Of a stretch of 33,175 bases of DNA, positions 1-33,175 are shown piece by piece. The DNA is taken from the NCBI GenBank assembly GCA_964447725.1, contig CAYUUB010000002.1, positions 1 to 33,175 on the forward strand, written 5' to 3'. Numbering within the stretch: the first letter of the stretch is position 1; the number at the start of each line of letters is the position of its first letter. The translations under genes were made by a program, and so were the position numbers. Origin of the DNA: an uncultured Oscillospiraceae bacterium (GTDB lineage: Bacteria > Bacillota > Clostridia > Christensenellales > CAG-138). Below the pieces are notes generated by a model. It searched no databases and was not told where the DNA came from. It saw nothing but the letters and a program-made list of their open reading frames with translations.

Positions 1-214
1 ACAGCCAGCAGTCCAGCTTTGCCACAAGCAGGTACGCAGCCTGCTCGAGCCCCATTGCGAACACAAGGAACACTGCGCAGCCAATCCAGAACGGAAGACG
101 GTCTGCATGATGTCTTTTTCGAAAATAGAGATACAGTCCCAGCGGGATGATCATAGCGGCGATTGCGGCAATCCCCATGCATACGATCGCCAGAGTGGAT
201 ACGGCGTTTTCCAT
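1..214 (-). CDS. YhfC-like intramembrane metalloprotease, N-terminal fragment (gene continues past the left edge)
   Basis: Hand translation of the minus strand from the ATG at 212-214 gives MENAVSTLAIVCMGIAAIAAMIIPLGLYLYFRKRHHADRLPFWIGCAVFLVFAMGLEQAAYLLVAKLD... It has two hydrophobic helices separated by YFRKR, and the second runs into LEQ, the N-terminal pattern I associate with YhfC-family proteases. AGGA lies 7 nt upstream. The gene starts 3 nt after the stop of the MerR gene at 217. It is absent from the ORF track because no stop falls inside the window. Confidence 0.55.
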   Translation of the reverse strand, partial: MENAVSTLAIVCMGIAAIAAMIIPLGLYLYFRKRHHADRLPFWIGCAVFLVFAMGLEQAAYLLVAKLDCWL

Positions 215-216
215 CG

Positions 217-951
217 CTATTTCCTTTCGTCCTCAACGTGTCCATAGGTTTCCACGCACCAGCTCTTTTTGCCGCAACAGGCGCAGGTCAGTTTGCGTGT
301 TTTCGGGGTGTGCCTCGCCCAAAATACCTCTTTTAAAGACGGACGGAACCGTTCGCCACACTCCGGGCAGATATACAGCGTGTTTCTATAGTATATGCGC
401 ATTACGATGACCCCAAAAAGAACGACCAGCGGAATGCACGCGACAAACGGCCACCAAGTGCCGGTAAAAATCCAGTACAGAATCGTTCCCCACTCGATCA
501 GCGTCATTGGAATAGCAAGCAACAGCATGTTGCCGTGCAGCTTTCTCAAATTCTTCTTTTCTTCCATCATGTGTTCCATGTCCGCAATCGACTCTATGGA
601 GAGCAACCGTCCTGTGCTGAGCGTTTCGCGCACGCTGTCGATCGCACGTTTCTGCTCCTGCATCAGCCCGATTTCCTCGTCGATCTGCCGTTCCTGCTCG
701 TCCAGCAGCAAAAGAAGAACGTTTTCCGGACGTTCGCTCCCCAGAATCCCTTTGATGGACTCCAGCGACAGGCCGAGAGACTTGAGCATGCAAATGATTC
801 GCATTGTCTTCAGGTCGCTTTCGGAATACAGTCTGCGCCCGCCTTCCGAGAGCTCAGTCGGTTTTAGCAAATCCTTTGCGTCGTAAAACTGCACCGTACG
901 TACGGATACGCCGCACAGCTTTGCAAGTTCTCCGGTCGTGTAAGCAGCCAT
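217..951 (-). CDS. MerR-family transcriptional regulator with two C-terminal transmembrane helices and a zinc-ribbon-like tail
   Basis: ORF track 217..1005. The preferred start is the ATG at 951 (MAAYTTGELAKLCGVSVRTVQFYD...), with AGGAGG 8 nt upstream. It has a MerR-type HTH (GELAKLCGVSVRTVQFYDAKDLLKP...GGRRLYSESDL) followed by a coiled-coil segment. Two hydrophobic helices follow (LLLAIPMTLIEWGTILYWIF and WWPFVACIPLVVLFGVIVM), then CPECG...CACCG. Confidence 0.85.
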   Translation of the reverse strand: MAAYTTGELAKLCGVSVRTVQFYDAKDLLKPTELSEGGRRLYSESDLKTMRIICMLKSLGLSLESIKGILGSERPENVLLLLLDEQERQIDEEIGLMQEQKRAIDSVRETLSTGRLLSIESIADMEHMMEEKKNLRKLHGNMLLLAIPMTLIEWGTILYWIFTGTWWPFVACIPLVVLFGVIVMRIYYRNTLYICPECGERFRPSLKEVFWARHTPKTRKLTCACCGKKSWCVETYGHVEDERK

Positions 952-985
952 GGATTTCACCTCCTTATGGGCATACCATAACGTA

Positions 986-998
986 TGACGTAGCGTCA
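986..998. promoter_or_regulatory. Inverted repeat TGACG-TAG-CGTCA, candidate MerR operator in its own promoter
   Basis: A 5+3+5 inverted repeat lies 35-47 nt upstream of the MerR ATG (951). On the minus strand it overlaps a TTGTGA -35-like hexamer and sits upstream of TATGGT/TGGTAT -10-like hexamers, the operator-within-spacer layout typical of MerR regulators. The repeat is short, and the promoter hexamers are weak. Confidence 0.3.
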
Positions 999-1199
999 CA
1001 AGCAAGGGGTTTTTCAGGTCGTTTCAAGGTTTTGGTGGTTTTATAGTGTAAATCTGCCGTTCAACCCGTTCGTGCCGGAAGCATCGACCATTCCGATGCT
1101 GCTTTGCGGGGGACAGTTGCCGAACTTTTAACGTTGACTTTACGCGTTTGTGACGGCACGGCGATATGATAAAACCGAAAAGATGAAAGGAGGGACTAC

Positions 1200-1886
1200 A
1201 TGAAATCAGCTTCACACCACGCAATGGGGCATCTGCTGCACCGGACGCTGGAGGAGGCGGGCATCCATCTGGACAAAGAAATGTTCGTTCTGGGAAACCT
1301 GCTGCCGGACTATTTGCCGGAGCTTATCCTTTCCCCGCACTTTACCGCAAAGTGCCAGCGGGAAATCAACGTGTTTGCCGGCGTTCTCGCCGCACAGCAT
1401 ATCGACCGCGCGAAAGAAATCCCTGCGGAATACGCACTTCGCCTCGGCATCCTGTGCCATTATATCACGGATTATTTCTGCTTTGCGCACTGCCGCGAAT
1501 TTGGAAAAACGCTGGCGAAACACGCGGTATACGAGCAGGAACTCGACGACTATTTCCGCAGCCATTACCATGCCGGCGAATGCCTGCTTGCCGAATATCC
1601 AAGCGTACAGTGCGCTTGCGCAAAGGACGTCGTGTCGGACATCTTTCAGACGAAGCGTCGCTATCAGTCGGCCGAGCGGGCGTTCAAAACGGACTTGCAG
1701 TTCGCGTTTACGACATGTCTGAACACAATCCGGCGGATCTTGGTTCTTTCGGAATCCGGCCAGCACGCGTTCAGTCCTGGTTTCCGCTTTGCGCCGTTCG
1801 CCGTGGAAAAGTATGCGTTTCAAAAGGACGTTTGCAAGCGCAGGATCGTTCCGCGCCGCGCCTGGTGCACCGGTTCGGTCGCCTAG
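1200..1886 (+). CDS. Zinc-dependent phospholipase C-like family protein (hypothetical)
   Basis: 228-aa ORF with AAAGGAGGG 7 nt upstream of the ATG. Histidine/aspartate motifs are spaced as in the Zn-dependent PLC fold (HHAMGHLLH near the N-terminus, GNLLPDY, CHYITDYFCFAH). The assignment is from motif memory only. The basic C-terminal tail (after about aa 190) looks less protein-like. Confidence 0.55.
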   Translation: MKSASHHAMGHLLHRTLEEAGIHLDKEMFVLGNLLPDYLPELILSPHFTAKCQREINVFAGVLAAQHIDRAKEIPAEYALRLGILCHYITDYFCFAHCREFGKTLAKHAVYEQELDDYFRSHYHAGECLLAEYPSVQCACAKDVVSDIFQTKRRYQSAERAFKTDLQFAFTTCLNTIRRILVLSESGQHAFSPGFRFAPFAVEKYAFQKDVCKRRIVPRRAWCTGSVA

Positions 1887-1985
1887 CCCTGGCGAAACAC
1901 AAAATCAGCCAATCAAACGCACCTCTTGCCAATCGTCTCCCGAAAGGGACGGTTGTTTTTTATTTCAAGTCCGGTTTGGGCACTG

Positions 1986-2017
1986 CAAAAAAACCAGCGC
2001 GCCGTACGGCGCGCTGG
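1986..2017 (-). terminator. Rho-independent terminator of galK
   Basis: A 10-bp GC stem CCAGCGCGCC-GTAC-GGCGCGCTGG spans 1994-2017. It is preceded on the plus strand by AAAAAAAA (1986-1993), which is a U-tract for the minus-strand transcript. It lies 23 nt downstream of the galK stop. Confidence 0.8.
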
Positions 2018-2039
2018 TTGGCTTCGCTTACCTATTGAA

Positions 2040-3212
2040 TTAAAGTTGAATTTCGCCCGCGCCGTCGCCTGCGTCGGACTGGTAAAACGAAGGCGCATAA
2101 CCCGTCCGTTTTTCATACTCCGCCGCGAGCCGCTTTTTAAACGCGGCAATTTTTGATTTTTCCACGATGCTGATGTTGCAGCCGCCGAACCCGCCGCCGG
2201 TCATGCGCGAACCGATGACGCCTTCGATGCCCGTCGCGATGTCGAACACCGCATCCAGTTCCGGCCCGGTCGCTTCGTAGTCGTCACGGATGGATACGTT
2301 CGCTTCGCACAACAGTTTGCCGAACGCAGCGATATCGCCCGCTTCGAGCGCTTTCAGCGAGGCGATCGTCCTTGCTTCTTCCGTTACGCAGTGCCGTGCG
2401 CGGCGGTAGAGCGTTTCGTTCGTGAAAAACTGCCGGAACGTCTCAAGTTCATCCGCTTTTATCGAGCAGAGATTTTGATAAGCTCCGCCGTTACGGTTGA
2501 TGACGGTCAGCGCCTGTTCGCACTCGCTCCGGCGTTGGTTATACTGCGAATCCGTCAGCTTATGCGGCGCGTTCGTGTTTGTGATGACAATCGTGTATTC
2601 GCCGAGTTCCAGCGGGACATATTGATAGTCCAACGTATTGCAGTCCAAAAAGAGCGCATGATCCTTTTTTGCCATGGCCGAAACGAACTGATCCATGACG
2701 CCGCAGTTCATTCCGACGTATTCGTTTTCCGCCTTCTGGCAAAGCACCGCGATTTCCGCCATGTCGGGTTCGGTCCGTCCGCCGAGCGTTGCCAGCGCAA
2801 CCGCGGTCGCCACCTCAATCGACGCGGACGAAGACAGCCCCGCGCCGAACGGAACCGTTCCGTGATAGAGCAGGTCGCAGCCCGGCACGGCGTAGCCCGC
2901 CTGCTGCAATACGGAAGCAACGCCGCACTGGTAGTTTCCCCAATGCAGCTGTTTATATTGCTCCAGCGCGCTCAAATCCGCTTCCACCCTGTCCGGCAGG
3001 TCTGTCGCGGCAAGACGCATCGTCTGCGTCCCGTTTGCGCGCGCAACAACGGTATTGTTCATGTCCAGCGCCGCGGGGAACACATGCCCGCCGTTATAAT
3101 CGATGTGCTCGCCGATAAGGTTGATACGTCCGGGCGCCTGAAACAGGCGAATGCCGTCCGTCGTTCCGCCGTAAAGCGTCATGAATTCAGAAACCAACTC
3201 TTGATTCGTCAT
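2040..3212 (-). CDS. galK: Galactokinase
   Basis: Galactokinase signature GRINLIGEHIDYNGGHVFP and GHMP-kinase motif PFGAGLSSSASIEVA are present. ORF track gives 2040..3233. I prefer the ATG at 3212 (MTNQELV...) because GGAG lies 6 nt upstream, but 3233 cannot be excluded. Confidence 0.95.
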   Translation of the reverse strand: MTNQELVSEFMTLYGGTTDGIRLFQAPGRINLIGEHIDYNGGHVFPAALDMNNTVVARANGTQTMRLAATDLPDRVEADLSALEQYKQLHWGNYQCGVASVLQQAGYAVPGCDLLYHGTVPFGAGLSSSASIEVATAVALATLGGRTEPDMAEIAVLCQKAENEYVGMNCGVMDQFVSAMAKKDHALFLDCNTLDYQYVPLELGEYTIVITNTNAPHKLTDSQYNQRRSECEQALTVINRNGGAYQNLCSIKADELETFRQFFTNETLYRRARHCVTEEARTIASLKALEAGDIAAFGKLLCEANVSIRDDYEATGPELDAVFDIATGIEGVIGSRMTGGGFGGCNISIVEKSKIAAFKKRLAAEYEKRTGYAPSFYQSDAGDGAGEIQL

Positions 3213-3373
3213 CTTTTTCTCCACAATCGTCATGATATTATTTCAGCGAGTTCAGCGGAAAGCACCGTTGAAAGCACAGCGCTTCCACCGGATGCAAAAC
3301 AGGGCATCCCCTTTCCCCGGCCGGACCGCAGCAAGAATATTTTATCACGGTTTTGCCGTCATAGGGAGGCGCT

Positions 3374-3401
3374 TTGGCAAAATTACACGTGTTTTTGCCA
3401 A
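3374..3401. promoter_or_regulatory. 28-bp palindrome upstream of galK (candidate operator)
   Basis: TTGGCAAAA-ttACACGTGT-TTTTGCCAA has 9-bp perfect arms separated by 10 nt, and the spacer itself contains the palindrome ACACGTGT. It lies about 160 nt upstream of the galK start, just upstream of a minus-strand extended -10 (TGATAAAAT, plus-strand 3339-3347). No cognate regulator gene is visible in the window. Confidence 0.3.
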
Positions 3402-3497
3402 AAGCCGTGCCAATCGGGAACCGGCGCTATGTTTCGGTCGGCCCGAACCGTTCTGAAATTACCGGGAACAAACGGATTCCTTCTGTCGTTGCGGCAG

Positions 3498-3528
3498 AAA
3501 GCGCCTCCGTTTCCGGCGGAGGCGCTTT
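3498..3528 (-). terminator. Candidate terminator of the five-gene operon
   Basis: A 12-bp stem AAAGCGCCTCCG / CGGAGGCGCTTT with a 7-nt loop lies 47 nt downstream of the stop at 3575. The U-tract on the minus strand is short (UUUCUG), hence the moderate confidence. Confidence 0.5.
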
Positions 3529-3574
3529 GTTACATTCCGCGGCAATCGATCAAACGATTAGCCGTCCGTTTTCG

Positions 3575-5074
3575 TCAGTCGCCTTCGCATGTGTTTCGAA
3601 TCATCTTTCCGTCTTTCTCAACATGGTAAAACGCTTCCCGATGCGACAGCTCGGTAAATTTCAGTATCTGGTATCCCTGTTTTTCACCGTTTCTATCTTC
3701 AATTTTGTAAAATTCCGCCCAGTTTCTACGGCGCGCATTCGCATCGTTGAACGAAGGAACAAGATAAGCGGTGGCGCTTGAGCCCTGTCTCCAGATCGCG
3801 GCATAAATCGAAGTATCGGCCTGCGCCTTTTTAAAAGCCGGCTTTCTGTCTTCCGTCGGGTCCAGCAGCGCGTACTCGAAGCCTGCTTTTTTTATCTTTT
3901 CCTGCCATAGATCGTTGGCGACGATATCCGACAACTGGTTGACAAGGTCCAGCGCGCTTTGGTAGTTTTCTTTCCTGATTCGCTCTTCTTTAAGTCGTTC
4001 CTCTTCTTGTTTTTTCTTAAGCTGCTCTTCTTTAAGCCGTTCCTCTTCACGTCGCTTTTTCTTAAGCTGCTCTTCGTTCGGCGGCTCGGGTTCAGAGCCT
4101 TTCGGCTTTCTGTTCGATTTTTCGTCCGTATCCCCTTTTGTTTGCAGCGGAATACGGTCCGGACGGACGGCGGTCCCGTTCCCGTTCGCGTTATCAAGGC
4201 GAATCAGCAAAATCGGGGACTCCTCCGGACTTTCAAAGCGCACTGTCGTTGTGAGATTTACTTCGGTCGGTGCCTTTGCGCGATCCGCTTCTTCGGGGAT
4301 TTGTTTCAGCTTTTCGCTCGCTTTCGCACCCGCTGTTCTATGCTCGAAAATAAGCCAAACGAAGCAGGCTATGAGCAGCGTTGCAAAAACGCATGCGACA
4401 ATCAGGACGATAAGCATCGGGGCGTCCAGCACCGGCTCCCTGTTCGCCAAAGCGGCTTCGTCCTCCGCGGTTTCCGTTACAGTGTCCTTTGCCTGCAGTT
4501 CCGCCGTTAGCAAATCGATCTTTGTCTGCAACGCTTCGGTCTTTCCTTCGAGCATGGCGACTTCTTCCACGCGGTCCGTGTCGGTTTGTATCAGCGCGTC
4601 GATAACGGCGCCGGAGTCGATCCAGCCGGTTTCTGCAAATGTTGAATCCGCGTCCTGATCGCCGGACGTTTCATTTTCTGATTCGTCCAGGGTAGCGCTA
4701 TCTGTTTCAACTGATTCGTCAGCATTTTCTATGCTTGTTTCCGGCTCGCCGGCGGTCCAAACGATTTTTACTTCACATTTGCCGGTCAAGCCGGCCTGCC
4801 CTTCCTCTGCATTTTGGTCCACCGCCGACCTCTGTAGAAACACGTGGGCAGTATTTTCAACGCCGTCTTCACCGCTTTGGTAAGAAACGTATTCTCCCGG
4901 TTCGCCGGGGGATAATCGTCCGATTTCTTCGCCGGAAGCATCGTAAACCGCCGTCGTCTCGCAAACGAAGATTTCGACGCCGTCCTCCGAGTCTTCCGCG
5001 GCATACGCCGTTTGGCAAAAGCCAAGCAGCAGCAGCGCGGCGATCAGCAGCGCGATTTTTCTGTGCATCTTCAT
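3575..5074 (-). CDS. Bitopic (type I) membrane protein: signal peptide, acidic ectodomain, one TM helix, K/E-rich repeat, C-terminal globular domain; function unknown
   Basis: 499-aa ORF whose ATG overlaps the upstream stop (ATGA at 5071-5074). Signal peptide MKMHRKIALLIAALLLLGFCQTAYA|AED. The D/E/T-rich region aa 26-215 includes a coiled-coil-like stretch VEEVAMLEGKTEALQTKIDLLTAELQAKD. TM helix PMLIVLIVACVFATLLIACFVWLIF spans aa 219-243 (nt 4346-4420). The repeat EEQLKKKRREEERLKEEQLKKKQEEERLKEERIRKE spans aa 334-367. The roughly 130-aa C-terminal domain has no motif I recognise. Confidence 0.8.
   Translation of the reverse strand: MKMHRKIALLIAALLLLGFCQTAYAAEDSEDGVEIFVCETTAVYDASGEEIGRLSPGEPGEYVSYQSGEDGVENTAHVFLQRSAVDQNAEEGQAGLTGKCEVKIVWTAGEPETSIENADESVETDSATLDESENETSGDQDADSTFAETGWIDSGAVIDALIQTDTDRVEEVAMLEGKTEALQTKIDLLTAELQAKDTVTETAEDEAALANREPVLDAPMLIVLIVACVFATLLIACFVWLIFEHRTAGAKASEKLKQIPEEADRAKAPTEVNLTTTVRFESPEESPILLIRLDNANGNGTAVRPDRIPLQTKGDTDEKSNRKPKGSEPEPPNEEQLKKKRREEERLKEEQLKKKQEEERLKEERIRKENYQSALDLVNQLSDIVANDLWQEKIKKAGFEYALLDPTEDRKPAFKKAQADTSIYAAIWRQGSSATAYLVPSFNDANARRRNWAEFYKIEDRNGEKQGYQILKFTELSHREAFYHVEKDGKMIRNTCEGD
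3974..4075 (-). repeat. Imperfect 42-45-nt in-frame tandem repeat encoding the K/E-rich segment
   Basis: On the plus strand, CTCTTCTTTAAG(T/C)CGTTCCTCTTC occurs at 3983-4006 and 4025-4048. TTTTTCTTAAGCTGCTCTTC occurs at 4011-4030 and 4056-4075. The repeat is coding (EEERLKEEQLKKK x2), not a CRISPR or intergenic repeat. Confidence 0.85.
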
Positions 5075-8000
5075 GTTTTTGCCCTCCCCCGGCTGCCTGC
5101 CGTTGTGCAGGCAAGGTAGTATTGGCTCAATGCATCGACCGCACCAATAAGAAACGCGTCTCCGTCGTCAATGTGACCTTTCAGTACTTCCCGATCGTAT
5201 TGATGCCTGCCCGGTTTGTCAAATATTCCGGCTGAGTATTCGCCTTGTTTGAATGTCCAGTCAAAACACTCGCTTGCGGCCGTTTTATAAGCTTCTAGCA
5301 GTTCATTGAATTCTTTTCGACCGGCTTCGACCACCTTTTCATGCGCCGCATTACGCGTTTTATTACCGGTGGCCGCCTCTGCTGCCGAATCGGTTCCCGC
5401 CGCCGTGCCGAAACGTACTTGCGAGGAGGTGGAGCGCTTGCCATCGCCAAATATCGCCGGCCTTCCTTTGAGCGAACCACTGGCGACTTCCAGCTTAGGG
5501 TCTTTTGAAAACTCGCATTCAAAATCCTCCGGAGCAATGGCTGCATGCATTCCCGCCAGGAACAGCCGGTAAACGAATTCCGTCTTGCTTTCTTCGTCGC
5601 GGTGGATCCAATGAATCATTTTTGAACCGTTGCCAGCAAGGATGACAGAAGCGCTGTCTTTTGAAATCTCTTTTTCGTCCCTTAACATAAGGCCTGCACA
5701 AAAGATGATCGACGCCAGATAAAATGCGACCCTTTTTTTCAGCTCCAGCAGCGCACCGGCTCCATTTTCGCCGGGGTTTTTCCCCGCGCAATATTTTGCG
5801 TAAGCCTCTCCGAACGTTTTTTCATTGTGAACCTGCGTGTCGATATTTTTGTCTTTCGGGATTTTCATGCCAAGCAAATCTTCGATACTGCTTTCGCCGT
5901 TTCCGTCCTGGCTTTTGCAAATATCATTGATAAATCCATCGACGTCGTAATACATTTCTTTGATGCTGTCTTCCGCATTATTAACAAGTATCTTAAGCTT
6001 GGCCGCATTGTTATCCCGCAGGCCTTCCAGCAAAATTTTCCGTGCGCCGAAGCGTATCGAACTCGAATAACAATGCGATATTCCATCGTTCACCGCGTCG
6101 ATAAAGATATCCGCGGAGCCGCCGCCGATATCGATTACGCAATACGTAACCTGTCTGGTCACTGCGCTGGCTGCATACCGGAAAGCCGCCTCGCTTTCGG
6201 TTATTTCAATTATGCTGCCCACCGTCTGGTCTGTATTGTCTTCTGCATTAATGCTGCCCATCGCCTGGTCTATATTGTCTTCTGCATTATCCGGCCGGTG
6301 TATTGCAAGGCCCGTGTTTTGGATTACCCTGTTCAGCGCAGCGCCCAGGGACGTGAAATAGCCATCCACAGCCTGCCTTTTAAACGACAGCGGGTAGGAC
6401 GCCGTCAACGACAGCTCGCTGCAATTGTTGCATTTCGCTTCCAGTGCGATCATGTACAACAGTTGCATCAGCATTGCTTCCACGCGCTTTTGGTTGTTGT
6501 CGCCGCTTTGGCACCACTTTAAATTCGGATATAATTTAGGCTGTGCAAAACTCTTTCGACGCCCCAAAAACGCCCGGTAAAATATCCAGCTGTCGAATAA
6601 CGGTTGCCGAGCAATATTCGTGGCGGCCGCATCCGCTAAAATCGACTGCAGCGGAACGCTTTTTGCGATTTCTTTTGCAAGTTCCTCTTTCGCAGGAATG
6701 TCCCTGTAACTCGGCAGGTCGCTCTCCCTGTCCGACAAGGTTTCCATAATTTCCTTTGCGGTAAGCGGCATTGCGGGAACAAAGTATTTCACAAAATACG
6801 GCGTATCCGTCTTGCTGTCAATCCTTGGATTGAGCAGCGGCATGCTCCAGAAATTGAGCCCGCTGATCAATGTTTCTTTCGTTTCCCCCCTGACTCTGCC
6901 AAACAATGTCGTTGAGGACGTGCCGAAATCCAGGGCCGCCTCGTAGATGCGCGGATTGTTTGCGGTCCCAATCAAAGCCGATTTTCTCGTTGTGACATAA
7001 CCCAGTAAAGCATTATTATAGTAAAGTTTGCAACGCTCCGGCATTTGCTTGAGCATGTAGTACGTCAGCTGCGTTTTCCCTCCATCTTGGTGATCTTTCC
7101 CCGGTTCTTCCTTTTTTGAGGCTTCGCTTGTTTTTTCAGCTGTCTTTTTATCTTCATGTTCCGGTTCTATTTGATATCCCTGCCGATTGATGATCTGCTC
7201 TTCATCTTCAGGCGTTAATCGATAATGGCTGCTTTCGACGCAGAACATGAAGTATTTCGACCATCCGTCGATCCGCTGTCTCGGCCAGATGCCCGCCGTG
7301 CAGAAATCGTACCATGTCGCAAACTCTATCGCAGGTTTTTCATATAGACGCGAGAAAACGATATTTCCGATTGTTACAGTCGCCTCGATTTTTGAAAGCT
7401 TAATATCCTCGCCGCACGGAGTAATTTTGACTTCGTATTTTGGTTCCAGTTCCGCGTTCTCGTCCCACAGCTTCCAGAACATCTCCGTAACCGGCATTGG
7501 TATGAAAAAGTGTACGTATTTTTCCTTTCTTTCGAGGGCCTTCAGGCACTCGTCTCCCAAACCGCCGGCGGCTTTATGGATGTCCGTAAGCCTGTCGTAA
7601 CGCGCTCCCTGCTCGATTATCGCGTAATGCACCGTATCGGAAAACAGCTTGAATGTCTTCGGCACCGGGACCCGCCAAATCTGAAGCTCTCCATTCTTGT
7701 GTCCCTTTACAACGTCGTCTATATTCGGGGTTGTCGCGGTCTCCAGTTTATATGCACTATTCAAAGCATAGGAATAGTCCTGGATCAACCGTTCTTTCAG
7801 CAAGCCGTTATGGGATGTTTTTTGGTCATAGGCGTCAAGCCATCGTTTCAGCACCAACGCATGGATTTGCCATATGGCGGGAATTTCCCGATCTTTTGCA
7901 ACCTTTATCATTCCCGGCGTATAGACGGGTTTCGCATCCTTTGCTGCCCCGAGATCGGCGGCCTCCACATTTTCGACAAGGGCGTGGACCTTCCCACCTT

Positions 8001-8538
8001 TGAGCCAGGGAATCTTGTCCGGATAAACTTTCTGGAGTTTTTCCCAGGCATCCTTTGTCGGGACGATATGCACCGTGGGCGACGACATGGCGATCGGATG
8101 TTGACCATCGACGTCTTCGATGTAATAGATATCCATGCTGTTCCATCTGTCCGCCTTCGGTCTGGTCTTGTACGCCGCGCTGATGTACGGGTTGACCGCC
8201 TCTTTCGTAAAGTCGATTGTTTCCCTACGGACTTTTACATCGTAGGCGTCGGCAAGCAGTAAAACGGCGAGCATGGCGCGCCATTCCCGGACGACGATTT
8301 CTTCATATTCTATGTAACTATTGTCCTGATCGGCGTTCGTAAGCAACATATCAAAGAGCTGATGCTGGCTCCAGATGTCCGGCACAGAGGCGATGCGCCT
8401 CAGATCATGCTGTTTGATTCTGTCCTTATCTTTCGGGTCGACGATGCGGATGGCCTTGCCGATCTCTTTTATTTCCTCTCTTTTCCCCGTCAGTTCGCTG
8501 CTGGTCGGATGAAACGGAAACCAATGATAATACTCCAT
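5071..8538 (-). CDS. Giant (1155 aa) protein: roughly 450-aa N-terminal module of unknown fold, K/E-rich linker, C-terminal actin/Hsp70-like (ASKHA) ATPase core
   Basis: The ORF starts 3 nt after the upstream stop, with GGGAGGGA inside the last codons of the upstream gene. Phosphate-1-like AALDFGTSSTT is at aa 534-544 (nt 6907-6939). Phosphate-2-like CVIDIGGGSADI is at aa 800-811 (nt 6106-6141). Adenosine-like VILAGNGSKM is at aa 965-974 (nt 5617-5646). Their order and spacing match Hsp70/MreB/ParM/FtsA-type ATPases. The linker EPEHEDKKTAEKTSEASKKEEPGKDHQDGGK lies at about aa 458-488. Confidence 0.85.
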   Translation of the reverse strand: MEYYHWFPFHPTSSELTGKREEIKEIGKAIRIVDPKDKDRIKQHDLRRIASVPDIWSQHQLFDMLLTNADQDNSYIEYEEIVVREWRAMLAVLLLADAYDVKVRRETIDFTKEAVNPYISAAYKTRPKADRWNSMDIYYIEDVDGQHPIAMSSPTVHIVPTKDAWEKLQKVYPDKIPWLKGGKVHALVENVEAADLGAAKDAKPVYTPGMIKVAKDREIPAIWQIHALVLKRWLDAYDQKTSHNGLLKERLIQDYSYALNSAYKLETATTPNIDDVVKGHKNGELQIWRVPVPKTFKLFSDTVHYAIIEQGARYDRLTDIHKAAGGLGDECLKALERKEKYVHFFIPMPVTEMFWKLWDENAELEPKYEVKITPCGEDIKLSKIEATVTIGNIVFSRLYEKPAIEFATWYDFCTAGIWPRQRIDGWSKYFMFCVESSHYRLTPEDEEQIINRQGYQIEPEHEDKKTAEKTSEASKKEEPGKDHQDGGKTQLTYYMLKQMPERCKLYYNNALLGYVTTRKSALIGTANNPRIYEAALDFGTSSTTLFGRVRGETKETLISGLNFWSMPLLNPRIDSKTDTPYFVKYFVPAMPLTAKEIMETLSDRESDLPSYRDIPAKEELAKEIAKSVPLQSILADAAATNIARQPLFDSWIFYRAFLGRRKSFAQPKLYPNLKWCQSGDNNQKRVEAMLMQLLYMIALEAKCNNCSELSLTASYPLSFKRQAVDGYFTSLGAALNRVIQNTGLAIHRPDNAEDNIDQAMGSINAEDNTDQTVGSIIEITESEAAFRYAASAVTRQVTYCVIDIGGGSADIFIDAVNDGISHCYSSSIRFGARKILLEGLRDNNAAKLKILVNNAEDSIKEMYYDVDGFINDICKSQDGNGESSIEDLLGMKIPKDKNIDTQVHNEKTFGEAYAKYCAGKNPGENGAGALLELKKRVAFYLASIIFCAGLMLRDEKEISKDSASVILAGNGSKMIHWIHRDEESKTEFVYRLFLAGMHAAIAPEDFECEFSKDPKLEVASGSLKGRPAIFGDGKRSTSSQVRFGTAAGTDSAAEAATGNKTRNAAHEKVVEAGRKEFNELLEAYKTAASECFDWTFKQGEYSAGIFDKPGRHQYDREVLKGHIDDGDAFLIGAVDALSQYYLACTTAGSRGRAKT
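6212..6289 (-). repeat. Two tandem 39-bp units (36/39 identical), in frame, inside the ATPase gene
   Basis: Plus strand: ATGCTGCCCACCGTCTGGTCTGTATTGTCTTCTGCATTA at 6212-6250 and ATGCTGCCCATCGCCTGGTCTATATTGTCTTCTGCATTA at 6251-6289. They encode NAEDNIDQAMGSI / NAEDNTDQTVGSI at aa 751-776, between the connect region and the phosphate-2 motif. Confidence 0.9.
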
Positions 8539-8541
8539 CTT

Positions 8542-10143
8542 TTATCCCTCCCTGTTCGTTTCAACCGAGTCTTTGGAAACGCAACACTCCATCAGCGATG
8601 AAACGAAGTAATTTGCCGGATTGTGCTCGCCGATCTTCATGGAATTCATGGAAGCCGTAATTTCCGCTCCGGGAATGCCACAAAGCGTAAATGCAGCCGT
8701 CCCGTCGCTCGCCTGCCGCGAAATCGATTTTTCTATCGGCATTCCGTCGTTTCGCCCGCTGCCCTCGATCTCCAGCAATTCGTGCATCCCATGGTGGTCG
8801 AGCTCTTCCAGCCAGCGGAACATACTCGACGCAAAGGCCTTTGGAACGGCTACCCCGCGCTGGGTCTCTTCGTATATTTTTTTGAGGTCATCCGTCTTCC
8901 CCCAAACGGCCCGAAACGCTTCCGGCCTGTACCGCCAGGAAAGCTTCTCCTGCGATGCGATCGATTGATAATACACATTCAGCATCAGGTAAAACCGCTC
9001 CAGCCGCAGGATATAGTCTTTGACGCCCGTCTTGCTTTTGGCCTGCCCATAAGCGCCGAAATAATCGAAACTCTTCAGTGGGAAATATCCGTTTGACGGA
9101 ACGGTCCCATCCGTGTCTGTTCTTGTTTTGAGCGGGACCGACACTTCGATGTTTTTCGGATAGTCTCCCGCAAAATAGCGGCAAACGCCGATCGCAGCCA
9201 TCAATTCGGCAGGCATGGACGGATTGTCCTGTCCTTCCTTGGCCTTGCGTTTGCCGTCCGTTTCGACTTTCTCCCAGACGGAATCCCCTTCCTTATCCGT
9301 TTTCTTCTTTTGCATCTCCTGGCAAAAATCGCCGACAAACTGCGTATATTCGACCCCGTTCAGCGCGTCGGACTCCTTATAATACTTGAGCGCCATCTTG
9401 CTGTTGATCGGGAACAGCGAGCTGTCAACCTCCGTATCGAGATCGATGTTGAAATAAGGCAGCATAAGCGTCAGCCCGATGTGTTCGGCGTAATGGGTCA
9501 GATCCCCGTCTTCTTCTTTTTTGCAGGCTTCCTGATACAACCTTGCAAGCGTCGGCGTTCCGCTTGCTCCCGTTCCGCCGAATACAGAGCCGGCAAACAT
9601 TACCCTCAGTTCGTCGTTTCTTCCAACGCCGCTGAAAATGCTGTGCCAGAAGCCGCTTTCATTTCCCCAGTCGTCATGGAAGTTCTTCGCCCAGAGCAAC
9701 GAGCCGATCCTCGGATTGCCCTTACACCCGCGCTGCAGTTCCATAATCCGATCGTTCGTGTCGTACAGCGCATGGAACGTAAGTTTTTCCTCTTCCTCGG
9801 ACGATCCGGGCGTAACGATCAAGTCGAGCGTGCTATTGTCTTTCGTCCCAACGGAAAATTCGGCGAACCTGTCGACCTTCTTTGCTTTCCAGTTTCTTTT
9901 GCGCAGGCCGTCGTCAACCGCAACCGACAAAAACGGCATGGCCGCGTTCAGGCTCTTTATCATTTCCTCAAGCTCGTCCTTGTCGCCGCCTTTTACGATA
10001 TCCAGATCGACCATCCGGATTTCCAGCCGGTAATCGTCTCCGCAAAGGTCCGTCAGCATGCCGGACGCCGCCAGCGCGACGACCGATTGTGCCACACGCA
10101 TGCCGGACCCGCCGATTGCAACCAATACAAACTTTTTTGCCAT
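8542..10143 (-). CDS. Divergent tubulin/FtsZ-superfamily GTPase (Tubulin_2 / FtsZ-like type) with long C-terminal extension
   Basis: 533-aa ORF with GGGAGG 6 nt upstream of the ATG. T1-like VAIGGSGMR is at aa 8-16 (nt 10096-10122). T3-like GCKGNPRIG is at aa 139-147 (nt 9703-9729; compare FtsZ GAGGNPEIG). The T4 signature FGGTGASGTP includes GGTGASG at aa 189-195 (nt 9559-9579; compare GGGTGSG). Codons were checked by hand against the plus strand. I recognise no motif after about aa 330. Confidence 0.85.
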   Translation of the reverse strand: MAKKFVLVAIGGSGMRVAQSVVALAASGMLTDLCGDDYRLEIRMVDLDIVKGGDKDELEEMIKSLNAAMPFLSVAVDDGLRKRNWKAKKVDRFAEFSVGTKDNSTLDLIVTPGSSEEEEKLTFHALYDTNDRIMELQRGCKGNPRIGSLLWAKNFHDDWGNESGFWHSIFSGVGRNDELRVMFAGSVFGGTGASGTPTLARLYQEACKKEEDGDLTHYAEHIGLTLMLPYFNIDLDTEVDSSLFPINSKMALKYYKESDALNGVEYTQFVGDFCQEMQKKKTDKEGDSVWEKVETDGKRKAKEGQDNPSMPAELMAAIGVCRYFAGDYPKNIEVSVPLKTRTDTDGTVPSNGYFPLKSFDYFGAYGQAKSKTGVKDYILRLERFYLMLNVYYQSIASQEKLSWRYRPEAFRAVWGKTDDLKKIYEETQRGVAVPKAFASSMFRWLEELDHHGMHELLEIEGSGRNDGMPIEKSISRQASDGTAAFTLCGIPGAEITASMNSMKIGEHNPANYFVSSLMECCVSKDSVETNREG

Positions 10144-10167
10144 ATCCTGCCTCCCTCGTTACTCCCG

Positions 10168-10719
10168 TCAGTTTTTGATCGTTTTCAGTTTATCGTCCCA
10201 TTTTGCCACGATCCTGCTCCGCAGCGGTACGTTCGTCGCCGGGACATAGTGCATGCACAAGATCCAAATAATCGCACCGCATATTGCCAGCATGAGGTAC
10301 GGCAATCCCGCTCTGAATATGATCCAAAGACTTTCCGGAATATAGTTTCCAATCAGATTTTCGGACACAATTCCATATCGTGCGCCGGCCAATGCGCCGA
10401 TTCCAGCGCAAATCAGCAAGAAATTGCTCCAATTTTGCAAGGAAAGCCGCCCGTGCAGTTTTCGACCTGTATCGCCTTTCTTTTCGTTGACAATAAAAAA
10501 GATCAGGTTGGCGGCAAGCAATGCCATAATGCCGGCAAAATGCGCCCAGTATAGCGAGTTCTGATATGCCTGTGCAACTCGCTGCGAAGCATCGTCCAGA
10601 TAAAAAGCCACCAACACGGGCGTCTTTATCAAAAGCTGCGGAACCAGCGCAAGCAGAAGAGCCGCCGCCACCATTACCGTTATTCGAATTCCAATCCTTT
10701 TTTTTCTTAACGTATCCAT
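10168..10719 (-). CDS. Small polytopic membrane protein (about 4 TM helices), function unknown
   Basis: ORF track 10168..10734 starts at a TTG. I prefer the ATG at 10719 (MDTLRKKRIG...), which has GGGAGG 6 nt upstream. Hydrophobic helices lie at about aa 13-31, 57-77, 97-118 and 130-155 of the shorter form, followed by a basic amphipathic C-terminal tail (RSRIVAKWDDKLKTIKN). Confidence 0.75.
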   Translation of the reverse strand: MDTLRKKRIGIRITVMVAAALLLALVPQLLIKTPVLVAFYLDDASQRVAQAYQNSLYWAHFAGIMALLAANLIFFIVNEKKGDTGRKLHGRLSLQNWSNFLLICAGIGALAGARYGIVSENLIGNYIPESLWIIFRAGLPYLMLAICGAIIWILCMHYVPATNVPLRSRIVAKWDDKLKTIKN

Positions 10720-10753
10720 TGCCAGCCTCCCCAAAATTTATCTCGCCTGTACT

Positions 10754-12556
10754 TTACTGTTGTTCGCCTGTGGATTCCGGATGTTTCAGCGAGAGCGCAT
10801 CCTCGCGGCTGAACGCCCAGCCGTTAAAGTCCTCGTCTTCCTTCCAGTTGCCGGACGGCACGTATATTGCCGGGATATCGCGCACGACGATTCCAAACAC
10901 GGTCGTCTGCACACACGCGTACGTTCCTTCCTCGATTGCGTCCAGGGCAATCTGCGTCTGTTTGTCGGCAATGCCGCTTGCAATCAGGCTCGACAAAAAC
11001 GGCGTCTTTGCGGTTGTCGCCGACGTAAACCGTGCGGACGTACCGCTTTCTTCGCGGATGTACTCTTTGGTAAACTCCTTTAGGTTCAAAGTCCATGCGC
11101 TTGGCCAGCTTGTCTGATAAAGCGCCGCAATCTCATCCCACTGCGGGGATATCCACGTTCGGACGTCCACGGAAAACAGCAGAGGCACGTCTTCCGGGAG
11201 CATATCGGTATTGAGCGAAAAGATAATATCGACGCTTCCGGTTCTCGTATTGATTTGCTTGCTTTCGCACCGTATGATCGATTGATCCGCTTCGACCCAT
11301 TCGGATGTTTTCGTCGCCCCGTCCTTTTCTTCGTAGTTCAGCATCGAGACAACGGGTTCAACGGAATAGTCGGCGGCGGCAAACTCGATTTCATCGGCCG
11401 CGGCCAGCAGACCGTGTTTGTAATAGGCGGCCTCGCCTCCGTTGGACGAATCGGTCAGCGTGTACGGAAGCGTACACTTCACTTCCACGTTGTTTTCGTT
11501 TTCGCCGCGCACATCGGTATATATCTTTAAAACGGGGACGCTTTCCAAAAGCTCGATATCCTCTTCGGACAAATTTGTCGATGCGGGATACAAAATCTCG
11601 TCGTCATCGTTTGGAAGACCGCGAACTAGGTATCCGATATCGTAGTCCGCCGCGTCATACGCCTGGATTCCGGTATGGAACGATATCGAAATATCGTCGT
11701 TTTCACGCTGCCGCACACCGTATTCGGAATAGTAGGCGGCATACACCGGGTTGCTCTCGTCCAGCATCCCGCTGTTTTCAAGGTCGGACAGGGCTTTCTC
11801 CATGCTTTTTAGCACGCACGCGTCGTTTCCCATAAACAGAATGTATATAGGGTGGCGAAAGATCTCGTTTTCGTCTTTGTCCGCAACCATATAGGCGCTG
11901 ATGCTTCTTGCTTTGCCCGTCAGCGAATTAATCGGCAGATTGTCAACGGTTCCTGAAAAATCGCCCAGCACGCCGATGATGCCGACCGTCGTATCGTCCG
12001 GTTCCAAAAACGTTTTCTGTATCGTTTCAGCCGTACGCAGGCAGATATCTTCGGCCGGCATCATCAAATCCGAGATAAAAATGCAGACCGATCCGGGATT
12101 TTCGGAATAAAAATCGGCGATCCCGTCGACAACGTCGGCAATGCTGTTGCTGTCCTCCCGAAAAAACTCTTTCGTATGCGCCGAAAGGAAAAAATCGTCG
12201 CTCGCAGCAGCGCCACGACGTGCATCCCCGGCAATATCGCCGGCGGTATAGCAACTGCGCGCGCTGTTCATGGAAGCGCTCATGACCGCGGAGAGTACGG
12301 CGCTGTACGTTGTGCAGTATTCCGAAACGAACCCCTTCATTCCCTGACCGTCGTCGATCACGATGCAATAGCTCGTATCGCCGGACGTTCCGGCTTCGGT
12401 TTCCACCGCGTGCGGCTTCAGTTTTTCCAGCGCTGAAAGCAGCTGCCGCGTCGGATTCATGATTCCAGCCGGTTCCTCAGGTTCTGCAGCTCCGCATGCC
12501 GTCAATCCAAGCAAAAGCAGCAGGCAGCACGCAACACACAACACTCGTTTTTTCAT
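10754..12556 (-). CDS. Secreted lipoprotein (600 aa) with N-terminal degenerate vWA-like domain; function unknown
   Basis: ORF track 10754..12577. The preferred start is the ATG at 12556 (MKKRVLCVACCLLLLLGLTAC|GAAEP), with AAAGGGG upstream. The lipobox LTAC has its Cys at residue 21. The strand-like motifs are YCIVIDDGQGM (aa 63-73, DxGxG in place of MIDAS DxSxS), SVCIFISDLMMP and TVGIIGVLGDF. Their spacing resembles vWA beta1, beta4 and beta5. The remainder is acidic and beta-rich with no recognised motifs. Confidence 0.8.
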   Translation of the reverse strand: MKKRVLCVACCLLLLLGLTACGAAEPEEPAGIMNPTRQLLSALEKLKPHAVETEAGTSGDTSYCIVIDDGQGMKGFVSEYCTTYSAVLSAVMSASMNSARSCYTAGDIAGDARRGAAASDDFFLSAHTKEFFREDSNSIADVVDGIADFYSENPGSVCIFISDLMMPAEDICLRTAETIQKTFLEPDDTTVGIIGVLGDFSGTVDNLPINSLTGKARSISAYMVADKDENEIFRHPIYILFMGNDACVLKSMEKALSDLENSGMLDESNPVYAAYYSEYGVRQRENDDISISFHTGIQAYDAADYDIGYLVRGLPNDDDEILYPASTNLSEEDIELLESVPVLKIYTDVRGENENNVEVKCTLPYTLTDSSNGGEAAYYKHGLLAAADEIEFAAADYSVEPVVSMLNYEEKDGATKTSEWVEADQSIIRCESKQINTRTGSVDIIFSLNTDMLPEDVPLLFSVDVRTWISPQWDEIAALYQTSWPSAWTLNLKEFTKEYIREESGTSARFTSATTAKTPFLSSLIASGIADKQTQIALDAIEEGTYACVQTTVFGIVVRDIPAIYVPSGNWKEDEDFNGWAFSREDALSLKHPESTGEQQ

Positions 12557-12667
12557 GTTTCCCCTTTCGTTCCGCAAAGCAGGCGAAATACCCGCCGTAT
12601 TGCCGGTATGGCCGTATGATCGATCGAATTTCAGGATATGTTTGGCGAAAAGTATTAAATTTTATTT

Positions 12668-12676
12668 ATTTTATCA
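12668..12676 (-). promoter_or_regulatory. Candidate extended -10 (TGATAAAAT) for the five-gene operon
   Basis: The minus strand reads ...TTTACG-acagttgcccga-TGaTAAAAT..., within an AT-rich tract about 110 nt upstream of the lipoprotein ATG. The -35 is poor and 15 nt away, so only the extended -10 supports the call. Confidence 0.25.
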
Positions 12677-13081
12677 TCGGGCAACTGTCGTAAATTGGAG
12701 GAATCTGTATGAGTCTCGGTTGTTTTGGCTGATTCGGACGGCCTCTTCATGTAAGCGCCGTCCGGTCGCCGCTCTTTCGAATATATCGTCGCTTCGCGCA
12801 AATTTAGGGTTGCCGTGTTTTTCTGTTTTATAAAAAGCCGTCTTGTCTCCGACTCCTGAAATCCAGTTGCTATCGTCCGTTTTCATCCCGCTATGACGCA
12901 GGGAAGCCGGCACTCTTGCAGCATGCGTGACACTGCCCGGTTTCCACCCTCCGCCGAAGATTGCGCCCGCAAATCCGTTTCCGTATAACGATCCGGCTGC
13001 ATAAATGCATAATGTATGTATATGCTTGGCAGATATACAGAATTTCTTCGAATTTTCAAAAATTCTGCACATTTTATACAA
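12674..13081 (-). CDS. Orphan 135-aa ORF, possibly a gene remnant; no recognisable family
   Basis: The ORF-track protein looks protein-like in its second half (GNGFAGAIFGGGWKPGSVTH...WISGVGDKTAFYKTEKHGNPKFARSDDIFERAATGRRLHEE). It has no RBS before the first ATG. Its 5' end overlaps the AT-rich divergent promoter region of argG, and its stop overlaps the candidate -10 above. Confidence 0.25.
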   Translation of the reverse strand: MYKMCRIFENSKKFCISAKHIHTLCIYAAGSLYGNGFAGAIFGGGWKPGSVTHAARVPASLRHSGMKTDDSNWISGVGDKTAFYKTEKHGNPKFARSDDIFERAATGRRLHEEAVRISQNNRDSYRFLQFTTVAR

Positions 13082-13100
13082 TATATTTTAACATTTGCTA

Positions 13101-13129
13101 TTGACTATTTATTCTAAATTATTTAATAT
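13101..13129 (+). promoter_or_regulatory. Sigma-70-type promoter of the arg operon
   Basis: TTGACT (13101-13106), a 17-nt spacer, then TAATAT (13124-13129). It lies about 30 nt upstream of the argG RBS GGAGG (13149-13153). Confidence 0.55.
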
Positions 13130-13161
13130 ATATGCAATACATAAATTGGAGGCAGATTCCT

Positions 13162-14379
13162 ATGTCCGATATTAAAAAGATTGTTTTAGCATATTCGGGT
13201 GGGCTCGATACGTCTATCATCATCCCGTGGCTCAAGGAGAACTATCCCGGCTGCGAAATCGTCGCGGTCGCCGGGGACGTCGGCCAGGGAATCGACGAAC
13301 TGGACGGCCTGGAAGAAAAAGCGCTGAAGACCGGCGCTTCCAAACTCTATGTCGCGGACCTTACCGACGAATTCGCCGACGATTATATCGTCCCGACGAT
13401 GAAGGCCGGCGCCACCTACGAAGGGTATCTGCTCGGCACGTCGTTTGCGCGCCCCATCATCGCAAAGAAGCTTGTTGAGATCGCGCTCAAGGAAGGCGCG
13501 GACGCCATCGCACACGGCTGCACGGGCAAGGGCAACGACCAGGTGCGTTTCGAGCTGGCGGTCAAGCACTTTGCGCCGAGTATGAAGATCATCGCGCCCT
13601 GGAGGGAATGGACCATCCGCTCGCGCGACGAGGAGATCGACTATGCGGAAGCACACAACATTCCGCTCAAGATCAACCGCGAGACCAACTATTCCAAGGA
13701 TAAAAACCTCTGGCACCTTTCGCACGAGGGGCTCGACCTGGAGGACCCGGCGAACGAGCCGACGTATGAGAAACCCGGCTTCCTTGAAATGAGCGTCTCT
13801 CCGATGGACGCGCCGGACGAGCCGACGTACCTCACGATCGATTTCGAACAGGGTGTGCCCGTCAAGCTCGACGGCAAAGCCATGAGCGCCAAAGAGATCA
13901 TCCTCGCGCTGAACGCCGTCGGCGGCGCAAACGGCATCGGCCTGCTGGACATCGTGGAAAACCGGCTGGTCGGCATCAAGAGCCGCGGCGTTTACGAGAC
14001 GCCGGGCGGCACGATCCTCTACAAAGCGCACGATGCGCTCGAGACCATCACGCTCGACAAGACGACGCTGCACAAGAAGCAGGAACTTGCCATCACCTAT
14101 GCCGAGCTCGTCTACAACGGCCAGTGGTTCAGCCCGCTGCGGGAAGCGCTTGCAGCGTTCGTCGACAAAACGCAGGAAAACGTGACGGGCACGGTCAAGC
14201 TCAAGCTCTATAAGGGCAACGTCATCAAGGCCGGGATCGAAAGCCCCTACAGCCTGTATTCCGAAGCGATCGCCACGTTCGGCGAAAGCGACTATAATCA
14301 GAAGGACGCGGAAGGCTTCATCAACCTTTACGGTCTGCCGACACAGGTTCAGGCCATGATGAACGCAAAGAAAAAGTAA
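13162..14379 (+). CDS. argG: Argininosuccinate synthase
   Basis: [21 protein letters not shown]-binding motif. The ORF track starts at 13132, but the ATG at 13162 has GGAGG 8 nt upstream and matches the usual ArgG N-terminus. Confidence 0.97.
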
Positions 14380-14441
14380 CGGTTCGCCGGCTCGCTGCGG
14401 CGGGCCGGAACGGAAACCTGGAAAAAAAGGAAGACGAAGGA

Positions 14442-15821
14442 ATGGAAAAGCTCTGGGCAGGACGCACGGCGGGCGGAAACGCCGCTCTCGCGGATGAACT
14501 GAATCGGTCGATCGCGTTTGATTCGCGCATGTTTGAGCAGGACATCACCGGCTCCATGGCGCACGCGGCCATGCTTGGCGCGCGCGGAATCATCGCAAAA
14601 GAGAGCGCCGAACACATCATCGACGGCCTGCAGGGCATTCTCGACGACATCCGGGCGGGCAAGCTTGCCATCGACCCGAACGCCGAGGATATCCATTCCT
14701 TCGTGGAATTCGAACTCACGCGACGCATCGGCGACGACGGCAGGAAGCTGCATACCGCACGAAGCCGAAACGATCAGGTTGCGCTGGACCTAAAACTCTA
14801 TCTGCAGCAGCAGACGGACGAAGTAAAAGCGCTTGTCAAAGCGCTTTTGCATTCCATCGTAAGCGTAGCGCAGAAGCATACCGAAACGGTCATGCCGGGA
14901 TACACGCATTTACAGCGCGCGCAGCCCGTCTCGTTCGGACACTGGATCCTTGCGTACGCGTTCATGCTCAGCCGGGACGTCACGCGTCTGAAAAACGCGC
15001 AGGCCGGCATGTCGCTTTCCCCGCTCGGCGCCTGTGCGTTCGCGGGGACGACCTATCCGATCGACCGCGAAATGACCGCAAAGCAGCTTGGTTTTTCCGG
15101 CGCGACGCAGAACTCGGTCGATTCCGTTTCGGACCGCGATTTCTGCATTGAGCTGGCCGGCGCGCTGTCGATCCTTATGATGCACCTGTCCCGGTTCTCC
15201 GAGGAGATCGTCCTCTGGTCGAGCTGGGAGTTCCGGTTCGTCGAGCTTGCGGACGACTTTTCCACCGGCTCCTCGATCATGCCGCAGAAAAAAAACTCCG
15301 ACATGGCGGAGCTCGTGCGCGGCAAAACCGGACGGGTGTACGGCGACTTAACGACGCTTTTAACCATGATGAAGGGCCTTCCGCTGGCTTACAACAAGGA
15401 TTTGCAGGAGGACAAGGAGGCGATCTTCGACGCGTTCGACACCGTAAAGCTCTGTCTTTCCGTCTTTGCGCCGATGATCGAAACCATGACCGTCCATCCG
15501 GAAAACATGAAAAAAGCGGCCGCCGAGGGCTTCATCAACGCCACGGACTGCGCCGATTACCTCGTGAAAAAGGGCCTGCCGTTCCGTACGGCGTATAAGA
15601 TCGTCGGCCAGCTCGTCGCGGCCTGCATCCAGGAGCATCAGACGCTCGAAACGCTGCCGATTGCGGAGTACAAACAGTTTTCGGAACTGTTCGAGGACGA
15701 TATCTACACCGCGGTCGATCTGATTCGCTGCGCAAAGTCCCGGACGTCCCAGGGCGGAACGTCCCCCGAATCGGTCGAACAGCAGATTGCCTACCTGACG
15801 GGGTTTATAAACGATGTATAA
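14442..15821 (+). CDS. argH: Argininosuccinate lyase
   Basis: 459 aa with the fumarate-lyase signature GSSIMPQKKNSD and an N-terminal KLWAGR... typical of ArgH. Confidence 0.97.
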   Translation: MEKLWAGRTAGGNAALADELNRSIAFDSRMFEQDITGSMAHAAMLGARGIIAKESAEHIIDGLQGILDDIRAGKLAIDPNAEDIHSFVEFELTRRIGDDGRKLHTARSRNDQVALDLKLYLQQQTDEVKALVKALLHSIVSVAQKHTETVMPGYTHLQRAQPVSFGHWILAYAFMLSRDVTRLKNAQAGMSLSPLGACAFAGTTYPIDREMTAKQLGFSGATQNSVDSVSDRDFCIELAGALSILMMHLSRFSEEIVLWSSWEFRFVELADDFSTGSSIMPQKKNSDMAELVRGKTGRVYGDLTTLLTMMKGLPLAYNKDLQEDKEAIFDAFDTVKLCLSVFAPMIETMTVHPENMKKAAAEGFINATDCADYLVKKGLPFRTAYKIVGQLVAACIQEHQTLETLPIAEYKQFSELFEDDIYTAVDLIRCAKSRTSQGGTSPESVEQQIAYLTGFINDV

Positions 15822-16764
15822 TGTTTTTATCGACGGAAAAGAGGGCACGACCGGTCTAAGGATCTTCGACCGGCTTTCGGACAGAACCGATATCGAGCTG
15901 ATAACGCTCCCCGAGGCAAGGCGCAAGGACGCAAAGAGCCGCGCCGTCGCATTGAACAACTGCGATATCGCGATCCTCTGCCTGCCGGACGCCGCCGCAA
16001 GGGAAGCCGTCTCCCTGATCGAAAACGGACACGTCCGCGTCATCGACGCTTCCACCGCGCACAGGACGGCGCCCGGCTGGGTATACGGTTTCCCCGAATT
16101 GCAGGCCAACGGCTTCCGGAACGTCCAGTCGGCCACGCGCGTCTCCGTTCCCGGATGCCACGCGAGCGGTTTCCTCGCGCTGATTGCGCCGCTTGTGCAA
16201 AACGGCATCCTGAAAAAAGACGCGCTGATCTCCTGCACGTCCCTGACCGGGTACAGCGGCGGCGGACGCAGGATGATCGCCCACTATGAAGCCGACTACC
16301 GGGACGTCCAGTTGAAAGCACCGCGGTTGTACGCGCTCGGGCAGGCGCACAAGCATCTGCCGGAAATGCAGCATTACAGCGATCTGGACACGGCTCCGGC
16401 GTTTCTGCCGATCGTCGCGGACTACCTCTGCGGCATGCTGACGATAATCCCGGTGTTTTCCGCCCAGCTGACGCCGGGAAAGACCGCCGGCGATATAAAA
16501 AGCGTTTATCAGGCGCTCTACGGCGGCCCGCTGATGCAATACCGGGAGCAGATGGACGAAAACGGCTATCTCTCCGGCGGGCGGCTTTCCGGCCTTGACG
16601 GCATGGACGTCAGCGTATCAGGGAACGACGAACGCATCACGCTGCTGGCCCGCTTTGACAATCTCGGTAAAGGCGCGTCCGGCGCGGCAATCGAGTGTTT
16701 GAATATCATGATCGGAGCGAACCCCTACGAAGGGCTCAATCTTGGAAAGGAATCGGAACTTTGA
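15814..16764 (+). CDS. argC: N-acetyl-gamma-glutamyl-phosphate reductase (short form)
   Basis: 316 aa with GKEGTTGLRI nucleotide-binding N-terminus and the catalytic-Cys motif VSVPGCHASG. It overlaps the argH stop by 8 nt. Confidence 0.94.
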   Translation: MYNVFIDGKEGTTGLRIFDRLSDRTDIELITLPEARRKDAKSRAVALNNCDIAILCLPDAAAREAVSLIENGHVRVIDASTAHRTAPGWVYGFPELQANGFRNVQSATRVSVPGCHASGFLALIAPLVQNGILKKDALISCTSLTGYSGGGRRMIAHYEADYRDVQLKAPRLYALGQAHKHLPEMQHYSDLDTAPAFLPIVADYLCGMLTIIPVFSAQLTPGKTAGDIKSVYQALYGGPLMQYREQMDENGYLSGGRLSGLDGMDVSVSGNDERITLLARFDNLGKGASGAAIECLNIMIGANPYEGLNLGKESEL

Positions 16765-17972
16765 AACAGATAGAAGGCGGCGTATGCGCCGCAGCCGGCT
16801 TTACCGCCGCGGGCGTATATTGCGGCATCCGGAAAAATAAAACCAAAAAAGACCTCGCGCTGATTGCAAGCGAAAAACGCGCGGCCTGCGCCTGCGTCTA
16901 TACGCAAAACCTCGTAAAAGGCGCGCCAATCGCCGTTACGAAGCGGAACGTCGCCGACGGATACGCCAGCGCGATCATCTGCAACAGCGGCAACGCCAAC
17001 ACCTGCAACGCAAACGGCGTTGAAATCGCGGAAACGATGTGCGATTTGCTCGGCAAAGCGCTCGGCATTCCGGCTTTCGACGTGGTCGTCGCGTCCACCG
17101 GAGTCATCGGAAAACCGCTCAGTATCGAACCGATCGCTGGCGGTATCCCGTCGCTTATTGAAAGCCTTGGCGACGACAGCGACGGCGCGGCACGCGCCAT
17201 CATGACCACGGACGTAAAGAAAAAGGAAATCGCGGTCGAATTTTCAGTCGGCGGGACAACCTGCAAAATCGGCGGCATCGCCAAGGGCAGCGGCATGATT
17301 CAGCCGAATATGGCGACCATGCTCGGTTTTATCACGACCGACGCCGCAATCAACCCAGCCATGCTGCAAAAAGCGCTCAGTTCCGACGTCCCGGAGAGTT
17401 TCAACATGGTCAGCATCGACGGCGACACCTCGACCAACGATATGGTGACCATCCTCGCAAACGGCATGGCAGGCAACGAAGAAATCGCCGAGGCGGGCGC
17501 GGACTTCGATTCGTTCTGCGCCGCGCTCGGCATGGTCACGCAGTATCTGAGCCGTGCCATCGCGGGCGACGGCGAAGGCGCAAGCAAGCTGCTCATATGC
17601 GCCGTTTCCGGAGCGGCCGGCAAGGGCGACGCAAAGAAGCTGGCAAAGAGCGTCATCAACTCCCCGCTGGTCAAGTGCGCCATGTTCGGCGCGGACGCAA
17701 ACTGGGGCCGCGTCCTCTGCGCGCTCGGTTACGCGGGCGTCGCCGTGGATGTGAACAAGGTCGGCGTCCGTTTTTCGTCGGCGGCAGGCGAAATCGAAGT
17801 CTGCAAAAACGGCATGGGCGTGGACTTTTCGGAGGAACTGGCGAAGGCCGTGCTTTCGGAGAGCGAAATCACCATCGCCGTCACGCTTGGCGACGGGGAT
17901 GCGTCGGCCACCGCGTTCGGCTGCGACCTGACCTATGATTACGTCAAGATCAACGGAGACTACCGGACATGA
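16761..17972 (+). CDS. argJ: Bifunctional glutamate N-acetyltransferase / amino-acid acetyltransferase
   Basis: Autoproteolysis motif PNMATMLGFITTDA. ORF track starts at 16695. I prefer the TTG at 16761 (LKQIEGGVCAAAGF...), which overlaps the argC stop (TTGA) and has GGAAAGG 10 nt upstream. Confidence 0.92.
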   Translation: MKQIEGGVCAAAGFTAAGVYCGIRKNKTKKDLALIASEKRAACACVYTQNLVKGAPIAVTKRNVADGYASAIICNSGNANTCNANGVEIAETMCDLLGKALGIPAFDVVVASTGVIGKPLSIEPIAGGIPSLIESLGDDSDGAARAIMTTDVKKKEIAVEFSVGGTTCKIGGIAKGSGMIQPNMATMLGFITTDAAINPAMLQKALSSDVPESFNMVSIDGDTSTNDMVTILANGMAGNEEIAEAGADFDSFCAALGMVTQYLSRAIAGDGEGASKLLICAVSGAAGKGDAKKLAKSVINSPLVKCAMFGADANWGRVLCALGYAGVAVDVNKVGVRFSSAAGEIEVCKNGMGVDFSEELAKAVLSESEITIAVTLGDGDASATAFGCDLTYDYVKINGDYRT

Positions 17973-18823
17973 TCATCGATATCGCAAAGCGCGCGGAAGT
18001 GCTGATTCAGGCGCTGCCGTACATTCAAAACTATTACGGCAAAACCGTCGTGGTCAAATACGGCGGCAGCGCCATGGAGGACGAAGCGCTGCAAAAGGCG
18101 GTCATGGGCGACGTCGTGCTGCTCACGCTCGTTGGCGTAAAGATCGTCCTGGTTCACGGCGGCGGGCCGGCGCTCAGCGCCATGCTCAAGCGCCTCGGCA
18201 AGGAGAGCACGTTCGTCAACGGCCTTCGCGTGACCGACCGGGAAACCGTGGACGTTGCGCAGATGGTGCTCGCGGGCAAGGTCAACAAGGGGCTCGTCAA
18301 CCTGATTCAGAACGTCGGCGGTTCCGCGGTCGGCCTCTCCGGCATGGACGGGCACCTCATCGAAGCAAAAATGAAGGACGAAGCGCTCGGCTATGTCGGC
18401 CAGATCGTCGCCATCCATCCGGAACCGATCGTCGACCTGCTGGAAAAGGGTTATATCCCCGTTGTCTCCACGCTCGGCTGCGACAAGGAGGGCAACATCT
18501 ACAACGTCAACGCCGATACCGCGGCAGCCTATATCGCGGGCGCGCTGGAAGCGGAGAGCCTGATCAGCCTGACCGACATCAAGGGCGTGCTGCGGGACCG
18601 CGGCGATCCGCAGTCGCTGATTACGCGCATCCATTTGGACGAAATCGCGTCGCTGGAAGAGACGGGCGTCGTCACCGGCGGCATGATCCCGAAACTCGAA
18701 TGCTGCGTCCACGCCGTCGAACAGGGCGCCAAACGCGCATTTATCATCGACGGCCGCGTGCCGCACTCCATCCTCATCGAGATGCTGACGGACGAGGGCA
18801 TCGGCACGATGGTAACGCAATAA
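17969..18823 (+). CDS. argB: Acetylglutamate kinase
   Basis: 284 aa with ALPYIQNYYGKTVVVKYGGSAM and ATGA overlap with the argJ stop. Confidence 0.96.
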   Translation: MIIDIAKRAEVLIQALPYIQNYYGKTVVVKYGGSAMEDEALQKAVMGDVVLLTLVGVKIVLVHGGGPALSAMLKRLGKESTFVNGLRVTDRETVDVAQMVLAGKVNKGLVNLIQNVGGSAVGLSGMDGHLIEAKMKDEALGYVGQIVAIHPEPIVDLLEKGYIPVVSTLGCDKEGNIYNVNADTAAAYIAGALEAESLISLTDIKGVLRDRGDPQSLITRIHLDEIASLEETGVVTGGMIPKLECCVHAVEQGAKRAFIIDGRVPHSILIEMLTDEGIGTMVTQ

Positions 18824-18847
18824 CGCAGCCGCAAGGAGGGCAATCTT

Positions 18848-20038
18848 TTGACAAATCAGGATGTAATGCAGTTAACCGACGAACATATTCTCGCAACTTA
18901 TGCGCGTTTTCCCATTGCGCTCGAGCACGGCGAAGGGGCAACGCTGTACGATTTCGACGGAAAGCGTTATGTTGACTTCGCCGCGGGGATCGGCGTCTGT
19001 TCGCTCGGCTACGGCAACGAAAGCTGGCTTGACGCCATCGTTTCGCAGGCGAAAAAGCTGCAGCATGTTTCCAATCTGTACTATACCGAGCCCGCGGCGC
19101 AGCTTGCAAAAGCGCTGTGCGAACGGGCCGATATGTCCGGCGCGTTTTTCTGCAATTCCGGCGCGGAGTCCAACGAAGCCGCGATCAAACTTGCGCGCAA
19201 GTATGCGTTCGACAAATACCGCACCGGCAGAAATACGATCGTCACACTGAACCGGTCCTTTCACGGGCGAACGGTCACAACGCTCGCCGCAACCGGGCAG
19301 GACGCGTTTCACAACTACTTTTTCCCGTTTACCGAAGGGTTCCGCTACGCAAACGCGAACGATGTCGAAAGCGTGAAAGCCGCCTGCTGCAACGGCGACG
19401 TCTGCGCCGTTATGATGGAGCTTATCCAGGGCGAAGGCGGCGTGCTCCCCCTCGAAAAGGAGTTCGTGCAGGAGGTTGCGGCGTTCTGCCGCACGCAGGA
19501 TATCCTGCTGCTCGTTGACGAGGTGCAGACCGGCGTCGGACGCACGGGCACGCTCTTTTGCTATCAGCAGTACGGCATTCAGCCGGACGTGGTCAGTTTT
19601 GCAAAAGGCATAGCGGGCGGTCTTCCGTTCGGCGGCATTCTGGCCAACGCGCGTTGCGCGGGTGTTTTTTCGGCAGGCACGCACGCGACGACCTTCGGCG
19701 GAAACCCGGTGTGCGCGGCGGGTGCAAACGCCGTACTCGGCACGCTTACGCCGGAATTTCTCGCCGACGTTGCGAAAAAAGGCGACTATATCCGCTCGAA
19801 AGTGAAAAAAATGGACCTGCCGATGGTCACCAGCATCCGCGGTCTCGGCCTCATGGTCGGAATCGGCGTGTCGGTTTCCCACAAGGAAGCCGTGTCCAAG
19901 CTGGTTCAAAACGGCCTGCTCGCGCTCACCGCGGGCAGCGACACCATCCGTTTCCTGCCGCCGCTGGTGATTACTTATGATGAAATCGATAAAGGTCTCG
20001 CGATCTTTGAAGCAACAATGGGAGGTTATGCAAAATGA
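18848..20038 (+). CDS. argD: Acetylornithine aminotransferase
   Basis: 396-aa class-III aminotransferase with the PLP-lysine context [15 protein letters not shown] start with AGGAGGG 7 nt upstream. Confidence 0.93.
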
Positions 20039-21018
20039 ATCTCAAAGGAAAGAACTTTTTGAAGCTGCTGGACTTTTCCGCAGAGGAAATCAACGGCCTG
20101 CTCGACTTGTCCGCGGAGTTAAAAGCCCAAAAACAGTCCGGCATCCCGCACGACACCCTGCGCGGCAAAAACGTTGCGCTGATCTTTGAAAAAACCAGCA
20201 CGCGGACGCGTTGCGCCTTCGAGGTCGCGTCGTTCGATCTCGGCATGCACGCGACCTATCTCGATCCTTCCGGATCGCAGATCGGCAAAAAGGAAAGCAT
20301 TGCCGATACGGCACGCGTGCTCGGCAGAATGTACAACGGCATCGAATACCGCGGCTTCGGCCAGAGCATCGTGGAAGAGCTGGCAGCCTACGCGGGCGTA
20401 CCCGTCTGGAACGGGCTGACGACGGAATTTCACCCGACGCAGGTGCTCGCCGATCTGATGACGATCAAGGAAAAGTTCGGCAAGCTCAAGGGAGTCAAGC
20501 TGGCATACTGCGGCGACGCCCGGTTCAACATGGGCAATTCGCTCATGGTCGGCTGCGCCAAGATGGGCCTGGATTTCGTCGCCTGCGCGCCGAAGAAATA
20601 TTTCCCGCAGCAGGCGCTGACCGATACGTGCCTCGGGCTTTGCAAGCAGAGCGGCGGCAGCATCACGCAGACGGAGGATATTGCCGCCGGCGTAAAGGAC
20701 GCGGACGTGATCTATACCGACGTCTGGGTCTCCATGGGCGAACCGATGGAGGTCTGGGCGGAGCGCATCAAGGACCTCGCGCCGTATCAGGTCAACGCGG
20801 ACGTTATGAAGCTGGCAAAGCCGAACGCCGTTTTCATGCACTGCCTGCCGTCCTTCCACGACCTGAACACCGGCATCGGCAAAGAGATGGGCACGCATTT
20901 CGGCCGCGATTCCATGGAAGTTTCGGACGATGTGTTCAATTCTCCCCAGTCCGTCGTCTTCGACGAAGCGGAAAACCGTATGCACACCATCAAGGCCGTC
21001 ATGGCTGCGACACTGTAA
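20035..21018 (+). CDS. argF: Ornithine carbamoyltransferase
   Basis: 327 aa with the [13 protein letters not shown] and HCLPSFH motifs. ATGA overlap with the argD stop. Confidence 0.95.
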
Positions 21019-21041
21019 CGCGTTTTCGCACAGCATCGAAC

Positions 21042-21075
21042 AAAAAACGGGAAATCGTGCGATTTCCCGTTTTTT
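21042..21075. terminator. Bidirectional rho-independent terminator (argF and the convergent small gene)
   Basis: An 11-bp stem AACGGGAAATC-GTGC-GATTTCCCGTT spans 21046-21071. It is flanked by an A-run on the left and TTTTTT on the right. Confidence 0.85.
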
Positions 21076-21087
21076 GTCCGTCTTTCG

Positions 21088-21258
21088 TTACATTCCTTTT
21101 ACGATGTTTCCAAGCAAAAGCAACACATAACCGATCAGTACAATAAAGGCGCTCAGGAGCTGCCCGATCGGCAGCGCGCCGAACACGCCCAGCATGCCGA
21201 TGACAAAGACGATAACGGAAATCCAGAATACGACCTTTTTCGGTGCATTTAGCCTCAT
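21088..21258 (-). CDS. Small (56 aa) two-helix membrane protein, not in the ORF track (<60 aa)
   Basis: Hand translation gives MRLNAPKKVVFWISVIVFVIGMLGVFGALPIGQLLSAFIVLIGYVLLLLGNIVKGM*. GGAGG lies 8 nt upstream of the ATG at 21258, and the TAA stop is at 21088-21090, immediately before the bidirectional terminator. Confidence 0.6.
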   Translation of the reverse strand: MRLNAPKKVVFWISVIVFVIGMLGVFGALPIGQLLSAFIVLIGYVLLLLGNIVKGM

Positions 21259-21451
21259 TTTATTTACCTCCGTACAGTTGTTTGTTTATGCGCGGCTCTT
21301 TTCATCCTTTGCGAACCGCTTTGGTTGTTCTAAGTATATATTACATCATTTCAAAGGCAATTGCTATCAAAATCTGATTTTCGGAAGATTATGTAACATA
21401 TTTGTCGCAGCATCGCGCACTTTGGCGCAGGCTCCCGCGCCGGCACCCGGG

Positions 21452-22237
21452 CTATGCTTCTTTGGGGAATCCCAGTCGTTCGGAAATTGACCGGGCGGCG
21501 TCTTTCACCAGCTCGGCATTTTTTGATACGCTCTCCCTGTCCTTCATCCGCGAAGACGGCGTGGAGATACTGATTGCCGCGACCGTTATCCCATAGTGGT
21601 TGTGAATCGCCGCCGCCACGCAGCGCACGCCGAGTTCGTGTTCCTCAATGTCGAGCGCATAACCGCGCTTCCTGATCCTGTTTGTTTCGCGCTTCATCTG
21701 TTCCAGGGATACGATCGTGTTGTTCGTATAGCGCACAACCTTCAGATCAGGCCAGCGGTCCATCAGCTCCTCGTCCGTCCATGCGGACATCAGGACCTTC
21801 CCCGCGCCGGTACAGTACAGCGGTCCGCGCATCCCTGTTCGCGAGCCCATGCGTACGATGTTGACGCCGGGGTCTTCCTTATGCAGATACAGCAGCCCGT
21901 TGCCGTCCTGAATCGCAAGATGGACGACCTCCAGCGTCTGCGCGGAGAGCGTTTCCATCGCAGGCTTCGCCGCCGCAAGGAGGCTGTTTTCCACAATGGC
22001 GCCGCTCCCGATTTCAAACATCCGCATCGTCAGCCGGTAGCGCCCGCTTTCATGGTCCTTGCAGACATACCCGCGCGCAGACAACGATGCCAGCAGCCTG
22101 TGCACGGTGCTGACATGGAGTTTCACTGCCGGAGCGATTTCGCTGAGCAGCATGCCGCGCGGAGATTTGGACAACGTTTCAATGATGTCCAGAACCCGGT
22201 CGATCACCTGTACCGGCCCTTGTGAAGCTTGACTCAT
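21452..22237 (-). CDS. IclR-family transcriptional regulator (KdgR-like by context)
   Basis: N-terminal winged HTH VIDRVLDIIETLSKSPRGMLLSEIAPAVKLHVSTVHRLLASLSARGYV and an IclR effector domain (GVRCVAAAIHNHYGITVAAISISTP). ORF track starts at 22282. I prefer the ATG at 22237 (MSQASQGP...), because the longer form would run through the palindromic operator candidate. The gene is divergent from eda-kdgK. Confidence 0.9.
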   Translation of the reverse strand: MSQASQGPVQVIDRVLDIIETLSKSPRGMLLSEIAPAVKLHVSTVHRLLASLSARGYVCKDHESGRYRLTMRMFEIGSGAIVENSLLAAAKPAMETLSAQTLEVVHLAIQDGNGLLYLHKEDPGVNIVRMGSRTGMRGPLYCTGAGKVLMSAWTDEELMDRWPDLKVVRYTNNTIVSLEQMKRETNRIRKRGYALDIEEHELGVRCVAAAIHNHYGITVAAISISTPSSRMKDRESVSKNAELVKDAARSISERLGFPKEA

Positions 22238-22252
22238 ACTCCGTTCCCTTTT

Positions 22253-22267
22253 TTCCATATTATGGAA
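22253..22267. promoter_or_regulatory. Perfect 15-bp palindrome TTCCATA-T-TATGGAA, candidate IclR/KdgR operator
   Basis: The palindrome lies 16 nt upstream of the preferred regulator ATG. It shares the TTyCAT...ATGrAA pattern with three further sites in the same intergenic region. Confidence 0.45.
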
Positions 22268-22284
22268 TGCATCCGCGTCCACGT

Positions 22285-22299
22285 TTTCATATCGTGATA
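22285..22299. promoter_or_regulatory. Operator-like site TTTCATATCGTGATA
   Basis: Second, imperfect copy of the 15-bp motif, 17 nt from the first. Confidence 0.3.
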
Positions 22300-22325
22300 G
22301 TTCCCTTCAATTCGGCGCTTATCGA

Positions 22326-22354
22326 TTGACAGTCGGCTTGAGTTCGATTATAAA
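22326..22354 (+). promoter_or_regulatory. Sigma-70-type promoter of eda-kdgK
   Basis: TTGACA (22326-22331), a 17-nt spacer, then TATAAA (22349-22354). It lies about 70 nt upstream of the eda ATG. Confidence 0.6.
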
Positions 22355-22364
22355 GAAATCGTCT

Positions 22365-22399
22365 TTTCATGTAGTAATATCAATTATCATATTATGAAA
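22365..22399. promoter_or_regulatory. Two adjacent operator-like sites TTTCATGTAGTAATA and TATCATATTATGAAA just downstream of the eda promoter
   Basis: The sites are at 22365-22379 and 22385-22399. The second shares the core CATATTATG with the perfect palindrome at 22253. Their position at about +5 to +40 of the predicted transcript fits a repressor roadblock. Confidence 0.4.
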
Positions 22400-22427
22400 T
22401 CGTTCGTTATGCAAGGAGGCGTTTTAC

Positions 22428-23078
22428 ATGCGTGAAAACACAATTGAACAAATATTGAAGGAAAAGGTGATCGCCATTGTCCGCGGCGTCGGCCCGGCGC
22501 AATGCCTGCGCGTTGCAGAAGCGCTCTATCAGGGCGGCATACGGCTTGCCGAGATAACGTTTAATCTGAACGATCCCGGTTCGTTCAGGGAAACGGCGGG
22601 CGCAATCTCCGCAATCGGCAGGGCCTATGCGGGAAAAATGCTTTGCGGCGCAGGCACGGTTACATCCGAAGAGCTTGTCGACCTTGCGGCGGACGCGGGC
22701 GCGGCGTACATCATTTCGCCGGATTCCAATCCCGCCGTCATCCGGCGCACGCTGGAGCGCAAAATTGTTTCGATCCCGGGTGCGATGACGCCGACGGAGG
22801 TTCTGGCCGCGCACGGCGCCGGGGCGGATTTCGTGAAGCTGTTTCCCGCCGCCGCGCTCGGAACCGGCTACATCAAGGCGATCCGGGCCCCCATCAACCA
22901 CGTCCGCCTGCTTGCGGTCGGCGGTGTAAACGAAAAAAACATCGGCGCATTTCTGGCCGCCGGGCTGTACGGCGCGGGCGTGGGCGGGAACCTTGCCAAC
23001 AAAGCGTGGATTCAGGCGGGCGAATATGAGCGCATCACCGCGGCGGCAAAAGAACTCGTCGCGGCAGCGAACGTTTAA
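22428..23078 (+). CDS. eda: 2-dehydro-3-deoxyphosphogluconate (KDPG) / 4-hydroxy-2-oxoglutarate aldolase
   Basis: 216 aa with IAIVRG, EITFN, GAGTV, PGAMTPTE and the Schiff-base lysine context GADFVKLFPA. AAGGAGG lies 8 nt upstream. Confidence 0.92.
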   Translation: MRENTIEQILKEKVIAIVRGVGPAQCLRVAEALYQGGIRLAEITFNLNDPGSFRETAGAISAIGRAYAGKMLCGAGTVTSEELVDLAADAGAAYIISPDSNPAVIRRTLERKIVSIPGAMTPTEVLAAHGAGADFVKLFPAAALGTGYIKAIRAPINHVRLLAVGGVNEKNIGAFLAAGLYGAGVGGNLANKAWIQAGEYERITAAAKELVAAANV

Positions 23079-23091
23079 GGAGGACACGAAA

Positions 23092-24117
23092 ATGGCGAAA
23101 CGAATCGTTACATTCGGCGAAATCATGATGCGTCTCAACCCGTTTGGATATGAACGCTTTGTTCAGGCGGACCGTTTCGAAGTCAGCTTTGCAGGAGGCG
23201 AAGCGAACGTTGCCGTTTCTCTTGCGAATTTCGGTATGGACGCGGCGTTTGTGAGCAAGCTGCCCGGCCATGAAATTGGCCGGAGCGCCGTCAACGCGCT
23301 GCGCCGTTACGGCGTGGACACGTCGGGCATCGTCCGCGGCGGCGATCGTCTCGGCGTGTATTATGTGGAAAAGGGCGCTTCCCAGCGCCCGTCCAAGGTC
23401 ATTTACGACCGCGCCGGTTCCGCAATCGCTCTCGCAAAAACGACCGATTTTGACTGGAACACGATTTTTGACGGTGCGAGCTGGTTTCACTGGACCGGCA
23501 TCACGCCCGCGCTCGGCGGCGAACTGCCGGATATCTGCCTTGCCGCATGCAAGGCGGCCAAAGAACACGGCGTAACGATCTCCTGCGACCTGAACTACCG
23601 CAAGAAGCTTTGGTCTGCCGAAGCCGCCGGAAGATGCATGGCCACCCTTATGCCGTACGTCGACGTCTGCATTGCAAACGAAGCGGACGCAAAAGACGTC
23701 TTCGGCATCGAGGCTGAAAACACCGACGTCGAGAGCGGTGCCTTGAATCACAAAGGATATATCAGCGTGGCGCGCCAGCTTTCCGGGCGGTTCGGCTGCA
23801 AAAAAATCGCCGTCACGCTCCGCGGAAGCCTGTCCGCGACGGACAACGACTGGGCCGGCATGCTTTACAGCGGGGACGGCGCCGTCTTCTCTCCGACGTA
23901 CCGCGTGCATATCGTGGACCGTGTCGGCGGCGGCGACAGCTTCGCCGCGGCGCTGATCTACAGCCAGCTGACCGGAATGGACGACCAGGACGCAATCAAC
24001 TTCGCCGTTGCGGCAAGCTGCCTAAAACACAGCATCGAACACGATTTCAATCTGGTTTCCGTCGACGAAGTCCGGTCGCTTGCGGCGGGCAATGCGTCCG
24101 GCCGGGTCCAGCGCTGA
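23092..24117 (+). CDS. kdgK: 2-dehydro-3-deoxygluconokinase (PfkB family)
   Basis: ORF track starts at 22993. The ATG at 23092 (MAKRIVTFGEIMMRLNP...) has AAGGAGG upstream. PfkB motifs are FAGGEANVAVSLA and the C-terminal VGGGDSFAAALIY. Confidence 0.92.
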   Translation: MAKRIVTFGEIMMRLNPFGYERFVQADRFEVSFAGGEANVAVSLANFGMDAAFVSKLPGHEIGRSAVNALRRYGVDTSGIVRGGDRLGVYYVEKGASQRPSKVIYDRAGSAIALAKTTDFDWNTIFDGASWFHWTGITPALGGELPDICLAACKAAKEHGVTISCDLNYRKKLWSAEAAGRCMATLMPYVDVCIANEADAKDVFGIEAENTDVESGALNHKGYISVARQLSGRFGCKKIAVTLRGSLSATDNDWAGMLYSGDGAVFSPTYRVHIVDRVGGGDSFAAALIYSQLTGMDDQDAINFAVAASCLKHSIEHDFNLVSVDEVRSLAAGNASGRVQR

Positions 24118-24172
24118 CCGCTTTTGCGCATGGCGCATTTTTATATATTTTATATTTTTTATCGGAAAAGCC

Positions 24173-24201
24173 TTGCATCCAAACCGAATTCGTGGTATCT
24201 T
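24173..24201 (+). promoter_or_regulatory. Candidate promoter of the aro operon leader
   Basis: TTGCAT (24173-24178), a 17-nt spacer, then TATCTT (24196-24201), with TG two positions upstream of the -10 (extended -10). It is preceded by a T/A-rich UP-like tract at 24138-24162. Confidence 0.45.
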
Positions 24202-24228
24202 GACTAAAACAAATTGAGGAAGAAGCGC

Positions 24229-24324
24229 ATGATCCAAGAAAACCGCGCAGCCGAATACCGTTACTTTAGCTTTATCAGCTTTTATTTTGGCAAGGCTGAC
24301 TTGGGTTTGGCTGAAAACGGGTGA
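24229..24324 (+). CDS. Candidate 31-codon Phe/Tyr-rich leader peptide
   Basis: Hand translation gives MIQENRAAEYRYFSFISFYFGKADLGLAENG*. GAGGA lies 8 nt upstream. Codons 10-20 contain 3 Tyr and 4 Phe. Too short for the ORF track. Confidence 0.5.
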   Translation: MIQENRAAEYRYFSFISFYFGKADLGLAENG

Positions 24325-24358
24325 TCATGCTTCTCCGGCATACAAAATTCGCATGAGT

Positions 24359-24389
24359 ACCGCGGCCAAACCGGCCGCGGTTTTTATTT
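24359..24389 (+). terminator. Intrinsic terminator (attenuator) immediately upstream of aroF
   Basis: A 9-bp stem ACCGCGGCC-AAACC-GGCCGCGGT is followed by TTTTTATTT. It ends directly before the aroF RBS GGAGGA (24390-24395). Confidence 0.75.
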
Positions 24390-24405
24390 GGAGGAATAAA
24401 AAGCA

Positions 24406-25425
24406 ATGATCGTTATTTTAAAGCCCAATCCCGACAAAGGGCAACTGGAAAGCCTGATCTCCTGGCTGCAGGGCAAAGGCATTCAGATTCACACAAGCCT
24501 CGGCACGTCCCGTATGATTCTCGGGCTGGTCGGCGACACCTCGATGCTGGACATCGACCTGATCTCCGCGCTCGATATCGTCGACGATGTAAAGCGCATT
24601 CAGGAACCGTACAAAAACGCAAATCGGAAATTCCACCCGGACGATACGGTGATTTCGGTCGGCGGCACGCAAATCGGCGGCGGGAACCTGACGCTTATGG
24701 CGGGACCCTGTTCTGTCGAGACGGAGGACCAGATCGTCGAAGTTGCAAAAGCCGTTAAAGAAAGCGGCGCGACCATGCTGCGCGGCGGCGCCTTCAAACC
24801 GCGAACCTCGCCGTATTCATTCCAGGGGCTCGGCGCAGAGGGACTCCGCCTGCTGGAGCTGGCAAAGCAGGAAACCGGGCTGCCCGTCGTCAGCGAAATC
24901 ATGGACGCTTCCCAGCTTCCGTTGTTCGAAAATGTGGACGTGATCCAGGTCGGCGCGCGCAACATGCAAAATTTCAACCTGCTCAAGGTGCTGGGCGCAC
25001 AGGACAAGCCGGTTATGATCAAGCGCGGGCTGGCCTCCACATACGAGGAATGGCTCATGAGCGCCGAATACGTCATGGCCTCCGGCAACGAAAACGTAAT
25101 TCTGTGCGAACGCGGCGTGCGCACCTTTGAAACCTATACGCGCAACACGCTGGACATCGCCGCGGTCCCGGTCTTGCGGCACTTAACGCACCTGCCGATC
25201 ATCGTCGACCCCAGTCATGCCACCGGCCGGTCCGCGCTGGTCGCGCCGCTCGCCGCGGGCGCGGTCGCCGCCGGATGCGACGGCCTGCTCATCGAGGTCC
25301 ACAACGACCCCGCCCACGCGTTGAGCGACGGTCCGCAGTCTCTGAATCCGGAAGCGTTCGACCGGCTTGCGAGGAAGCTCGTCGCCCTGCACGGTTTCAT
25401 GCGCGACCTGGTGGCCGCACAATGA
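24406..25425 (+). CDS. aroF: 3-deoxy-7-phosphoheptulonate (DAHP) synthase, type I-beta with N-terminal ferredoxin-like regulatory domain
   Basis: 339 aa. An N-terminal roughly 65-aa domain MIVILKPNPDKGQLESLISWLQGKGIQIHTSLGTSRMILGLVGD precedes the catalytic barrel (LMAGPCSVE, GGAFKPRTSPYSFQG, IVDPSHATG). This is the architecture known from Thermotoga-type DAHP synthases. Confidence 0.95.
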   Translation: MIVILKPNPDKGQLESLISWLQGKGIQIHTSLGTSRMILGLVGDTSMLDIDLISALDIVDDVKRIQEPYKNANRKFHPDDTVISVGGTQIGGGNLTLMAGPCSVETEDQIVEVAKAVKESGATMLRGGAFKPRTSPYSFQGLGAEGLRLLELAKQETGLPVVSEIMDASQLPLFENVDVIQVGARNMQNFNLLKVLGAQDKPVMIKRGLASTYEEWLMSAEYVMASGNENVILCERGVRTFETYTRNTLDIAAVPVLRHLTHLPIIVDPSHATGRSALVAPLAAGAVAAGCDGLLIEVHNDPAHALSDGPQSLNPEAFDRLARKLVALHGFMRDLVAAQ

Positions 25426-26258
25426 ACGTAGGCATCGTCGGCCTGGGACTGATCGGCGGTTCCATGGCAAAAAGCATCAAAAACCGCACGGCGCACATCG
25501 TCTGGGGCGCGGACCTCAACGCGGAAACCATGACGCTCGCGCGGCTCAGCGGTGCGATCGACGCGCCGCTGAGCGATGAAAACCTTCGCGCGTGCGACCT
25601 GCTTCTTCTCGCCATCCGCCCGAATGCGGCGCTGGAATGGGTCCGCGCCAACGCGGACAAAATCGAAGCACGCACGATCGTCGTCGACCTCTGCGGCGTC
25701 AAGCGTGTCGTTTGCAGCGCGATCGCCCCGATCGCAAAAATGCACGGATTCGCTTATATCGGCGGCCATCCGATGGCCGGACGCGAGCGCAGCGGTTTCG
25801 TCAGTTCCGGTATCGATCTGTTTTCCGGCGCTTCCATGATCCTTACGCCGAACGAGCGCACGGACATGCAAACGCTCGAAACGCTGAAATCTTTCTTCAC
25901 GGATATCGGCTTTGCGGGCCTGACGTTCTCCAACCCGGACGAGCACGACCGCATCATCGCCTACACGTCCCAACTGGCGCACATCGTATCCAGCGCGTAC
26001 ATCAAGTCGCCCGAAGCCCAGCTTCGGCGCGGTTTTTCCGCCGGAAGCTACCGGGACATGACGCGCGTTGCGCATCTGGACGAGGACATGTGGACGGAAC
26101 TGTTTCTGGACAATGCGGACTATCTGTCCGAACAGCTCGATATCCTGATCGGCCATCTGAACGAATACCGCGCCGCTCTCGGCGCGCAAGACGCGGAGCG
26201 TCTCCGCGCGCTGCTTCGGGACGGCCGCGAAAAGAAAGCTACGGCGGGAGGCAACTAA
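25422..26258 (+). CDS. tyrA: Prephenate dehydrogenase
   Basis: ORF track starts at 25275. The ATG at 25422 overlaps the aroF stop (ATGA) and gives MNVGIVGLGLIGGSMAKSI (Rossmann GxGxxG). GGHPMAGRE motif is present. Confidence 0.9.
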   Translation: MNVGIVGLGLIGGSMAKSIKNRTAHIVWGADLNAETMTLARLSGAIDAPLSDENLRACDLLLLAIRPNAALEWVRANADKIEARTIVVDLCGVKRVVCSAIAPIAKMHGFAYIGGHPMAGRERSGFVSSGIDLFSGASMILTPNERTDMQTLETLKSFFTDIGFAGLTFSNPDEHDRIIAYTSQLAHIVSSAYIKSPEAQLRRGFSAGSYRDMTRVAHLDEDMWTELFLDNADYLSEQLDILIGHLNEYRAALGAQDAERLRALLRDGREKKATAGGN

Positions 26259-26261
26259 GCG

Positions 26262-27332
26262 ATGAGTATCCACCGAATTCCCGTCCGCGTTAAAAACGAA
26301 TACGAAGTCGCGATCGGCCGAGGCCTGCTTGAAAAAAGCGGCGCATTGCTGATCGAGGTCGTCGGCAGCTGCCGAATTGCGATCGTCACGGATTCCAATG
26401 TTGAAAAGCTCTATCTGCAAACGGTGGAAAACAGTCTGGATCAGGCCGGATACGACGTCTGCTCGTTCGTTTTTCCCGCCGGGGAAAGCGCCAAACGGAT
26501 GCATACCCTTTCCGATATTCTTGAGTTTTTAGCAAAAAACCGTCTTTCGCGCGGCGACTGCGTCGTTGCGCTCGGCGGCGGCGTAACCGGCGATCTGTCC
26601 GGCTTTGCGGCGGGCTGTTATCTGCGCGGCATCCGTTATGTTCAGTTGCCGACCACGCTGCTTGCCGCGGTGGATTCGTCCGTCGGCGGGAAAACAGCCG
26701 TAGATCTGTCCGCAGGGAAAAACCTTGCGGGTCTTTTTTATCAGCCTTCGCTGGTTGTCTGCGACCCGGACTGCTTTTCCACCCTGCCGGACGGCGAATT
26801 CGCAAACGGCGCCGCGGAAGCGATCAAAACCGGGGTTCTGGACGGCGAGCCGCTGTTCCGGTTGTTCGAAACCGGCAACGTCCGCGAAAACATCGACGAA
26901 ATCGTCGCGCGGTGCGTCGCGTTTAAAGCAGGCGTCGTCGAGGCGGACGAATTCGACAGCTCGCTGCGCAACACCCTCAACCTCGGGCACACTGCGGGCC
27001 ACGCAATCGAAGCCTGCAGCGGTTATACGATTCCGCACGGACAGGCTGTTGCGATCGGTTTGTCCATCATTGCAAAAGCCGCCGAAGCGCTCCGCGAAGC
27101 GACGGAACCGATTTCGGAACGCATCCGGCACACGCTCGTTCAAAGCGGCCTGCCCGTTACGTCGCCGTACTCGCCGGAGATGCTCGCAAGCGCCGCGCTT
27201 TCCGACAAAAAACGCGCGGGCGGCTCCATACGGATCGTGCTTCCGCGCCGCATCGGCGACTGCGCGCTGAAAACCATCCCGGTCGGCGAGCTGTTATCCG
27301 TCTTTCGCGCGGGGATGGAGGGCGACGCATGA
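26262..27332 (+). CDS. aroB: 3-dehydroquinate synthase
   Basis: 356 aa with GGGVTGDLSGFAA, QLPTTLLAAVDSSVGGKTAV and NLGHTAGHAIE. Confidence 0.95.
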   Translation: MSIHRIPVRVKNEYEVAIGRGLLEKSGALLIEVVGSCRIAIVTDSNVEKLYLQTVENSLDQAGYDVCSFVFPAGESAKRMHTLSDILEFLAKNRLSRGDCVVALGGGVTGDLSGFAAGCYLRGIRYVQLPTTLLAAVDSSVGGKTAVDLSAGKNLAGLFYQPSLVVCDPDCFSTLPDGEFANGAAEAIKTGVLDGEPLFRLFETGNVRENIDEIVARCVAFKAGVVEADEFDSSLRNTLNLGHTAGHAIEACSGYTIPHGQAVAIGLSIIAKAAEALREATEPISERIRHTLVQSGLPVTSPYSPEMLASAALSDKKRAGGSIRIVLPRRIGDCALKTIPVGELLSVFRAGMEGDA

Positions 27333-28585
27333 ACGCCATCATTGCGCCCGCGCCGCTTTCCGGCGAAATCGAAGCGATCTCCTCAAAATCCGACGCGCAC
27401 CGGCTGCTGATACTGGCCGCGCTTTCGAAGGGAACAACCACGCTCATCCGGCTCAATCAGCGTTCGGACGATATCGACGCGACGATCGGCTGCCTGCGCG
27501 CCATGGGCGCGCAGATCGATGCCGCTCCGGACGGAATCGTGGTCCACGGAATCCGCACGTTTGCCGACAATCCGCTGCTGGACTGCAACGAAAGCGGGTC
27601 CACGTTCCGTTTTCTGCTGCCGGTTGCGGCGGCGTGCTGCGATTCGGCGCGCTTTGCCGGGCACGGACGGCTGCCCGAGCGGCCGGTACGCGAGTTGCTG
27701 CAGACCATGCGGTCGCACGGCGTCCGCTTTTCGGCCGACCGCCTTCCGTTTTCAATCACCGGTCGTCTGGGCGGCGGCGATTACGAACTTCCGGGCGACG
27801 TCAGTTCCCAGTATCTGACCGGCTTGCTACTCGCGCTGCCGACGGTCGATCGGAACAGCGTCGTCACGCTCACGACAAAGCTGGCGTCCGCGGCCTATGT
27901 CGACATTACGCTTTCCGCGCTCAGCCGGTTCGGTATCCGCGCCTCGGCTGAAGACGGCGTCTACTCAGTCCCCGGGGGGCAACTTTGCGTTTCGCCCGGA
28001 GAAATCCGTGCGGACGGCGACTGGTCGAACGCGGCGTTCTTCCTCGCCGCGGGCGCGCTGGGACGACCCGTTCGCGTAAGCGGCTTGCGCATGGATTCGC
28101 CGCAGGGCGATAAAAATATTTTGGATATTCTCCGCTCGTTCGGGGCGAACGTGTCGGTTTCCGGCGACGCGGCGACGGTTGCGCCGGCAACGCTCCACGG
28201 AATCGATCTCGACGTTGGGGAAACGCCCGACCTGCTGCCAGTTCTGGCTGTTCTGGCGGCCTGCGCGGGCGGCGAAACGCGGCTCGTCAACGCGGCCCGG
28301 CTCCGCCTGAAGGAAAGCGACCGGCTGACCGCCACGGCAAAGCTGATCAACGGCCTCGGCGGAGATGCAAAAGAATTGCCGGACGGTCTGGTCGTTCGCG
28401 GCGGAATCCTGTCCGGCGGGACGGTGGACAGTTTTCACGACCACCGCATCGCCATGGCGGCGGCGGTCGCGGCGGTCCGCTGCAAAAACCCGGTCACGAT
28501 TCTCGACGCGGGCGCGGCGGCAAAGTCCTACCCTGCGTTCTATGAAGATTATCAAAAGCTTGGAGGAAACGTGGATGTCGTCTGA
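27329..28585 (+). CDS. aroA: 3-phosphoshikimate 1-carboxyvinyltransferase (EPSP synthase)
   Basis: 418 aa with SKSDAHRLLILAAL, CNESGSTFRFLLPVAA and DHRIAMAAAVAA. ATGA overlap with the aroB stop. Confidence 0.95.
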   Translation: MNAIIAPAPLSGEIEAISSKSDAHRLLILAALSKGTTTLIRLNQRSDDIDATIGCLRAMGAQIDAAPDGIVVHGIRTFADNPLLDCNESGSTFRFLLPVAAACCDSARFAGHGRLPERPVRELLQTMRSHGVRFSADRLPFSITGRLGGGDYELPGDVSSQYLTGLLLALPTVDRNSVVTLTTKLASAAYVDITLSALSRFGIRASAEDGVYSVPGGQLCVSPGEIRADGDWSNAAFFLAAGALGRPVRVSGLRMDSPQGDKNILDILRSFGANVSVSGDAATVAPATLHGIDLDVGETPDLLPVLAVLAACAGGETRLVNAARLRLKESDRLTATAKLINGLGGDAKELPDGLVVRGGILSGGTVDSFHDHRIAMAAAVAAVRCKNPVTILDAGAAAKSYPAFYEDYQKLGGNVDVV

Positions 28586-29669
28586 ATTTGGAAAGGTCCT
28601 TCGCGTCGGCGTCTTCGGGCAGTCGCACGGCCGCGCCATCGGCGTGACCATGGATGGCCTGCCCGCCGGAGAAGCAATCGACATGGACGAATTGCGCGCC
28701 TTTTTGGAGCGCCGCCGTCCGGGCAGGTCTTCGCTCTCGACCGCGAGACGGGAAGCGGACGAGCCTGTGTTTCTGTCCGGCCTGGTCGACGGCAAAACCA
28801 GCGGCAGCCCGCTTTGCGCAATCATCGAAAACAAGGATGTTCGCTCCAAAGACTATTCGGAGTTCGCCGACAAGCCGCGCCCCGGGCACGCGGACTATAC
28901 GGCCTGTGTCAAGTGGAACGGCAAAGCCGATATGCGCGGCGGCGGACACTTCTCCGGGCGGCTGACCGCGCCGCTTTGCATCGCGGGCGGAATCGCAAAA
29001 CAGATTCTGGCGCGAAAAGATATCTTCGTCGGCGCGCATCTTGCAGAAATCGCGGGCATTGCGGACGAAGCCTTCCCGCTGATGCCGACGCAGACGTTAT
29101 TTGCGGAAATCGCGGCGAAACCGTTTCCCGTCATCGACGACGCGCAGGGCGAAAGCATGCGCTCGGCGATTTTGTCCGCGGCCGCCGACGGCGATTCCGT
29201 CGGCGGTGTGATCGAATGCGCGGCAATCGGCGTTCCCGCCGGTTTGGGCGGACCGATGTTCGACGGCATGGAAAACCGCCTGAGCGCGGCGCTGTTCGGC
29301 ATCCCCGCCGTCAAAGGCGTGGAATTCGGCGCGGGCTTTCAGGCGGCGACGATGCGCGGATCAAAAAATAACGACCCGTTCATAATGGCGGGCGACGGAT
29401 CGATCGTTACCAAAACGAACCACGCCGGCGGCATCCTCGGCGGAATTACGACCGGCATGCCGATCGTAATGCGTCTGGGCGTCAAACCCACGCCGTCGAT
29501 TGCAAAGACGCAAAACACGGTCAGCCTGTCCGCCCGTGAAAACACTACTCTGGCAATCAATGGTCGCCACGACCCATGTATTGCGCACCGGGCCGTTCCC
29601 GTCGCGGAGGCCGTGTGCGCCATCGTCCTGCTGGACAGTTTATTGGAGGAGAAAAGCAGATGGAATTGA
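28575..29669 (+). CDS. aroC: Chorismate synthase
   Basis: ORF track starts at 28365. The ATG at 28575 (MSSEFGKVLRVGVFGQSHGRAIGVTMDGLPAG) has GGAGGA upstream. RPGHADY and GRHDPC motifs are present. Confidence 0.95.
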   Translation: MSSEFGKVLRVGVFGQSHGRAIGVTMDGLPAGEAIDMDELRAFLERRRPGRSSLSTARREADEPVFLSGLVDGKTSGSPLCAIIENKDVRSKDYSEFADKPRPGHADYTACVKWNGKADMRGGGHFSGRLTAPLCIAGGIAKQILARKDIFVGAHLAEIAGIADEAFPLMPTQTLFAEIAAKPFPVIDDAQGESMRSAILSAAADGDSVGGVIECAAIGVPAGLGGPMFDGMENRLSAALFGIPAVKGVEFGAGFQAATMRGSKNNDPFIMAGDGSIVTKTNHAGGILGGITTGMPIVMRLGVKPTPSIAKTQNTVSLSARENTTLAINGRHDPCIAHRAVPVAEAVCAIVLLDSLLEEKSRWN

Positions 29670-30799
29670 ACGAAATACGGAACTCGATCGACTCGGTGGA
29701 TGAACGGCTGCTCAAGCTGTTTTTGGAACGCATGGATTTGAGTGAACAGGTGGCCGCCTACAAACAGGCGCATTCTTTGCCGCTGCTCAACAAAACGCGC
29801 GAACGCGAAATTCTTGCGCGCGTCTCAGAGCAAGCCGGCGAACGAGAACCCTATGCCTATCAACTCTTCACCACGCTGTTTGAGCTTTCCAAAGCGCGCC
29901 AGCGCGAGCTCTATGCGCAGCCTTCCACGGTACGCGCGCAGGTGGAGCGTGCGCTCGCCGCACCGGAGGACGTTTTTCCGCGGACGGGCGTCGTCGCCTG
30001 TCAGGGCGTGGAAGGATCGAACTCGCAGGCGGCCTGCGACAAGCTGCTGCCACGCGGAAACATCGTATACGTCAAAAGTTTCGAGGCCGTGTTCGACGCG
30101 GTGGAATCCGGGCTCTGCCGCTTCGGCGTGCTTCCGATTGAAAACAGCGCGAACGGTTCCGTCCGTATCGTCTACGACCTGCTCCAGAGAAAACATTTTT
30201 CCATCGTCCGCAGCACGAGCCTCTGCATCCGGCACGAACTGATGGCAAAGCCGGGAACGAAGCTCTCCGACGTCACGGACATCTTTTCGCACGAACAGGC
30301 CATCGGCCAGTGCAGCCGGTACCTCGGCAAGCTCAACGGCAAGGTGAAGGTGACGCCCTGCGCAAATACGGCGCTCGCTGCGAAGACGGTTTCCGAAAGC
30401 GGCGGCCCCGGCGCGGCGGCGATCTGCTCGCACGCCTGCGCCGCGCTGTACGGCCTGGACGTGCTCAGCGACGATATTCAGGACAGCGACAACAACTACA
30501 CCCGCTTTATCTGCATTGCAAAGGACCCCGTGATCTATGCCGGTTCCAACCGTATCAGCCTGATTCTGGCCTGCCAGAACAAGCCGGGCGCGCTCAACGA
30601 AATACTGACCAAGCTCTCCGTACACGGCGTGAACATGAGCAAGCTGGAAAGCTGTCCCGTGACCGGCCGCAACTTCGAGTTTATCTTTTTCTTTGAGCTG
30701 GACGCTTCCGTGCGCGAGCCCGGCGTTCTGCCCATGCTGGAGGAGCTGGAACGCATCAGCGAAAGCTTCACCTTCCTCGGCAACTACTCGATGGTCTGA
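29660..30799 (+). CDS. pheA: Bifunctional chorismate mutase / prephenate dehydratase (P-protein)
   Basis: ORF track starts at 29576. The ATG at 29660 (MELNEIRNSIDSVDERLLKLFLERMDLSEQVAAYK, the CM domain) has GGAGGAG upstream. The PDT domain carries GVEGSNSQAA and NYTRF, and the C-terminal ACT domain carries KPGALNEILT...LESCP. Confidence 0.93.
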   Translation: MELNEIRNSIDSVDERLLKLFLERMDLSEQVAAYKQAHSLPLLNKTREREILARVSEQAGEREPYAYQLFTTLFELSKARQRELYAQPSTVRAQVERALAAPEDVFPRTGVVACQGVEGSNSQAACDKLLPRGNIVYVKSFEAVFDAVESGLCRFGVLPIENSANGSVRIVYDLLQRKHFSIVRSTSLCIRHELMAKPGTKLSDVTDIFSHEQAIGQCSRYLGKLNGKVKVTPCANTALAAKTVSESGGPGAAAICSHACAALYGLDVLSDDIQDSDNNYTRFICIAKDPVIYAGSNRISLILACQNKPGALNEILTKLSVHGVNMSKLESCPVTGRNFEFIFFFELDASVREPGVLPMLEELERISESFTFLGNYSMV

Positions 30800-32047
30800 A
30801 TGATGGAAGGCCGCATCTACGGACTCATAGGGCGCAGCCTGAAGCATAGTTATTCCGTCCCGATCCATAGGGAACTGGGAGCGAAAGGTTACCGGCTGAT
30901 CGAGCTGGAGCCGGAGGAGCTTGCAGCGTTTCTCCAAAGGGACGATATCGGCGGCCTGAACGTCACGATCCCTTACAAACGCGACGTGATGGCATGCTGC
31001 TCTTCGCTCGATGAAACGGCGCGCGCCATCGGCAGCGTCAACACGATCGTCCGGCAGGAAGACGACACGCTGAAGGGCTATAATACGGACGCATATGGCT
31101 TTTCCTATATGGCGAGGCGCGCCGGCGTTTCGTTTGCCGGGCGCAAGGTCGTGATCTTCGGCAGCGGCGGCGCGTCTCTGACCGCGCAGTATGTCGCAAG
31201 GCAAAGCGGCGCGTCCGCGGTCGTCGTGATCTCCCGCAGCGGGCCGGATAACTATGAAAATCTCGCCCGCCACGCGGACGCGGAGGTCCTCGTCAACGCA
31301 ACGCCCGTCGGCATGTATCCAAACACCGGCGTGATGCCCGCCGGCCCGGCTTTGTTCCCGAACTGCAAAGGCGTGCTGGATTTGATTTACAATCCGCGCA
31401 GGACGGCGCTTTTACTCCGGGCCGACGCGCTCGGCATCCCCTGTTCGGATGGCCTTCCAATGCTGGTTTCGCAAGCAAAAGCAGCGGAAGAACTGTTTTT
31501 TGGCCAAAAAATACCGAACTCCGAAAACGAGCGCCTCCTGAAAAAGCTTTACCGGGACATGCAGAATATCGTACTGGTCGGCATGCCGGGCAGCGGGAAA
31601 ACCACGATTGGCAATGCGCTCAGCCGGATCGCCGGACGGAGAGCCGTCGATCTCGACGCCGAAATCGAAAAAACTGCCGGATGCACGATTCCCGCCATCT
31701 TTGCGTCCTCCGGCGAGGAAGCCTTTCGCCGGATGGAGCGTGAACAGGCGAAAAAATGGGGCAAGGAAAGCGGCAATATCCTGATCACCGGCGGCGGCAT
31801 CGTCAAGGACCCGCGCAACTACGCTTCGTTGAAGCAGAACGGGCGCATCTATCAGATCGAGCGGGACGTGCGTTCGCTCGAGCGCGCCGGACGTCCGCTC
31901 TCCGAAAACGCCGACCTTTCCGAGATGTACTGCCGGCGGCAGCCGCTTTACGAACGTTTCCGCGACGCAGCGGCGCAAAACGACGGCTCGGCGGAAACAG
32001 CCGCGCAAGCCATATGGGAGGATTACTGTGAACATTCTGATCATTAA
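30800..32047 (+). CDS. aroE/aroK: Fused shikimate dehydrogenase (N-terminal) / shikimate kinase (C-terminal)
   Basis: 415 aa. The N-terminal half has YGLIGRSLKHSYSVPIH, NVTIPYK and GSGGAS (AroE). The C-terminal half has the Walker A NIVLVGMPGSGKTTIG and the EEAFRRMERE motif (AroK). Confidence 0.9.
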   Translation: MMEGRIYGLIGRSLKHSYSVPIHRELGAKGYRLIELEPEELAAFLQRDDIGGLNVTIPYKRDVMACCSSLDETARAIGSVNTIVRQEDDTLKGYNTDAYGFSYMARRAGVSFAGRKVVIFGSGGASLTAQYVARQSGASAVVVISRSGPDNYENLARHADAEVLVNATPVGMYPNTGVMPAGPALFPNCKGVLDLIYNPRRTALLLRADALGIPCSDGLPMLVSQAKAAEELFFGQKIPNSENERLLKKLYRDMQNIVLVGMPGSGKTTIGNALSRIAGRRAVDLDAEIEKTAGCTIPAIFASSGEEAFRRMEREQAKKWGKESGNILITGGGIVKDPRNYASLKQNGRIYQIERDVRSLERAGRPLSENADLSEMYCRRQPLYERFRDAAAQNDGSAETAAQAIWEDYCEHSDH

Positions 32048-32462
32048 CGGGCCGAACCTGAACCTGCTCGGCCTGCGCGAGCCGGATATCTACGGCAAAC
32101 AAACCTATGCCGACCTGGTTGAGATGATTCGTCTTGAGGCTGTGTCCCTCGGCGTCTCGGTTACCTTCGTGCAGTCCAACCACGAGGGCAATCTCGTGGA
32201 CGCGATCCAGAGCGCGTATCAAACGGCGGACGGAATCGTCATCAATCCCGGCGCTTACACGCACACGAGCATTGCGCTGCTCGACGCGCTCAAGGCCGTC
32301 GGCGTCCCCGCCGTGGAAGTGCACATCTCCGATCCCGATCAGCGCGAGGAATTCCGGCACGTCTCGTATATTCGCAGTGCGTGCATCGCGACCGTCAAAG
32401 GGCACGGCCTGAACGGTTATCTTGAAGCGCTGCGGCTCCTTTGCGAAAAGCAGGATGAATAA
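32028..32462 (+). CDS. aroQ: Type II 3-dehydroquinate dehydratase
   Basis: 144 aa with ILIINGPNLNLLGLREPDIYG, NHEG and HISDPDQREEFRHVS. GTG start with GGGAGGA 5 nt upstream. It overlaps the aroE/aroK end by 20 nt. Confidence 0.95.
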   Translation: MNILIINGPNLNLLGLREPDIYGKQTYADLVEMIRLEAVSLGVSVTFVQSNHEGNLVDAIQSAYQTADGIVINPGAYTHTSIALLDALKAVGVPAVEVHISDPDQREEFRHVSYIRSACIATVKGHGLNGYLEALRLLCEKQDE

Positions 32463-32480
32463 ACGCTTTTTAAAGCGCAA

Positions 32481-32518
32481 ACAAAGCGGCTCCGCAGGGA
32501 TTTGCGGAGCCGCTTTGT
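32481..32518. terminator. Bidirectional terminator between aroQ and convergent ilvC
   Basis: A perfect 16-bp stem ACAAAGCGGCTCCGCA-GGGATT-TGCGGAGCCGCTTTGT is followed by GTTTTGTTG. Confidence 0.85.
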
Positions 32519-32570
32519 GTTTTGTTGTCCGTCGAACGAGCGCTTCCGGATTGTTCGCCGCTGTAAACGG

Positions 32571-33175
<605 letters not shown>

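Follow-up and report, generated by a model that had tools for sequence, protein, structure and literature searches.

The window analysed here, a 33,175-nt stretch of a contig from an uncultured Oscillospiraceae bacterium, carries between galK and argG a cluster of five genes, which raises the question of whether these genes form a single unit and what kind of machine they may encode. In order, they specify a lipoprotein, a four-helix membrane protein (4-TM protein), a tubulin-like GTPase, a giant ASKHA ATPase, and a bitopic membrane protein (Table 1). All surrounding genes belong to core metabolism.

Table 1. Features of the five-gene operon and its borders in the window
Feature	Position	Strand	Basis or remark
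Gene 1, lipoprotein, 600 aa	10754..12556	-	ORF and RBS; signal peptide, lipobox LTAC
Gene 2, integral membrane protein, 183 aa	10168..10719	-	Four predicted TM helices
Gene 3, tubulin/FtsZ-superfamily GTPase, 533 aa	8542..10143	-	Short Tubulin_2/FtsZl1-like form
Gene 4, giant ATPase, 1155 aa	5071..8538	-	ASKHA motifs, Hsp70-NBD-like fold
Gene 5, bitopic membrane protein, 499 aa	3575..5074	-	Signal peptide, single TM helix
Intrinsic-terminator-like hairpin	3489..3545	-	3' of last gene; core stem 3500-3526
AT-rich intergenic region, 575 nt	12557..13131	.	Between operon and divergent argG

The first-pass annotation had described five coupled minus-strand genes ending in a hairpin, with dcw-cluster genes absent nearby; the ORFs, junctions, and terminator energy bear out the former statement, and inspection of the flanks the latter. 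In the ORF list, the genes appear as tightly coupled minus-strand frames at 3575-12556. The first two frames can be extended to TTG codons (10754-12577 and 10168-10734, respectively), but the real start of the lipoprotein gene is the ATG at 12556, giving a product 100% identical to a 600-aa database protein, and the ATG at 10719 gives the 183-aa form of gene 2. Read directly, the junctions measure 34 nt between the lipoprotein and 4-TM protein genes, with GGGGAGG ahead of the ATG; 24 nt between the 4-TM protein and GTPase genes, with GAGGGAGG; 3 nt between the GTPase and ATPase genes, with GGGAGGGA within the final GTPase codons; and a 4-nt ATGA overlap between the ATPase and bitopic protein genes, with GGGGGAGGG before the overlap. 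The strong hairpin (core GCGCCUCCG/CGGAGGCGC, with UUUCU) has a free energy of -30.3 kcal/mol (z = -4.0 versus shuffles). The operon promoter presumably lies within the AT-rich intergenic region, where it was not located and only weak sigma-70-like matches were seen.

In other genomes, full-length homologues of every gene follow one another in this order, and the cluster is therefore not a chance arrangement. Clostridia MAGs with differing flanks share the identical five-gene order, and genes for a lipoprotein, a 3-4-TM protein, the GTPase, the giant ATPase, and a bitopic protein are also arrayed in this way in Bacillota, Acidobacteriota, Poribacteria, Cyanobacteria, Bacteroidota, and Brevundimonas. 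The giant ATPase gene is present in 61 of 86 loci from six phyla, in nearly all directly after the GTPase gene; the lipoprotein family lies upstream of the GTPase gene in ~50 loci; and the GTPase, ATPase, and lipoprotein have correlated distance matrices (r = 0.93-0.96). Homologues of gene 2 were found in 16 Clostridia-type loci, outside which its slot is always occupied by a protein of 150-190 aa and 3-4 TM helices, for which hhalign did not support homology to gene 2 (probability 12%). The C-terminal domain of gene 5 (residues ~376-499), conserved and predicted to be cytoplasmic, is homologous to the C-terminus of a protein of ~300 aa whose gene comes after that of the ATPase in other phyla (hhalign probability 94%, E 1e-7). 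These junctions with their RBSs, the terminator, the recurrent order, the conservation of the gene 5 C-terminal domain, and the correlated distances identify the cluster as one unit, whose genes are translationally coupled and co-inherited. The supposed rarity of the system did not hold: the window operon represents the form taken in Clostridia by a module that spans phyla, with at least 587 GTPase relatives in species genomes and ~990 clusters in the giant ATPase family.

The tubulin/FtsZ fold claimed for gene 3 is supported by an AF2 model (pLDDT 84, pTM 0.90), for which the best Foldseek matches in the PDB are tubulin, OdinTubulin, FtsZ, CetZ, and BtubAB (probability ~1). The loops T1 (GGSG, residues 11-14), T2 (D46/D48), T3 (GNPRIG, 142-147), and T4 (GGTGASG, 189-195) were recognized, and T1 and T4 are invariant among homologues. 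The Pfam Tubulin score is far under threshold and Tubulin_2 is matched below threshold; PF13809 is present in homologues found at E 1e-19 to 1e-10. The C-terminal domain is helical and no FtsZ-type C-terminal domain was found; a T7-type catalytic loop was also sought and not found, and polymerization of the GTPase is thus hypothetical.

An ASKHA core had likewise been claimed for gene 4, and residues ~530-1050 indeed form an Hsp70-NBD-like ASKHA domain. Foldseek returned 220 matches at E <= 1e-3, the best 50 of which are all Hsp70 NBDs, and the family profile matches MreB, actin, and FtsA in the PDB. The phosphate-1, phosphate-2, and adenosine motifs are intact (DFGTSSTT, 537-544; ESEAA, 781-785; DIGGGSAD, 803-810; GNGSK, 969-973), and the nucleotide-binding motifs are invariant across the family. 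Given their invariant motifs and predicted folds, both NTPases are probably active. The FtsA and MreB Pfam scores of the ATPase are far under threshold, and no Pfam or NCBIfam model covers its family. Its C-terminal half shares with Hsp70/DnaK the NBD fold and the motifs DxGTS, ExxAA, and DxGGG(S/T)xD, but it has no PF00012 match and no substrate-binding domain, and it differs from both Hsp70/DnaK and SrfB in residues 1-525, a conserved ~520-aa region for which profile searches found no known relative. Of 44 family members, a single one matched SrfB (PF07520), at E 0.009.

A tubulin-fold GTPase gene adjoining an actin/ASKHA-fold ATPase gene, the products of which presumably meet at the membrane, recalls ftsA-ftsZ, and both proteins belong to superfamilies with cytomotive filaments. 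A cytoskeletal membrane-remodelling module is the main rival to our best guess, envelope conflict or defence, although we regard it as somewhat doubtful. In such a module, the GTPase would polymerize on the inner membrane face, the ATPase would tether or organize it as FtsA does, and the membrane proteins would connect it with the envelope so that vesicles form, the envelope grows locally, or cells differentiate. The frequency of the module in filamentous cyanobacteria favours this reading, as does a Selenomonadaceae variant, amid apparent envelope-biogenesis genes, that has the GTPase and a small TM protein without the giant ATPase. However, the gene order is the reverse of that of ftsA-ftsZ, the ATPase is three times the size of FtsA and structurally closest to Hsp70 NBDs rather than to actin or MreB, and FtsZ_C, the T7 loop, the FtsA 1C domain, and the amphipathic helix were not found in the window proteins. 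The scattered occurrence of the module, its presence on plasmids, and the low GC also argue for an accessory trait, and the ZorAB-like add-on described below is so far known from defence.

Membrane remodelling was also predicted for FtsZl1/Tubulin_2 (PF13809) operons, which, in the available part of the original description, combine vWA, OmpA/MotAB-like, and GTPase genes (Makarova and Koonin 2010, PMC2875224). The window GTPase is distantly related in sequence to PF13809 proteins, and the system lies at the edge of this already predicted assemblage. As in FtsZl1 systems, the GTPase has insertions separating T1 from T4 and lacks a recognizable T6-T7, its partners are membrane-associated, and it represents an accessory copy next to housekeeping genes; some relatives have MotA/OmpA neighbours, as do the Deinococcus FtsZl1 loci in that part. 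By the same source, FtsZl1 proteins reach ~900-1200 aa and contain both a long coiled coil and a helical C-domain, whereas the GTPase here has ~500 aa; the ~1100-aa ASKHA partner is not among the families given in that part (vWA, OmpA, GTPase, and B1-B9), and the lipoprotein takes the place of the COG2304 vWA protein. The lipoprotein has an N-terminal alpha/beta region, in which the motifs DDGQGMKGF and IFISDLMM lie, and a beta-rich C-terminal region; a vWA domain was sought in it, and the assignment was not confirmed. Across 34 homologues drawn from several phyla, the Cys of its lipobox does not vary.

The topology predicted in the first-pass annotation fits the profile of hydropathy and charge. 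By sequence, the lipoprotein faces outward, as does the acidic ectodomain of the bitopic protein (residues 26-217); the 4-TM protein (N-in, C-in) and the bitopic protein (TM helix 221-239, followed by a K/E-rich helix at ~330-375) span the membrane; and the GTPase and giant ATPase, which have no TM helices and retain intact nucleotide-binding motifs, are cytoplasmic. From this topology and the synteny, we infer a trans-membrane complex. The PilMNOP and GspLM assemblies have a parallel architecture of lipoprotein, bitopic, polytopic, and cytoplasmic ASKHA proteins. By analogy, the operon might encode a trans-envelope assembly or transport platform, with the ASKHA protein as a scaffold on bitopic proteins (as in PilM-PilN or GspL) and the lipoprotein as the outer partner; in diderms, whose versions have MotA_ExbB/OmpA partners, a MotAB-type proton motor would energize secretion, surface-structure assembly, or gliding. 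An LCP-like neighbour gene (cell-envelope biogenesis), judged by eye in the Selenomonadaceae clade, fits this idea, which we nevertheless consider unlikely: the neighbourhoods contain no conserved gene for a secretin, pilin, secretion ATPase, transporter, or substrate, sequence similarity to PilM/GspL beyond the generic ASKHA motif is not reported, and a tubulin-like partner is unprecedented in such machines.

The GC content of the operon is 0.48-0.54, compared with 0.58-0.64 in the adjacent arg and aro operons. Most copies of the module are chromosomal; cassettes also reside on mobilizable plasmids of the cyanobacteria Picosynechococcus and Gloeothece and on 16 IMG/VR contigs of putative phage nature, and a search of a phage collection gave no match. 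In one cassette, an RHS gene has been inserted. Because tubulin-like TubZ and actin-like ParM segregate plasmids, the plasmid-borne copies could suggest a DNA segregation system of either type that adjoins membrane protein genes by chance. This is highly improbable, since the module always includes the lipoprotein and membrane partners, neither a DNA-binding adaptor nor centromere-like repeats were noted, the chromosomal copies prevail, the phage collection lacks a match, and the window flanks are core metabolism.

Our best guess, offered tentatively, is that the five genes form a membrane-anchored two-NTPase assembly, an accessory system acting in envelope conflict or defence. Its outward-facing parts would sense or bind an envelope perturbation or invader, the bitopic and 4-TM proteins would carry the signal across the membrane, and the conserved C-terminal domain of the bitopic protein may dock both NTPases. 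The GTPase would act as a GTP-dependent, self-assembling switch or scaffold, and the giant ATPase would hold, remodel, or execute the output at the membrane via its N-terminal half, in defence against phages or competitors or in the response to envelope damage. The accessory and conflict flavour is suggested by the low GC, the galK-argG insertion amid core metabolism, the plasmids and IMG/VR contigs, the RHS insertion, the ZorAB-like add-on, and the classification of related tubulin plus vWA and HSP70 neighbourhoods as conflict systems (PMC7159879). The add-on, a stator pair, ends the Poribacteria and Acidobacteriota operons and comprises a MotA_ExbB protein with a long coiled coil and an OmpA/MotB protein, matching the ZorA (4e-11) and ZorB (1e-17) models. 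The module would be comparable to Zorya, with which it would share the concept of a sensor at the envelope linked to partners in the cytoplasm, and to the tubulin/HSP70-containing conflict systems predicted by Kaur et al. (2020). Against defence, the window operon itself lacks ZorA and ZorB (PADLOC, hhalign), equivalents of ZorC-G were not found, no effector (nuclease, protease, NADase, or pore) is recognizable in the core five genes, and the PADLOC library recognizes none of the five proteins, including the NTPases. Among 133 flanking proteins of related loci, only a small minority matched PADLOC, several in generic families, and there is thus no clear defence-island signal. The Selenomonadaceae clade, moreover, points to envelope physiology rather than immunity.

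The earlier claim of an undescribed system stands in that no named or described system matching the operon was found in Pfam, NCBIfam, PADLOC, or the literature, and is qualified by the position of the system at the edge of a predicted assemblage. The operon is real, is conserved in many bacterial phyla and on some plasmids, and corresponds to no system that has been named or studied, which makes it a good lead to a so-far undescribed membrane machine. The nearest described systems are computational predictions, namely the FtsZl1-vWA operons (2010) and the DO-GTPase/GAP1-N2 conflict systems with tubulin or HSP70 themes (Kaur, Burroughs, Iyer, and Aravind 2020, PMC7159879). The latter also contain tubulin-superfamily, Hsp70-fold, extracytoplasmic-domain, and TM proteins, for which action near the membrane and NTP-dependent assembly were proposed. 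In contrast, the TRAFAC DO-GTPase and GAP1 pair and the FNIII-repeat protein are absent from the window operon, and the tubulin and HSP70 themes, described there as non-overlapping, are adjacent genes here. Their HSP70 is canonical and accompanied by GrpE or DnaJ, whereas the protein here is giant with a novel N-terminal half; the Bacteroidota versions of the module carry an extra true Hsp70.

The five genes form a single coupled operon, and consecutive minus-strand ORFs were found at the positions that the first-pass annotation had assigned to them (see table). The lipoprotein and 4-TM genes start at ATG 12556 (600 aa) and ATG 10719 (183 aa), respectively, a few codons downstream of the TTG at which the mechanical ORFs begin, as had also been stated, and the database contains a 600-aa protein that is 100% identical to the lipoprotein. 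Direct reading of the sequence gave the same junctions as before (34 nt, 24 nt, 3 nt, and a 4-nt ATGA overlap), with a G-rich Shine-Dalgarno sequence at every junction, including GGGAGGGA within the terminal codons of the GTPase gene. The GC-rich hairpin reported after the last stop codon was confirmed (-30.3 kcal/mol; z = -4.0 relative to shuffles), and further terminator-like matches within the operon show no excess (21 versus 14.7 +/- 3.6 in shuffled sequence).

The flanks of the operon consist of ordinary core metabolism. A MerR regulator, a Zn-phospholipase C, and galK reside on one side, and argG-argH-argC-argJ-argB-argD-argF, followed by an IclR regulator, a PfkB kinase, and an aromatic amino-acid operon, on the other. 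These galK, arg, and aro neighbours distinguish the locus from the ftsA-ftsZ pair of the dcw cluster, and the arg and aro regions are richer in GC (0.58-0.64) than the operon (0.48-0.54). No mobility genes were found in the window, and scanning it for tRNAs and Rfam elements was negative. In the arg region, a 284-aa ORF was identified as argB, encoding acetylglutamate kinase (PDB, E 2.5e-91), and was taken as the real gene; the overlapping longest ORF (346 aa) has no Pfam match. Between the genes for DAHP synthase and 3-dehydroquinate synthase, a 429-aa minus-strand ORF with no Pfam match overlaps a 327-aa plus-strand ORF.

Coordinates of the operon genes, of other features of the window, and of features in the numbered related loci (L)
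Feature	Sequence	Coordinates	Remarks
Lipoprotein gene	Window	10754-12556, minus	600 aa
4-TM protein gene	Window	10168-10719, minus	183 aa
GTPase gene	Window	8542-10143, minus	533 aa
Giant ATPase gene	Window	5071-8538, minus	1155 aa
Bitopic protein gene	Window	3575-5074, minus	499 aa
Hairpin core	Window	3500-3526	
argB	Window	17969-18823	
ORF overlapping argB	Window	17935-18975	
Overlapping opposed ORFs	Window	25215-26504	
ZorAB-like pair	L078	16067-19184	Also L033, L051, L054, L055, L059, L075, L084
ZorAB-like pair	L040	15629-18140	
Canonical Hsp70 gene (PF00012, E 1.7e-80) directly after giant ASKHA gene	L056	15050-16576	Also L058, L068, L085; Bacteroidota and Ignavibacteria
Selenomonadaceae/Quinella variant	L032	5711-10412	LCP gene (LytR-CpsA-Psr-like, by eye) and gene for ~200-aa protein upstream; L022-L047 generally
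Whole cassette, mobilizable cyanobacterial plasmid	L087 (NZ_CP016476.1)	7217-17743	
Whole cassette, mobilizable cyanobacterial plasmid	L088 (NC_014503.1)	6875-16782	
RHS-repeat/YD-shell gene	L005	4827-9959	Acidobacteria MAG
Four small ORFs	L072	11485-14757	Westiellopsis prolifica

The tubulin-type nucleotide-binding fold proposed for the GTPase is borne out by its AF2 model (pLDDT 84.4, pTM 0.90), the Foldseek PDB matches of which are almost all tubulins, OdinTubulin, FtsZ, CetZ, and BtubAB (probability ~1.0, E 8e-4 to 1e-2, ~280 columns aligned, TM-scores low at 0.2-0.38); these structural alignments cover the N-terminal ~280 residues only. In an alignment of 40 sequences, G11, G12, and G14 of the T1 motif (GGSG) and S186, F188, G189, G190, G192, A193, and G195 of the T4 signature (SVFGGTGASG) are invariant; the superfamily form of this signature is GGGTG(S/T)G. 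Matching by eye relates D46/D48 after strand 2 to FtsZ T2 (NTD) and G139, P144, and G147 (GNPRIG) to FtsZ T3 (GANPxVG). Beyond residue 200, there is no invariant acidic residue as a T7-loop candidate, E313 being the sole near-invariant one. In the superfamily, the T7 catalytic loop and a C-terminal activation domain allow GTP hydrolysis to be coupled to polymerisation. A single-sequence search of the PDB returned no match, and hhalign against a single E. coli FtsZ sequence aligned the T4 block alone (E 0.028, not significant by itself).

The closest relatives are found in Christensenella and in Christensenellaceae and Clostridia MAGs, and the window therefore probably originates from this group. 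Approximately 57 close relatives share 30-57% identity with the GTPase, and beyond these lie many ~500-aa proteins (E 1e-22 to 1e-5), most of which carry PF13809 (Tubulin_2). The GTPase itself scored below the Pfam threshold for this family (13.2 bits versus a cut-off of 27; E 0.055). Because PF13809 is carried by homologues with E 1e-19 to 1e-5, the protein is related to Tubulin_2 at the superfamily or edge-of-family level; it represents a divergent GTP-binding domain of the tubulin superfamily that borders on Tubulin_2/FtsZl1.

The giant ATPase had been assigned an ASKHA core, and a two-lobed RNase-H-like fold was indeed found in its AF2 model, which is of moderate confidence (pLDDT 66). Foldseek yielded 220 PDB matches with E <= 1e-3 (best, 4e-7), the top 50 listed being all Hsp70/DnaK/BiP nucleotide-binding domains, and 18 BFVD matches with E <= 1e-3, of which the named ones are all viral Hsp70s. 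The family alignment of 23 sequences contains, in the order expected of the ASKHA superfamily (DxGxT/S, DxGGG, GxG), invariant residues in phosphate 1 (DFGTSSTT; D537, G539, T540, and S541), phosphate 2 (DIGGGSxD; D803, G805, G806, G807, S808, and D810), and the adenosine motif (GNGSK; G969, N970, G971, S972, and K973); D537, G539, D803, G805, D810, and G969 are still invariant across 44 distant members. The motif ITESEAA is, by eye, equivalent to NEPTAAA of Hsp70. Both NTPases of the operon have intact nucleotide-binding motifs.

Assignment of the ATPase to a known ASKHA family was not successful. A single-sequence PDB search was empty, and a profile of the 44-member family matched MreB (1.8e-5) and also actin and FtsA. 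When the 44 members were scanned individually against Pfam, the only matches were to ASKHA families and all were sub-threshold (MreB_Mbl in 13, Ppx-GppA in 7, FtsA in 7, EutA in 3, and SrfB in 1), and membership of FtsA and MreB was rejected at the family level on these scores. The Hsp70 and SrfB families, both named by the first-pass annotation, gave no above-threshold match for the ATPase: PF00012 matched neither the window protein nor any of the 44 relatives, and PF07520 matched a single relative (E 0.009) and not the window protein. Hsp70 proper, the members of which match PF00012 and carry a substrate-binding domain at the C-terminus, and SrfB were likewise rejected as families for the ATPase.

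Word-indexed searching retrieved only 39 full-length relatives of the ATPase, and an exhaustive profile search retrieved 990 clusters (50% identity) with E <= 1e-3, including 387 with E <= 1e-10, which are mostly 1000-1300 aa in length and match in both halves. Neither Pfam nor NCBIfam contains a model for this family, and the RefSeq label is 'hypothetical protein'; the operon defines a large family of ~1100-aa proteins without a model. The N-terminal ~520 residues (1-525) contain Trp/Pro motifs (SIPDxWA, EWRGLLA, TSPTT, and IWP) that are invariant across the 44 distant members. This half resembles none of the other operon proteins, shows no internal repeat or duplication, and has neither a Pfam match nor a sequence relative in the PDB. 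Its match to the PADLOC model 'REase_II' (E 0.005) was judged to be noise.

The proposed topology agrees with the hydropathy and charge profiles of all five proteins. The lipoprotein has a signal peptide and a lipobox (LTAC in LLGLTAC), the Cys residue of which is invariant in 34 of 34 homologues; the four TM helices of the 4-TM protein carry positive charges at their cytoplasmic ends; neither the GTPase nor the ATPase has a TM helix by hydropathy; and the bitopic protein begins with a signal peptide and a strongly acidic ectodomain, which a single TM helix connects to a K/E-rich segment and a C-terminal domain. The operon products are thereby predicted to be distributed outside the membrane, within it, and on its inner side. 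Such an arrangement might serve as a trans-envelope assembly platform, a role that we consider improbable.

No vWA domain was recognised by sequence in the lipoprotein, VWA profiles being among those that the first-pass annotation had proposed to search: none of 34 members matched any VWA Pfam model, its profile had no match in the PDB, and hhalign against integrin I-domain and vWF-A1 was not significant. The vWA assignment was set aside on these three results, and only a likeness of motifs is retained, DATxSM and VTDLFQ of the relatives resembling the MIDAS motif (DxSxS) and the beta4-TDG block, respectively; DDGQGM is the corresponding sequence in the window protein. A profile search of a large protein database with the lipoprotein alignment retrieved only six proteins. 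The 4-TM protein gave no hhalign signal as a MotA/ExbB-like channel, nor did the bitopic protein as a MotB-like protein, and the TM helix of the latter contains no Asp.

The earlier expectation that the operon genes co-occur in other genomes held across phyla. At least 587 GTPase relatives were detected in a scan of one genome per species, from which the best 80 loci were retained, and ORF calling and profile searches were performed on 86 loci. An ATPase homologue is carried by 61 of the 86 loci, in nearly all cases directly after the GTPase gene; these 61 represent Bacillota, Acidobacteriota, Poribacteria, Cyanobacteria (Calothrix, Nostoc, Nodularia, Arthrospira, Westiellopsis, and Chamaesiphon), Bacteroidota/Ignavibacteria, and Brevundimonas. 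A lipoprotein homologue is located upstream in ~50 loci, and a 150-190-aa protein with 3-4 TM helices is always encoded immediately upstream of the GTPase gene. In Clostridia MAGs, the full five-gene order (~600, 185, 530, 1080, and 420-470 aa) is repeated with unrelated flanks. Homology of the 4-TM protein to the small TM proteins of other phyla is unsupported (probability 12%), and they are treated as positional analogues. Over 38 loci, the matrices of pairwise distances for the GTPase, the ATPase, and the lipoprotein are correlated (r = 0.93-0.96), which is compatible with inheritance as a unit, shared phylogeny also contributing. At least four components, and probably five, are co-inherited across phyla. 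In one locus (L005), an inserted gene for a 1710-aa RHS-repeat/YD-shell protein separates the GTPase gene from those of the lipoprotein and the small TM protein; in another (L072), a ~3-kb stretch between the GTPase and giant ATPase genes may be an insertion.

No described system matches this architecture, in agreement with the initial assessment: literature searches on Tubulin_2, Zorya variants, tubulin-/actin-like defence systems, and SrfABC revealed no account of it, and the conserved five-gene module has no name in the databases and literature searched. FtsZl1 proteins, as described by Makarova and Koonin 2010 (PMC2875224), are ~1000 aa in length with a coiled coil, whereas the 533-aa GTPase is about half as long, and the C-domain of its AF2 model is compact and helical, without a long coiled coil. 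Partners of FtsZl1 listed there include vWA, OmpA/MotAB-like, and GTPase proteins and uncharacterised B1-B9 genes; unlike in the window operon, none of the families listed up to part 1 of 4 of the neighbourhood table is a giant ASKHA protein, and one Magnetospirillum FtsZl1 locus has a 1626-aa DnaK-like neighbour. Membrane remodelling was proposed for FtsZl1 in the same source. A cytoskeletal membrane-remodelling role for the present operon is somewhat unlikely in our estimation; if correct, it would provide a new bacterial apparatus for this purpose. Literature searches found no experimental follow-up of the 2010 prediction, which is extended here by a concrete, compact architecture.

Neighbourhoods of this kind were reinterpreted by Kaur et al. 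2020 (PMC7159879) as conflict systems of the DO-GTPase/GAP1-N2 type, in which 'tubulin' and 'HSP70' are separate themes. Such systems combine a TRAFAC DO-GTPase and GAP1 with an FNIII or GASH protein. The defining DO-GTPase, GAP1, and FNIII components are missing from the window operon; its membership was rejected because neither the operon nor the conserved neighbourhood contains a P-loop GTPase or an FNIII domain, and the absence of GAP1 rests on the lack of an extra conserved gene, as the library contained no GAP1 model. Membership of Zorya was likewise rejected, since none of the five proteins matches PADLOC ZorA (MotA-like with a long tail) or ZorB (MotB-like with a PG-binding domain), features that are present only in the operons of diderm relatives; comparison by hhalign with the ZorA/B-like families of these relatives yielded nothing significant for the 4-TM protein or the bitopic protein. 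PADLOC recognised no core protein, and no above-threshold match was obtained to FtsZ (PF00091/PF12327) or FtsA (PF14450). The overall interpretation of the first-pass annotation is supported, and the operon represents a novel architecture, not described before, in the broad and experimentally unexplored FtsZl1/Tubulin_2 assemblage, joining both great cytoskeletal/chaperone NTPase folds outside cell division.

The cassette is also carried by plasmids, namely the mobilizable plasmid(s) of Picosynechococcus PCC 7003 and a 47.5-kb plasmid of Gloeothece PCC 7822, and its GTPase gene is found on plasmids of PCC 8807, PCC 73109, and Synechococcus NIES-970. A function in DNA segregation is extremely improbable. 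GTPase relatives are encoded by 16 IMG/VR contigs, most with the order lipoprotein/small TM/GTPase/ATPase and some with OmpA-like genes; these contigs may be true phages or host DNA flanking prophages. The flanks of one contig show weak similarity only, to unannotated faecal 'Bacteriophage sp.' records, and the cassette was not found by tblastn in 50,697 GenBank phage records.

In Poribacteria and Acidobacteriota, the operons end with two extra genes, encoding a MotA_ExbB protein with a long coiled-coil tail (400-600 aa) and an OmpA/MotB protein, which match PADLOC models ZorA (4e-11) and ZorB (1e-17), respectively. This pair would be a Zorya-like stator joined to non-Zorya partners. In the Selenomonadaceae/Quinella clade, the module consists solely of the GTPase (462 aa) and the small TM protein, the giant ATPase being absent, and the neighbours suggest a link with cell-envelope polymer attachment.

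We tentatively favour a role of the operon in conflict or envelope damage because of its low GC content and insertion among core genes, the patchy, cross-phylum distribution, the carriage of the cassette on plasmids, the existence of the ZorAB-like add-on in relatives, and the published reading of related systems. Against this role, no effector domain is recognisable, the window version is without ZorAB, one clade is located among envelope-biogenesis genes, and there is no visible enrichment of defence genes in the flanks of related loci, 133 flank proteins having yielded few and partly generic PADLOC matches. A defence role would imply a new effector logic, tied in some phyla to Zorya-type stators.

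The operon proteins would form one membrane-anchored assembly, in which the lipoprotein and the ectodomain, both facing outward, would act as envelope sensors, the NTPases would be recruited by the conserved cytoplasmic domain of the bitopic protein, the GTPase would act as a self-associating switch or scaffold, and the giant ATPase would deliver its output via its N-terminal half. It is possible, rather than probable, that this represents a previously unrecognised, phylum-spanning envelope machine, with the short tubulin-like GTPase and the giant Hsp70/actin-fold ATPase co-assembling on a lipoprotein/4-TM/bitopic platform as a second, independent 'FtsZ-FtsA-like' bacterial pairing, driven in some lineages by a ZorAB-type proton motor. 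Such a machine would constitute a new envelope-triggered immune class or a membrane-remodelling organelle, and the ~520-aa N-half of the ATPase a new effector or adaptor fold.

Tractable hosts with the module include Picosynechococcus PCC 7003 (plasmid), Gloeothece PCC 7822, Arthrospira, and Brevundimonas. The RefSeq names of the plasmid cassette genes are 'hypothetical', 'tubulin-like doman-containing protein', 'prefoldin domain-containing protein', and 'TM2 domain-containing protein', and the PCC 7003 cassette adjoins an alternate F1F0 ATPase operon.

Follow-up and report, generated by a model that had tools for sequence, protein, structure and literature searches.

We identify, in the C-terminal half of a 1155-aa protein, what residue conservation and a confident structural model indicate to be a genuine ASKHA (actin/Hsp70-like) ATPase domain. 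The gene for this protein, D, directly follows that of a tubulin-like GTPase, C, and both belong to a five-gene cassette (A to E) within the window, the 33,175-nt stretch of DNA analyzed here; every feature given below lies on its minus strand. By analogy, and at a probability of about 0.6, we propose that D uses ATP to act as a switch or adaptor for its tubulin-like partner at the membrane, much as FtsA does for FtsZ.

An invariant ASKHA motif set

Gene D (5071..8538) is an open reading frame for a cytoplasmic protein without a transmembrane (TM) segment. It has 39 close homologues, within a family of 973 representative clusters. The three ASKHA motifs that a sequence-only reading had placed in this frame are found at those positions. 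The phosphate-1 motif AALDFGTSSTT (aa 534-544, 6907..6939), which contains D537, aligns to phosphate-1 of MreB and BeeR; the phosphate-2 motif CVIDIGGGSADI (aa 800-811, 6106..6141) is recognized by its conservation and its alignment to DnaK; and the adenosine motif VILAGNGSKM (aa 965-974, 5617..5646), with G969-K973, is conserved in the homologues. A fourth ASKHA signature, which that reading had not listed, lies directly before phosphate-2. This connect-1 helix, ITESEAAFRYA (aa 779-789, 6172..6204), is recovered by hhalign against E. coli DnaK, MreB, and FtsA. The order phosphate-1, connect-1, phosphate-2, adenosine is conserved across the family, and the motifs align to the same motifs in DnaK, MreB, FtsA, and BeeR. 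Against DnaK, hhalign pairs E781 with E171, D803 with D194, G805-807 with G196-198, S808 with T199, and D810 with D201.

Conservation of the motif residues, on which the earlier claim had been made to depend, is pronounced. D537, G539, T540, S541, E781-A784, D803, G805-S808, D810, and G969-K973 are invariant in the 39 homologues, which share 35-42% identity with D, and D537, G539, E781, D803, G805, D810, and G969 do not vary even in 41 relatives whose identity is down to 18-27%. Because residues are invariant in both the close and the distant set, the motif set is, at the sequence level, far beyond chance. The domain appears complete and is probably catalytically competent, and its conserved catalytic positions make binding and hydrolysis of ATP by D likely. 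Between phosphate-1 and phosphate-2, an NLKW motif (6514..6525) contains a near-invariant lysine, K674, which is lysine in 40 of the 41 distant relatives and which we infer to be a candidate catalytic residue.

The gaps between motifs, estimated earlier at about 255 and 150 aa and taken for large insertions, are indeed of that length (255 aa from phosphate-1 to phosphate-2 and 153 aa from phosphate-2 to the adenosine motif), but as insertions they are modest when set against the family medians of 214 and 166 aa. These medians are close to the motif spacing of Hsp70. The longer first gap of the window copy is due in part to a 39-bp tandem duplication (two copies, 92% match; 6212..6289), which gives NAEDNIDQAMGSI/NAEDNTDQTVGSI in the loop before connect-1, a loop of low confidence in the predicted models.

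A predicted actin/Hsp70 fold between large flanking domains

In the ASKHA fold a nucleotide cleft separates two RNase-H-like lobes, each of beta-beta-beta-alpha-beta-alpha-beta-alpha topology, and the predicted structure of D aa 500-1155 has this two-lobe architecture. A full-length AlphaFold model, built on the 39 close homologues, reached a pLDDT of 67.9, with values below 50 at aa 751-807, a segment that includes phosphate-2; a PDB fold search with it returned nothing at E<=1e-3. It was dropped as too weak in favor of one that covers the C-terminal half (m2ad7f39bd61d, aa 500-1155), built on a more diverse alignment, with a pLDDT of 81.5 and a pTM of 0.88. Foldseek against the PDB with this model returns 262 matches at E<=1e-3, the best of which are DnaK (1e-8), mortalin (1e-7), BeeR (5e-7), and MreB (2e-6). 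The first 13 matches are Hsp70 nucleotide-binding domains (NBDs), and the best 50 of the 262 are all Hsp70 NBDs, BeeR, or MreB, each at a probability of 1.00, with TM-scores to known ASKHA domains of just 0.4-0.5 when normalized by target length. The structural search that had been suggested for this half of D thus finds an ASKHA fold, with Hsp70 NBDs as its closest matches. Together with the motif conservation and with profile matches that are almost all to ASKHA proteins, this confident fold match bears out the claim of an ASKHA core.

The core (aa 528-1045, 5404..6957), delimited from this model and Foldseek, is flanked on both sides. An N-terminal module (aa 1-299, 7642..8538) holds many invariant residues and the motifs SVPDIWSQH and EWRAMLA, which are kept even in a relative of 20% identity. 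In the full-length model its pLDDT is below 50 for aa 1-35 and 65-90 past aa 60, and Foldseek found no significant structural neighbor for it. The middle region (aa 300-527, 6958..7641) consists mostly of strands at pLDDT 75-92, with weak Ig-like Foldseek matches (E>=0.007). The C-terminal extension (aa 1046-1155, 5074..5403) is modeled as one short strand followed by helices. With about 527 aa before the core and about 110 aa after it, D is not a plain MreB, ParM, FtsA, or DnaK, as had been surmised.

A family apart from those in the databases

Sequence searches of the PDB with D alone, or with a profile of its close family, gave nothing significant. A diverse D-family profile matches BeeR (0.0015), MreB (0.002), FtsA (0.004), and mortalin (0.011); nearly all its PDB matches are ASKHA chains with phosphate-1 and phosphate-2 in order, and the only non-ASKHA exception, BROX, is non-significant. 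Aligned by hhalign to E. coli proteins, the family reaches 92% with MreB, 89% with FtsA, and 78% with DnaK. All such sequence matches fall within the universal phosphate-1, connect-1, and phosphate-2 elements, and library scans of family members return weak matches to ASKHA families, save for isolated matches of single members.

These results bear on whether D could form filaments of its own, as a cytomotive actin-like protein of the MreB/ParM/BeeR/MamK type that polymerizes with ATP beside tubulin-like filaments. Its top sequence-profile matches are the filament formers BeeR, MreB, FtsA, and MamK, its significant fold matches include BeeR and MreB, and one distant relative rises just over the MreB_Mbl threshold (27.4 bits against a cut-off of 27, over 44 residues). 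Restricted as they are to phosphate-1, connect-1, and phosphate-2, however, the sequence matches are uninformative on polymerization interfaces, and the 13 best fold matches are Hsp70 NBDs rather than filament formers. The core is also enclosed by about 527 aa of N-terminal domains and a C-terminal extension, and we know of no actin-like filament former built in this way. We therefore consider it unlikely that D polymerizes, and favor the adaptor role.

Scans of curated families place D in none of them. Pfam and NCBIfam hold no model for the 973-cluster family, and the window protein reaches no family threshold, coming closest with Ppx-GppA. In the tests that the sequence-only reading had called for, against PF07520, Hsp70, FtsA, ParM, and MreB models, D fell short of every threshold. 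PF00012 (HSP70) matches neither the window protein nor any of 25 close homologues at E<=1, NCBIfam scans of D and its relatives list no Hsp70 model among their matches, and the model of D lacks the C-terminal beta-sandwich substrate-binding domain with helical lid of Hsp70 type. MreB, FtsA, and ParM family models from Pfam and NCBIfam do not match the window protein; distant relatives match models of this type weakly.

The Ppx-GppA signal could be taken to mean that the domain acts enzymatically on small molecules or polyphosphate, in the manner of Ppx/GppA or the sugar kinases, and that its chemistry has nothing to do with its tubulin-like neighbor. Of all Pfam families, Ppx-GppA (PF02541) alone is matched by every one of the 25 close homologues (best E 5.9e-05), and the window protein matches it too; an exopolyphosphatase chain occurs among the weak PDB sequence-profile matches, and NagK/ROK kinases among the weak fold matches of the full-length model. 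These Ppx and kinase matches are nonetheless sub-threshold, in all 25 homologues as in D (16.8 bits, cut-off 27), and cover about 65 residues around phosphate-2 (aa 776-843 in D) rather than the whole domain, while the best 50 of the 262 fold matches of the confident model consist of Hsp70- and actin-like proteins throughout. Nor would one expect a metabolic enzyme to be tied so strictly to a GTPase of tubulin type and to membrane proteins, and we regard an enzymatic role of this kind as very improbable.

Even less probable, in our assessment, is membership of D in the SrfB "virulence factor" family, an idea raised earlier from the size and architecture of the protein. D resembles SrfB in overall size (its profile has 992 positions), and PF07520 gives sub-threshold matches in two of the 41 distant relatives (E 0.0056), while one further relative scores E 0.23 (9.8 bits over a 70-residue stretch, profile positions 539-601). 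The Pfam model PF07520, on which alone this test was made, finds no match at E<=1 in D or the 25 close homologues. No srfA/srfC-type gene lies nearby: D has genes for a Tubulin_2 GTPase and for membrane proteins next to it, and the four proteins they encode match no Pfam family above threshold. With all PF07520 scores far under the cut-off of 27.1 bits, we reject SrfB membership. A very remote kinship of D and SrfB may exist at the level of a shared fold, a level on which the SrfABC toxin paper gives no information. D and SrfB are both proteins of about 1000 residues, with weak local profile similarity in a few distant D relatives, and they differ in operon partners and host organisms as well as in the PF07520 result.

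Since the thresholds for SrfB, HSP70, MreB, FtsA, and Ppx-GppA are all missed, D represents, by sequence, a distinct ASKHA family that is not SrfB. It founds, on the same grounds, a large family of proteins of about 1000-1350 aa without a database model, and these roughly 1000 representative clusters merit one in Pfam or NCBIfam.

Gene D follows a tubulin-like GTPase gene across phyla

Gene C (8542..10143) encodes a 533-aa diverged GTPase of the Tubulin_2 (FtsZl1) type, recognized through its homologues, with GGSG and GGTGASG loops. C itself is sub-threshold for PF13809 (13.2 bits), and its profile aligns to E. coli FtsZ by hhalign in the GGTG loop only, at 2.4% probability, so that its placement among the tubulins is based on PF13809 and PF00091 matches of the homologues. 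Those found by phmmer carry PF13809 down to E 1e-19, and of 30 aligned homologues 23 match Tubulin_2 and seven match Tubulin/FtsZ. By this route the cassette contains the Tubulin_2 GTPase that marks an FtsZl1 system.

The synteny of C and D is obligate in the sample: at 14 of 14 independent loci, located through homologues of C or of D so that unpaired members could have escaped, the two genes are adjacent on the same strand, at most 53 nt apart, with D directly after C. The phosphate-2 pattern [IV]DIGGG[TS][ST]D was too generic for a genome scan, which gave at least one locus. The loci come from at least five phyla, with representatives in Clostridia, Alphaproteobacteria, Acidobacteria, and Nitrospirae and on a cyanobacterial plasmid; the plasmids that carry the pair are of the Picosynechococcus type, with a match in Picosynechococcus sp. 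PCC 7003, and Phenylobacterium is another carrier. Across 78 locus pairs, the pairwise identity of C tracks that of D (r=0.97). The functional pairing with a tubulin-like GTPase suggested by the sequence-only reading is thus strongly supported, by adjacency at every locus and by co-varying divergence. Adjacency and co-inheritance fall short of proving a physical interaction, and the contact between C and D that our model includes is one we infer.

Membrane proteins around the pair

In the window, and in the Clostridia loci with a complete cassette, C and D lie inside a five-gene unit in the order lipoprotein A, four-TM protein B, tubulin-like C, ASKHA protein D, single-pass protein E. The intergenic gaps are 19, 24, 3, and -4 nt. 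D follows immediately downstream of C, as had been noted: the stop of C lies 3 nt ahead of the ATG of D, whose GGGAGGG Shine-Dalgarno sequence is within the 3' end of C, and the ATG of E overlaps the stop of D (ATGA). Ribosome sites are strong and of the GGAGG type at C, D, and E, and weaker and purine-rich at A. A terminator-like hairpin, GCGCCTCCGCCGGAAACGGAGGCGC followed by TTTCT (3500..3530), closes the unit after E.

TM segments are predicted in A, B, and E and in neither C nor D. Gene A (10754..12577, likely true start ATG 12556) encodes a lipoprotein of about 600 aa with the lipobox LTAC; its family is detectable in distant cassettes, and it has no Pfam and no PDB match. Pfam finds no von Willebrand factor A (vWA) domain in the cassette proteins, nor in relatives of A taken from eight loci, and profile searches with A against the PDB and a large protein database find neither vWA nor another domain; with all three negative, a vWA link for lipoprotein A was dropped. 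Gene B (10168..10734, likely true start M6 at nt 10719) encodes a membrane protein of about 185 aa with four hydrophobic segments. Gene E (3575..5074) encodes a 499-aa single-pass membrane protein, in which a signal peptide and an acidic outside part precede the TM segment (aa 221-239), a K/E-rich region, and a C-terminal domain. Gram-negative versions of the cassette adjoin TonB_C or OmpA.

Several of the C-D loci adjoin mobile, defense, or toxin-like genes, and the cassette could accordingly be a mobile conflict or defense system, or serve giant surface or toxin proteins, with D as an ATP-dependent sensor or effector, rather than being a housekeeping machine of the membrane or cytoskeleton. 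Its patchy spread over distant phyla, plasmid copy included, would fit this, as would its GC content (0.516 vs 0.589 in the right flank) and flanking genes that vary between genomes. Neighbors include serine recombinases, GmrSD, a Cap4 nuclease, a DNA methylase, an FRG protein, an RHS-repeat protein, and proteins longer than 5000 aa. Yet no domain typical of an effector, such as a nuclease or a toxin, is recognizable in the cassette, and PADLOC assigns it no defense model, save for a weak and implausible REase_II match (E 0.005). Phage matches are absent by tblastn, a viral structure library returns nothing at E<=1e-3, and the genes flanking the cassette in the window, as in several genomes, are ordinary biosynthetic or ribosomal ones. 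The searched literature yielded no relevant description of a tubulin-like/ASKHA cassette or of a defense role for one. On balance a conflict function seems improbable to us, and we retain the proposal that D is an adaptor for C.

Discussion

Two-NTPase cytoskeletal partnerships such as FtsZ-FtsA organize bacterial membranes, and to our knowledge few are known. In that pair an actin-fold membrane tether acts with a tubulin-fold GTPase, and the two genes are adjacent in the dcw cluster. The cassette is similar in that the gene for an ASKHA-fold ATPase adjoins one of the tubulin superfamily, with which it is probably co-translated; D and FtsA can be aligned in the region of phosphate-2 (hhalign 89%; PDB profile E 0.004), and a C-D complex would be expected at the membrane. 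It differs in that the order of C and D is the reverse of that of FtsA and FtsZ, the GTPase is Tubulin_2/FtsZl1 rather than FtsZ, and D, which carries about 527 aa of unrelated N-terminal domains, is roughly three times as large as FtsA. The membrane link would run through the separate proteins B and E, an external lipoprotein, A, is part of the unit, and no division genes lie near the cassette. The adaptor analogy for D draws on what is known of FtsA-FtsZ and involves no shared FtsA-specific feature.

In the model that we propose, ATP would bind in the cleft between the two RNase-H-like lobes of D, with D537, E781, D803, G805-807, S808, D810, and G969-K973 as predicted ligands. The nucleotide cycle of D would then regulate or tether assemblies of the GTPase C at the membrane. 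Tethering would be provided by B and E, and the C-D assemblies would thereby be coupled to lipoprotein A outside the cell. The ATPase activity and adaptor role, like any cellular function of D, are putative.

Two other known systems invite comparison. The NBDs of Hsp70 proteins (DnaK, Hsc70, BiP, mortalin) are the best structural matches of D (E 1e-8 to 1e-6), its catalytic positions align to theirs residue for residue, and the motif spacing is similar. Unlike an Hsp70, D has a large N-terminal module, no PF00012 match, and no beta-sandwich domain after the core, and no DnaJ or GrpE partner is encoded with it. The second comparison is with the FtsZl1 operons described by Makarova and Koonin (2010; PMC2875224). 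C belongs to the same divergent tubulin family, and these operons are likewise described as rich in membrane-associated proteins of unknown function. In the covered part of the neighborhood table of that paper, the FtsZl1 proteins have about 760-1210 aa; their neighbors are mostly vWA-domain proteins, P-loop GTPases, or kinases, and the majority of described operons include a vWA-domain protein (PMC2875224). The tubulin-like protein of the cassette is smaller (about 500 aa), no vWA domain is detectable, and it is constantly partnered by a giant ASKHA protein, which the paper does not discuss; its supplementary table has only one DnaK-annotated neighbor of 1626 aa and one "GrpE"-annotated neighbor of 1083 aa (PMC2875224). 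A role in membrane remodeling was predicted for Tubulin_2/FtsZl1 proteins in 2010 (PMC2875224), and the searchable literature offers no demonstrated function or defined partner for them.

For one widespread FtsZl1 subgroup, the gene for a giant ASKHA ATPase stands alongside in all 14 loci examined, which makes C and D a concrete, testable pair for which the Picosynechococcus-type plasmid copies possibly offer a tractable host. More tentatively, and with the odds somewhat against it, the cassette may be an unrecognized trans-envelope machine, present in several phyla and built around a dedicated Tubulin_2/FtsZl1 GTPase and a giant actin/Hsp70-fold ATPase. If so, prokaryotes would have, in addition to FtsZ-FtsA, a second and independent pairing of a tubulin fold with an actin fold, and the mechanism of the FtsZl1 proteins would become approachable for the first time.

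The ASKHA core of gene D

The sequence-only reading had placed an ASKHA core (the actin/Hsp70/sugar-kinase fold) in the protein of gene D, an 1155-aa ORF called at 5071..8538 on the minus strand, and our analysis bears this out through conserved motifs, a predicted fold matching Hsp70, BeeR and MreB, and matches to ASKHA profiles. The three motifs lie exactly where that reading had located them, all on the minus strand: phosphate-1 (P1), AALDFGTSSTT, at aa 534-544 (nt 6907-6939); phosphate-2 (P2), CVIDIGGGSADI, at aa 800-811 (nt 6106-6141); and the adenosine motif, VILAGNGSKM, at aa 965-974 (nt 5617-5646). We add a connect-1 helix, ITESEAAFRYA (aa 779-789, minus strand), just before P2.

A large protein database search returned 39 clusters of homologues, all full length at 35-42% identity and none with a Pfam domain or a meaningful name, across which D537, G539, T540, S541, E781-A784, D803, G805-S808, D810 and G969-K973 are invariant. 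One close homologue (P0002) bears the JGI name "cytochrome c-type biogenesis protein CcmE", which looks like an annotation error, as the family is without any CcmE resemblance. Searching 1.84 billion representatives exhaustively with a profile extended the family to 973 proteins at E<=1e-3, of which 378 reach E<=1e-10; most are 1000-1350 aa long. When 41 of the 973, sharing just 18-27% identity with the window protein, were sampled, all 41 retained D537, G539, E781, D803, G805, D810 and G969, with the consensus motifs DFGTSST, TESxAAAxYF, IDIGGGTSDI and AGNGSK. Two lysines recur as well: K1015 in 41/41 of these distant relatives and K674, in an NLKW motif of the P1-P2 interval, in 40. The motif residues are clearly conserved, being invariant in close and distant homologues alike. 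The ASKHA domain of D is complete, and all its catalytic positions are preserved.

Across the family, a median of 214 aa separates P1 from P2, and a median of 166 aa separates P2 from the adenosine motif. The P1-P2 interval in the window is unusually long at 266 aa, partly because of a 39-bp tandem duplication inside D (6212-6289, minus strand; 2.0 copies, 92% match), which encodes NAEDNIDQAMGSI/NAEDNTDQTVGSI in the loop immediately before the connect-1 helix. The AlphaFold models have their low-confidence stretch at this same loop.

The first of these models, of full-length D from an alignment of 39 sequences, was mediocre (pLDDT 67.9; below 50 over aa 751-807), and a fold search with it gave no match at E<=1e-3, its weak matches including Hsp70, BeeR and sugar-kinase chains. 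The second model, of aa 500-1155 from an alignment of 60 sequences with distant relatives among them, reached a pLDDT of 81.5 and a pTM of 0.88, with strands and helices in the order expected of ASKHA lobes. Foldseek matched it to PDB entries 262 times at E<=1e-3, and the best 50 of the 262 comprise only Hsp70 nucleotide-binding domains, BeeR and MreB, each at probability 1.00 (DnaK 1e-8, mortalin 1e-7, BeeR 5e-7, MreB 2e-6; also Hsc70 and BiP). Target-length-normalised TM-scores are only 0.4-0.5 because of the insertions in D. About 527 aa precede the core, forming a conserved N-terminal module (SVPDIWSQH and EWRAMLA motifs) and then a beta-rich region, for neither of which did the fold search find a significant structural neighbour.

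Family assignment

Profile comparisons lead to the same fold. Diverse family members give weak Pfam matches to Ppx-GppA, MreB_Mbl, SrfB, FtsA and Alp7A_C, all ASKHA families, and weak NCBIfam matches to MreB, BeeR, MamK, FtsA, EutJ and others; the sole non-ASKHA library match is one stray single-member NCBIfam match. Against PDB sequences, the diverse profile of D recovers BeeR (0.0015), MreB (0.002), FtsA (0.004) and mortalin (0.011) with P1 and P2 aligned in order, and the 50 chains at E<=1 are nearly all ASKHA, the only exceptions being non-significant BROX matches. Using hhalign with E. coli proteins, D scores 92% with MreB, 89% with FtsA and 78% with DnaK, pairing E781, D803, S808 and D810 with DnaK E171, D194, T199 and D201, which are active-site residues of Hsp70. 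The actin-like matches would also suit a filament-forming protein, a role we consider unlikely for D. Sub-threshold Ppx-GppA matches around P2 occur in 25 of 25 close homologues; that D is a small-molecule or polyphosphate enzyme nevertheless seems to us very unlikely.

The window protein stays below every Pfam and NCBIfam threshold. It differs from Hsp70 in that PF00012 has no match on it and the core, in the second model, is not followed by a beta-sandwich substrate-binding domain. The likeness to SrfB suggested earlier does not hold up as membership: PF07520 has no match at E<=1 on the window protein or 25 close homologues, and no cassette neighbour is above any Pfam threshold, and hence none is srfA/srfC-like. 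A few distant relatives give only sub-threshold PF07520 matches (E 0.0056 and 0.23), and a very remote relationship is possible, SrfB having been compared through the PF07520 model only; we regard membership as highly improbable. D belongs to no curated family; it represents a family of giant ASKHA proteins that is tied to FtsZl1-type tubulins and has no database model. We hold these statements on fold and family with high confidence, the structure being a predicted one.

The tubulin-like partner

Gene C encodes a 533-aa protein with GGSG and GGTGASG loops. Alone it falls below the Pfam Tubulin_2 threshold; phmmer ties it to many PF13809-carrying proteins (E down to 1e-19), and among its aligned homologues 23/30 match Tubulin_2 (best 4.6e-14) and 7/30 the Tubulin/FtsZ GTPase domain. 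No solved structures were found among its relatives. Tubulin_2 corresponds to FtsZl1, which Makarova and Koonin defined in 2010 and predicted to be part of a system for membrane remodelling, together with vWA proteins, P-loop GTPases, kinases and OmpA-like proteins (PMC2875224). Neither that article's list of uncharacterised partner families nor part of its neighbourhood table contains an actin/Hsp70-like partner family, and the FtsZl1 proteins in that part are mostly ~760-1210 aa. Two table rows (PMC2875224, Additional file 5) place a DnaK-annotated 1626-aa protein, Magnetospirillum amb2961, in an FtsZl1 operon and a "GrpE"-annotated 1083-aa protein, Chloroflexus aggregans Cagg_1315, directly after a 763-aa FtsZl1 gene; each may be a relative of D that has gone unrecognised. 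When the FtsZ/tubulin family was surveyed in 2023, the Tubulin_2 group was put aside, and our literature searches found no description of a tubulin-like/ASKHA pair.

A five-gene cassette

C and D belong to a minus-strand cassette, A-B-C-D-E, with intergenic gaps of 19, 24, 3 and -4 nt and a terminator-like hairpin after E. C stops 3 nt before the D ATG, with a GGGAGGG ribosome-binding site within its 3' end, and the two are probably translationally coupled; E (499 aa) overlaps the end of D by ATGA. Ribosome-binding sites are strong and GGAGG-type for C, D and E, and weaker and purine-rich for A. A is a predicted lipoprotein, B has four predicted hydrophobic segments, and E a predicted signal peptide and a single TM segment; TM segments are absent from C and D, and D is cytoplasmic.

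The family of A (10754-12577, minus strand) is detectable in distant cassettes too after a second profile iteration, and profile and domain searches recognised no domain in it. Few residues are invariant across phyla (D75, D170, G209, P243 and G250). Both D75 and D170 come after a run of hydrophobic, strand-like sequence (VIDDGQGM, IFISDL), an arrangement that, without tool support, loosely recalls a degenerate vWA/MIDAS layout. Within E, a 42-bp repeat (3982-4075, minus strand; 2.2 copies, 88% match) gives the cytoplasmic part a K/E-rich repeat (EEQLKKK..EEERLKEE), probably a variable-length coiled-coil spacer since E spans 288-499 aa between genomes.

Possible mobility and genomic surroundings

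The five-gene order recurs in the whole-cassette Clostridia-type contigs L001, L002, L004, L006, L008 and L011, with products of ~600, 185, 525, 1100 and 290-500 aa and differing flanking genes. The window cassette sits between galK and an arginine operon, and elsewhere cassettes lie between quite different genes. Its GC content (3575-12577) is 0.516, with B and D at 0.49-0.50, versus 0.589 for the right flank (12578-33175) and 0.57-0.59 for galK, argG and argH. The GC contrast and the differing flanks suggest horizontal acquisition. The same contrast, together with patchy spread, a plasmid-borne copy, and recombinase, GmrSD, Cap4 or RHS genes beside some cassettes, could mark a conflict or defence system, but PADLOC and phage searches lend this no support and we think it improbable.

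Several distant cassettes lie beside very large or toxin-like genes (L008 16518-21563, L012 1-2915, L016 2827-7959, L017 16360-17548), by chance or through what could be a functional link. The large called products are listed as 5319 aa (L008; 2283 aa on the parallel contig L009) and 8662 aa (L012); a 1710-aa RHS-repeat protein lies directly upstream of the tubulin-like gene in L016, and the protein listed for L017 has faint TcdB_toxin_midN and weak FG-GAP matches. Elsewhere in the window lies a shikimate-pathway cluster with DAHP synthase and EPSP synthase genes; one of its ORFs (30800-32047, plus strand; 415 aa) apparently joins an N-terminal shikimate dehydrogenase to a C-terminal shikimate kinase. 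A MerR-family regulator (217-1005, minus strand) with a hydrophobic cysteine-rich C-terminal extension (CPECG and CACCG motifs) adjoins a zinc-dependent phospholipase-C-like gene on the opposite strand (1200-1886, plus).

Recurrence of the pair and a proposed role

In every locus fetched, a tubulin-like gene is followed by a ~1100-aa D-type gene, both confirmed by local hmmsearch with the A3 (D) and A5 (C) profiles. Beyond the Clostridia-type contigs, these loci comprise a more distant metagenome contig (L012), a short contig ending inside D (L013), a Defluviitaleaceae MAG (L014), a contig with a protein placed by NCBI in Phenylobacterium (L015), Acidobacteria (L016), Nitrospirae (L017) and plasmid1 of Synechococcus sp. 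NIES-970 (L018, AP017960.1, 46678-53508), where 476-aa and 169-aa genes precede the pair and all are annotated "unknown protein". The functional pairing proposed from the window is thereby strengthened: C and D are adjacent in 14/14 independent places across several phyla, window included, in a small sample found via C and D themselves, and their pairwise identities over 13 loci correlate at r=0.97, which shows inheritance as a unit. In all the loci fetched D thus comes with a Tubulin_2 GTPase gene, and in the window lineage three genes for membrane or exported proteins accompany the two.

We propose that D would bind and hydrolyse ATP, and that closure of its lobes would be passed through the extra domains to C and to the cytoplasmic parts of B and E. 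In this way D may serve tubulin-like assemblies at the membrane, as their nucleotide-gated adaptor or regulator, much as FtsA serves FtsZ; this mechanism, drawn by analogy, is tentative, and we would give it slightly less than even odds. For the explanation as a whole, fold and family together with the adaptor role, we estimate a probability of about 0.6. The pairing of C with D is the most interesting part, and it holds across phyla. A second plasmid-borne match (H2) comes from Picosynechococcus sp. PCC 7003, also a marine cyanobacterium, and such plasmid-bearing strains (NIES-970 and PCC 7003) could be convenient experimental hosts.

Follow-up and report, generated by a model that had tools for sequence, protein, structure and literature searches.

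A very divergent, putatively GTP-binding tubulin/FtsZ relative with no recognisable T7 loop, encoded beside an actin-fold ATPase in a five-gene membrane cassette

The sequence and predicted structure of a 533-amino-acid protein encoded in the 33,175-nucleotide stretch of DNA analysed here (the window) support a strongly diverged relative of tubulin and FtsZ in which the GTP-binding loops are preserved and the usual activating half is missing. It is probably a short-form member of the superfamily that lacks T7, would bind GTP and would serve as a subunit of a widespread, apparently mobile five-gene membrane cassette with an actin-fold ATPase. Our best reading makes the protein a subunit of an envelope-spanning machine, tethered to the membrane and working as a GTP-dependent switch or assembly unit, and not a canonical treadmilling filament. 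Its nucleotide-binding half appears to be retained, with strands S1-S6, loops T1-T5 and a Q-x-N-P...E element at the presumed start of H7. The canonical activation domain and the T7 synergy loop appear to be absent; in their place the model predicts a family-specific helical domain.

An earlier note on this DNA had placed the reading frame on the plus strand, but it lies on the minus strand, where it begins with ATG and has a GGGAGG ribosome-binding site 6 nt upstream (Table 1). The T1 and T3 motifs are exactly where that note had put them. Its T4 motif, FGGTGASGTP, is also present, but covers residues 188-197 and not 186-197, the longer span reading SVFGGTGASGTP. All conservation figures for the protein come from an alignment of 85 homologues reaching down to about 20% identity. 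Residues G11, G12, G14, D48, G139, G147, S186, F188, G189, G190, G192, A193, P229 and Y230 are invariant in it, and conservation is 96% or more at P144 (96%), T191, G195 and P197. With this degree of conservation, the T1, T3 and T4 motifs are not chance resemblances.

Table 1. Positions in the window of the tubulin-like gene, its motifs and domains, and the other cassette genes.
Feature	Position (nt)	Strand	Basis or remark
533-aa tubulin/FtsZ-superfamily gene, short-form Tubulin_2/FtsZl1 lineage	8542..10143	-	ORF, AF2 model, Foldseek, Pfam matches of relatives
T1 loop VAIGGSGMR, aa 8-16	10096..10122	-	after strand S1; G11, G12, G14 invariant
T2-like loop MVDLD, aa 44-48 (putative)	10000..10014	-	after strand S2 (38-46 in model)
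T3 loop GCKGNPRIG, aa 139-147	9703..9729	-	G139, G147 invariant; P144 96%
T4 signature SVFGGTGASGTP, aa 186-197	9553..9588	-	S186, F188, G189, G190, G192, A193 invariant
T5-like loop MLPYFNI, aa 227-233	9445..9465	-	after strand 222-227
Q305-x-N307-P...E313 loop and helix 311-325; proposed T6/H7 (base-contacting)	9169..9237	-	conservation and model
All-helical C-terminal domain, aa 374-520, in place of canonical FtsZ_C/Tubulin_C activation domain	8584..9024	-	DSSP on model
1155-aa partner gene	5071..8538	-	start 3 nt past tubulin-like stop
188-aa protein gene, 4 predicted TM helices	10168..10734	-	hydropathy; immediately upstream of tubulin-like gene
600-607-aa lipoprotein gene	10754..12577	-	signal peptide, lipobox LTAC
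499-aa bitopic membrane protein gene	3575..5074	-	hydropathy and sequence; start overlaps 1155-aa gene stop by 4 nt

The loops sit where the superfamily would have them. T1 carries the glycine loop (GGGxG in the superfamily) as G11-G12-S-G14, after a strand that covers residues 3-10 in the model. T4, F188-G-G-T-G-A-S-G195, follows a strand at 178-186; the first glycine of the superfamily signature GGGTG[ST]G has become the invariant F188, and the remaining signature positions are invariant or at least 97% conserved. T3 (GxxxNPxxG) and T5 follow the canonical order, each on the secondary-structure element expected for it, the T5-like loop reading P229-Y230-F231 (F231 96% conserved) where the superfamily has PF. 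The comparable loop of FtsZ is KPFxFEG. From the topology of FtsZ, V45-D46-x-D48 (D46 98%, D48 100% conserved) would be a T2-like loop. Further on, Q305 is invariant, N307 is 82% and E313 91% conserved, and the model has a helix at 311-325 that we propose, from its spacing, as H7. The earlier note had also described an acidic insert of about 80 residues between T1 and T3. Some 75 extra residues are indeed found there, but they are just mildly acidic, residues 47-125 holding 16 D/E against 12 K/R, a balance similar to that of the whole protein (81 against 65). None of the five cassette proteins contains a Walker A motif.

The suspicion that the rest of the protein is non-canonical was well founded. 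Residues 374-520 are all-helical in the model, unlike the beta-sheet domain of FtsZ_C/Tubulin_C, and Pfam gave no FtsZ_C or Tubulin_C match for the protein or its 85 relatives. The last 200 or so residues, which had seemed to match nothing, instead form a helical domain conserved throughout the subfamily (W414 91%, W444 96%), and alignment of the profiles of the close and distant clades with hhalign takes in residues 5-522 (Prob 100, E 8e-62). T7 (NxDxxD or NxDxx[DE]), which could not be picked out by eye, is not found in the alignment either: the only acidic residues at least 70% conserved among the 85 homologues are D46, D48 and E313, with none beyond E313. A homology search with E. coli FtsZ, meant to yield a diverse FtsZ profile for placing T7, brought back nothing but FtsZ from enterobacteria, 98-99% identical, and was therefore useless for that purpose. 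The C-terminal domain had been suggested as an adaptor to the ATPase. This idea is unsupported, because a Selenomonadales subgroup that lacks the giant ATPase keeps the domain (one test).

The fold is that of the tubulin superfamily, as the earlier note had proposed. The AlphaFold model is confident (pLDDT 89.2, pTM 0.93), and when the PDB was searched with Foldseek, tubulin, CetZ, FtsZ or BtubAB made up 49 of the 50 best matches, almost all of them with probabilities of 0.98-1.00 but with scores that are weak in absolute terms (E about 3e-4, TM 0.2-0.35, rmsd 8-15 Å). Among viral structures, a phage tubulin-like protein matches best. At the level of sequence, the protein itself reaches only 13.2 bits (E 0.055, aa 127-219) against Pfam Tubulin_2 (PF13809), below the gathering threshold of 27 bits, and has no match to PF00091 in a Pfam scan. 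Its relatives do match: 61 of the 85 to PF13809, and 27 of the 85 to PF00091 Tubulin/FtsZ (E<=0.01; best 8e-6). The protein is linked by phmmer to PF13809-bearing proteins at E 1e-19 to 1e-10, and the clade that bears PF13809 aligns end to end with the close clade (hhalign, Prob 100). These sequence links place it, by transitivity, in the short form of the FtsZl1/Tubulin_2 lineage. When the family was compared with E. coli FtsZ by hhalign, and an HMM of its N-domain with FtsZ and beta-tubulin, only T1 and T4 aligned, without significance (about 0 bits), and a search of PDB sequences with the 85-homologue profile gave no tubulin match, only MCM4 noise. The subfamily is coherent: at E<=1e-30 it counts 1,600 representatives, and almost all of these are 480-560 aa long; the family profile found 2,738 matches among 1.84 billion representatives, neither FtsZ nor tubulin among them. 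Overall the short form, of about 500 aa, comprises about 1,600-2,700 clusters and occurs in at least 592 species genomes.

The tubulin-like gene belongs to a cassette with the order extracytoplasmic lipoprotein, 4-TM protein, tubulin-like protein, giant cytoplasmic actin-fold ATPase and bitopic coiled-coil membrane protein. The tight spacing of the genes, 3 nt and -4 nt at the junctions, suggests that their translation is coupled. This order recurs among Clostridia between differing flanks, and is also found in Cyanobacteria, Bacteroidota, Acidobacteriota, Poribacteria, Alphaproteobacteria and Negativicutes. In the window the cassette is compositionally foreign (GC 0.516 against 0.593) and lies, apparently in the chromosome, between arginine biosynthesis and galactokinase genes. 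It appears to be horizontally mobile. The only plasmid copies found are on five cyanobacterial plasmids; with so few of these and zero phage matches, an origin in plasmid partition or phage was rejected. Carriers include the tractable hosts Picosynechococcus (plasmids, as in sp. PCC 7003), Brevundimonas and Bacteroides. PADLOC and NCBIfam searches of the five proteins returned nothing, and promoter, terminator and Rfam scans were uninformative. Related cassettes in Poribacteria, Bacteroidota, Acidobacteriota and Negativicutes have a sixth gene, for a MotA/ExbB channel with a long coiled coil, which is absent from the window cassette and its Clostridia clade.

Directly downstream of the tubulin-like gene, 53 of 64 evaluable genomes, spread over many phyla, carry a giant ORF of about 1,100 aa with an ATPase domain of MreB/FtsA/Hsp70 type; the pairing is not obligatory, since the giant is missing beside the tubulin-like gene of the Selenomonadales subgroup. 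The 1155-aa product in the window has an N-terminal region with no assigned fold and a C-terminal ATPase of the actin/Hsp70 fold (ASKHA); the conserved N-terminal half is about 500 aa. Foldseek gave 220 PDB matches at E<=1e-3, the top 50 all being Hsp70 NBD, MreB or BeeR. A cross-phylum profile matched MreB (8e-9) and FtsA (8e-5), and 21 of 44 family members match MreB_Mbl, so by sequence the ATPase appears closer to MreB/FtsA than to DnaK. Phosphate-1 (DFGT, 537-540), phosphate-2 (DxGGG[ST]xD, 803-810, here DIGGGSAD), E781 and the adenosine motif GNG (969-971) are invariant in 61 proteins, and from these conserved motifs we predict that the ATPase is catalytically intact.

The other three genes encode membrane and surface proteins. 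A small multi-TM ORF lies directly upstream of the tubulin-like gene in 66 of 77 related loci. Similarity of the 4-TM protein beyond the Clostridia clade is undetectable (hhalign Prob 18), and it is conserved across loci in position and topology only. The lipoprotein, whose start is likely M8 at 12556, has homologues with a conserved Cys in 27 of 67 loci across phyla. Its family has the motifs D-x-[ST]-x-S-M-x-G-[FY], [ST]-D-L and RPxYxL, degenerate in the window (DDGQGM), a pattern suggestive of a vWA-like protein; this putative identity is unconfirmed, because neither Pfam (on 8, then 32 homologues) nor a PDB profile search gave a VWA match. The 499-aa protein consists, in order, of a signal peptide, an acidic ectodomain, a TM segment, a charged coiled coil and a cytoplasmic C-terminal domain. 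This last domain (366-499) is homologous to the products of the fifth gene in other phyla (hhalign Prob 85, E 6e-6).

Two readings compete with ours over what the protein is. It might be a Rossmann-like nucleotide-binding enzyme, unrelated to tubulin, whose glycine-rich loops have converged on T1 and T4. The low TM-scores against tubulins and the lack of significance in direct comparison with FtsZ and tubulin sequences would fit this, as would a short-chain dehydrogenase, the ketoacyl reductase 4cql (4cql_F), which at rank 27 and probability 0.75 is the sole non-tubulin Rossmann match in the top 50. Set against it are the tubulin-family identity of the other 49, the canonical order of T1-T5 on canonical secondary-structure elements, the PF00091 matches of the relatives and the finding by Pfam and NCBIfam of no dehydrogenase or other enzyme family in the protein, and we consider it barely credible. 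Nearly as improbable is a canonical cytomotive filament of the FtsZ, TubZ or PhuZ type, assembled head to tail with a GTPase activated by polymerisation and used in division or DNA segregation. The shared superfamily, the phage tubulin among the structural matches, the pairing with an actin-like protein, which recalls FtsZ-FtsA, and the plasmid-borne copies are all in its favour. Yet the protein has neither the T7 motif, nor a conserved acidic residue past E313, nor a domain of FtsZ_C/Tubulin_C type; its surroundings show nothing like TubR or a centromere, and no phage copies were found; the proteins that constantly accompany it are a lipoprotein and membrane proteins; and a search with the family profile brings up neither FtsZ nor tubulin. 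A housekeeping role in the divisome is excluded, because the distribution is sporadic.

The third alternative concerns the role of the cassette and is compatible with our molecular description. Here the cassette would be a biological-conflict (anti-phage or anti-invader) system, in which the lipoprotein or the membrane proteins sense an invader and the tubulin-like and actin-like NTPases form a threshold-setting multimer, leading to membrane damage or growth arrest. Tubulin-domain proteins occur with extracellular vWA proteins, and separately Hsp70 occurs, in GTPase-centric conflict systems for which NTP-dependent multimeric assemblies have been proposed (Kaur et al. 2020, PMC7159879). The cassette is patchy and compositionally foreign, has flanks that vary from genome to genome and is found on cyanobacterial plasmids; one locus lies beside DNA methylase, FRG and SNase genes. 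The sixth gene found in several phyla matches the ZorA models of the Zorya defence system, but these matches are mostly in low-complexity coiled coil, and apart from such coiled-coil/MotA matches in other phyla no cassette protein matches a PADLOC model. Among 130 flanking ORFs from about 40 loci, PADLOC found only scattered matches (mad8 four, mad3 three, IscS-like DndA/SspA two), which give no clear defence-island signal or enrichment, and the flanks in the window are metabolic genes. The cassette also has no recognisable effector (nuclease, protease or pore-former), TRAFAC GTPase or P-loop. We regard a conflict role as unlikely, although a good deal less so than the two readings above.

Literature searches found no published description of the five-gene cassette, which is so far uncharacterised, and nothing on a cassette with a tubulin-like and an Hsp70- or actin-like protein beyond Makarova and Koonin (2010, PMC2875224) and Kaur et al. 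(2020). They also found no experimental study of FtsZl1/Tubulin_2 proteins: a 2011 review gives their function as unknown and a 2023 phylogeny merely sets them aside as divergent. Makarova and Koonin (2010, PMC2875224) predicted FtsZl1 to act in membrane-associated complexes and found neither T6-H7 nor a canonical C-terminal domain in it. Like our protein, FtsZl1 has a diverged nucleotide-binding domain interrupted by inserts between T1 and T4 and an alpha-helical C-terminal part, and neither T6-H7/T7 nor the canonical C-terminal domain can be recognised in it. Its operons are also rich in membrane-associated proteins and have a vWA-type gene (COG2304) upstream, where the cassette has its putatively vWA-like lipoprotein. 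Most FtsZl1 proteins, however, have an extended coiled coil between the FtsZ-like domain and a helical C-terminus, and Additional file 5 of that paper includes proteins of 763-1,208 aa, compared with 533 aa and no coiled coil here. The actin-fold ATPase directly downstream is not among the associated families A1-A2 and B1-B9 (PMC2875224), and the window cassette has no TxKD GTPase, protein kinase or OmpA gene.

The GAP1-N2 conflict systems (Kaur, Burroughs, Iyer and Aravind 2020, PMC7159879), for which a regulated, cytoskeleton-like NTP-dependent assembly was proposed, resemble the cassette in having a tubulin-domain protein whose C-terminus is helical or coiled-coil, a vWA-type protein outside the cell (vWA-like and putative here) and membrane-proximal components; sister systems have an Hsp70-fold ATPase. 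They are defined by TRAFAC GTPases (one or two, with zinc ribbons), GAP1 and a protein with FNIII repeats. None of these occurs in the cassette, which has no Walker A motif and no such Pfam domains. The tubulin and Hsp70 themes do not overlap in that work, whereas in the cassette both folds share one operon. FtsZ-FtsA offers the same adjacency of tubulin- and actin-superfamily NTPase genes, with T1-T5 present and, presumably in our case too, action at the membrane. It differs in that the 533-aa protein has no T7, activation domain or recognisable C-terminal FtsA-binding peptide, the actin-fold partner is three times larger, and the cassette is accessory, horizontally spread and outside the dcw cluster. 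TubZ and PhuZ are likewise divergent members of the superfamily from bacteria and phages, but they retain T7, polymerise and have TubR/tubC or phage-nucleus functions for partners instead of membrane proteins; we found no phage copies of the family of the 533-aa protein. The sixth gene of related cassettes resembles ZorA, a MotA/ExbB channel with a long coiled-coil tail, but no ZorB, ZorC or ZorD was found.

Returning to the switch or assembly subunit that we favour, GTP binding would control self-association of the tubulin-like protein, or its association with partners, at the inner face of the membrane, where the membrane proteins would tether it. It may form a complex with the actin-fold ATPase and cooperate with it, much as FtsZ does with FtsA. 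The membrane proteins would then connect the cytoplasmic assembly to the external lipoprotein. Because T7 is missing, the canonical head-to-tail contact is probably not the trigger of GTP hydrolysis; the protein may be a slow GTP switch, or may be activated through another surface or by a partner. Envelope or membrane remodelling, or a conflict response triggered at the surface, are candidate roles.

Few members of the tubulin superfamily are as divergent as the FtsZl1/Tubulin_2 proteins, and the locus defines a compact form of them, of about 500 aa and without the coiled coil. With a confident model and sharply conserved partners, a long-standing question becomes testable: can a tubulin fold be functional without T7 and the activation domain? 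It is possible, and we suggest it tentatively, that the tubulin-like protein and the giant ATPase are the core of an undescribed envelope-spanning NTPase machine, present in hundreds of species from at least seven phyla and coupled to MotA/ExbB in many lineages, in which a T7-less GTP switch or a new polymer interface couples surface events to an assembly in the cytoplasm, either to remodel the envelope or as a new kind of defence. If true, the constant pair of tubulin-like and actin-like NTPases, together with envelope proteins in one operon, would be a new bacterial cytoskeletal or signalling module.

The AlphaFold2 model of the 533-residue tubulin-like protein, built with an alignment of 85 homologues (A1; numbering follows the query), was confident (pLDDT 89.2, pTM 0.93). 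Its elements follow the order of the tubulin/FtsZ nucleotide-binding domain, S1-T1-H1-S2-T2-H2 ... T3-H3-S4-T4-H4-S5-T5-H5-S6, with additional helices between H2 and T3. In a Foldseek search of the PDB, the kind of check proposed in the earlier note, 49 of the top 50 matches were tubulins, CetZ, M. tuberculosis FtsZ, gamma-tubulin or BtubAB, nearly all of them at probability 0.98-1.00, with weak scores (E 3e-4 to 3e-3, TM 0.2-0.35, ~280 aligned columns). The sole non-tubulin was a short-chain reductase, ranked 27th with probability 0.75. In the viral structure library the top match was a phage tubulin-like protein.

Among the A1 relatives, 61/85 match PF13809 (Tubulin_2) and 27/85 match PF00091, the Tubulin/FtsZ GTPase domain (best E-value 8e-6), and the close clade aligns with the PF13809-bearing clade over residues 5-522 (Prob 100, E 8e-62). 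The query itself scores 13.2 bits against Tubulin_2, where the cut-off is 27. The family profile matched no PDB sequence, and against E. coli FtsZ and beta-tubulin T1 and T4 alone aligned. As direct comparison with the canonical proteins fails, the description 'highly divergent' is accurate, while the Foldseek matches and the Pfam domains of the relatives support placing the protein in the tubulin/FtsZ superfamily.

T1 (VAIGGSGMR, residues 8-16) and T3 (GCKGNPRIG, 139-147) lie where the earlier note put them. T4 (FGGTGASGTP) was read correctly, but spans 188-197; starting it at 186 adds two residues, S-V. The codons were said to have been checked on the plus strand, which is incorrect: the gene is encoded on the minus strand, with a GGGAGG ribosome-binding site upstream. 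The insert between T1 and T3 is real, ~75 aa beyond the FtsZ length, but only mildly acidic (16 D/E against 12 K/R). Across the 85 sequences of A1 the invariant residues are G11, G12 and G14 in T1, D48 (with D46 at 98%), G139 and G147 in T3, S186, F188, G189, G190, G192 and A193 in T4, P229 and Y230 in a T5-like segment, and Y255, G271 and Q305; E313, W414 and W444 are each >90% conserved. With conservation of this kind, the tubulin-like motifs are not due to chance.

The C-terminal part is less conventional. A hairpin after S6 is clade-specific, being gapped in two thirds of relatives, and is followed by a conserved Q305-x-N307-P ... E313 element and a helix at 311-325. Its spacing to T5 suggests that this helix is H7, and E313 is a possible guanine-contacting residue. 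Past the helix A1 has no Asp/Glu conserved at >=70%, and residues 374-520 are purely helical in the model; the T7 synergy loop and the FtsZ_C/Tubulin_C domain are thus absent. This bears out the earlier failure to find T7 by eye, and agrees with Makarova and Koonin on FtsZl1. The last ~200 residues, which had been said to match nothing, form a domain conserved across the subfamily. Nor is that domain likely to be a simple adaptor to the ATPase: the ~461-aa tubulin-like gene of Selenomonadales/Quinella loci L016-L034 retains it, yet has shorter unrelated ORFs downstream instead of the giant actin-like gene.

Of 129 homologues recovered from 5.8 billion proteins, ~57 are close relatives with 30-58% identity and no Pfam domain, which come from Christensenellaceae, Clostridia and Eubacteriales MAGs; the distant ones (E 1e-19 to 1e-5) mostly carry PF13809. 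The A1 profile matches 2,738 representatives (50% identity clusters; 1.84 billion proteins searched), 1,600 of them at E<=1e-30. By motif scan at least 592 species-representative genomes carry the family, including Clostridia, Negativicutes, Cyanobacteria, Bacteroidota, Acidobacteriota, Poribacteria, Ignavibacteria and Alphaproteobacteria. Nearly all of the 150 matches listed are 480-560 aa long, so the family forms a coherent 'short form'. FtsZl1 proteins in the portion of Additional file 5 of Makarova and Koonin 2010 (PMC2875224) considered here have 763-1,208 aa, and according to that paper most FtsZl1 proteins have an extended coiled coil.

The tubulin-like gene stands third in a run of five closely spaced, co-directional genes, with 3 nt between genes 3 and 4 and -4 nt between genes 4 and 5.

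Coordinates of the cassette, its flanks and a sixth gene at related loci
Feature	Position	Strand	Remark
Gene 1, lipoprotein	12577-10754	minus	600-607 aa
Gene 2, 4-TM protein	10734-10168	minus	188 aa
Gene 3, tubulin-like protein	10143-8542	minus	533 aa; ATG-initiated ORF
Gene 4, giant protein	8538-5071	minus	1155 aa
Gene 5, bitopic coiled-coil membrane protein	5074-3575	minus	499 aa
MerR-family regulator	217-1005	minus	window flank
Zinc phospholipase C	1200-1886	plus	window flank
Galactokinase	2040-3233	minus	window flank
argG, argH, argC, argJ	13132-17972	plus	window flank
Sixth gene	L026:13520-15928		related locus
Sixth gene	L029:13822-15537		related locus
Sixth gene	L038:13541-15679		related locus
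Sixth gene	L045:14049-15866		related locus
Sixth gene	L088:14016-15929		related locus

Among 79 species-representative loci (evaluable number varying by gene), an ORF of at least 950 aa lies directly downstream of the tubulin-like gene in 53/64, 50 recognised by HMM, a small multi-TM ORF directly upstream in 66/77, and lipoprotein homologues occur in 27/67. The cytoplasmic C-terminal domain of the fifth protein is conserved across phyla. The lipoprotein family has a vWA-like pattern (D-x-[ST]-x-S-M-x-G, [ST]-D-L, glycine-rich strand), which profile searches did not confirm and which is degenerate in the window's copy.

The giant protein gave a moderate model (pLDDT 65). Over its C-terminal half it resembles Hsp70 nucleotide-binding domains, MreB and actin-like BeeR (220 PDB matches, E<=1e-3); a cross-phylum profile matches MreB (8e-9), BeeR (8e-6), FtsA (8e-5) and Hsp70 (3e-3), and in Pfam 21/44 members match MreB_Mbl and 15/44 FtsA. 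The ATPase is probably active, since all 61 sequences compared share E781 and the phosphate-1, phosphate-2 and adenosine motifs without change. The N-terminal ~500 aa are conserved and have no known fold assigned; the strongest conservation outside the ATPase falls in residues 1-100 (61 sequences: S51 and P53 invariant, W56 81%, W86 86%), where pLDDT is <50, and this region may bind a partner and fold only in complex. Two in-frame tandem repeats were seen: 39 nt x2 (6212-6289), duplicating NAEDNxDQxxGSI (13 aa) in a low-confidence loop of the giant, and 42 nt x2.2 (3982-4075), encoding charged coiled coil in the fifth protein.

Ordinary genes of metabolism and regulation flank the cassette, and an Rfam scan of the entire window gave no family at threshold. 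Related Clostridia carry the same five genes with wholly different flanks each time. The cassette also differs in composition, with GC 0.516 for 3575-12577 against 0.593 for the arginine-biosynthesis side (13132-33175), and GC3 0.56-0.67 against 0.77-0.79 measured in argG and argH. It has the look of an island gained by horizontal transfer.

Such foreign composition and a patchy distribution hint at a defence system, as do the neighbours of related cassettes. Those of Poribacteria, Bacteroidota, Acidobacteriota and Negativicutes, though not those of the window's clade, have a sixth gene whose product joins a MotA/ExbB-type channel to a long coiled coil and resembles ZorA (Zorya) models. A further hint is the interpretation of Kaur et al. 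2020 (PMC7159879), who assigned tubulin-domain proteins, which occur with extracellular vWA, and Hsp70 proteins to separate themes of GTPase-centric conflict systems. The window's cassette has no P-loop GTPase and unites both folds. Against a defence role, PADLOC matched 0/5 of its proteins to a model at a convincing E-value, and 130 flanking ORFs showed no clear defence enrichment. We therefore commit to a molecular mechanism rather than a role.

Makarova and Koonin defined FtsZl1, linked it with membrane proteins and vWA, and suggested a part in membrane remodelling; a 2011 review considered its function unknown and that filaments may not form, and a 2023 phylogeny handled Tubulin_2 proteins as a divergent outgroup. 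Literature text searches found no description of the cassette, and on cyanobacterial plasmids annotated by RefSeq nearly every partner is labelled 'hypothetical protein'. The short form and its partner set are new; the lineage is already known and functionally uncharacterised.

On the best reading the protein would serve as an assembly or switch subunit, GTP-dependent and tethered to the membrane, and would work with the actin-fold ATPase in an envelope-spanning complex, its hydrolysis not activated through a canonical T7. The role would be either to remodel the envelope or membrane or to act in a conflict response, between which we do not choose. Whole cassettes lie on mobilizable plasmids of Picosynechococcus sp. 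PCC 7003 (L089, NZ_CP016476.1) and Gloeothece verrucosa PCC 7822 (L090, NC_014503.1), both of which are culturable cassette hosts.

Follow-up and report, generated by a model that had tools for sequence, protein, structure and literature searches.

Leader-peptide attenuators are a well-known class of bacterial regulators that includes pheL-pheA, pheM-pheST and the trpL, hisL, leuL and thrL leaders, with Phe_leader as an Rfam family. Classical attenuation of this kind is regarded as a proteobacterial speciality, and the amino acid operons of Firmicutes are usually described under the control of T-boxes, TRAP or repressors. TRAP-regulated leaders carry nine to eleven (G/U)AG triplets with a spacing of 2-3 nt. 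Among the described systems closest to the locus studied here, the aroR leader of Corynebacterium glutamicum contains Phe and Tyr codons and precedes the aroF operon, and stalling raises read-through (Neshat et al. 2014, as cited in PMC11802643). In the account given in PMC11802643, aroR has only a Phe-Tyr-Phe triplet and responds to Phe, not to Tyr. Another candidate is the uORFC-13-1 motif, described only from Acholeplasma and environmental sequences with 24 representatives, all of them exclusively before aroF; it consists of a candidate uORF with a ribosome binding site and start codon immediately upstream of an intrinsic terminator, and has been proposed to act via the speed of Phe incorporation (PMC8632094). 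In addition, candidate His attenuators have been reported in the Bacillus cereus group, in Peptostreptococcaceae/Lutispora and in Erysipelotrichales (PMC9413887).

The locus described here is the Phe/Tyr biosynthesis operon of a metagenome-assembled genome (MAG) from an uncultured Clostridia bacterium (Christensenellales). The window, meaning the whole stretch of DNA that was analysed, spans 33,175 nt, and the features described below lie on its forward strand. According to NCBIfam and Pfam matches, the putatively regulated operon (24390-32462) comprises aroF, tyrA, aroB, aroA, aroC, pheA (CM-PDT), an aroE-aroK fusion and aroQ, in this order, the genes abutting or overlapping one another, and its annotation contains no trp genes. 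Upstream, kdgK ends at 24117 and aroF, the DAHP synthase gene, starts at 24406, leaving a gap of 288 nt. The kdgK unit is closed by its own intrinsic terminator (24125-24142, TGCGCATGGCGCA followed by TTTTT), which isolates the leader from the upstream operon, so that the leader needs its own promoter. A likely sigma-A promoter is located at 24173-24201, with the -35 element TTGCAT (24173-24178), a spacer of 17 nt and the extended -10 element TGg-TATCTT (24193-24201). The promoter was missed by the consensus scan because its -35 element has only 3 of 6 matches, though the layout TTGC..N17..TGnTAnnnT is kept in the alignment of relatives. Transcription would start a few bases past the extended -10 element.

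The leader ORF (24229-24324) has 31 codons, encodes MIQENRAAEYRYFSFISFYFGKADLGLAENG and ends in TGA at 24322-24324, and its Shine-Dalgarno (SD) sequence GAGGA (24216-24220) is located 8 nt before the ATG at 24229. Seven of the 11 codons in the run from codon 10 to codon 20 (24256-24288) encode Tyr or Phe (TAC, TAC, TTT, TTT, TTT, TAT and TTT at codons 10, 12, 13, 15, 18, 19 and 20, respectively), and none of the 31 codons encodes Trp. At least seven Phe/Tyr per 11 codons were found in 7 of the 14,379 ATG-started ORFs of 12-60 codons in the genome (0.05%). The codon bias fits the end products of the operon, which contains pheA and tyrA and no trp genes. A missing Trp pathway was considered as the reason for the lack of a Trp codon and rejected, trpB being present in 5/5 of the more complete relatives checked (it was not found in the studied MAG, which is 73% complete). 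The T-rich neighbouring sequence also yields a spurious aromatic-rich ORF (24130-24207) with 6/11 Phe/Tyr codons. A search for other leader peptides in the genome gave nothing beyond a WW mini-ORF on contig C14, which sits within a long ORF and was discarded as spurious.

The intrinsic terminator (regions 3:4, 24359-24389) has the form ACCGCGGCC-AAACC-GGCCGCGGT, followed by the T-tract TTTTTATTT. Its hairpin (24359-24381) has 9 bp, 8 of them G-C, and a 5-nt loop (-19.0 kcal/mol), and the T-tract runs to 24389, directly before the aroF SD GGAGG (24390-24394). Thus far the analysis agrees in full with the original prediction, which had placed in a 288-nt gap between kdgK and the DAHP synthase gene a plausible extended -10 promoter, a 31-codon ORF rich in Tyr and Phe and free of Trp with GAGGA 8 nt upstream, and a 9-bp GC hairpin with a T-tract adjoining the aroF ribosome binding site, and had matched the codon bias to the end products.

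The mutually exclusive antiterminator, which had escaped the original prediction, was found by folding and complementarity. Region 1 (CAGCCGAATACCG, codons 7-11, 24248-24260), defined by minimum free energy (MFE) folds and pair counts, can pair with region 2 (TGGGTTTGGCTG, codons 25-29, 24302-24313), a switch strand whose alternative partners are region 1 and region 3. A ribosome held up on the earliest aromatic codons would cover region 1. The segment GGTTTGGCTG within region 2 (codons 26-29, 24304-24313) is complementary to the 5' arm and loop of the terminator (24363-24372) and pairs alternatively with codons 7-11 (24248-24260), and together these pairings give the classic 1:2 / 2:3 / 3:4 design. 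The top of the 1:2 structure is formed by an inner hairpin, P2 (24266-24299), recognised from folds and compensatory changes, which carries the aromatic codons in its 5' arm and loop and is a candidate RNA polymerase pause hairpin. A second switch strand (GATCATGC, 24323-24330) overlaps the stop codon at 24322-24324, and its partners are the start-codon region (24227-24234) in the off state or 24351-24356 in the on state. Region 3, the 3' strand of the antiterminator (24351-24372), consists of GCATGA (24351-24356), CCG (24360-24362) and CGGCCAAACC (24363-24372), and takes in 8 of the 9 nt of the terminator 5' arm and the entire loop. The antiterminator comprises three helices (24304-24313 with 24363-24372, 24318-24320 with 24360-24362, and 24325-24330 with 24351-24356) and has a folding energy of -25.6 kcal/mol. 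A different competitor had been suggested originally, namely AACCGCG in codons 5-7 pairing with the 3' arm of the terminator. This part of the prediction did not hold, as the CCGCG/CCGCA core is present in only 6/20 relatives and the site itself would be covered by a stalled ribosome, the actual switch strand being GGGTTTGGCTG at 24303-24313. A putative anti-SD sequence, CUUCUCC (24330-24336), can pair with the aroF SD in the MFE structure; this pairing is not conserved in relatives and was set aside.

The leader folds better than 200/200 shuffles (z = -3.3). When the region covered by a stalled ribosome was masked and the transcript was cut before region 4, the antiterminator was the MFE structure in 20/20 species of the genus, with energies from -22.4 to -30.9 kcal/mol. 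Folding with the ribosome at defined positions showed, for the studied leader, that the antiterminator forms when the A-site codon is Tyr10 or Phe15 and does not form with the ribosome at the stop codon or without a ribosome. For a ribosome placed at Phe20, pairing of regions 1 and 2 around it is permitted in the model, and stalls late in the codon run may be ineffective. The full-length leader favours the terminator in all ribosome states modelled, so that the switch would have to be kinetic.

The leader very probably acts as a ribosome-mediated transcription attenuator sensing charged tRNA-Phe and tRNA-Tyr, as its sequence and modelled folds suggest. The leader transcript would be approximately 180 nt long and carry the 31-codon ORF. 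When Phe and Tyr are ample, the lead ribosome would reach the UGA (24322-24324) and cover region 2 (24302-24313) and the stop-region strand (24323-24330); with both masked, region 3 would be free for region 4, the 9-bp terminator (24359-24381) would form, and RNA polymerase would stop in the T-tract before aroF. The operon would also be off if no ribosome is loaded, because the ORF folds on itself, the start pairing with the stop region and region 1 with region 2, together with P2. Conversely, a shortage of Phe-tRNA or Tyr-tRNA would stall the ribosome in codons 10-20, where it would occlude region 1 and P2, and region 2 and the stop-region strand would pair with region 3 once it is transcribed. 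The resulting three-helix antiterminator (-25.6 kcal/mol) would tie up 8/9 nt of the terminator 5' arm and the loop, allowing the polymerase to read through into aroF-tyrA-aroB-aroA-aroC-pheA-aroE/K-aroQ. The pheL/trpL-type layout proposed originally is thus strongly supported in silico, its sequence-level hallmarks being all present and conserved, with a predicted response to Phe/Tyr supply.

Within the genus, 20 of the 24 species sampled carry the leader DNA, in each case immediately before aroF. Alignment of these orthologous leaders showed that the small ORF and its aromatic run are kept at 20/20 loci; SD and ATG hold the same in-frame spacing, and the stretch from the ATG to the core is free of indels. 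All 20 leaders have a purine-rich GGA/GAAG block at the place of the SD. A scan of 185,579 species genomes for the codon-level pattern returned 36 matches, and 36/36 sit approximately 150 nt before aroF; all are MAGs, most of them labelled Christensenellaceae or Christensenella and the rest broader Clostridia/Bacillota. The peptide core reads AEYRYF-x-F-x-x-[FY][FY][FY]-GK...GLA, and codons 18-20 exchange Phe and Tyr among relatives yet remain aromatic. Codons 2-7 are free to vary in sequence and fixed in length. Third codon positions are also conserved: codons 13 and 15 are TTT, and codon 22 is AAG, throughout.

The alternative pairings are conserved in the same set of relatives. Overall, 97.4% of alignment cells are paired, versus 27-50% with slid partners. 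The helices of region 1 with region 2 (helices 1-2) are paired in 90-100% of cells, and 3 of the 10 P2 pairs show compensatory changes (G-C/A-U/U-A, A-U/G-C and A-U/G-C), some of which alter the peptide (Ser/Tyr/Ile14 with Ala/Val/Asp23). The terminator arms are 100% paired in 20/20 relatives, with one compensatory pair (A-U to G-C), the change being found in the studied window, and the loop sequence is kept. The segment GGTTTGGC, the reverse complement of the terminator sequence GCCAAACC, is invariant in 20/20. The antiterminator helix is consequently invariant within the genus, where it shows no covariation and its support consists of conservation only. The role of the second switch strand is filled in relatives by other sequences, for instance GTGATCG with CGATCGC.

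Similar leaders were found beyond the genus. In samples of the order and the class, which were drawn by aroF homology and are therefore unbiased toward the leader, a Phe/Tyr-rich ORF followed by a terminator, with other sequences, precedes aroF in 20 of the 29 genomes sampled from the rest of the order, and at 44 of 68 loci from other Clostridia orders (20/28 and 24/40). At least seven Phe/Tyr codons in 12 were present in 19/29 upstream regions of the order, versus 1/29 on the reverse strand and 0/1,450 shuffles. A divergent leader (L035) has the identical three pairings, and at least 12 other families of the order have leaders with this three-pairing design. Region 2 pairs with its own terminator better than with foreign ones (mean -11.0 vs. 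-8.1 kcal/mol; 0/10,000 permutations as good), although this cross-family support comes from related lineages and the permutation P-value overstates their independence. Single-leader shuffle controls were weak in 5 of 23 leaders (z from -0.1 to -0.8), these controls being mononucleotide shuffles of the spacer, a weaker test than dinucleotide shuffling. Across the class, the leaders have little in common save an SD-preceded run of Phe/Tyr codons before a terminator; ATG-started leaders vary from 19 to 37 codons, and length and sequence outside the run are unconserved, with an [FY]-x-G-K motif recurring in several other families. The predicted leader family is widespread in Clostridia and uncatalogued. 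Of the aroF loci sampled in Clostridia, approximately two thirds have a Phe/Tyr leader. The studied leader probably belongs to an uncatalogued family of dual Phe and Tyr attenuators that spans the class and would be the predominant control of aroF and the shikimate pathway in Clostridia, rather than T-box or TRAP.

The conservation of the leader at the nucleotide level, unusual in that it includes third codon positions, could also be expected of a translation-independent RNA switch, such as a riboswitch or a tRNA- or protein-bound site, that toggles terminator and antiterminator with the ORF as a by-product. The strong structure (z = -3.3) and the compensatory changes that override the peptide sequence would suit such a switch, yet it would leave unexplained why SD and ATG stay in frame at a fixed distance with codons 2-7 constrained in length and not in sequence, and why aromatic identity survives exchanges between Phe and Tyr. 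A ligand-binding fold would, moreover, behave otherwise than the leaders of the order and class, which share little but the Phe/Tyr run. Database searches argue in the same direction. An Rfam cmscan of 23900-24700 at E ≤ 10 gave 9 weak matches, none of them to a leader-peptide family; the best, isrF, scored 22.6 bits against a cut-off of 40 bits and aligned mainly on the terminator, and the enterobacterial pheL model (Phe_leader) gave no match in this interval at the same threshold. The T-box model (RF00230) had no match in the leader at E ≤ 10, and 13 related loci likewise had none at gathering score, whereas the model gave 11 matches elsewhere in the genome, 4 of them above the Rfam cut-off, as a positive control. 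The leader contains 4 GAG/TAG triplets, none in series, so TRAP-type (G/U)AG repeats are absent. No T-box or other covariance model thus explains the leader, and a translation-independent switch is considered very improbable.

Alternatively, the product of the mini-ORF could itself be what counts, either as a functional small peptide or, as with TnaC and SecM, as a nascent-chain arrest peptide; the residues would then matter and not the demand for tRNA. Conservation in the genus does extend past the aromatic residues (A-E-Y-R-Y-F, G-K and G-L-A), but the non-aromatic codons that are conserved fall in regions 1 and 2 and in the arms of P2, so that RNA pairing explains them, and paired positions change the residue to save the pair (Ser/Tyr/Ile with Ala/Val/Asp). 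The recurrence of [FY]-x-G-K in several other families would favour a role for the peptide; against it, length (19-37 codons) and the sequence other than Phe/Tyr vary across the class, the leader peptide matches no Pfam or NCBIfam family, and there would be no sense in a biosynthetic operon being induced by free Phe or Tyr. A peptide acting through its residues therefore seems highly unlikely. Least credible of all, with hardly any probability left to it, is that the ORF arose by chance in a T-rich spacer and that there is no switch, the hairpin being a terminator or stabiliser of the ordinary kind. The kdgK unit is already ended by its own terminator (from 24125), and a strong terminator lies downstream of the promoter and 9 nt before the aroF SD (24381 to 24390), a position from which only a conditional terminator would let the operon be expressed. 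The neighbouring spurious ORF (24130-24207, 6/11 Phe/Tyr) shows that such sequence can produce aromatic-rich frames, and single-sequence shuffle tests of the antiterminator were sometimes non-significant; nevertheless, the conservation of ORF, frame and pairings is far above controls (19/29 vs. 1/29 and 0/1,450), and the 36/36 pattern matches are all located before aroF. Ribosome-mediated attenuation remains the preferred reading.

In this uncultured Christensenellales bacterium, a complete and conserved leader-peptide attenuator would govern the entire Phe/Tyr pathway. As Rfam, Pfam and NCBIfam offer no model for such leaders, current annotation pipelines miss them, and so do reconstructions of regulons in microbes of the gut and of digesters. 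Ribosome-dependent attenuation requires the first ribosome to keep pace with RNA polymerase. In Bacillus subtilis, transcription and translation are described as uncoupled to a large extent (Johnson et al. 2020, reviewed in PMC7858274), and if a similar uncoupling applied here, this type of attenuation would work poorly. The abundance of the predicted leaders in Clostridia bears on the generality of the "runaway transcription" of B. subtilis: if the class-wide family is real, the lead ribosome and RNA polymerase would be effectively synchronised at these leaders, despite the uncoupling found in B. subtilis in the same phylum. The mechanism itself is textbook, and the gain lies in cataloguing and in one well-dissected example, with no new principle. 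The original prediction had also contrasted the layout with the T-box or TRAP control of Firmicutes; these are indeed the usual description, but the novelty is reduced by the leader-peptide attenuators already known in Gram-positive bacteria (PMC9413887, PMC8632094, PMC11802643).

Compared with these systems, the aroR leader is similar in that a Phe/Tyr-codon leader peptide precedes the DAHP synthase (aroF) operon; compared by published description only, the studied leader differs from it in its 7-8 aromatic codons and in its lineage, which is unrelated to the Actinobacteria that harbour aroR (PMC11802643). The uORFC-13-1 motif shares the aroF context, the terminator and U-rich Phe codons, a likeness that rests on its published description, the family not having been returned by the Rfam scan of the studied leader. 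However, its U run codes for at least one Phe and it has no long mixed Tyr/Phe run, and no antiterminator was described for it (PMC8632094). The candidate His attenuators are, like the leaders reported here, comparative-genomics predictions of leader peptides in Firmicutes operons without a T-box or repressor, but they have 3-5 His codons, precede another operon and are restricted to few small lineages (17 genomes) (PMC9413887). The T-box (RF00230) also reports tRNA charging through a choice between terminator and antiterminator in the 5' leader, although it binds uncharged tRNA directly and does not need translation.

The design is also similar to that of E. coli pheL. Both leaders have a short ORF that follows an SD and is enriched in codons of the end product, four RNA regions with alternative 1:2, 2:3 and 3:4 hairpins, an intrinsic terminator right before the first biosynthetic gene, and a stop codon sited so that a terminating ribosome would mask region 2. 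The leader studied here nevertheless does not match the Rfam model of pheL in sequence or structure, and its host belongs to the Clostridia, not to the Proteobacteria. Its mixed Tyr/Phe run would sense two amino acids, and it is predicted to govern the whole shikimate pathway and both branch enzymes, not pheA alone. Finally, its antiterminator makes use of the terminator loop, and a second switch strand is placed at the stop codon.

The 288-nt intergenic gap between the stop codon of the sugar-kinase gene (24117) and the ATG of aroF, encoding DAHP synthase (24406), contains every element that the original prediction had placed there, all on the forward strand. The promoter combines a -35 box TTGCAT (24173-24178) and an extended -10 element TGg-TATCTT (24193-24201) across a 17-nt spacer, and the leader Shine-Dalgarno sequence (SD) GAGGA (24216-24220) precedes the ATG at 24229 by 8 nt. 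The leader ORF (24229-24324) encodes the peptide MIQENRAAEYRYFSFISFYFGKADLGLAENG, with Tyr or Phe at codons 10, 12, 13, 15, 18, 19, and 20 and no Trp codon. This aromatic density is rare among small ORFs of the genome, since at least 7 Phe/Tyr in 11 codons were found in 7 of the 14,379 ATG-initiated ORFs (12-60 codons) counted across the entire 2.5-Mb assembly. The terminator hairpin (24359-24381; 9 bp, eight of them G-C; -19.0 kcal/mol) is followed by the T-tract TTTTTATTT and, directly after it, by the aroF SD GGAGG (24390-24394); the terminator of the upstream sugar-kinase gene is a separate structure (24125-24137). The leader fold was better than 200/200 dinucleotide shuffles (z = -3.3). 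The best reading of the sequence is classical leader-peptide attenuation, in which the charging of both tRNA-Phe and tRNA-Tyr would be sensed. The leader parts, the alternative pairings, and the conservation of both are present and support the ribosome-mediated attenuator proposed originally.

In the unconstrained fold, the ORF folds wholly on itself through a start-stop helix (24227-24234 with 24323-24330), the pairing of region 1 (CAGCCGAATACCG, 24248-24260, codons 7-11) with region 2 (24302-24313, codons 25-29), and an inner hairpin, P2 (24266-24299), whose 5' arm and loop hold the aromatic codons. An alternative 2:3 pairing was also found. The antiterminator candidate initially suggested, AACCGCG in codons 5-7, was discarded, and region 2 was identified instead: its sequence GGTTTGGC, invariant in 20/20 related species, has its exact reverse complement in GCCAAACC, which comprises the final three bases of the terminator 5' arm and the terminator loop. 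Loops are not usually conserved, but this one is in relatives, a feature explained by its pairing with region 2. Three antiterminator helices (24304-24313 with 24363-24372, 24318-24320 with 24360-24362, and 24325-24330 with 24351-24356) total -25.6 kcal/mol and tie up 8 nt of the 9-nt terminator 5' arm.

When a stall was mimicked by masking the 5' part to just past the aromatic run and ending the transcript before region 4, the antiterminator was the minimum-energy fold in all 20 species (-22.4 to -30.9 kcal/mol). Approximate ribosome footprints of 31 nt were also modelled on the window leader. With the A site at Tyr10 or Phe15 the antiterminator forms, while region 3 is left free and the terminator forms if the ribosome has reached the stop codon or is absent. 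With the A site at Phe20, the folding model allows region 1 to pair with region 2 across the ribosome, so stalls late in the aromatic run may count for less. In full-length RNA, the terminator was preferred in each ribosome state modelled, and therefore, as in the trp paradigm, the switch must be decided kinetically. We infer the transcription start, the ribosome footprints, and the order of folding, as well as the physiological response of the leader; the 1:2/P2 hairpin would serve as a pause element. In the unconstrained fold, CUUCUCC (24330-24336) also pairs with GGAGGAA of aroF (24390-24396), which could act as an anti-SD contact once the terminator has formed; relatives do not conserve CUUCUCC.

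By DNA search, the leader was found in 20 of 24 other species sampled from the genus; two of the four genomes without a match are about 72-73% complete, and the others 83% and 92%. It adjoins aroF (82-88% identical) on the upstream side in all 20, and the ORF is kept in each, with the core A-E-Y-R-Y-F-[S/Y/I]-F-[T/A/I]-x-[F/Y]-[F/Y]-[F/Y]-G-K-...-G-L-A. The 20-species alignment has no indels between the ATG or the purine-rich SD and the core, and the sequence of codons 2-7 is free to vary. Codons 18-20 read FYF, YYF, or YFY depending on the species and are aromatic throughout; such Phe/Tyr swaps would be expected of regulatory codons and not of a peptide of fixed sequence. In one clade of the genus (L008, L009, L012, and L015-L019 among the compared loci), an extra short hairpin (e.g., CTCGGC-GACA-GCCGAG), missing from the window, is inserted downstream of the promoter, ahead of the leader SD.

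In the same alignment, 97.4% of cells were paired in the off structure, compared with 27-50% in a control with the 3' partners slid by 1-3 columns. Both-sided changes occurred in four pairs: three belong to P2, and the fourth, in the terminator, is the window's own change from A-U to G-C. The compensatory changes in P2 are also amino-acid changes in the peptide, codon 14 (Ser/Tyr/Ile) varying together with codon 23 (Ala/Val/Asp), and, judging from the alignment, selection in P2 acts on the RNA. No covariation was detected in the antiterminator helix within the genus because it is nearly invariant; inside the genus, the evidence for this predicted helix is its conservation.

A scan with a codon-level pattern across one genome per species (185,579 species) returned 36 matches, all approximately 150 nt before aroF. 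These records are uncultured MAGs, in the majority labelled Christensenellaceae or Christensenella, and otherwise Eubacteriales, Clostridiales, Clostridia, Clostridiaceae, Oscillospiraceae, Bacillota/Firmicutes, or, in one case, 'metagenome'; from these labels, the 'Firmicute-like' host had been guessed correctly. In the most divergent match (L035, aroF 66% identical), region 2 (UGGUGGUUUUCGCGG) and the terminator (GACCUCGCGG-AACACCA-CCGCGAGGUC) are both unlike those of the window, and region 2 pairs with codons that precede the aromatic run and also with the terminator 5' arm and loop.

Wider loci were sampled by aroF protein homology, so that the group was not defined by the leader itself. 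An ORF with at least 7 Phe/Tyr in 12 codons, no more than 250 nt upstream of aroF, was found in 19 of 29 other genomes of the order (reverse strand, 1/29; shuffles, 0/1,450). A Phe/Tyr ORF with an intrinsic terminator before aroF was present in 20/29, from at least 12 families, at a threshold of at least 5 Phe/Tyr in 12 codons, with 19 of the 20 reaching at least 6. A segment at or just past the ORF end pairs with the terminator 5' arm and loop in the order leaders, with an energy below the shuffle mean in 23/23 leaders (these 20 and three genus representatives; z = -0.07 to -6.2). Pairing with the own terminator averaged -11.0 kcal/mol versus -8.1 kcal/mol with foreign ones, and 0/10,000 permutations were as good, figures that overstate independence, the lineages being related. 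In other orders of the class, the ORF and terminator were found in 20 of the best 28 aroF matches and in 24 of 40 further loci, hand-picked among lower-scoring aroF matches, one per genome (reverse-strand control, 3/40 reaching 6 of 12). The distant leaders suggest that region 2 may again be encoded by the last codons. Many of them (L105-L132 and L133-L172, from other Clostridia orders) end in Cys-rich codons (..LCC.., ..CCEK, ..CVA..), and their UGC/UGU triplets look complementary to GCACAG/GCAGC-type terminators.

The operon after the leader comprises aroF, tyrA, aroB, aroA, aroC, pheA (chorismate mutase-prephenate dehydratase), an aroE-aroK fusion, and aroQ, that is, the entire common pathway together with the Phe and Tyr branches; trp genes are absent. 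The fusion joins shikimate dehydrogenase and shikimate kinase in a single 415-aa ORF (30800-32047), whose 3' end is overlapped by aroQ (type II dehydroquinase, 32028-32462), and thus all seven shikimate steps, tyrA, and pheA form one unit behind the attenuator. The trpB gene was not found in the window's MAG (73% complete) and is present in 5/5 more complete genomes of the genus (G002, G016, G019, G020, and G021). These relatives carry trpB, yet no Trp codon occurs in the leader; the Trp demand for chorismate is therefore apparently not sensed there, which would leave the common pathway blind to Trp at that point. Upstream of the leader, KDPG/KHG aldolase (22428-23078) and sugar kinase (22993-24117) are encoded by two separate, overlapping genes; the top NCBIfam model for the kinase, 'KHG/KDPG aldolase/sugar kinase fusion protein', scored 591 bits, under the 700-bit cut-off. 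The ORF at 32502-33173 (at least 224 aa, running past the window end) had no NCBIfam or Pfam match, and that at 21596-22225 (209 aa) no Pfam match.

Regarding known regulators, an Rfam scan of 23900-24700 (E <= 10) gave nine weak matches, all under the gathering score, the top one being isrF (22.6 bits; cut-off, 40 bits), aligned mostly over the terminator; neither a T-box nor a leader family for Phe, Trp, or His was among them. Elsewhere in the same genome, 11 T-box matches (L088-L098) were found, four above the Rfam cut-off, indicating that the organism uses detectable T-boxes, but not at this leader. They lie on contigs C51, C300, C112, C158, and seven others, and T-box and leader-peptide sensing thus occur side by side in one organism. 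A TRAP site was rejected, as the leader has four GAG/TAG triplets, none in series. The leader peptide matched no Pfam or NCBIfam model.

The mechanism is like that of the E. coli pheL/pheM and trpL class, although the corresponding Rfam models do not match the window leader. In Corynebacterium glutamicum, aroR, a Phe-Tyr-Phe leader peptide upstream of the aroF operon, was shown to respond to Phe and not to Tyr (PMC11802643). The uORFC-13-1 motif of the Breaker laboratory, a uORF with Phe codon(s) adjoining a terminator, occurs exclusively before aroF and is limited to Acholeplasma and environmental sequences (PMC8632094). Attenuators with His codons are predicted in a small number of Firmicutes lineages (PMC9413887), and an older comparative paper assigned T-box control to most Firmicutes aminoacyl-tRNA-synthetase genes and classical attenuation to none (PMC1262725). 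Among the papers searched, no description of such a Phe/Tyr aroF leader in Clostridia was found. The leader is an uncatalogued example of an already known type of regulator; the mechanism itself is not new, and the value lies in the annotation of a widespread leader family. Bacillus subtilis is reported as uncoupled for transcription-translation (PMC7858274), and the abundance of this family bears on ribosome-polymerase coupling in the same phylum.
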